Source: Pseudoalteromonas tetraodonis (GTDB taxonomy: Bacteria > Pseudomonadota > Gammaproteobacteria > Enterobacterales > Alteromonadaceae). From it: a stretch of 32,000 nt of DNA. Under the pieces are notes generated by a model that saw only the letters and a program-made list of their open reading frames with translations, did not search any database and was not told the origin of the DNA. Both the position numbers and the translations under genes were made by a program. The stretch is taken from contig NZ_CP011041.1 in NCBI RefSeq assembly GCF_002310835.1, positions 330,001-362,000 of the forward strand. Direction: 5' to 3'. This document shows positions 1 through 32,000 of the stretch, in pieces (positions within the stretch are counted from its first letter, which is position 1; each line of letters opens with the position of its first letter).

Positions 1-355
1 TCTAGACAAGAAAAAAGAAAACTTACAACAACGTATGCGTTTAATTGAAGAGTTACAAAGTAGCCGTAATTTAGGCACCCAAATAATGGATGAAGTGGCA
101 AAAATAGTGCCTGCAGGGGTTTATTTAACCAAGCTGGAGCGCAAAGGTAATCAAATTCATGTGTTAGGCAAAAGTGAGTCTAATAATCGTTTATCTACTA
201 TGCTCAGACAGGTACAAAGCTCTTACTTATTAGAGCGCCCGACTATGCAAGGTATTGTTGCCGGCGATCAATCTTCACGTTTACTCAGCGATTTTAATAT
301 GGAGTTTTACGTAAAACCATTTGGCAAAATAGGTGAGGTACGTAATGAACCTTGA
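1..355 (+). CDS. pilN: Type IV pilus inner-membrane assembly protein PilN, 5'-truncated by the window edge
   Basis: The frame is open from nt 2 (LDKKKENLQQRMRLIEELQ...) to the stop at 353-355. It lies directly upstream of pilO-pilP-pilQ in the canonical pilMNOPQ order. The coiled-coil-like start followed by a C-terminal periplasmic domain is typical of PilN. Confidence 0.8.
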   Translation, partial: LDKKKENLQQRMRLIEELQSSRNLGTQIMDEVAKIVPAGVYLTKLERKGNQIHVLGKSESNNRLSTMLRQVQSSYLLERPTMQGIVAGDQSSRLLSDFNMEFYVKPFGKIGEVRNEP

Positions 356-947
356 TTTTAAATCGTTTACAGAAATCGATTGGAATGAAATCGAGCTCGA
401 TAACATCGGTGAGTGGCCCGTTATTGTAAAAGCAATATGCGGAACTTTTGTAGCTTGTTTGGTGTTGTTTTTTAGCTACAGCTTATTAGTGTCGGATGAA
501 ATAGACAGCTACCACAATGCCGTTGCTAAGGAAATTGAGTTACGCACAACCTACCGAACTAAATATGCAGTTGCCAGTAAGCTTGATATTTATCGTGAGC
601 AAATGGTTGAGATGGAAGATAAATTCTCTCAATTATTAAAACGCCTACCTACTTCAAATGAGACGCCAGGATTATTGGACGACCTTTCTTATGTGGGTAC
701 AACCAGCGGGTTAACATTTTTAAAAATTGGTTGGTTGCCAGAAGTTGAAAAAGAGTTTTATACCGAGTTGCCAATTAAAATTGAAGTGGTAGGTACTTAT
801 CATGAGTTTGGCGAATTTGTAGGGAAAGTGGCTCAACTACCAAGAATTGTCAGTTTACATGACTTTTCTATTTTATCATCTGGCGAAAAGCAGCTAACAT
901 TCAGTGTAGTAGCAAAAACTTACCGTTATGAAGAGGGGGTGAGATGA
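345..947 (+). CDS. pilO: Type IV pilus assembly protein PilO
   Basis: The protein has one N-terminal TM helix (WPVIVKAICGTFVACLVLFFSY), a coiled-coil and an alpha/beta domain. It sits between pilN and pilP. The ATG at 345 is preceded by AGGTGAGG (331-338) and is preferred over the in-frame GTG at 333. The gene overlaps the pilN stop. Confidence 0.85.
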   Translation: MNLDFKSFTEIDWNEIELDNIGEWPVIVKAICGTFVACLVLFFSYSLLVSDEIDSYHNAVAKEIELRTTYRTKYAVASKLDIYREQMVEMEDKFSQLLKRLPTSNETPGLLDDLSYVGTTSGLTFLKIGWLPEVEKEFYTELPIKIEVVGTYHEFGEFVGKVAQLPRIVSLHDFSILSSGEKQLTFSVVAKTYRYEEGVR

Positions 948-1483
948 TGAAGCAGCTTCTCTTTTTAACCACTGCGATGTTTTTGCTCAGTGGCTGTAAC
1001 GAGGATACATCGGAGCAAAAAGAATTTATTGATCAGGTTAAGGCAAATACCACGGCACGTATTGAAAAAATACCTGAGCTAGTTAAGTTTGAGCACTTTG
1101 AGTATAACGCCAAAGACTTACGTAGTCCTTTTGTAGCGCCAGAACCAGAAATTATTCAAAACAAGCTAACACAAGTTAAAAACTGTCTTCACCCAGATCC
1201 AGAGCGTGTTCGTCAGCCACTGGAGAAGTACCCATTAGATAATTTAGCAATGAGGGGCACAATAGGATCGAACGGCAAAACATGGGCGCTCATTACAGCT
1301 GCTGATGACACCTTGCACCGAGTAACAATAGGAAGCTATTTAGGCACCTATGACGGAAAAGTAAGCAGTGTTAATAGTGACTATATTGAATTAGTAGAAT
1401 TAATCCCTGATGGGTCAGGTTGTTGGAAAGAACGTTTGACCAAATTAGAAATGTTAGAGGCGGCAACCAATGGCGCAAATTAA
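944..1483 (+). CDS. pilP: Type IV pilus assembly lipoprotein PilP
   Basis: It has a lipoprotein signal peptide with a lipobox (FLLSGC). Its size (~179 aa) and position between pilO and pilQ fit PilP. The start overlaps the pilO stop (ATGATGA) and is preceded by GGGGGTGAG. Confidence 0.85.
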   Translation: MMKQLLFLTTAMFLLSGCNEDTSEQKEFIDQVKANTTARIEKIPELVKFEHFEYNAKDLRSPFVAPEPEIIQNKLTQVKNCLHPDPERVRQPLEKYPLDNLAMRGTIGSNGKTWALITAADDTLHRVTIGSYLGTYDGKVSSVNSDYIELVELIPDGSGCWKERLTKLEMLEAATNGAN

Positions 1484-3560
1484 TAAGAAAAAAGGTATAC
1501 CCTATATGCACAAAGGTGAGTGTTCGCATCATCGTATTTTATCTGCTTTATTGTTTGTTTTTTTACTACTAATGACAAAAGCCGTAAGTGCAGCCCCTTT
1601 ACTCTATGACGTTCGATATAATCCATTGCTTAAAGGTGAAACCGAATTACAGCTAGTTTTTGATGAAGAGTTGCAGCAGCAACCAGCAGTACAAGTTTTT
1701 AATAGCCCTGCAAGAATAGAGCTACTATTTGATGGGGTAGAATTAGATGAAGGGTTGACGAATATCGCTATCAACCAAGCTGGTATCAGTAACATCACGA
1801 GTATGATGACCAGTGCGGGTTTAAAAGTGACCATTAACTTGGACCGATTAAAAATTTATGAGACTGAAGTAAACAATAATTTAGTTTCTATTAGAATTTC
1901 TGATAACCCACTCACAGAGCAAATTTTAACAACCAGCGAAGATAAGCCTGCTTACACGTCTAATTATATTAACGGTATTCAAGCAATTGACTTTCGACGT
2001 GGAGAAAAAGGTGAAGCGAAAGTACTTGTTTATCTACAAGATACTCAGGCAGCTGTAGAGGTTCATGAAAGCGGTGGAAAAATCATTGCCGAGTTTCATC
2101 ATACCGATATTTTAGATGATTTATTGTATGAATTAGATGTACTTGATTTTGGTACTGTGGTGAGCAGTATTGAAACGTTTAAAGAAGATAACCTTACACG
2201 TTTAGTGATTGAACCAAACACTGCATTTGCCTATACCTATCAGCAAATTGAGAATATTTTTACCTTAACGGTTGAGAAAGATGAAACGCAAAATGCCTAC
2301 TTAGATGGGGGTAAAGAGTACTTGGGTCGTCCTATGACGCTTAATTTTCAAGATATCTCTGTTCGTGCTGTGTTACAGATTATTGCCGGTTACAATGATT
2401 TTAACTTGGTAACAAGCGACTCAGTGACAGGCAATATTACTCTTCGCCTTGATGGGGTTCCGTGGGATCAGGCGTTAGATGTCGTGCTTAGAATAAAAGG
2501 CTTAGACAAACGCATGGACGGTTCTATTTTAATGGTTGCACCATCTGAAGAGCTGGCTGCCCGTGAAGCAAAAGAGTTAAAAGCTAAACAGCAAGTTGAG
2601 GATTTAGAGCCACTTTACAGTGAATACATCCGCTTAAATTATGCAAAAGCAGAAGATTTTGCCGACTTATTAAAAACAGATACCAACAGTATTATTACAG
2701 CCAGAGGGAGCGTGTCTGTTGATCAACGTACTAATACGTTATTAATGAAAGACACTGCAAAAAGTATTGAAAGTGTTCGTCGTATGGTCGAAACTTTAGA
2801 TATACCGGTTAAACAAGTGGTTATTGAAGCGCGTATGGTAACCGTACGTGACAACGTAACTGAAGACTTGGGGGTACGTTGGGGGTTTAGTGATCAGCAA
2901 GGCTCAGACGGTGTTTCTGGCACATTAGAAGGAGCTGAAACGATTTCTAATGGTAATATCCCTAGTCTTTCTGATCGACTTAACGTTAATTTACCAGTGG
3001 CGAATCCATCGGCGAGTATAGGTATGCACATTGCTAAATTGGCTAACGGAACATTAATTGATTTAGAATTAACCGCCCTTGAAGAAGAAAACAAAGGTGA
3101 AATCATTGCAAGCCCACGCATTACTGCTGCTAATCAGCAAAAAGCGCGTATTGAGCAAGGTACTGAGATCCCTTATGTGGAGTCAGCTTCAAGTGGTGCA
3201 ACAACCGTAAGTTTTAAAAAGGCGGTACTAAGCCTAGAAGTGACACCTCATATCACACCCGATAACAAAGTTATTTTAAATTTAATCATTACTCAAGATA
3301 CCCGAGGGGATACGGTTCAAACAGGTACAGGCCCAGCGGTTGCCATCGATACGCAACAAATTGAGACTCAAGTACTCGTTGAGAATGGACAAACGGTAGT
3401 GTTGGGTGGTATTTTCCAACAGCAAATTATTAATTCGACCAAAAAAGTACCTTTATTGGGCGACCTTCCTTACGTAGGAAGACTATTTAAAAGCACAAGC
3501 GAGTTCAATGAAAAGCGCGAACTGCTGATTTTTGTCACACCTAAAATCCAAATAGACTAA
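1470..3560 (+). CDS. pilQ: Type IV pilus secretin PilQ
   Basis: The 696-aa protein has a signal peptide, N-terminal AMIN-like region, N0/N1 domains and a C-terminal secretin domain (VLVENGQTVVLGGIF...VPLLGDLPYVGRLFK...ELLIFVTPKI). The start is ambiguous between 1470 and the ATG at 1506. Confidence 0.95.
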   Translation: MAQINKKKGIPYMHKGECSHHRILSALLFVFLLLMTKAVSAAPLLYDVRYNPLLKGETELQLVFDEELQQQPAVQVFNSPARIELLFDGVELDEGLTNIAINQAGISNITSMMTSAGLKVTINLDRLKIYETEVNNNLVSIRISDNPLTEQILTTSEDKPAYTSNYINGIQAIDFRRGEKGEAKVLVYLQDTQAAVEVHESGGKIIAEFHHTDILDDLLYELDVLDFGTVVSSIETFKEDNLTRLVIEPNTAFAYTYQQIENIFTLTVEKDETQNAYLDGGKEYLGRPMTLNFQDISVRAVLQIIAGYNDFNLVTSDSVTGNITLRLDGVPWDQALDVVLRIKGLDKRMDGSILMVAPSEELAAREAKELKAKQQVEDLEPLYSEYIRLNYAKAEDFADLLKTDTNSIITARGSVSVDQRTNTLLMKDTAKSIESVRRMVETLDIPVKQVVIEARMVTVRDNVTEDLGVRWGFSDQQGSDGVSGTLEGAETISNGNIPSLSDRLNVNLPVANPSASIGMHIAKLANGTLIDLELTALEEENKGEIIASPRITAANQQKARIEQGTEIPYVESASSGATTVSFKKAVLSLEVTPHITPDNKVILNLIITQDTRGDTVQTGTGPAVAIDTQQIETQVLVENGQTVVLGGIFQQQIINSTKKVPLLGDLPYVGRLFKSTSEFNEKRELLIFVTPKIQID

Positions 3561-3568
3561 ATATTTAA

Positions 3569-3599
3569 GCTATCTAGGTTGAATACCAGCTTAGATAGT
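3569..3599 (+). terminator. Imperfect hairpin just after pilQ, a possible weak terminator or RNA-stabilising stem
   Basis: Positions 3569-3580 can pair with 3588-3599 (core ctatcta/tagatag plus G:U pairs) around a 7-nt loop. No T-tract follows, so intrinsic termination is uncertain. Confidence 0.3.
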
Positions 3600-3901
3600 A
3601 TGGGTATGTAATTTAGTTATCGTGGTGTGAACACTCCCTATAAATGTACAATAAGACAGTATATAATTTTGATCATGTACTGTACTGCGGATGTATTTAA
3701 GGCTGCGTTTATGTTGTTTGTAATTCAGGCTCTTGTAAAGTTACCATGCAAAAGCTTTCATGAAGCAACAATGTAGTAACCTTAATTGCATAAATTTTAA
3801 CCCTAGAAGATAAACTTGCCTATAATAAGGTGCTTTTTTGTTAACCAGTGGGTAATTATTTAGTTTAATTGCTCGTTATATGGCTTTTTATCCTAATTGA
3901 C

Positions 3902-3931
3902 TTGAAATACCCGACCGATTACTGAGATAAT
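3902..3931 (+). promoter_or_regulatory. Candidate sigma70 promoter for aroK-aroB-damX-dam
   Basis: TTGAAA (3902-3907), an 18-bp spacer, then GATAAT (3926-3931) preceded by TG at 3923-3924 (extended -10-like). It lies ~75 nt upstream of the aroK ATG inside a 447-bp intergenic region. This is a pattern match only. Confidence 0.35.
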
Positions 3932-4007
3932 CCCTTTCTTAATTTTGGGGCCAGGTCGTTAGGCGGGGTTTTATTTCAAATTTTAGAGTTCGTTTGTACT
4001 AAAAGAT

Positions 4008-4526
4008 ATGGCTGAGAAACGTAATATATTTCTAGTTGGCCCCATGGGGGCTGGCAAAAGCACGATTGGTCGTCACATTGCTGACCAATTACACCTTGAA
4101 TTTGTTGATTCTGATCAAGAAATCGAACGTCGCACGGGCGCAGATATTGCCTGGGTATTCGATCTTGAAGGTGAAGAAGGCTTTAGACTTCGTGAAGAAT
4201 CTGTTATTGGTGACTTAACCGAAATGCAAGGTATTGTACTTGCAACCGGTGGTGGCTCAGTAATGAGTAAAGAAGTTCGAAACAAGCTTTCGGCTCGCGG
4301 TATTGTTGTATACTTAGAGACACCGATTGAAAAGCAAGTTGCACGTACGCAACGCGACAAGCGTCGCCCATTACTGCAAACAGAAGAAGCACCTCGTGAT
4401 GTACTTGAGCGCTTAGCAGAAGAGCGTGAACCATTATATAAAGAAGTAGCTGATTTTGTTGTACGCACTGATGAGCAGAGCGCGAAAGTTGTTGCTAACC
4501 AAATCATCGAGAAATTGGATTTTTAA
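4008..4526 (+). CDS. aroK: Shikimate kinase I
   Basis: [22 protein letters not shown]... and ...[13 protein letters not shown] are near-identical to my recollection of E. coli AroK. It has a Walker A motif, is 172 aa long and is followed by aroB. Confidence 0.97.
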
Positions 4527-4555
4527 AAGCCAGTATTAAAAAGGACTAACCCAGC

Positions 4556-5626
4556 ATGCTTGAATTAACTGTTAATTTAGACGAGCGAAGTTATCCTATT
4601 TATATTGGCCAATCTGCACTTCAAGATACAGGCCGTCTAATCCATCACATTGGTGATTGTCGGCCTATCATCATTACTAATGAAACGATTGCACCGCTGT
4701 ACCTTCAACAGTTGCTTGATTCATTAGCACAGCTAAACCCACTGCATTTTATTATTCCAGATGGTGAGCAATATAAATCACTCACTTGGTTTGAAAAAAT
4801 TTCGGCATTCCTACTTGAGAATAATTGCGGCCGTGACACCTGCTTAATTGCATTAGGTGGTGGCGTTGTAGGTGATTTAACTGGATTTGTTGCTGCTTGT
4901 TATCAGCGTGGCGTCCCTTTTATCCAAATACCAACCACTTTATTATCTCAAGTTGATTCTTCAGTTGGCGGCAAAACAGCGGTTAATCACCCGCTAGGTA
5001 AAAATATGATTGGGGCTTTTTATCAACCCCAAGCTGTATTTATTGACACACGTTCGTTGCATACCTTACCAACACGCGAGTTTGCTGCAGGCATGGCTGA
5101 AGTTATTAAGTATGGCTTGATTTACGATACTGAACTGTTTGCTTATCTAGAGCATAACATCGCTAAATTACAACAATTAGACGAGACGTGTTTACAGCAC
5201 ATCATCTTCAGATGCTGTGAAATTAAAGCGCTCATTGTTGCACAAGATGAAAAAGAGCAGGGCCTTCGTGCGTTGTTAAATTTAGGGCACACGTTTGCGC
5301 ATGCTATTGAAGCACAAATGGGTTACGGTGTTTGGTTACATGGAGAAGCAGTCGCAACAGGTATGGTGCTTGCTGCAAAGCTTGCTTATACTCGCCAAGA
5401 TTTAACACGAGAAGATGTAGAGCGTATTGCTGCATTAATAGCGCAATATAGCTTACCAATCGAGATACCTAGCGATATGACCAGTGAGCACTTTTTACTG
5501 CATATGCGAAAAGATAAAAAGAATAAAAAAGGGACTATCCGATTCATTTTACCCACCGAATTTGGTCAATGTGCATTAGTTGATGATGTGTCTGATGATC
5601 AAGTCAGAGCATTGATCGAGCAATAA
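4556..5626 (+). CDS. aroB: 3-dehydroquinate synthase
   Basis: It carries the GGGVVGDLTGFVAA nucleotide-binding motif, a DSSVGGKTAVNHP motif and metal ligands (HTFAHAIE...LHGEAVA). It is 356 aa and shows aroK-aroB synteny. Confidence 0.96.
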   Translation: MLELTVNLDERSYPIYIGQSALQDTGRLIHHIGDCRPIIITNETIAPLYLQQLLDSLAQLNPLHFIIPDGEQYKSLTWFEKISAFLLENNCGRDTCLIALGGGVVGDLTGFVAACYQRGVPFIQIPTTLLSQVDSSVGGKTAVNHPLGKNMIGAFYQPQAVFIDTRSLHTLPTREFAAGMAEVIKYGLIYDTELFAYLEHNIAKLQQLDETCLQHIIFRCCEIKALIVAQDEKEQGLRALLNLGHTFAHAIEAQMGYGVWLHGEAVATGMVLAAKLAYTRQDLTREDVERIAALIAQYSLPIEIPSDMTSEHFLLHMRKDKKNKKGTIRFILPTEFGQCALVDDVSDDQVRALIEQ

Positions 5627-6943
5627 ATGCAGTCACAAATTTTACCGAGCCGTGCGGCTTTGGTGGATAGAATCGCATTGCAATTTGAATATGGTCAAAA
5701 CCTAATTGTTTTGTTGGGCACTTCTGGTTTAGGTAAAAGCTATTTGCTTGAAACCTTCATCACTGATAAATATAACGATTTTAATAAAGCGTTTGTGCAA
5801 GTTGGCGCTCAAATGACTGATGTGCAATTGATGACTCAATTATTAGAGCAAAGCTTTAATGCCCCTTTAATTGATCACAACCTGAGCTTATCACAAAACT
5901 ATTATCAATTAGCGAAGCAACAACAATGCGGCGCGTGTTTATGGGTTATCGATGGCGGCAGGCACCTATCTGAAGAACTAATTGCAGAGCTCGAGCTGTT
6001 ATCAAAAAGTGCGCCCAATGTGCTTTACATTATGATTGCATCGCAATCTAAATTGCCGTTTAAAGAGGCAGTTAATATTCATTTAGAGCCATTAAACTTG
6101 GTTGAAAGTAAGCAGCTAATGGGATGGTACTTCACGGCGCTACCTTATTATGAAGACCCTGTATTTAAAACCTTTTTAGTTGAAGCCCAAGGTAACCCAA
6201 GTCTTTTATTAGCCTGGCAGCCTAGCGAACAAGTTGCTGATATTATCGTAAAAGACAAAGTATCTTGGCGCTTACAGTTGCTCACACTATTACTCATAAT
6301 TATGTTATTGATTATTGGCGTTGTATACAAAGCTGATATGACCCAATGGTGGAAAAATGCTAATAGTCAAAGCGATGAGCAAGTCCTCACAACCGCTATT
6401 ACAACCGAGCAAGCTATTCAAAATAAACAACAACCGGTTAAATCACCAACCCTGTTTACTTCGCCACAGCCTATAACTAAAGAGCCAACTACAGATGAGA
6501 GTGCCCACAATGACGTGCCAGCAATTGTAGGAAGTTTAACTGAGCCATCGACTTTAACTGAACAAGAAAAGCCAGCACCGCCGCCGGTTGAAGAAGCGAT
6601 TAGCGTACCTGAGGTGGTAAAGCAGCAAAGCCAAATAGTAAAAATACCCAGTAACTGGTACCTAGAACAACCTGAAGATAATTTTGTTATTCAGCTATTA
6701 GCCGTAACTCAGCAGCAGGTAGGCAATGAGTTTATTGCTGAACATAAGCTAGAAAGTATTACTAATACATACCAAACTAAACGAAATGGTAAAATGTGGT
6801 GGGTGGTAACAACAGGCAGTTTTGCTAACTTAAATGAGGCAAAACAAGCACTGCAAGCACTCCCTGCTGGAGTAAGAAAAAATAAACCTTTCTATAAAAA
6901 AATTAGCAAAATAAAACAAGAAATTGCACGAGTTGATCAGTAA
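5627..6943 (+). CDS. damX: DamX-like cell-division protein: N-terminal P-loop domain, one TM helix, Pro/Gln-rich linker, C-terminal SPOR domain
   Basis: It lies between aroB and dam as in enterobacteria and vibrios. It has a Walker A motif GTSGLGKS (nt 5717-5740), a TM helix LQLLTLLLIIMLLIIGVVY and a low-complexity linker. The C-terminal SPOR-like fold reads FVIQLLAV...WWVVTTGSFANLNEAKQALQALP. The start abuts the aroB stop (TAAATG). Confidence 0.8.
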   Translation: MQSQILPSRAALVDRIALQFEYGQNLIVLLGTSGLGKSYLLETFITDKYNDFNKAFVQVGAQMTDVQLMTQLLEQSFNAPLIDHNLSLSQNYYQLAKQQQCGACLWVIDGGRHLSEELIAELELLSKSAPNVLYIMIASQSKLPFKEAVNIHLEPLNLVESKQLMGWYFTALPYYEDPVFKTFLVEAQGNPSLLLAWQPSEQVADIIVKDKVSWRLQLLTLLLIIMLLIIGVVYKADMTQWWKNANSQSDEQVLTTAITTEQAIQNKQQPVKSPTLFTSPQPITKEPTTDESAHNDVPAIVGSLTEPSTLTEQEKPAPPPVEEAISVPEVVKQQSQIVKIPSNWYLEQPEDNFVIQLLAVTQQQVGNEFIAEHKLESITNTYQTKRNGKMWWVVTTGSFANLNEAKQALQALPAGVRKNKPFYKKISKIKQEIARVDQ

Positions 6944-6996
6944 ACTCAGTGACTTTAGTGTAAAATCGCGCAACACCGAATTGAAGTAAAGAGCCA

Positions 6997-7848
6997 ATGC
7001 AGCAAAAGAGTAGAGCCTTCCTTAAATGGGCTGGCGGAAAATACAGCCTCGTTGAAGATATTAACGCGCGACTAAATCAAGCAAGTAAACATGCAGATAC
7101 CTTGGTTGAACCTTTTGTTGGTGCGGGCTCAGTGTTTTTAAATAGTAATTTTAAACACTATGTACTTAACGATATAAATGCTGATTTAATCAATTTATAT
7201 AAAGAGCTTAAACGTTCGCCGGATGAGTTTATTAGCGATGCAAAAAAACTATTTGTTGATTTAAATAACCATCCAGATGCGTATTACGATTATCGTGTGC
7301 AGTTTAACCAAAGCAGCGATGTGTATGAGCGAGCTATTTTATTTTTATATATGAACCGCCATGGTTATAACGGATTATGTCGATATAACTTAAAGGGCAT
7401 TTTTAATGTGCCTTTTGGTAAATATAAAAAGCCTTATTTTCCTGAAAAAGAAATGTACTTTTTTGCCAACAAAGCACAAAAAGCAACATTTACCTGCTTA
7501 GGCTACGATGATGTATTTAAACTGGTCCCTAAAAATGCGGTGATATACTGCGATCCGCCCTATGTGCCATTAAGTAAAACCGCATCGTTTACCTCTTACG
7601 CTAAAGGCGGATTTAATTTAGATGATCAGGCTAATTTAGCTAACTTGGCTGAGCAAGCGGCATTTGAGAATAACACGCCAGTCCTTATTTCAAACCACGA
7701 TACCGTGTGGACACGCAAAATTTACAGTCAAGCATCACTGGATAAAATTCAGGTTAAACGTACGATTAGTCCAAAGGGCGGTTCACGAAATAAAGTGGAT
7801 GAGCTAATGGCTATGTATTTAGCACCGAAGTCACGGTTGCATAAATAG
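6997..7848 (+). CDS. dam: DNA adenine (GATC) methyltransferase Dam
   Basis: FLKWAGGK, EPFVGAGSVF (the SAM-binding FxGxG motif) and the DPPY catalytic motif (YCDPPYVPL) are present. The protein is 283 aa and follows damX. Confidence 0.96.
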   Translation: MQQKSRAFLKWAGGKYSLVEDINARLNQASKHADTLVEPFVGAGSVFLNSNFKHYVLNDINADLINLYKELKRSPDEFISDAKKLFVDLNNHPDAYYDYRVQFNQSSDVYERAILFLYMNRHGYNGLCRYNLKGIFNVPFGKYKKPYFPEKEMYFFANKAQKATFTCLGYDDVFKLVPKNAVIYCDPPYVPLSKTASFTSYAKGGFNLDDQANLANLAEQAAFENNTPVLISNHDTVWTRKIYSQASLDKIQVKRTISPKGGSRNKVDELMAMYLAPKSRLHK

Positions 7849-7996
7849 CCAGTACAAATAATACAAACAGTACTACGGCAATAGCTATTAGCGTAATTGG
7901 AGAGTGTTGCTTAAAGTCTGTTTTGCGCTTATCTTCAGATTGAACACCAAAAAATGCAGCCAGTACGCTTTGTAACGCGCTAAAAAAGTGCTGCAT
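7811..7996 (-). CDS. Small membrane protein, DUF2970-like
   Basis: The 61-aa protein has the N-terminal motif SVLAAFFGVQS...R..DF followed by one hydrophobic helix (ITLIAIAVVLFVLFVLAIY). It starts 4 nt after the stop of the upstream minus-strand ORF. Its 3' end overlaps the dam 3' end by 38 nt in a convergent arrangement. The family assignment is from memory. Confidence 0.55.
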   Translation of the reverse strand: MQHFFSALQSVLAAFFGVQSEDKRKTDFKQHSPITLIAIAVVLFVLFVLAIYATVTSVLNT

Positions 7997-8000
7997 TTAA

Positions 8001-8300
8001 TTAAAATAATGGCTTGATTGAAGAGGGCTTGTGTTTGTCATCAGTACCCGTTAACAACTCTAGCAAGTCTAAGTAATGAAACTGAGCGCTACGACTATCG
8101 CCTGTTAACCAAGAGGCCCAAGACGAATCTTCTTCAATTTGAATGCAACGGGTTGCGCTATTATTAATAGCGTTGGTTTGCTCTTTATGAAGACAAATGT
8201 TGGCTGAGCCTAAATCTTGCTCAGTATTTGAGCAAAGCGATGTTGCTCCAATAATAACACTTACCGACGTGATTAATAATCCAATTTTAAAAGCACGCAT
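8001..8300 (-). CDS. Hypothetical small exported protein
   Basis: The 99-aa protein has a hydrophobic N-terminus (MRAFKIGLLITSVSVIIGATSLC), three Cys residues and an acidic C-terminal part. An AGG lies ~8 nt upstream of the ATG. It forms a tandem pair with the DUF2970-like ORF. I recognise no family. Confidence 0.45.
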   Translation of the reverse strand: MRAFKIGLLITSVSVIIGATSLCSNTEQDLGSANICLHKEQTNAINNSATRCIQIEEDSSWASWLTGDSRSAQFHYLDLLELLTGTDDKHKPSSIKPLF

Positions 8301-8597
8301 AATATAAACCTAATAATTTAGTTCTTTGCCCAGCATAACAAAAACTGCTTAAATAATACACTTTATTTTTGTTATTGTTTATTTGTATTGTGTTTTAAAT
8401 ACTGAGTGGCCCCCGCTTAAAAACTGATTCTTTTTTTAATTATAAAGCCTACATCCTCAGCAGGTTATTCTTTTTCATGAATAGCCACAATAAGGCTTTA
8501 ACATTACTTATTTGGCGCTATTTTTAAAGGTGCTACTTGGGTAACTTCGCTAATTAAGTTACATTAACGGCATAAATTATTCATTAACGGATTAGCG

Positions 8598-9281
8598 ATG
8601 CTCAACTGTGAACAAAAATACTTAATAGCGCCCTCAATATTATCTGCAGACTTTGCACGATTAGGCGAAGATGTCGACAAAGTGTTAGCCGCAGGTGCTG
8701 ATGTCGTTCATTTTGATGTAATGGATAACCATTATGTACCTAACTTAACGATTGGCCCAATGGTATGTAAAGCACTTCGCGACTACGGGATTAAAGCCCC
8801 GATTGATGTGCATTTAATGGTAAAACCGGTAGATAGTTTAATCCCACAATTTGCCAAGGCGGGTGCATCAATTATTACCTTTCACCCAGAGGCGAGCGAG
8901 CATATTGACCGTACTTTGCAATTGATAAAAGATGAAGGTTGCCAAGCAGGCTTAGTGTTCAACCCTGCAACGAGTTTAAGTTACCTCGATCACGTAATGG
9001 ATAAAGTAGATGTGATCTTATTAATGTCAGTAAATCCTGGGTTTGGTGGGCAAAGTTTTATTCCACAAACACTCGAGAAACTGCGAGAGGCAAAACAACG
9101 CATTGTTGAATCTGGACGTGATATTCGTTTAGAAGTAGATGGCGGTATTAAAGTAGATAACATAGCAGCGGCGGCTGAAGCGGGTGCAGATATGTTTGTT
9201 GCAGGCTCAGCTATTTTTAATCAGGCTGATTATAAAACGGTGATTGATGAGATGCGTCAGCAATTAGAAAGTGTTGAATAA
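8598..9281 (+). CDS. rpe: Ribulose-phosphate 3-epimerase
   Basis: [40 protein letters not shown] and EVDGGI motifs are present. The protein is 227 aa and shows rpe-gph-trpS synteny. Confidence 0.96.
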
Positions 9282-9946
9282 TGAAATATGATGCAGCGTT
9301 TTTTGACTTAGACGGCACCCTAGTTGATAGCGTGTACGACTTGTATATGGCTTTAAATTTAACACTTAGCGATTTAGCGTTTCCAATTGTCAGTCAGCGA
9401 TTAGTTGAAAGCTGGGTAGGTAATGGCATTGAGGTGTTAGTGAAACGAGCCCTTTGCGGCGATATGCAAATTAGTGAGCACCTCGATGAGGCTTTAAGCG
9501 AACGAGCTATCAATCTGTTTTATCAACATTACAGTGAGCAGGTCGGTGAATACAGTGTGTTATATCAGCATGTTGAAACTGGTCTTGCTGCTCTCAGTGG
9601 TATGCCTAAAGCACTTATTACTAATAAAGCACGCCGCTTTACTGAAATGCTTTTAGATAAGCTCGCTATTCGCAGTCATTTTGAAGTGATTGTTTGCGGT
9701 GACGACATGGCAAAAAAACCGTCACCTGAGCCGCTATTATTTGCTTGCGATGCATTAAATATAACGCCTTATAAAGCGATTATGATTGGTGATTCAAAGA
9801 GTGACATACTCGCAGCGCAAGCCGCTAACATTGACGTGATAGCGCTCACTTATGGGTATCACCAGGGAGAGCAGTTAGCGGATTATAATCCGCAGTACCT
9901 ATGCGATAACTTCTTAGCTATAATACCGACACTAACACAGCGTTAA
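9281..9946 (+). CDS. gph: Phosphoglycolate phosphatase (HAD superfamily)
   Basis: HAD motif I FDLDGTLVDS, motif II ITNK and motif IV GDSKSDILAAQAA are present. The start overlaps the rpe stop (TAATG) and the position matches the E. coli rpe-gph-trpS operon. Confidence 0.88.
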   Translation: MKYDAAFFDLDGTLVDSVYDLYMALNLTLSDLAFPIVSQRLVESWVGNGIEVLVKRALCGDMQISEHLDEALSERAINLFYQHYSEQVGEYSVLYQHVETGLAALSGMPKALITNKARRFTEMLLDKLAIRSHFEVIVCGDDMAKKPSPEPLLFACDALNITPYKAIMIGDSKSDILAAQAANIDVIALTYGYHQGEQLADYNPQYLCDNFLAIIPTLTQR

Positions 9947-9979
9947 GCATTTTTAATTAAGTAAAAATAAAGGAAAATC

Positions 9980-10984
9980 ATGAGTAAACCAGTAGTATTA
10001 AGTGGCATGCAGCCAACCGGTGGTATGACAATAGGCAACTATGTTGGCGCTATTAACCAGTGGGTTAAGCTACAGGAAGAATATGATAGCTACTTTATGC
10101 TTGCAGACTTGCATGCAATTACCGTACGCCAAGACCCTGAATTATTGCGTGCTCGTGTACTCGATGGCGTTGCGTTATATACGGCATGCGGTATTAACCC
10201 AGAAAAAGCGGCGTTATTTGTACAATCTCAGGTACCTGAGCATGCGCAACTTGGCTGGGTATTAAACTGTTATGCGCAAATGGGTGAGCTTAATCGCATG
10301 ACCCAGTTTAAAGATAAGTCGGCAACGCATGCTAATAATATTAATGTGGGGTTATTTGCTTATCCGGCTTTGCAAGCGGCTGATATTTTACTGTACCAAG
10401 CAGACAAAGTACCTGTAGGTGAAGATCAAAAACAGCATCTTGAACTAACGCGTGATATTGCAACTCGCTTTAATAATGTTTACGGCGATATTTTTACGCT
10501 GCCAGAACCGTATATTCCAGAATTTGGTGCGCGAGTCATGAGCCTGCAAGATCCACTGAAGAAAATGTCTAAGTCAGATGAAAATCCAAATGGCTTTATT
10601 ATGATGTTAGACGAGCCGAAAAAGATTGAGAAAAAGCTTAAAAAAGCAGTTACCGATTCTGACGAGCAAGCGCGTATTTACTTTGATCGCAAAGAAAAGC
10701 CAGGTGTATCTAATTTACTTACGCTACTAAGTGTGGCAACTAAGCGCTCAATTGAAGAGTTAGTCCCTGAATACGAAGACAAAATGTATGGCCATTTGAA
10801 AAAAGACACCGCAGCAGCTGTTGTCAGCATGATTGAGCCAATTCAAACACGTTTTAAAGAAATTCGTGAAGATCAAACACTTCTCAATGACATCATGAGA
10901 ACAGGGGCTGAAAAAGCAAGCGCGCGTGCAGAAACTACATTAAAAGCAGTTTATGATGCGGTTGGGTTTATTCCACGCCCATAA
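9980..10984 (+). CDS. trpS: Tryptophan--tRNA ligase
   Basis: It is a class I aaRS with a HIGH-like segment ([15 protein letters not shown]) and a KMSKS motif (KKMSKSD). It is 334 aa and is preceded by AAAGGAAAA. Confidence 0.96.
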
Positions 10985-10996
10985 GCGCGTTTATTT
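10907..10996 (+). repeat. Direct repeat copy 1: the authentic 3' end of trpS (last 25 codons, stop and 12 nt)
   Basis: By manual alignment this 90-nt segment matches 14848-14937 at all but 5 positions. The final 32 nt (ggtttattccacgcccataagcgcgtttattt) are identical in both copies. Confidence 0.9.
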
Positions 10997-11008
10997 GCAG
11001 ATACAAAA

Positions 11009-11036
11009 ATGCCGCTAATTTAGCGGCATTTTTTAT
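11009..11036. terminator. Bidirectional intrinsic terminator shared by trpS (+) and the TraB/GumN gene (-)
   Basis: The stem is atgccgcta/tagcggcat (9 bp) with a 3-nt loop. An A-tract lies on the 5' side and TTTTTT on the 3' side. Confidence 0.8.
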
Positions 11037-11106
11037 ATCACGCTGATTAACATTAAAAAGCCAAATATAAATAGAAGTGACATTGCTTGCTTGTCTGTTT
11101 TATCCA

Positions 11107-12027
11107 TCAATCGGCCTTAGCAGTTGTTTTGGAAGTTGTATTGTTAATATCAACTAAAGATACTTGGTAGCCTTTATTCTCAAGTAATGTCAGTAAGCTA
11201 TCTTCTCCGGCGAGGTGTCCTGCGCCCACAAGTACAAATTCACTTTTATCGTTTTTAAACATTTGTTCTAGTTTAACTAGCCAGTTATTGTTTCTATCGG
11301 TCATTAATTGTTTATAAGTTGCAGGATCATTTTTTTGCATCGGTTCAAGTGCTACTGTATAGAGCGATTGTGTATCACCCTCACGCCAAGCTGAGAGTAA
11401 TTTTTTAAACATCACACCGTAATTGTCAAACCCAGCTAAATTATTTTTGATAAAGTCATTTTCGTTATGTTCACCCATAGTCTTAAATAACTCTAACTGA
11501 AATGCCATCGTCTCTAAGTATTGTTGTTCTTTATTATCTAATGTCGCTTTTTTAGTAAAGTAAGCGTCAACGCCTTCACCCATTAAATTTTGTTTTTGCA
11601 ACTCCATCGACATCAGCACAATACTAACCATTGCTGGGCGAAAGTTATCTAATTTATTCAGATTTGCACCAAATTCAGCCAGCTTGTTTTCTAATGCGAG
11701 CTTTACCTCTGGAGTTAGCTTTTGGCTCAATGTTTCATTATTTTTATAGGATAGTGCGCTCAACATTTTCATTTGTGCTTGTGCATCGCTAGGATCAGGT
11801 ATTGGTGCTTCTAATACAATAGTATCTGCTTGTTTATAGGCGTGGTTAAACTCCACTGGTAGAGGCATTTCTGATTTCGGTAAAATGTGTACTGTGCCGC
11901 CAATAAATAATGAGTCATTTCCTTTGCTTACCTGCCACACTGAGCTTTGTGCTTGCACAGTCGTTGCTAATAAACAGCTGCTCAATAATACAGTTGCTGA
12001 AAATACTTTTTTAGTAAATGCGTTCAT
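11107..12027 (-). CDS. Secreted TraB/GumN family protein (Tiki/TraB/PrgY-like fold)
   Basis: It has a signal peptide (LLATTVQAQS) and the family-typical N-terminal WQVSKGNDSLFIGGTVHILP and C-terminal FVLVGAGHLAGEDSLLTLLENKGY motifs. An AGGAAG Shine-Dalgarno lies 5 nt upstream of the ATG. Confidence 0.8.
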   Translation of the reverse strand: MNAFTKKVFSATVLLSSCLLATTVQAQSSVWQVSKGNDSLFIGGTVHILPKSEMPLPVEFNHAYKQADTIVLEAPIPDPSDAQAQMKMLSALSYKNNETLSQKLTPEVKLALENKLAEFGANLNKLDNFRPAMVSIVLMSMELQKQNLMGEGVDAYFTKKATLDNKEQQYLETMAFQLELFKTMGEHNENDFIKNNLAGFDNYGVMFKKLLSAWREGDTQSLYTVALEPMQKNDPATYKQLMTDRNNNWLVKLEQMFKNDKSEFVLVGAGHLAGEDSLLTLLENKGYQVSLVDINNTTSKTTAKAD

Positions 12028-12054
12028 AACACTTCCTTAATGAAATTTTATTTA

Positions 12055-12405
12055 TTATTGATTGGTTAAAATAGTGCTTATATAAGTTGTTAGTGATGAC
12101 GTTATTTTCGAAAGGTTGCTATCAATTTTTGCGTTCATCTTGTTTATAGAAGATTCAAAGTCGGCCGTTATTTGATTCTCTATACTAGTAAATAATGTTT
12201 CAGTGTTTACTTCATGCTTAATGAGTGAATCGGTGTTTGTAGCATAAATTATTTGATTGCTATTGATAACTATTTCACCGGCTGCACATTGCCCTGAATT
12301 AGCTAATAGCGTGTTGCTTTTGCTTTCTGTAGCGACTGCAGAGGCTGTACTAAATACTGTTGCTAATATAATTACGGGTAATACTTTTTTAGTTGCGTTA
12401 TTCAT
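12055..12405 (-). CDS. Hypothetical small secreted protein (~116 aa precursor)
   Basis: The ATG at 12405 gives a clean signal peptide (MNNATKKVLPVIILATVFSTASAVA/TE). The longer ORF from 12447 has no Shine-Dalgarno sequence. The C-terminal half is Ser/Asn/Thr-rich. The gene lies 27 nt upstream of the TraB/GumN gene on the same strand, so the two are probably an operon. I recognise no family. Confidence 0.5.
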   Translation of the reverse strand: MNNATKKVLPVIILATVFSTASAVATESKSNTLLANSGQCAAGEIVINSNQIIYATNTDSLIKHEVNTETLFTSIENQITADFESSINKMNAKIDSNLSKITSSLTTYISTILTNQ

Positions 12406-12592
12406 AATGAAACCTTTTTTATGTTTAAAAGTCAGCTTAATTAACATTTAAAAGTCGTGTTCAGTAAGCTGCTTGTTGATGACGTTTTAAAGAATATCGC
12501 TGAATTTACCGAGAGTCGCTTATCTAGATGTGAGTGATTTATTTATAAGAATTTTTATTGTTTTTATTGTTTTAAATTAAAGTGTTAGCCTT

Positions 12593-12618
12593 AAACCTTA
12601 TCTGCAGAAATAAGGTTT
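12593..12618. promoter_or_regulatory. Perfect 9-bp inverted repeat in a divergent promoter region, a candidate operator
   Basis: aaaccttat-ctgcagaa-ataaggttt sits ~70 nt upstream of the ToxR/CadC-like gene. Tandem tttttattg x2 lies just upstream at 12552-12569. No flanking T-tract is present, so it does not look like a terminator. Confidence 0.35.
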
Positions 12619-12689
12619 CTAATTCACCTAACTATATTAAAAAGTGTACCTGTGATAGGGTTAGTGAAAAATAAAAATACGTAAACACT

Positions 12690-14834
12690 ATGAATTATCA
12701 AATCGGACCTTGGCAATTTATTAGTAATCGCTGTGTGATTACTTCAAACAACATGGAAAGGGAATTAGACCCACTTTTAGTAAAGCTGTTACTGTATTTT
12801 ATAGATAAGCCTCAACAAATCGTTTCCCGTCAAGCGCTAATAGAGAGTGTGTGGCAGCAAAGCTTTGTAGACGACAATGCGATTAATCGTGCTATTTCAG
12901 AGTTAAGAAAGCAGCTTGCTCACCCCATTGAAAAAGCGCCGCTTTTGAAAACGCATTACCGTAAAGGATATAGCCTAACAGTCATACCAGAGCGCTTAAC
13001 GCAAGCAAACGCTTCTGAAAAGCCTGCAAACTTTTTGCCTGACTCACCGGATATTTCTGCAAAAAATGAAGAGGTAGTGACTGCAACTACTTCTCAACCG
13101 GTTCAAAGAACGAATAGTAAAAAGCTTTTGATCTATTCTTTAGTCGTCATTATTTTTATATGCTTTTTAGTATGGTTTGGGTTGTTTTTTATTAATGCAC
13201 CTTCTAGCGAAAAGATTAAACAGATCACGGTTAATAAGGTAGCAAGCACGTGGAATATTGGCAGTGAAGTTCACCCTGAATTATCCTCAGATAAACAATA
13301 TTTAGCTTACACCAATATAGAACCTGAAAATGACGTAATGCATGCATTTGTTAAGCGTCTTTCAGATCAGCGAGAGATTGAAATTACCTATCCAGGCTTT
13401 CAGGTGTCTATTTTATCATGGCAGTTAAACCAGCACTCAGTGCTATTACAAGCTACCAATTTAAAGCAGCAAAAGTGCGAAATGGTACTTGTTGATTTAA
13501 GCCAGTTTCCTGTTATAGGGGAGGCTACCTCTATTAAAAAGTGTGACCTTAGATATACAGGTTATGCGCAAGTAGACGAAAGTGGTGAACATATTTATTA
13601 CACCGAATATAAAAATGAGCATGAAGGTTCAGGTTTATATAAATTTGATTTAGAACTTAAAAAAGAATTCATAGTGATCCCACCACCAGGGGTAATGTAT
13701 GGCGTAATCATGCCGCGTTTATCTCATTCTGGTAATAAAATAGCATATATACTTAGTCAAAAGGGTAAGCCTTTTTCTGTATTTAGTTATAACTTTGAGA
13801 CCCATGAAACCAAGCGGTTATTTAAAGCAGAAAAAAGCACGATTAGCTTTGCATTTGATTGGCTTGCTGACGATAAAGGCGTGATTGTATTTGAAGGTTC
13901 TGAGCTTTCAACCATTATGTTTGATGAAAAAAACATTGTTAAACATACGCTAACAGTAACCCCAAAGATAACTCCTTATTATATAGCGGTTCACTCTGCC
14001 AATAGTCTTTTTTATTCAGAGAATAAAACCCAATCATACTCGCTAATTAAAGCAACAGACCCTTTTGGCGATACACCTAAGTATGAAACGCTCTATAAAA
14101 GTGATAAAGACGACTACAACATTATTGAAATAGTTAATAAAGAAGGGCCTGCGCATGTTTTCGTATCTGAGCGTTCTGGCAGCAGTCAATTATGGCTCTC
14201 TCAAAATGGTTTTACAAAGCAACTTAGCTTTTTTAATTATGATGATGCCCCTTCGATTTTTGCATTAGGAATGCTCAGAGCTTCTCCCAATAAGCAGCGC
14301 ATAATGTTCATAAAAAATAAAAGCTATTCACTTTATGACGTAAGCGCTCAAAAATTTTATCCGTTAGAAGAATTTAATAAGCATAAAATAATAAGCTATA
14401 TTTGGTCAAAAAATAACGAAAGCATTATTTATATTAAGCGACTTGGTTCAAAAAATATATTGGCAGAGTTTAATTTACTCACTCGCGATACACGCGTGAT
14501 AGAAGGAGTAAAAGCGAATAAACTCATTTCAGATAGTAAAGGTAACGGATACGTAACCAATGATAATCAATTAATTCGCCTTTCAGATAGGCAAAGCTGG
14601 GAATTACCTAAAAATGCCAAAAAGTCAGTTGCATATGGCATTAGCAAAAACTATTTCTATTATTCAGATTCTATTTCTAGAATCGCTAGGCTAAATTTAC
14701 AAGATCAAACCATACAAGATACACACGTGGACTTTCGACCTATTGGTTTTGAGGTAAACGAAAGCAATGAAATATTGTTTACGGGATCTAAGTATAAAGA
14801 TATGCAAATAGTACAAATTAGTTGGGGCGAATAG
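12690..14834 (+). CDS. Membrane-anchored ToxR/CadC-like transcriptional regulator: N-terminal OmpR/PhoB-type winged helix, one TM helix, ~540-aa periplasmic domain (probably a TolB-like beta-propeller)
   Basis: The N-terminus matches the trans_reg_C pattern (ELDPLLVKLLLYFIDKPQQIVSRQALIESVWQQSFVDDNAINRAISELRKQL...YRKGYSL). The TM helix is LLIYSLVVIIFICFLVWFGLFFI. The C-terminal region is long, beta-rich and repetitive, resembling TolB/WD40-like propellers. The propeller assignment is tentative. Confidence 0.8.
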   Translation: MNYQIGPWQFISNRCVITSNNMERELDPLLVKLLLYFIDKPQQIVSRQALIESVWQQSFVDDNAINRAISELRKQLAHPIEKAPLLKTHYRKGYSLTVIPERLTQANASEKPANFLPDSPDISAKNEEVVTATTSQPVQRTNSKKLLIYSLVVIIFICFLVWFGLFFINAPSSEKIKQITVNKVASTWNIGSEVHPELSSDKQYLAYTNIEPENDVMHAFVKRLSDQREIEITYPGFQVSILSWQLNQHSVLLQATNLKQQKCEMVLVDLSQFPVIGEATSIKKCDLRYTGYAQVDESGEHIYYTEYKNEHEGSGLYKFDLELKKEFIVIPPPGVMYGVIMPRLSHSGNKIAYILSQKGKPFSVFSYNFETHETKRLFKAEKSTISFAFDWLADDKGVIVFEGSELSTIMFDEKNIVKHTLTVTPKITPYYIAVHSANSLFYSENKTQSYSLIKATDPFGDTPKYETLYKSDKDDYNIIEIVNKEGPAHVFVSERSGSSQLWLSQNGFTKQLSFFNYDDAPSIFALGMLRASPNKQRIMFIKNKSYSLYDVSAQKFYPLEEFNKHKIISYIWSKNNESIIYIKRLGSKNILAEFNLLTRDTRVIEGVKANKLISDSKGNGYVTNDNQLIRLSDRQSWELPKNAKKSVAYGISKNYFYYSDSISRIARLNLQDQTIQDTHVDFRPIGFEVNESNEILFTGSKYKDMQIVQISWGE

Positions 14835-14847
14835 CGCTATTCATTAT

Positions 14848-14925
14848 GCTGAAAAAGCCAGCGCGCGTGAAGAAACTACATTAAAAGCAGTTTATGATAA
14901 GGGTGGGTTTATTCCACGCCCATAA
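14848..14925 (+). pseudogene. trpS: trpS 3' fragment encoding the last 25 codons and the stop
   Basis: It translates in frame as [25 protein letters not shown]. The authentic TrpS C-terminus is [25 protein letters not shown]. There is no upstream coding continuity or start codon. Confidence 0.85.
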
Positions 14926-14937
14926 GCGCGTTTATTT
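14848..14937 (+). repeat. Direct repeat copy 2: an orphan copy of the trpS 3' end
   Basis: It has 5 mismatches in 90 nt relative to 10907-10996. It begins 14 nt after the regulator's stop codon and ends 9 nt before the stop of the minus-strand membrane-protein gene. It lacks the terminator hairpin that follows copy 1. Confidence 0.9.
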
Positions 14938-14945
14938 TTTATACT

Positions 14946-16007
14946 TTAATGTTTTGTAGCAGAAATACCGGCAGACTCACAGGCTCTAACTATAAATTGA
15001 TAACCGTAAGGCATGCTTTGATCAGGCGTTATTTCAATAATTTCGTAATCATTGAGCTCGATTGACTTACTCTCTGTTGATTTCTTACAACGTGAATAAC
15101 TGTCTGCTTCATAACTATAGGCAAACATGGCAATTAAGCGCTTACTACGTTCAAAGTAGCCTTTAGTATCTAAAAACTGTCTAACCGTTTGAGTGTTCTT
15201 ATCTTCGCCTTCTAAGCGAATACCAAATGTTTTTGTCTGAGCGCCGTCATTGTCTGAAGAGGGGAGTTTTTTCTCTATTTGCTCACTCAATTTTTCTATG
15301 GCTTGCTCTTGCTCAGCGGGGGATTTATTTGCGAGCGATTGGCTATTTTCAAAGCTATTTACTATATCGTTTAATACTTTTTCAGGCGGTTTTTCATCAA
15401 TAAATGCAATCAGACTTACAAACACTACCGTCGCTAAAAAAAAGCGGGTTAATGCAGTTAGAAGTGGTGAGTAGCTTTGGCTAATAAACTTTATGCGATC
15501 AGATCCAAATGGCTTGATTAGTAATAACACTATGATGTAAAAAGGCAAAATAAGTTGTAAGCCGAGCAGTGTTGCCAGAGTTATTCCTAGTGTCCAAGGC
15601 GGTAAATATAATAAAGTGGCAAAGTTATGAGTGTAATTAAAGTGATTAGCTGATACCTGAGTGACTTCATTTACAATGCCACTAGCACTTGCTAAAACAA
15701 AGTTAGCAATACTGGCATAAAATACCAAAATAAGTGCTTTACCGGCGAGTGAATTCCATAGTTGATTAAACTTAGGCCAAAATTCTATGATCAGCGCAAT
15801 AATAGTAATAGTGGCACATAGCCACGTTAACTTAAAAATGGCTAGGGTTATAAACGCAAGCAGATAAAGTTTTTGCGCGGTGTTAAGGTTAAACCATATG
15901 CTTTTTATATGGCTAAGCAGTTTAACTTGGTGTGGTTGCCAGCTTTTTTGCTGTTGCTTAAACTGCTTATTAGCACGCCATTTTGCAATTTTTAAATACC
16001 TTAACAC
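14946..16007 (-). CDS. Hypothetical polytopic inner-membrane protein with a C-terminal soluble domain
   Basis: The 353-aa protein has about 5-6 predicted TM helices (for example LYLLAFITLAIFKLTWLCATITIIALII, LILVFYASIANFVLASA, LILPFYIIVLLLI, FFLATVVFVSLIAFI), an acidic linker and a ~100-aa C-terminal domain. The start is GTG at 16007 with TAAGGAAAG 6 nt upstream. It lies only 29 nt downstream of the uvrA stop on the same strand. I recognise no family. Confidence 0.6.
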   Translation of the reverse strand: MLRYLKIAKWRANKQFKQQQKSWQPHQVKLLSHIKSIWFNLNTAQKLYLLAFITLAIFKLTWLCATITIIALIIEFWPKFNQLWNSLAGKALILVFYASIANFVLASASGIVNEVTQVSANHFNYTHNFATLLYLPPWTLGITLATLLGLQLILPFYIIVLLLIKPFGSDRIKFISQSYSPLLTALTRFFLATVVFVSLIAFIDEKPPEKVLNDIVNSFENSQSLANKSPAEQEQAIEKLSEQIEKKLPSSDNDGAQTKTFGIRLEGEDKNTQTVRQFLDTKGYFERSKRLIAMFAYSYEADSYSRCKKSTESKSIELNDYEIIEITPDQSMPYGYQFIVRACESAGISATKH

Positions 16008-16036
16008 CGACTTTCCTTATCTAAAGCGTATTACCG

Positions 16037-18862
16037 CTATTTATTTAATAGCGGTTTTAAGTAGTGCCCAGTATGTGAGCGCTGACATTCAGCTACTTCT
16101 TCTGGTGTACCTGCAATCAGTATTTCACCGCCGCCAGCACCACCTTCAGGGCCTAAATCAACGATCCAGTCGGCTGTTTTGATTACATCTAAATTGTGCT
16201 CAATCACTACAATGGTATTGCCATGATCGCGCAGACGATGCAGTACTACTAATAACTGCTCTATATCTGCAAAGTGCAGGCCTGTTGTTGGCTCATCTAA
16301 TATGTATAGCGTTTTACCGGTATCACGCTTAGAAAGCTCACGTGCTAACTTAATTCGCTGTGCTTCACCACCAGAAAGTGTTGTAGCGGCTTGGCCTAAG
16401 CGGATATAAGAAAGTCCAACATCCATTAGGGTTTTAAGTTTGCGTGCTATAGCCGGTATTTTATCAAAGTAGTCATGGGCATCTTCAACGGTCATGTCGA
16501 GCACTTGGTTGATGTTTTTGCCTTTATATTGTACTTCTAAGGTTTCGCGATTATAACGTTTACCCTTACACACATCACACGGTACATAAACGTCAGGTAA
16601 AAAGTGCATTTCTACTTTAATAACGCCATCACCTTGGCATGCCTCACAACGCCCACCTTTAACATTAAAGCTAAAGCGACCCACTTTGTAACCACGTGAA
16701 CGGGCTTCTTGAGTACCCGCAAACAGCTCACGAATACCGGTGAAAATACCAGTATAAGTTGCAGGGTTTGAACGCGGTGTGCGGCCAATAGGGCTTTGGT
16801 CAATATCAATCACTTTGTCAAAGTGTTCAAGGCCTGCAATTGACTTGTAAGGCGCCGCTTCTGCGGTTGTGGCACCATTAAGCTCAGTGTGAGCGAGTTT
16901 AAATAAGGTGTCGTTAATGAGTGTGGATTTACCTGAGCCCGATACACCGGTAATACAGGTCATTAAGCCAAAGGGTATTTTTAAATCAACATTTTTTAAG
17001 TTATTACCGGTAGCGCCAAACAGCTCTAACCATTTATCGTTAGTAGCATGGCGCTCTTTAGGCACTTCAATTTTACGCACCCCCGATAAAAACTGACCGG
17101 TAACCGAGTCTTTGCTCGCTAAAATATCATCGCGTGTACCTTGAGCAATAACATGGCCGCCATGCACACCAGCACCTGGACCAATATCAATAATATGATC
17201 TGCCGCGCGGATCGCGTCTTCATCATGCTCTACAACAATAACGGTGTTACCTAAATCACGTAAATGCACTAAGGTTTTTAATAAACGGTCGTTATCACGT
17301 TGGTGTAAACCAATAGATGGTTCATCTAATACATACATTACACCTACTAATCCAGCGCCAATTTGACTCGCTAAACGAATACGCTGTGCTTCACCGCCAG
17401 AGAGCGTGTCGGCGCTGCGCTCAAGTGATAAGTAATTTAGGCCAACATTTATTAAGAAAGATAAACGATCGCGAATTTCTTTTAAAATCTTCTCCGCAAT
17501 TTGGCCTTTTTGCCCAGTCAAATGCAAGCCTTCAAAAAAGCTCATTGCCTCACCAATACTCATATGTGTGATGGTTGGTAAGTTAGTTTGACCAATAAAT
17601 ACGTTACGTGCTTCTTGGCGAAGGCGCGAACCTTTACAACTAGGGCACGCTTGACTAGTTTGATACTTAGCTAGCTCTTCACGCACAGAGTTTGATTCAG
17701 TTTCGCGGTAGCGGCGGTTCATATTATTTAACACGCCTTCAAATACATGATTACGTGTAATTAAATCACCGCGGTCATTACGGTAATTAAATGCAATTTT
17801 AGTATCACCCGAGCCATCTAGAATAATTTTCTTATGTTCTTTTGCAAGCTCTTGATAAGGAACATCTAAATCAAAGTCGTAATGTTGTGCAACTGCTTGC
17901 AACATTTGATAGTAGTAAAAGCTGCGTTTATCCCAACCTTTAATTGCACCGCCAGCTAAACTTATCTCAGGGTTATGAACCACGCGATTAGGGTCAAAGT
18001 ATTGCCTTACACCTAAACCGTCACAGCTTTGACAAGCTCCTGCAGGGTTATTGAACGAAAATAGACGCGGTTCAAGCTCTGTCATCGCATAGCCACAGGT
18101 TGGACAGGCAAAATTTGCTGAAAACAGCATTTCTTCAGCATTGCTATCGTCCATAAACGCAATGTTGGCAACGCCGCCTGACATTTCAAGTGCTGTTTCG
18201 AATGATTCCGCGAGACGTTGTTGCTGGCCGTCTTTGACTTTAAAGCGATCAACCACGACTTCAATTGTGTGCTTTTTATGTAGATCTAGTGGTGGTGGAT
18301 CAGATAGGTCGCACACTTCGCCATCAATACGTGCGCGAATGTAGCCTTGGCTTGCAAGCTGCTCTAATAGCTTTACATGTTCGCCTTTACGGTCTTTAAC
18401 AACAGGCGCCAAGAGCATTAGCTTTGTGCCCTCAGGCAGTGCCAGCGCAGTATCGACCATTTGGCTGATTGTTTGCGCCGCGAGCGGTAAATCATGAGTC
18501 GGGCAGCGAGGCTCACCGACTCGTGCAAACATCAAGCGTAAATAATCGTAGATTTCAGTAATAGTTCCCACGGTTGAACGTGGGTTATGCGAGGTTGATT
18601 TTTGTTCTATGGAAATAGCAGGAGAAAGGCCTTCAATATGATCTACATCGGGCTTTTCCATTAATGACAAAAACTGCCTTGCATAAGCAGAGAGTGATTC
18701 AACATACCGACGTTGCCCTTCTGCATACAGCGTATCAAATGCAAGTGATGACTTTCCTGAACCAGATAAGCCAGTAATAACAATTAGTTTATCACGTGGG
18801 ATGGTTAGGCTGATGTCTTTTAAATTGTGCGTGCGGGCGCCTCGGACTTCAATGTTTTCCAT
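16037..18862 (-). CDS. uvrA: Excinuclease ABC subunit A
   Basis: The 941-aa protein begins [53 protein letters not shown]. It has two ABC ATPase modules (GLSGSGKS and [16 protein letters not shown] twice) and zinc-finger CxxC pairs. Confidence 0.98.
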
Positions 18863-19025
18863 GCTATCTCGTTTATTGCCAAAATTATTTGTTCAGTATC
18901 GCATAATACGCTGCAATATTAATCCTTGATCATCGAAAAAATCCTTAGTTATAGACGATTAATTATTGCCAAGCTTGTGATAGAATCCTCGCCTAATTTT
19001 TTAACACAGTAAGATCACGCAAATA

Positions 19026-20393
19026 ATGACCGCATCTTCACTTAATTCACGAGAAAAACGCGCCGCCGTATCGTTAGCGAGTGTGTTTGCATTTAGAATG
19101 CTCGGCTTGTTTATGCTGATGCCTGTTTTAGCTATTTATGGTCAAGAGCTTGAAGACTTTTCACCTATCTGGATTGGTTTTGCAATTGGTGCGTATGGTT
19201 TAACTCAGGCCGTATTACAAATCCCAATGGGGAGACTTTCCGATAAAATAGGTCGTAAAAAAGTCATAGTCGGTGGTTTGGCGGTGTTTGCTTTAGGTTC
19301 GGTAATTGCCGCTTTGGCAGAGTCTATTCAAATGGTGACGGTAGGGCGCGCATTACAAGGCATGGGAGCTATAGCCAGCGCATTATTAGCGTTTGCATCA
19401 GATTTAAGCCGTGATGAACAGCGCCCCAAAGTTATGGCGGTGATTGGCATGAGCATCGGTATGAGCTTTGCGTTTGCGATGTTATTAGGGCCTATAGTGG
19501 CAGCTTCGTGGGGCATTGCAGGCGTATTTTGGCTAACGGCTATTTTGGCTGTGTGTGGTATTTTTATAGTCACTATGCTCGTTCCCAGTGCAATAAATAA
19601 AGCCCCTAAAGGCGATACGCTTGCCAGTTTTAGTGACATCAAAAAATTGATTAAACACCCACAGCTGGCACGTTTAAATGCAGGCGTATTATTGCTGCAT
19701 CTAACATTAACGACTATTTTTGTAGTATTACCAAGCCAATTAATTAAAGATGGCTTAGTGGCCGAAAACCATTGGCAGCTTTATATTCCGGTTTTATTTT
19801 TGGCGTTTTTTTTAATGGTGCCAGTAATGATAGTGGCGATTAAAAAAGAGAAAGAAAAACAAGCCTTTATTGGTTCTGTTATGGTTTTAATAGTCAGCAT
19901 GTTAAGTATGTCTATGTGGGCAAACAGCGTTGTTGGTATTGCGGTTTGTATGCTGTTATATTTTGTTGCGTTTAACTTTTTAGAAGCCACTATGCCGGCT
20001 CTTGTGTCGCGTATTGCTCCAGCAAGCCAAAAAGGCTCAGCCATGGGGGGGTATTCATCGAGCCAGTTTTTAGGCGCTTTTTTAGGCGGCATGCTTGGCG
20101 GGTATGTAGCACAAACAACTAGTACGCAAGCTGTGTTTGCGGCGGCGGCACTTGTTGGGGTAATATGGCTTATTATTGCGTGGAAAATGCAAGTCCCACC
20201 GAAAAGCAAAGTTATTAGTTTAATGACCCAATTAGATTCTGAAGAGCAGGCACAAACACTGGCTTCTCAGTTAGTTGCTTTACCCGGCGTAATAGAAGCA
20301 ACCGTAGTTCGCGATGAAAGTCGTAGCTACTTAAAGATTAATGATAAAGAATTTGACCTAGACCAAGCCCGAAGAGTGGCTGGTTTAATCTAA
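19026..20393 (+). CDS. MFS transporter, YajR-like, with an extra C-terminal cytoplasmic ferredoxin-fold (YAM/HMA-like) domain
   Basis: It has 12 predicted TM helices and MFS motif A ([11 protein letters not shown]). A ~65-aa soluble C-terminal extension ([42 protein letters not shown]) resembles the E. coli YajR architecture. The overall size is 455 aa. Confidence 0.8.
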
Positions 20394-20413
20394 CGTTTAT
20401 AGGAGATGGTTCC

Positions 20414-21079
20414 ATGGCACGCGGTGTGAACAAAGTAATTTTGGTTGGTAATTTAGGGCAAGATCCTGAAGTTCGTTACATGCCTAATGGTAATGGTGTA
20501 GCAAATATTACCTTAGCAACTTCAGATAGCTATAAAGATAAAAACACTGGCCAAATGGTTGATAAAACTGAGTGGCACCGTGTGGTATTTTTTGGCAAGT
20601 TAGCTGAAATTGTGGGTGAATACTGCCGCAAGGGATCACAAATTTACGTAGAAGGTAAACTTCAAACCCGTAAATGGACTGATCAACAAGGCCAAGAAAA
20701 ATACACCACAGAAATCGTTGTCGATGGCTTTACGGGTCAAATGCAAATGCTAGGTGCACGCGGTGGCGATCAACAAAGTGGTGGCTATCAAGGCAACCAA
20801 GGCGGGCAACAAAGCGGTGGTTATGGTCAAAATAACCAAGGCCAAAATAGCCAGCAAGGCAGTTATGCTCCACAGCAGCAATCTGCACCTGCTCAGCAGC
20901 CAGCACCGCAGCAAAACAACCAATACCAGCCACAGCAGCAAGGTGGTTTTGCACCACAACAAAATAGTGCACCACAACAGCAAGGCGGGTTTGCACCTAA
21001 GCCACAAAATGCACCGCAAGGTGGCGCATCAAACCCTATGGAACCAACAATCGACTTTGATGACGATATCCCGTTTTGA
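20414..21079 (+). CDS. ssb: Single-stranded DNA-binding protein with an expanded Gln/Gly/Pro-rich linker
   Basis: The OB-fold N-terminus reads [26 protein letters not shown]...[15 protein letters not shown]. The acidic C-terminal tip is DFDDDIPF. An AGGAG Shine-Dalgarno lies 7 nt upstream of the start. Confidence 0.97.
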
Positions 21080-21116
21080 CCTAAGACAAAAAGCAAAATG
21101 TTTAAAAGTTTTCTAG

Positions 21117-21143
21117 AAAGCCGCTATTAAGCGGCTTTTTTAT
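21117..21143 (+). terminator. Intrinsic terminator after ssb
   Basis: The stem is agccgct/agcggct with an atta loop, an A-rich 5' flank and a following T-tract (ctttttt). Confidence 0.8.
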
Positions 21144-21329
21144 TAAAAAAATGACCGTATTCCATTTCTACAGTTTTTAAATCTGAATAAACACTTCCTA
21201 AAGTAAACATATGAATGTGTAAAAAGCACTGTGATACTGGTGTTTTTATTTTTTAAGCCAAGCCCTCCTTTGTTCAAACTAATATATAAATAATGACAGC
21301 TGTTTAGTTAACTAATTGAAGGCTAAATA

Positions 21330-21347
21330 TAATGTTTATAAACATTA
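21330..21347. promoter_or_regulatory. Perfect 18-bp palindrome upstream of the CsrD-like gene, a candidate dimeric-regulator operator
   Basis: taatgtttataaacatta equals its own reverse complement. It lies ~100 nt upstream of the probable start at 21448, in an AT-rich ~300-bp intergenic region. Confidence 0.35.
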
Positions 21348-21447
21348 AGTACTAACTTTTAAACCTTCGCTAAACTTTTATTGTTGGCTTGTACAATTGC
21401 AAATAGTAGACAACACTTTAATAACTTATTTGATGTGCCGGTGGGTT

Positions 21448-23094
21448 ATGAAAGTCAGTAAATTTCACTTTACCAATTATTCAAATGCTTTGTTTTATGC
21501 TCTGTGTATCGCCTTGCTAGTGATTATTAATAGCGGTTTAAGTTTGGTTTTACAGCATCAAAACGAGCAAGTTGGTTTAAAGCTAGCGAAGCAATTGCAA
21601 CAGCCATTGGCCAATGAAAAACAACTTATTGCAAATACGCCTTTTACGCTCGCGCCTAATAAAAACTCTATTTATATAGAAAAACAAAAACATTATTTTA
21701 GCGCTAACTCAAAAGGAATTTTGCTCTACTCATGGCCAGTTTGGTATAGCTATAGCTATTTGTTTTTAATAATAAACGCGGTTCTTTTGCTCGCTATGCT
21801 TTGTATTCGACGTTTTAAAAAGCCTAAAACAATAAAAAACAGCACAATGACCTCTAAACGTCAGCAGCACTTTAATAATAAGAAAGTACGTTATGCACCC
21901 AAAGTGAGTTCTTTACAGCTCGCTCCCATAGCGACAACTAATGTGCAGGAAGCAATTAAATATAATGTATTTGCACTTATTCAGTGTGAATGCCATTTTG
22001 ATGCAAACACTGACTTACAAGCGACTCTTAAAGTCTTATTGGCAAAAGACTTTATTAATACGACTGAAATATCCGTTAAGTTATTAACTGCAGGCAATTT
22101 CGCTTTTACTCTCAAAGGGATTGATGCAATTGATAAACTCAATTGCGCTAAATATTTACATCAATGCATTGTAAGTGCCGCTCATGTATTGGCGCCAAGA
22201 ACTGCACAGAGGCATGTAAAAGTAGGTTTATGTACTTATTATTCCGAGGCTGATCAGGTTATGGTGTATCAGTTGGCAAAGTCGGCACTTACTCTCTCGC
22301 AGCAAAATCGAGTTAAGCATTATCACCAATTAGCGTTAAATTATGGTCATGTCCAAAAGCTCGATAGACACTCAATATCACAACGAATTAAAAAGCAAAA
22401 ATTAGCTATTTTATTTCAACCAGTATACGAGCTCGATAGCGGCGCTATTATTAAGCATTACGTATCAATTAAAAGTAATGACAGGGGAAATAAACAATTA
22501 CTTAATCAAGAAAGTATCAGTCAATTTTATAGCGAAGGTGAGGCGCTGTTGCACGATCAAGCGGTAGTTATGCAAGTTAAAAAACTATTGCTTATAGATA
22601 AATCATCGTCAGTTATTAGTATTAAGTTACATCCTAAAAACTGGTTTAATAACGAGTTTTGGAGCTGGTTAACTGCTTATATCAATGACTTAAAAAACCA
22701 ACATACACTGCAATTTTCTATAAATGAATCAGAATTCTTAAATAATCAATTACGTTTGCAAGGCGCTTTTGCAGCAATAGCGGCACTAAACTGCAATATT
22801 GTAATTAATGATGTGAGAAACAGTAAAAATATTTTTAAGTTTACGCTTAATAAACAAATATCAGGGCTTAACTTAGCTTCTGAACTTGTCCATGGGATAG
22901 AGCGCAGTAATTCACAACAAAAATACGTTAGGGGGATTGTGCATATAAGTAGATTATTGAGCTTGTCAGTCTTTGCACTTGATGTAGAGACGCCTCAGGA
23001 GCTACAACTTTTAAAAGTAATAGGCATTAGCGGCGCGCAAGGAGGATATTTTTCTAAATTACTCCCCAATTATACTCAAGTCGCATTTCACTAA
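21448..23094 (+). CDS. csrD: Membrane-anchored degenerate GGDEF-EAL protein, CsrD/MshH-like
   Basis: It has two N-terminal TM helices. The central domain follows the GGDEF pattern, but the signature reads AGNFA (nt 22090-22104). The C-terminal domain follows the EAL pattern (ILFQPVYELDSG...; ...ALDVETPQELQLLKVIGISGAQGGYFSKLLP), but EAL is replaced by YVS (nt 22459-22467). It lies downstream of ssb and upstream of mreB, as csrD does in E. coli and mshH in V. cholerae. The start is uncertain: ATG 21448 is preferred, ATG 21433 and TTG 21397 are also in frame. Confidence 0.65.
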   Translation: MKVSKFHFTNYSNALFYALCIALLVIINSGLSLVLQHQNEQVGLKLAKQLQQPLANEKQLIANTPFTLAPNKNSIYIEKQKHYFSANSKGILLYSWPVWYSYSYLFLIINAVLLLAMLCIRRFKKPKTIKNSTMTSKRQQHFNNKKVRYAPKVSSLQLAPIATTNVQEAIKYNVFALIQCECHFDANTDLQATLKVLLAKDFINTTEISVKLLTAGNFAFTLKGIDAIDKLNCAKYLHQCIVSAAHVLAPRTAQRHVKVGLCTYYSEADQVMVYQLAKSALTLSQQNRVKHYHQLALNYGHVQKLDRHSISQRIKKQKLAILFQPVYELDSGAIIKHYVSIKSNDRGNKQLLNQESISQFYSEGEALLHDQAVVMQVKKLLLIDKSSSVISIKLHPKNWFNNEFWSWLTAYINDLKNQHTLQFSINESEFLNNQLRLQGAFAAIAALNCNIVINDVRNSKNIFKFTLNKQISGLNLASELVHGIERSNSQQKYVRGIVHISRLLSLSVFALDVETPQELQLLKVIGISGAQGGYFSKLLPNYTQVAFH

Positions 23095-23123
23095 TGCTAA
23101 GCAATTAACAAGTTAAATATACT

Positions 23124-24032
23124 CTACACTAATTTGCGATATTTTAGCCCTTCTAAACCTTGCAACCCACCAGTATGTATTGCAATAATTTTGCTGTTAG
23201 GGGCAAAGTAATCATTATTGATGAGCTGCCAAAGTGCGTACATCATTTTACCACTGTAAATAGGCTCCAAGGGTAATTGATGTTGATGCTGCATGTGTTG
23301 GCAAAACTGCCATAACTCAGCTGTAAAACGACCATATCCACCACCGTGAAATTGCGTAAGTAGTTGCCAGTTATTTTGTGATTTTGCTTTAGGGCTAAGA
23401 GCGCGTATTTCGTCCCGCAGGTAGTCGGCTTGCTTTAAAACAGCAATCCCTAGTAGGTTGATTTTATTTGAGCTGCCCTCTATCAATCCAGCCAAGGTGC
23501 CGCCACTGCCAGTTGGACAGACTAAGTAGTCGTGCTCAGGTAAACTCTGAGCAAGCTCTTTACATCCCTCTATAGCAAACTCGTTAGTGCCTCCTTCAGG
23601 TAGAATGTATGCGTTTGGAAAGCGTGCCTGTAATGCGGCTAAATAGGCTTCATCATGTCGTTGTTTGTACTCTATACGATTGACTGCATGTAACTGCATA
23701 CCACATTGCTGTGCAAATTTTAGAGTAGGATTATTTAGATCAAGCTGTGGGCCGCGCACAATTGCGTGGGTTGTTAAGTTAAACTCTTTACCAGCAGCGG
23801 CGCACGCATGAATGTGATTTGAAAAAGCACCACCAAATGTAAGTAATTCAGATTTACCCAGTTGTTGCATACGAACTAAATTGTATTTGAGCTTTCGCCA
23901 TTTATTACCGCTGATAAGTGGATGCAATAAATCATCGCGCTTAATAGTTAAAGTTATTTTCTTGTCTGTTAGTAATTCACTGGTAATTGTTTGTAAATAG
24001 CTATGTTCATTAATACTGAATGGTATTGGCAT
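23124..24032 (-). CDS. PLP-dependent D-cysteine desulfhydrase / 1-aminocyclopropane-1-carboxylate deaminase family enzyme
   Basis: The 302-aa protein has a PLP-lysine motif SGNKWRKLKYNL (compare GGNKxRKLE), with GGAFSNH and PTGSGGTLAGL segments typical of the fold-type II ACC deaminase/DcyD family. Confidence 0.8.
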   Translation of the reverse strand: MPIPFSINEHSYLQTITSELLTDKKITLTIKRDDLLHPLISGNKWRKLKYNLVRMQQLGKSELLTFGGAFSNHIHACAAAGKEFNLTTHAIVRGPQLDLNNPTLKFAQQCGMQLHAVNRIEYKQRHDEAYLAALQARFPNAYILPEGGTNEFAIEGCKELAQSLPEHDYLVCPTGSGGTLAGLIEGSSNKINLLGIAVLKQADYLRDEIRALSPKAKSQNNWQLLTQFHGGGYGRFTAELWQFCQHMQHQHQLPLEPIYSGKMMYALWQLINNDYFAPNSKIIAIHTGGLQGLEGLKYRKLV

Positions 24033-24367
24033 TATCGCTCTTTTTCATTAGTTACATGATGAATGTGCTGTGTAATAGCGTTATTTTGACTCAGTTTTTA
24101 TTACTTAAGCAAACTAAAAAATATGAATACGCGGCTAAATTGGCATCTTAATAGCGTAAAATGCAGATAAATCTCGGTGTTGTTAAATAAATTAGCTATT
24201 TAGTACAAATGAAACGGTTATTTACTGGCATGAAACGGGATAATAGTTGTAAACTGAGATAATAAATGAACAAAGCTTGTGTTTTGTGCTTCAAGTACAT
24301 AGCATAAGGTTTTATTATAAAAAATAATAATAACCAAATAATTGCCGCTTTTTTGGGACTGGAATAT

Positions 24368-26374
24368 ATGCGAATTGCTCCTTTATCTCTGTTAATTTCT
24401 GCTAGCTTTTTTGCAAGCACAGTATTTGCACAAGATACAACTACTGTAAACAGAATTGAATCAGAGATTAATACGAAACAAACAGAATACACTCGTTCAA
24501 CGACGATGCTCGACAAATATTTAAAAGAAGAGAACCAACTTCAAACACAACTTGAATTGCTGAGAACGCGTTCCACACAGCTTGATAAAGAAAAAAACCA
24601 AGCGTTGGAGGCGATGAATGATATGTATCGGCGTTTAATTGATAATCCGTCGCTAGACATTACCTCTGCACAATCGCGTTATCAAAAAGCCGTTGTTGAT
24701 CAAGAACAAAATAAAAATGATATTTCTATGCAATTGGCGGCAATTGCATCCCATCTAAAAGATATTGAGCAAATTCGCGCTGATAAACATGCACTTCAAA
24801 ACACGATTGAAAGCTTAAAAGTGCAATATACTACGGCGCGTGTAGAGCGATTACGCAATGAATTTACCCGAGAGGGTACGCTTGAAGTTGACCATACCAT
24901 TAACTGTAAGCGCACTGAAACACTGGCGGCATGTGAGCAGAGCGGTCAGCAAATAGGGCTGAAAAAGGCAACTAAACGTTTTTTAGATCAAATATTTGAA
25001 AATCTTACAGAAAAACGTCTTGTTGAACCTAAGCGAGACATGGCTGGGGCACAAGTACAAATTTTAAGTAGTCACGTGATTAAGAGCGCATTTAGCGGGC
25101 AAGGTGATTACAACGTCAATTTAAGCGTTACTATGCGCGGAGATGTAAACAGCAGTCGTTTATGTCACTTACTTAGTGTGAATAATAGTTTTTGTTTAGA
25201 GTATGGTACCCCGCTGGCAAATACTTATCAGCCAGCTTATAGCACTACTTTCTCTGATAGTCAGTTAACATTCAGCGATAATGGGGATAATAAAGCCGCT
25301 GCCGTTGTCGCTAAAACAGTTAATAAAAAGCCTAAAGTGGTCGCTGAGAACAAGAAAGATCAATTAGTTCAGTTAACCTTACGCTCTAATGTACACGGCG
25401 ATGAAGTATTTATTAATGATATTCGAGTAGGTTCTACTCGTTTGGTGACGAACTTACCACGTGGTTTGCATAAATTAGAAATACGCAAAGAGGGTTACAT
25501 CCCTTATAAAGCGCGAATTGACTTAAAGAAAACGCGAACGCTTTTTGCTCAGTTGGAAAAAAAGTCAGAGTCGATTGCTGCACCGACTAAAAAGCGAGAG
25601 CAAATAATACAAGCAGATTGCCCAAAAGGAATGGAAGTTGATACACGCCCACCTATGGTGGACCCATCAGCAGTGATGATCCCCGTTGGCAAATTTAAAA
25701 TGGGTGATATAAACGGCAATGGGCTTGAAAATGAACGCCCCGTGGTTGAAAAAACGATTAGTGAATCTTTTGCTATGCAGAGCAAAGAAGTGACTGTTGG
25801 CGCATTTGAAGCGTTTGTAAACGAAACGCAATATAAAACCGAAGCTGAAAAAGGCAAAGGTTGCGCATATTACCTCAACGGCGAACCTGTTTGGGAAGCA
25901 AGCTTAAATTGGCGTGCTCCAGGATTTGAGCAAACCAATGAGTTTCCTGCTGTGTGTTTGACAAAAAATGATGCTATTGCTTACGCTGAATGGTTTTCTG
26001 ATAAAACAGCGCAAACGTATCGTTTACCTACTGAGGTTGAGTGGGAATATGCGGCGCGTGCAGGCACTGAGACAGAGTACCCATGGGGTAACGAAATTGG
26101 TAAAAACCTAGCTAACTGTGGTTGGTGTGGTAGCGAGTGGTCGAATAAACGCACGGCTCCCGTTGGATCTTTTTCTGCAAATGCATTTGGCTTATACGAT
26201 ACTGTAGGCAATGTATGGGAATGGACTAGTAGCACAGGGAATAAAAAAGATGCCGTTGTTCGCGGAGGTGCATGGAATTTTGCCCCTAGCCTTGCTCGTG
26301 CATCAACGCGTTTAATTTTAGCGCCAGATTTTAGAGCTAATTATATTGGCTTTCGCTTAATGAGCGAACGATAA
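24368..26374 (+). CDS. Secreted multidomain protein: signal peptide, long coiled-coil, PEGA domain, C-terminal FGE-sulfatase (SUMF1/EgtB/PvdO) fold domain
   Basis: The signal peptide is MRIAPLSLLISASFFASTVFA/QD. A ~200-aa heptad-rich region follows. The PEGA-like segment is LTLRSNVHGDEVFINDIRVGSTR...LHKLEIRKEGYIPYKARIDL. FGE-fold motifs are YRLPTEVEWEYAARAG, GLYDTVGNVWEWT and VRGGAW. The ATG at 24368 is preferred to the in-frame TTG at 24353. Confidence 0.8.
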   Translation: MRIAPLSLLISASFFASTVFAQDTTTVNRIESEINTKQTEYTRSTTMLDKYLKEENQLQTQLELLRTRSTQLDKEKNQALEAMNDMYRRLIDNPSLDITSAQSRYQKAVVDQEQNKNDISMQLAAIASHLKDIEQIRADKHALQNTIESLKVQYTTARVERLRNEFTREGTLEVDHTINCKRTETLAACEQSGQQIGLKKATKRFLDQIFENLTEKRLVEPKRDMAGAQVQILSSHVIKSAFSGQGDYNVNLSVTMRGDVNSSRLCHLLSVNNSFCLEYGTPLANTYQPAYSTTFSDSQLTFSDNGDNKAAAVVAKTVNKKPKVVAENKKDQLVQLTLRSNVHGDEVFINDIRVGSTRLVTNLPRGLHKLEIRKEGYIPYKARIDLKKTRTLFAQLEKKSESIAAPTKKREQIIQADCPKGMEVDTRPPMVDPSAVMIPVGKFKMGDINGNGLENERPVVEKTISESFAMQSKEVTVGAFEAFVNETQYKTEAEKGKGCAYYLNGEPVWEASLNWRAPGFEQTNEFPAVCLTKNDAIAYAEWFSDKTAQTYRLPTEVEWEYAARAGTETEYPWGNEIGKNLANCGWCGSEWSNKRTAPVGSFSANAFGLYDTVGNVWEWTSSTGNKKDAVVRGGAWNFAPSLARASTRLILAPDFRANYIGFRLMSER

Positions 26375-26382
26375 TATTTAAT

Positions 26383-26406
26383 GGGGAAGCGGTGCTTCCT
26401 CTTTTT
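26383..26406 (+). terminator. Intrinsic terminator after the PEGA-FGE gene
   Basis: The stem is ggggaagc/gcttcctc (core ggaagc/gcttcc) with a ggt loop, followed by TTTTT. Confidence 0.7.
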
Positions 26407-26460
26407 AATGATTACAAAGACGGCTGCGCTTTACATTGCTCATTGTGTTGAGAATGTTAA

Positions 26461-27551
<1,091 letters not shown>

Positions 27552-27552
<1 letters not shown>

Positions 27553-28394
27553 TGAAATCAATGTTTGAAAAAACGGTTTCTTTGCAACTGCGACTTTTTG
27601 TCGCAGTGCTTTTGAGTATCGTATTGATCCTTGGAGACAAGTACACGCAAGGTGGCGAGAACATTCGTACTAGTTTGAATACGTTGGTCAGTCCACTTAT
27701 TTATGTTGCTAACCTACCTTACGAAGTATTTAGCTTTAGCGCCAAAAGTTTGCATACCCGTGAGCAGTTACTAACCGAAAACGAAGCACTCAAAAAGAAG
27801 CAAGTATTGCAAAGTGAGCAAATCCAGCAGTATGAGTTTTTAGCAAAAGAGAATCAAAAACTTCGTGCATTACTTGGCTCTTCCTCTAAACACACCAATC
27901 GTAAAATTATTGCTCAAGTACTTTCTGTTCATTCAAATCCTTATAGTCACCAAGTGGTGATAAATCGGGGAACCACCGATGGTTTAAGCGAAAGCCAAGC
28001 GGTGATTGATGATATGGGGTTAGTCGGGCAGTTGACTAAAGTTGGTTCAACAACCTCGCGGGTGCTGTTAATTACAGATACCACCCATGCAACACCGGTG
28101 CGTATATTACGAAACGATGTGCGCACAGTGGTTGAAGGTATCGGTAAAATTAACGTGCTAAAGCTATCACATGTGCCGCATAGCTTAGATGTTCGTATTG
28201 GTGATGTGCTGGTGACCTCTGGCCTAGGTGGTACCTTTCCTGAAGGTTATCCGGTTGCTGTGATCACCGAAATAACTCGTGATGAAGGCCAACCTTTTGC
28301 GCAAGTATTTGCTGAGCCGATAGCTCAATTAGATCGAATTCGGTTATTAGTGGTGTTATGGCTAAATCAGCAGGAGTTGATGGGTGATGATTAA
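27552..28394 (+). CDS. mreC: Rod-shape-determining protein MreC
   Basis: It has an N-terminal TM helix, a coiled-coil (ENEALKKKQVLQSE...ENQKLRALL) and beta domains (VIDDMGLVGQLTKV, VTSGLGGTFPEGYPVAVI). It overlaps the mreB stop (TAATG). Confidence 0.95.
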
Positions 28395-28866
28395 CCGTCA
28401 TATGCTCTTAATCGCATTAAGTATTTTCTTTGCATTAGTAATGGCGCTAATGCCGTTACCTTTTTCACTTGAACCATTTCGTCCTGATTGGGTGCTGTTG
28501 GTGCTTATGTACTGGTCTTTGGCTTTACCGCATCGACTAAATATAGGGACTGCTTGGGTTGTTGGGTTATTAATTGACTTAGCAACAGGCTCCTCATTGG
28601 GTGTTAATTCCTTAACTTATTCAGTGTGTATTTTTGTTACTGCAAGTAACTTCCAAAAAATTCGCAATTTTTCATTGTGGCAACAAAGCCTACTTATAGG
28701 CTTGTTCTTAACGCTTTACCACTTAATGCAGTTTTGGTTAAATCACTTTTTACTTGGCGTTTATTTTAGCCCATATTACTTATGGCCTGTATTAACAGGC
28801 ATGTTGAGCTGGATATGGGTATTTTTATTACTTCGAAAATACCGTAGACATTTTAGGATCAGATAA
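28384..28866 (+). CDS. mreD: Rod-shape-determining protein MreD
   Basis: The 160-aa protein is very hydrophobic and polytopic, lies after mreC and overlaps the mreC stop. The start is GTG 28384 or ATG 28387. Confidence 0.9.
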   Translation: MMINRHMLLIALSIFFALVMALMPLPFSLEPFRPDWVLLVLMYWSLALPHRLNIGTAWVVGLLIDLATGSSLGVNSLTYSVCIFVTASNFQKIRNFSLWQQSLLIGLFLTLYHLMQFWLNHFLLGVYFSPYYLWPVLTGMLSWIWVFLLLRKYRRHFRIR

Positions 28867-29435
28867 TGACTTGCGCAGTATATTTAGCCTCCGCGTCTCC
28901 CCGTCGTAAAGAGCTTCTAACCCAATTGGGTATTGAATTTTCACAGTTTAGTGTTGATGCCGATGAAAGCCAGTTTGTTAATGAGCGCCCGCATGACTAT
29001 GTAGAGCGTTTAGCGCGTTTAAAGGCGCAAATGGGCGTAGAGCAAGGTTATACTGACCGGCCAGTGCTAGGTAGTGATACTGTGGTGGTGATGGATAACC
29101 AATCATTATGTAAGCCTCGAGATAAAGACGATTTTACTCAAACCTTAAAGCGCTTATCAGGGAACACGCACCAAGTGTTAACTGCCATCGCTTTTGCTAC
29201 ATCAGATAAAGTACTCAGTTGTGTGGTCAGTACAGATGTCACCTTTAAAACGCTCAGTGATGAAGAAATACATGCTTATTGGCAAACGGGCGAGCCTCAA
29301 GATAAAGCCGGTGGTTACGGTATCCAAGGGGTAGGTGGGCGCTTTGTAACGCATATTTCGGGTAGCTATTTTGCCGTTGTCGGCTTACCTTTATATGAGA
29401 CAGAACAATTATTAAATACATTCTTAAGAGGGTAG
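28866..29435 (+). CDS. maf: Maf-like nucleoside-triphosphate pyrophosphatase (YhdE type)
   Basis: LASASPRRKELL, GSDTVV and DKAGGYGIQG motifs are present. The protein is 189 aa and the start overlaps the mreD stop (TAATG). Confidence 0.93.
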   Translation: MTCAVYLASASPRRKELLTQLGIEFSQFSVDADESQFVNERPHDYVERLARLKAQMGVEQGYTDRPVLGSDTVVVMDNQSLCKPRDKDDFTQTLKRLSGNTHQVLTAIAFATSDKVLSCVVSTDVTFKTLSDEEIHAYWQTGEPQDKAGGYGIQGVGGRFVTHISGSYFAVVGLPLYETEQLLNTFLRG

Positions 29436-29436
29436 C

Positions 29437-30909
29437 ATGAGTACAGAACTACTGATCAATGTCACGCCAAGTGAAAGTCGCGTTGCCCTAATCGAAAACG
29501 GTGTATTACAAGAAATTCAGCTAGAACGTATTGGTAACTTAGGTATCGTGGGTAATATTTACTTAGGTAAAATAAGCCGCGTGTTACCAGGTATGCAAGC
29601 CGCTTTTGTTGATATAGGCCTAGAGAAAGCCGCCTTTTTACACGCTTCAGATATCGTTAATAGTGCCTCTATTGTTGAGGGCGTTGACGACGAGCCGATT
29701 AAAAAAGTCCAAGATATTCGAGAACTGGTTCGCCAAGGTCAGTACATTATGGTGCAAGTGGTTAAAGACCCTTTGGGTAGCAAAGGGGCACGTTTAACCA
29801 CTGATATCACGATACCTTCACGGTATTTAGTGTTTATGCCTGATGCGACACATGTTGGGGTGAGTCAGCGTATCGAAACGGAAGAAGAGCGTGCAAGGCT
29901 GAAAAAAATTGTAGCCGAATACGGCGATGAAAACGGTAGTTTTATTGTCAGAACAGCTGCTGAAGGCGCAAGTGAAGCGGAGCTGAGACACGATGCAGCT
30001 TTTTTAAAAAAGCTCTGGGATAAAATTGTCTCTAGACGCAGAAAAACAAGCAAAGCCAGTATCTTGCATGAAGATCTTACACTTGCCTTTAGAACGTTAC
30101 GTGATTACGTTGGTGAAGATATGGAGCGCATCCGTGTTGACTCTAAGCTTACCTACCAAGAGCTTAAGCTGTTTACTGAAGAGTTTGTGCCTTTGTTATC
30201 ACAAGTGCTTGAGTATTACCCAGGTGAGCGCCCCATTTTTGATTTATTTGATGTAGAAAGTGAAATTCAAAAAGCACTGCATCGTAAAGTTACTTTAAAA
30301 TCGGGTGGTTATTTGATCATAGATCAAACTGAAGCGATGACCACTGTTGATGTAAATACAGGCGCTTTTGTTGGTCACCGTAACCTTGAAGAAACTATTT
30401 TTAATACCAACGTAGAAGCAACCTCTGCTATTGCTCGTCAACTAAGGCTGCGCAATTTGGGCGGTATTATTATTATCGACTTTATTGATATGGTAAGCGA
30501 TGAGCATAAACGCCGTGTAATGCACTCATTAGAATCTGCACTCGATAAAGATCGTGCCAAATCTAATATCAATGGTTTGTCGGCATTAGGCTTAGTTGAA
30601 ATGACCCGCAAACGTACCCGCGAAAGCCTAGAACATGTATTGTGTGATGTATGCCCAGCATGTTCAGGGCGAGGCTCACAAAAAACAGTTGAGACAGTCT
30701 GCTATGAAATTCTTCGTGAAATAGTACGTGTTAATCGCGCTTACGATGCAGATAAGTTTGTAGTGTATGCTTCGCCTGCAGTTTGTGAAGCGCTATTAAA
30801 TGATGAGTATCATAACCTCGCCGAATTAGAACTATTTATTGGAAAGCAGGTCAATATTCAAACTGAAAGTTTATACAGCCAAGAGCAGTTTGATGTGGTA
30901 ATGATGTAA
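29437..30909 (+). CDS. rng: Ribonuclease G
   Basis: It has an S1 domain (GNIYLGKISRVLPGMQAAFVDIG), the RNase E/G catalytic core (TTVDVNTGAF, GGIIIIDFIDM) and a CPxCxGRG Zn-link motif. It is 490 aa and follows maf. Confidence 0.96.
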   Translation: MSTELLINVTPSESRVALIENGVLQEIQLERIGNLGIVGNIYLGKISRVLPGMQAAFVDIGLEKAAFLHASDIVNSASIVEGVDDEPIKKVQDIRELVRQGQYIMVQVVKDPLGSKGARLTTDITIPSRYLVFMPDATHVGVSQRIETEEERARLKKIVAEYGDENGSFIVRTAAEGASEAELRHDAAFLKKLWDKIVSRRRKTSKASILHEDLTLAFRTLRDYVGEDMERIRVDSKLTYQELKLFTEEFVPLLSQVLEYYPGERPIFDLFDVESEIQKALHRKVTLKSGGYLIIDQTEAMTTVDVNTGAFVGHRNLEETIFNTNVEATSAIARQLRLRNLGGIIIIDFIDMVSDEHKRRVMHSLESALDKDRAKSNINGLSALGLVEMTRKRTRESLEHVLCDVCPACSGRGSQKTVETVCYEILREIVRVNRAYDADKFVVYASPAVCEALLNDEYHNLAELELFIGKQVNIQTESLYSQEQFDVVMM

Positions 30910-32000
30910 TGAAATTTAAAGCGGCCTGTTTTTATTGTGTGCGAAAATTATGGCAAATAAGTGCTGTAATTTTAGTACTACTGGCCGTGATTGTTTCTAT
31001 TTTAAAATACACCTTACCCTACGCGAACGATTATAAAGGAGATATAGAAAGCTACCTTGATGATAAGTTTGATATTAGTTTATCTATAGGTGCTATATCA
31101 GCAAGTTGGCAAGGCAGTGGTCCCGCTTTAGTACTCGAAGAATTATCATTTAAAGACAACCAAACAGCCCCTATCTCTTTAACCATAGCTAAAACCAGTT
31201 TAGAGCTAAACCTTTGGGAAAGTTTAAAGTCGCTGCAGTTTAAATCAAATTACTTTGTGATCAATGGGTTTCATACCAAGGTTAATGTCGCCAATTTATT
31301 TGCTGGTAATCAAGATGAAGTTTCATTTGAGCAAAAAGAATTAATAGAAGGACTGTTTTTAGGCGAAACCGGTCACTTTGCAATAGAAAACTCCAGCATC
31401 AGCTTTGTACTAGAAGATAACAAAGAACGTAAATTGTTATTAGAAAACATTGTATGGCAAAACCAGGATAAACAGCATCTTGGTAGTGGTAGTCTAGCGC
31501 TACCGGGTATTTCTGTGGGTAATTTTGATGCCCGTATTGCGCTCAAAGGTGAAACCTTAGAGCAAATGGTGGGCGATTTATATGTGCAGGCTAATCAGGT
31601 TGATGTGTCAAATTGGTTAGCCCAGTACATTAATACTCAAAAGCAGCAACTACATAGTGATTTAAATTTGCAAGCATGGCTTAGGCTAGAGCAAGGCTTA
31701 GTAAGTGACGTAAAAGTACAGTGGTTACCGAGTGCGGTAAATTGGCAACTCAATGAGCAAACACAAAAAGTCAGCCTAAGTGAAGGGGGATTTCATTTAT
31801 ACCCTGAGCAAAATAGCTGGCGGTTAAAAAGTACCGGCCTAGCGTTTAGTACCAACGAGATAACGTGGCCTAGCCTCGAATTTGAAGCTTTATTAGGCAA
31901 GCAGAATAAAATATGGCTACAACAACTCGATTTAGCCCTATTAAATGATTTAGCAGAATTAACTAATTTTACTGACTTAACCCCTTTCTTAGCTCGCCAA
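30909..32000 (+). CDS. yhdP: YhdP/AsmA2-family large membrane protein, 3'-truncated by the window edge
   Basis: This ORF is absent from the supplied ORF track because it has no stop inside the window. I read the frame manually and it is open from the ATG at 30909, which overlaps the rng stop (TAATG), to nt 32000 (364 codons). The sequence starts MKFKAACFYCVRKLWQISAVILVLLAVIVSILKYTLPY... with an N-terminal TM anchor. The position after rng matches E. coli yhdP. Confidence 0.8.
   Translation, partial: MKFKAACFYCVRKLWQISAVILVLLAVIVSILKYTLPYANDYKGDIESYLDDKFDISLSIGAISASWQGSGPALVLEELSFKDNQTAPISLTIAKTSLELNLWESLKSLQFKSNYFVINGFHTKVNVANLFAGNQDEVSFEQKELIEGLFLGETGHFAIENSSISFVLEDNKERKLLLENIVWQNQDKQHLGSGSLALPGISVGNFDARIALKGETLEQMVGDLYVQANQVDVSNWLAQYINTQKQQLHSDLNLQAWLRLEQGLVSDVKVQWLPSAVNWQLNEQTQKVSLSEGGFHLYPEQNSWRLKSTGLAFSTNEITWPSLEFEALLGKQNKIWLQQLDLALLNDLAELTNFTDLTPFLARQ

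Follow-up and report, generated by a model that had tools for sequence, protein, structure and literature searches.

The window analysed here, a 32,000-nt stretch of Pseudoalteromonas tetraodonis DNA (contig NZ_CP011041.1, positions 330,001 to 362,000), contains an interval between trpS and uvrA in which the 3' end of trpS occurs twice. The trpS gene itself (9980..10984, forward strand) is intact and functional, and encodes a 334-aa tryptophanyl-tRNA synthetase (Pfam tRNA-synt_1b, E = 7.9e-80). It is followed by a bidirectional intrinsic terminator shared with the neighbouring traB gene (11005..11035; AAAAATGCCGCTAA-TTT-AGCGGCATTTTTT), whose RNA fold reaches -21.3 kcal/mol (z = -5.3). No structure follows the second copy of the trpS end in the window, as the initial annotation had maintained in assigning a strong terminator to the first copy only. 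The terminator is kept after trpS in every Pseudoalteromonas locus for which the trpS 3' flank was read (L001-L003, L005, L006, L101, L103, L104 and L107). A simple terminator scan missed this hairpin, which was confirmed by RNA folding. An Rfam scan of positions 10500-15500 returned nothing beyond two hits on the terminator, to RmaA (E = 0.013) and Trp_leader (E = 0.026), both under the gathering score and taken as chance.

Downstream of the terminator lie a TraB/GumN-family gene (11107..12027, reverse strand; 306 aa with a signal-peptide-like N terminus; Pfam PF01963, TraB_PrgY_gumN, E = 1.7e-68), with orthologues in the same place in L005, L006, L101, L103, L104 and L107, and the gene of a small putative secreted protein (12055..12447, reverse strand). 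The longest open reading frame of the latter has 130 aa, with one hydrophobic, signal-like N-terminal segment; most of the related contigs have a 116-aa gene call instead. The gene is syntenic across all species that carry this group of genes, and its product matched no family in Pfam and NCBIfam searches. The third gene (12690..14834, forward strand) encodes a 714-aa ToxR/CadC-like, membrane-anchored winged-helix regulator (Pfam Trans_reg_C, E = 8.4e-15; NCBIfam CadC N terminus, E = 1.1e-14, under the curated cut-off) with one membrane segment at residues 141-159. We refer to these three genes as the cassette; the gene content first described from the letters alone was thereby confirmed. Beyond the second copy of the trpS end follow the gene of a 353-aa membrane protein (14946..16007, reverse strand; about four membrane segments and a soluble C-terminal part; no Pfam family match), which is hypervariable among strains, and uvrA (16037..18862, reverse strand; Pfam UvrA domains), the conserved right flank and the likely homologous anchor, whose protein is 94-100% identical across all the layouts described below.

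The two copies of the trpS end, at 10907-10996 and 14848-14937, are identical at 85 of 90 positions and differ at repeat positions 12, 23, 52, 53 and 56. The duplication and its five mismatches are thus as initially annotated; the identical tail, previously measured as 32 nt, is 34 nt long. Since the second-longest direct repeat in 9000-17000 has only 30 nt at 80% identity, this is not a chance resemblance. A further 10 nt of repeat are provided by ATTTTTTATA, present at 11028-11037 and at 14934-14943, and in most strains with the window's arrangement the repeat spans 131 nt, comprising the last 25 trpS codons, the stop codon and the whole terminator; these other strains are conspecific (Pseudoalteromonas tetraodonis/SM9913 group). 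Judged from these strains, 131 nt is the original length and the loss of 35 nt in the window is secondary. The left copy (10907..11037, forward strand) runs from the 25 final codons of trpS and the stop through the 3' UTR into the bidirectional terminator, with ATTTTTTATA as its end. The right, orphan copy (14848..14943, forward strand) is a decaying trpS 3' pseudogene fragment: it keeps 90 nt followed by the last 6 nt, TTTATA, and a deletion of unit positions 91-125, at ATTT microhomology, has removed its terminator. It still translates in frame to 25 residues, as had been noticed, and its frame is not that of the regulator gene, which ends at 14834.

Comparison of the interval among Pseudoalteromonas genomes revealed three layouts. 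In version I (L005, L006, L101, L103 and L104) the order is trpS, terminator, traB, small protein gene, toxR-like gene and uvrA; at least five other species of the genus hold the cassette in this position, between the trpS terminator and uvrA, with neither the repeat nor the membrane protein gene. In version II (L001, L002, L094 and L095) the membrane protein gene stands directly 3' of the trpS terminator and is followed by uvrA. The fused layout is that of the window, L081-L093, L096-L100, L105 and L109. A search of relatives for sites lacking the cassette had been proposed at the outset, and the four version-II genomes provide them; two (L094 and L095) are conspecific and have the same TrpS protein, which is identical across conspecific strains with and without the cassette. 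The sister species likewise includes strains of both kinds. At the empty site the sequence is ...GCGGCATTTTTTATA|TTTTAATG..., in which the left copy leads into the right flank. No pure version-I strain of the window's species was found among the genomes compared. The composition of L002 shows a swapping of versions between species through their flanks: its rpe and gph genes are 98-99% identical to those of version-I species, its trpS is nearer to the window's clade, and its interval has version-II content. The toxR-like and trpS genes are themselves mosaic between species, and the nucleotide identity of the regulator gene to L101 and L103 (0.85-0.97, against about 0.80 for trpS) indicates that this gene, too, has been exchanged between species.

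When the fused layout is aligned with the other two, a single one of its boundaries is novel. The version-I species are collinear with it across the terminator-to-traB boundary, and the version-II genomes across the boundary between the terminator and the membrane protein gene; the remaining one (14835..14848) joins a point 13 nt past the stop codon of the regulator (CGCTATTCATTAT) to trpS codon 310 (GCTGAAAAAG). Homology to the cassette-only species stops within these 13 nt, which carry one substitution in 3 of 23 fused conspecific sequences. The join point itself, CATTAT|GC, does not vary among the 23 conspecific sequences with the cassette that were read through it, and its identity in every fused strain argues for a single origin. 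A scan of metagenome contigs for the junction pattern gave a single match, a contig of about 4 kb (L111) with the junction sequence of the window's species; in a cassette-bearing strain of the sister species (L107) the contig ends inside the regulator gene.

The two copies of the trpS end have evolved very differently. There are 14 variable sites among strains in the orphan against 3 in the functional copy (21 conspecific sequences), and pairwise diversity is 4.3% in the orphan against 0.2-1.8% in its neighbours. In L100 the orphan is an intact, unmutated unit of 131 nt that matches the inferred ancestral trpS 3' end and terminator of the species at every position; the orphans of other strains are mutated differently, one change being a nonsense mutation, and the terminator has been lost from the orphan in the window lineage and in three other sequences. 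The strains can therefore be arranged as a series that leads from an unmutated orphan through mutated ones to an orphan devoid of its terminator. Of the five mismatches between the window's copies, four are substitutions in the orphan, while position 12 has changed in the functional copy (A for C), its sole difference from the inferred ancestral allele and a polymorphism shared by cassette-bearing strains; the empty-site alleles of L094 and L095 each differ from the ancestor at one other site. The 3' UTR of the orphan carries the species-specific TAAGCGCGTTTATTT, where the sister species has TAGTCTTG.... By these sequence comparisons, the orphan is derived from the species' own trpS allele. 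That its mismatches might represent a foreign donor allele is ruled out by the unmutated orphan of L100 and by the metagenome contigs searched, in which no intact trpS with the window's orphan variants (AAGGGT) was found. A crossover within trpS with a foreign donor of version I was likewise discarded, as trpS and the left copy of fused strains match the species' own alleles and carry the few polymorphisms that the empty-site strains also have.

The decay of the orphan also bears on whether the repeat could have arisen within a single chromosome in which cassette and membrane protein gene were already adjacent. Such an adjacency does exist in P. prydzensis (L003), where a distant ToxR-like gene (44-46% identity) is followed directly by the membrane gene, without an orphan, and template switching or ectopic gene conversion might then have put a copy of the 131-nt trpS end between them, to be retained as a terminator, the orphan having originally had a working bidirectional one. 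However, no known mechanism readily copies 131 nt to a site 3.8 kb away with a downstream boundary that matches version II base for base, and the losses of the terminator described above argue against selection for it; we regard an event of this kind as exceedingly improbable.

A more obvious reading was that of the initial annotation, which took the two copies for the attL/attR scar of an island integrated into trpS, and left a decayed or immobilised islet, a satellite mobilised in trans or a different mechanism as options. An islet lacking its own integrase would have entered the trpS 3' end through a tyrosine or serine recombinase encoded elsewhere, and the cassette does look like a discrete unit, bracketed by direct repeats of its target (90 nt in the window, 131 nt in other strains) and absent from close relatives, both conspecific strains and the sister species. 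However, a repeat of 131 nt of the host's own allele far exceeds what an att core requires, which weakens this reading at the level of the repeat itself; placing the core in the identical 34-nt tail is not feasible, as the empty site has a terminator after trpS and the original repeat is 41 nt longer. Nor are both boundaries of the segment novel, the terminator-to-traB boundary being orthologous to that of cassette-only species, and the same three genes occupy the same place without any repeat in at least five other species. The interval is indeed more AT-rich than its surroundings, as had been noticed by eye (gene GC 0.32-0.37, against 0.42-0.44 in the flanks), but low GC is common to the orthologues in species where the cassette is fixed and differences in GC3 are small, which rules it out as a sign of foreign origin. 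In L107, from the sister species, cassette identity (0.81-0.98) is close to flank identity (0.85-0.98), and within the species cassette diversity (0.5-1.3%) equals that of the flanks. Because it has diverged about as much as its flanks in the sister-species strain, the cassette is resident rather than newly arrived.

Candidate vehicles for a mobile cassette were equally scarce. Neither 72,556 plasmids nor 50,697 phages contained a match to it. The statement that no integrase, transposase or tRNA lies between the copies holds and can be widened: Pfam found no integrase or transposase domain in the three inter-copy genes or in six flanking genes, the 32-kb window has no tRNA gene, and in the Pfam lists of genes within about 8 kb at conspecific loci the only recombinase is a strain-specific integrase of L109, located beyond ssb. 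The metagenome contig L111 (3,971 nt) starts and ends in the repeat with a terminal overlap of 31 nt, as a circle would, but contigs of about 3.9 kb are also the expected product of an assembler that breaks at a 131-nt repeat, and their ends inside the repeat are uninformative as to circularity. Taken together, a satellite islet appears very unlikely. Of the options originally listed, it is the different mechanism that is favoured, and island integration is not supported. The initial annotation was prepared to abandon the island if no empty sites existed or if composition did not differ; neither occurred, yet the wider comparison does not support the reading, and tests of empty sites and composition alone would have wrongly retained it. 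This is a caution for island hunting, as the duplicated gene end, the empty sites and the low GC all misleadingly pointed to a mobile island.

We propose instead that the duplicated trpS end is probably a scar, by now decaying, left when an old recombination fused two versions of the interval, and not the footprint of a mobile island. A version-II fragment, starting within trpS at codon 310 and running through the terminator and the membrane protein gene towards uvrA, would have been joined to a version-I chromosome 13 nt past the stop of the toxR-like gene, at a single illegitimate junction. The simplest route would be one homologous exchange in a conserved flank and one illegitimate end-join, that is, homology-facilitated illegitimate recombination (HFIR), and the incoming DNA could have been of either version. 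An equivalent route would start from a circle that had been closed illegitimately and then entered the chromosome through one homologous crossover. Both would leave the 3.8-kb cassette between direct repeats, each of them 131 nt of the trpS 3' end and terminator native to the species. The fused layout has the single non-homologous junction characteristic of HFIR, and each of its other boundaries follows one of the two parental layouts. In addition, orphan, terminator and membrane protein gene together mirror the layout of genomes that have the membrane gene only, and the orphan accumulates substitutions, a nonsense mutation and a deletion, as a displaced 3' fragment should. Such an orphan would be expressed as part of no gene; it may initially have given the convergent regulator and membrane protein genes a terminator between them, and it has been decaying since.

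Similar scars are known. At T6SS effector-immunity, rhs and CDI loci, gene 3' ends that were orphaned together with the genes behind them have been attributed to HFIR (PMC5361080), and this process or '3'-end displacement' is also the subject of de Vries & Wackernagel 2002, Prudhomme 2002 and Jackson 2009, as cited in that paper. Shared with those loci are the combination of one conserved anchor and one non-homologous junction without an integrase, the old 3' end pushed downstream with its original neighbour gene to decay as an orphan, and the plain homologous replacement of whole variants at the same locus. In contrast to them, an aminoacyl-tRNA synthetase gene, single-copy and housekeeping, takes the place of the polymorphic toxin gene as anchor, the displaced fragment repeats the same 3' end rather than bringing an alternative one, and a single event is observed instead of a successive array, with no apparent toxin-immunity logic. 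Islands at the 3' ends of tRNA, tmRNA or protein genes resemble the locus in having an accessory segment beside the 3' end of a conserved gene, direct repeats and empty sites, but differ from it on integrase, genus-wide synteny and residency of the segment, own-allele repeat of 131 nt, single novel junction and absence of a plasmid or phage link. Campbell-type (insertion-duplication) integration of circular DNA, and the merodiploids formed during natural transformation (PMC3784515), also produce a direct duplication around an insert and an unstable product whose repeats recombine; their duplications measure kilobases and not 131 nt, and this route would need a hypothetical circle closed at the CATTAT|GCTG junction. 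The event is of an ordinary kind that happens to be well documented here, with no new element or mechanism, and it offers a well-resolved natural case of how two interval versions may be merged, and then resolved, by homologous and illegitimate recombination.

The resolution may have followed from the repeats themselves, whose length suffices for the cassette to be deleted in a RecA-dependent way, which would regenerate version II exactly; homologous replacement from flank to flank would do the same, and these two processes could account for the polymorphism in cassette presence. A stricter form of this idea holds that the fused layout is the older one, that its repeat arose earlier by any mechanism, and that all empty alleles are secondary, the cassette having been deleted repeatedly by recombination between the 131-nt repeats. 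Unmutated repeats such as those of L100 would indeed yield the empty-site sequence of L094 and L095 exactly, strains that carry the cassette and strains that lack it occur in each of the two sister species, and a variant, A86, is common to L094 and to the fused L091 and L100. However, the orphan-terminator-membrane gene block is the version-II arrangement, which implies that version II predates the fusion; the empty alleles lack orphan-specific variants, and to produce them crossovers would have had to fall close to the repeat's 3' end, unless the donors were unmutated; and L002 shows that version II also moves by flank-to-flank replacement. We consider universal secondary loss unlikely. It concerns the origin of the empty alleles and is compatible with our preferred explanation of how the repeat arose. 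In L091 the A86 variant is found in both repeat copies, which suggests that gene conversion between them could have erased older history. Finally, it is conceivable, if quite doubtful, that the host-derived 131-nt repeats serve as homology arms through which an integrase-free cassette leaves and re-enters by RecA and DNA uptake, the polymorphism in the two sister species being held under balancing selection on the ToxR-like/TraB module.

The last 90 nt of the trpS region (10907-10996) recur at 14848-14937 with 85 of 90 positions identical, the mismatches falling at repeat positions 12, 23, 52, 53 and 56; over the final 34 nt the two copies are identical. Since the next-longest direct repeat within 9000-17000 spans just 30 nt at 80% identity, this repeat is not due to chance. 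The first copy is the genuine end of trpS (Pfam tRNA-synt_1b, E = 7.9e-80), and translation bears out the in-frame reading of 25 residues in the second, orphan copy, in a frame that differs from that of the gene ending 13 nt upstream. As the initial annotation had remarked, a terminator hairpin follows only the first copy (AAAAATGCCGCTAA-TTT-AGCGGCATTTTTT, -21.3 kcal/mol, z = -5.3). An Rfam scan of 10500-15500 gave only two sub-threshold matches, over this trpS terminator (10941-11048): RmaA (E = 0.013) and Trp_leader (E = 0.026), both well below gathering scores and most likely reflecting just the hairpin plus T-run.

Between the copies lies a cassette of three genes: a TraB/GumN-family gene (traB; 11107-12027, minus strand), a small gene (12055-12447, minus strand) whose product looks signal-like at its N terminus, and a regulator gene (12690-14834) whose 714-aa product has one membrane segment and, at the N terminus, a CadC/ToxR-like winged helix. 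Domain searches of the three genes turned up neither an integrase nor a transposase, and the window contains no tRNA gene. The cassette is indeed AT-richer than its flanks (gene GC 0.32-0.37 vs 0.42-0.44); the GC3 gap in the window is small (0.28-0.32 vs 0.33-0.38), and cassette orthologues are equally GC-poor in species where the cassette is fixed (0.35-0.38 vs 0.40-0.45). Within the species, the regulator proteins of the window and of strain SM9913 differ by 2.5%, and the gene is frameshifted (667 aa) in two sequences, L109 and L110.

Among trpS loci fetched from other genomes, with nine Pseudoalteromonas species yielded by a single scan of the genome collection, the trpS-uvrA interval occurs in three arrangements. 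Version I reads trpS, terminator, traB, small protein gene, toxR-like gene, second terminator and uvrA, with neither membrane gene nor repeat, and is carried by Pseudoalteromonas sp. H71 (L005), H105 (L006) and SA25 (L103), by P. carrageenovora (L104) and by metagenome contig L101, their regulator proteins being 75-91% identical to that of the window. The closest (91%) is that of L101; on this contig a DDE transposase gene precedes rpe, and gph is split into two ORFs (1-1204, 2571-3237). Version II reads trpS, terminator, a 353-aa membrane protein gene and uvrA, and is found in L001 of the sister species, in strain TB64 (L002) and in L094 and L095, two conspecific sequences with a TrpS protein identical to the window's. 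The third layout, that of the window, fuses both versions and is present in all cassette-bearing conspecific sequences read (L081-L093, L096-L100, L105, L109), among them L093, strain SM9913 (CP001796.1). Judged by TrpS and the genes next to it, the window is Pseudoalteromonas DNA and falls into one group with SM9913 and the genomes labelled P. tetraodonis. Of the conspecific places accounted for, 7/18 are empty (version II) and 11/18 fused; no pure version-I strain of the window's species was present among the genomes found. In P. prydzensis (L003) a distant ToxR-like gene (44-46% identity) is followed by the membrane gene, without traB and without the repeat.

Taken together, sequence comparisons show that the cassette is a resident of this interval and not an arrival. 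Just downstream of the trpS terminator and on into traB, the window and the version-I species are collinear. A further contig, L107, is assigned to the sister species by its flanks, which at the nucleotide level are 95-100% identical to those of the empty L001; on it lie traB (protein 87% identical to the window's), the small protein gene (97%) and the beginning of the regulator gene, inside which the contig ends. Measured in 150-nt steps against the window, identity covers much the same range in its cassette (0.81-0.98) and in its flanks (0.85-0.98), and within the species cassette diversity likewise matches flank diversity. The 3.8-kb cassette had no plasmid or phage match, even at low stringency. 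Given this synteny, the co-divergence of cassette and flanks, and a single novel junction in the fused layout, a satellite islet moved by a trans-acting recombinase is unneeded and unlikely.

The empty sites also define the true extent of the repeat. Downstream of trpS, L001, L094 and L095 have the terminator and then immediately the end of the membrane gene (...GCGGCATTTTTTATA|TTTTAATGTTTTG...), so that the terminator is native to trpS and, relative to the empty site, the insertion point lies past it rather than where the 90-nt match stops. The orphan would therefore be expected to have had a terminator of its own, and one is present (GCAGATACAAAAATGCCGCTAATT[T/A]AGCGGCATTTTTTATA) in L081, L082, L085, L087, L088 and L090, as well as in L091-L093, L096-L100, L105 and L109. 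On this comparison the ancestral repeat is 131 nt long, made up of 25 codons with their stop and a 53-nt piece of 3' UTR that includes the terminator. In the window, L083, L084, L086 and L089, the orphan carries a 35-nt deletion (unit positions 91-125, between two ATTT tetranucleotides), which took the hairpin from the window orphan, leaving TTTATA at 14938-14943, and explains why only the first copy is followed by one.

The inferred ancestral unit served as the reference for 21 functional copies and 21 orphans. Variable sites number 3 in the functional copy and 14 in the orphan. The orphan of L100 shows 0 differences from the unit and that of L099 one change; L096, L097, L109, L093 and L098 make up a series of orphans carrying 2-4 changes, that of L091 has two, and five are seen in L092 and L105, one of them TTA -> TAA. 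The L081 group also has five, four of which recur with the deletion in the window group, the fifth site having sat in the deleted terminator loop. Four of the window's 5 mismatches are thus orphan changes; at position 12 the ancestral C is still present in the orphan, and the functional copy reads A. The orphan also has the species-specific 3' UTR TAAGCGCGTTTATTT, where the sister species has TAGTCTTG..., and its pairwise diversity, averaged over 11 fused strains, is 4.3%, compared with 0.2-1.8% in the flanks and 0.5-1.3% in the cassette. A search of metagenome contigs for an intact trpS with the window's orphan variants found 0. The orphan is thus a copy of the species' own trpS end that is decaying, and the strain comparison attributes the window mismatches mostly to drift of a pseudogene fragment, not to a foreign attP signature. 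An A86 variant in both copies of L091 hints at gene conversion between them, which would make the event harder to date.

From the orphan through its terminator and the membrane gene, the sequence follows version II base for base, and the trpS-terminator-traB-regulator stretch has the version-I arrangement. With both arrangements reproduced and one novel junction only, the fused layout is a version-I chromosome joined to a version-II chromosome. The join point, CATTAT|GC, is common to every fused sequence, which implies that the fusion arose once; the 13 nt between the regulator stop and trpS codon 310 are CGCTATTCATTAT, with single substitutions in a few strains. A copy of the trpS end made within the chromosome and placed there as a terminator would not match the version-II boundary so exactly, and such an origin is contradicted by the decay of the orphan. 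The duplication reported in the initial annotation is thus confirmed and extended, and its reading as the attL/attR scar of an island is not supported, the cassette being resident and the novel junction single.

We infer from these alignments homology-facilitated illegitimate recombination: a version-I chromosome, cut 13 nt past the regulator gene, would have been joined to a version-II one cut inside trpS, at codon 310, which needs one illegitimate join and one homologous exchange. At T6SS effector-immunity, rhs and CDI loci, such recombination has been put forward to account for 3' ends left as orphans together with the genes downstream (PMC5361080). Three routes would give the same product. 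Version-II DNA may have entered a version-I cell, anchored by uvrA homology, its short trpS end being joined illegitimately; in the mirror image, version-I DNA would have been anchored in trpS and the resident 3' end displaced downstream; or an illegitimately closed circle could have integrated by a single crossover within the 131-nt homology. We mildly prefer the first, as it is a simple one-chromosome replacement and a 131-nt end offers scant homology for the usual second crossover. A crossover within trpS by a foreign version-I donor is excluded: in fused strains, both trpS and the left copy match the species' own alleles. This variable locus thus carries a recombination scar of a familiar type, with an ordinary mechanism but in unusually good resolution.

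Homologous recombination between the 131-nt repeats could in turn delete the 3.94-kb unit and, where the repeats are unmutated, would restore the empty-site sequence exactly; empty alleles may accordingly be retained version II, flank-to-flank replacement imports or secondary deletions. In L106, L110 and L111 the cassette forms a separate contig of ~3.9 kb with both ends inside the 131-nt repeat, with a 31-nt terminal overlap in L111. We rejected these contigs as evidence of a circle, since assemblers give the same at a repeat longer than the k-mer; they are probably assembly breaks at the repeat, although a circular molecule would look alike.

The trpS-uvrA interval is a recombination hot spot. 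In TB64, rpe and gph are 98-99% identical to those of the version-I species L101 and L103, whereas TrpS is nearer the window's clade (95% vs 91%) and the layout is version II; this mosaic indicates that whole versions are swapped between species via conserved flanks. The replacement covers the entire interval (L002, 8620-12187), and tblastn finds TB64 uvrA in several pieces that overlap, a pattern suggestive of a frameshift or misassembly. The window regulator gene has 0.85-0.97 nucleotide identity to L101 and L103, compared with ~0.80 for trpS and ~0.73 for traB; the ToxR-like gene is mosaic between species, and the version-I species are mosaic among themselves too. The membrane protein of L094 is only 59% identical, yet its flanks are 95-100% identical. 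This gene, for which no Pfam family was matched, is hypervariable (window 14946-16007; L094 8061-9074; L095 8061-8540; L081 10292-11352), with an internal deletion of roughly 150 nt in L095 and a break into 159-aa and 116-aa ORFs in L081-type strains. The region downstream of ssb may be another variable site: the window has a second low-GC stretch there (~21000-25000, 0.34-0.37), and L109 (GCA_040308615.1) carries a phage-type integrase gene directly after ssb (15603-16004), where other strains have an EAL-domain gene.
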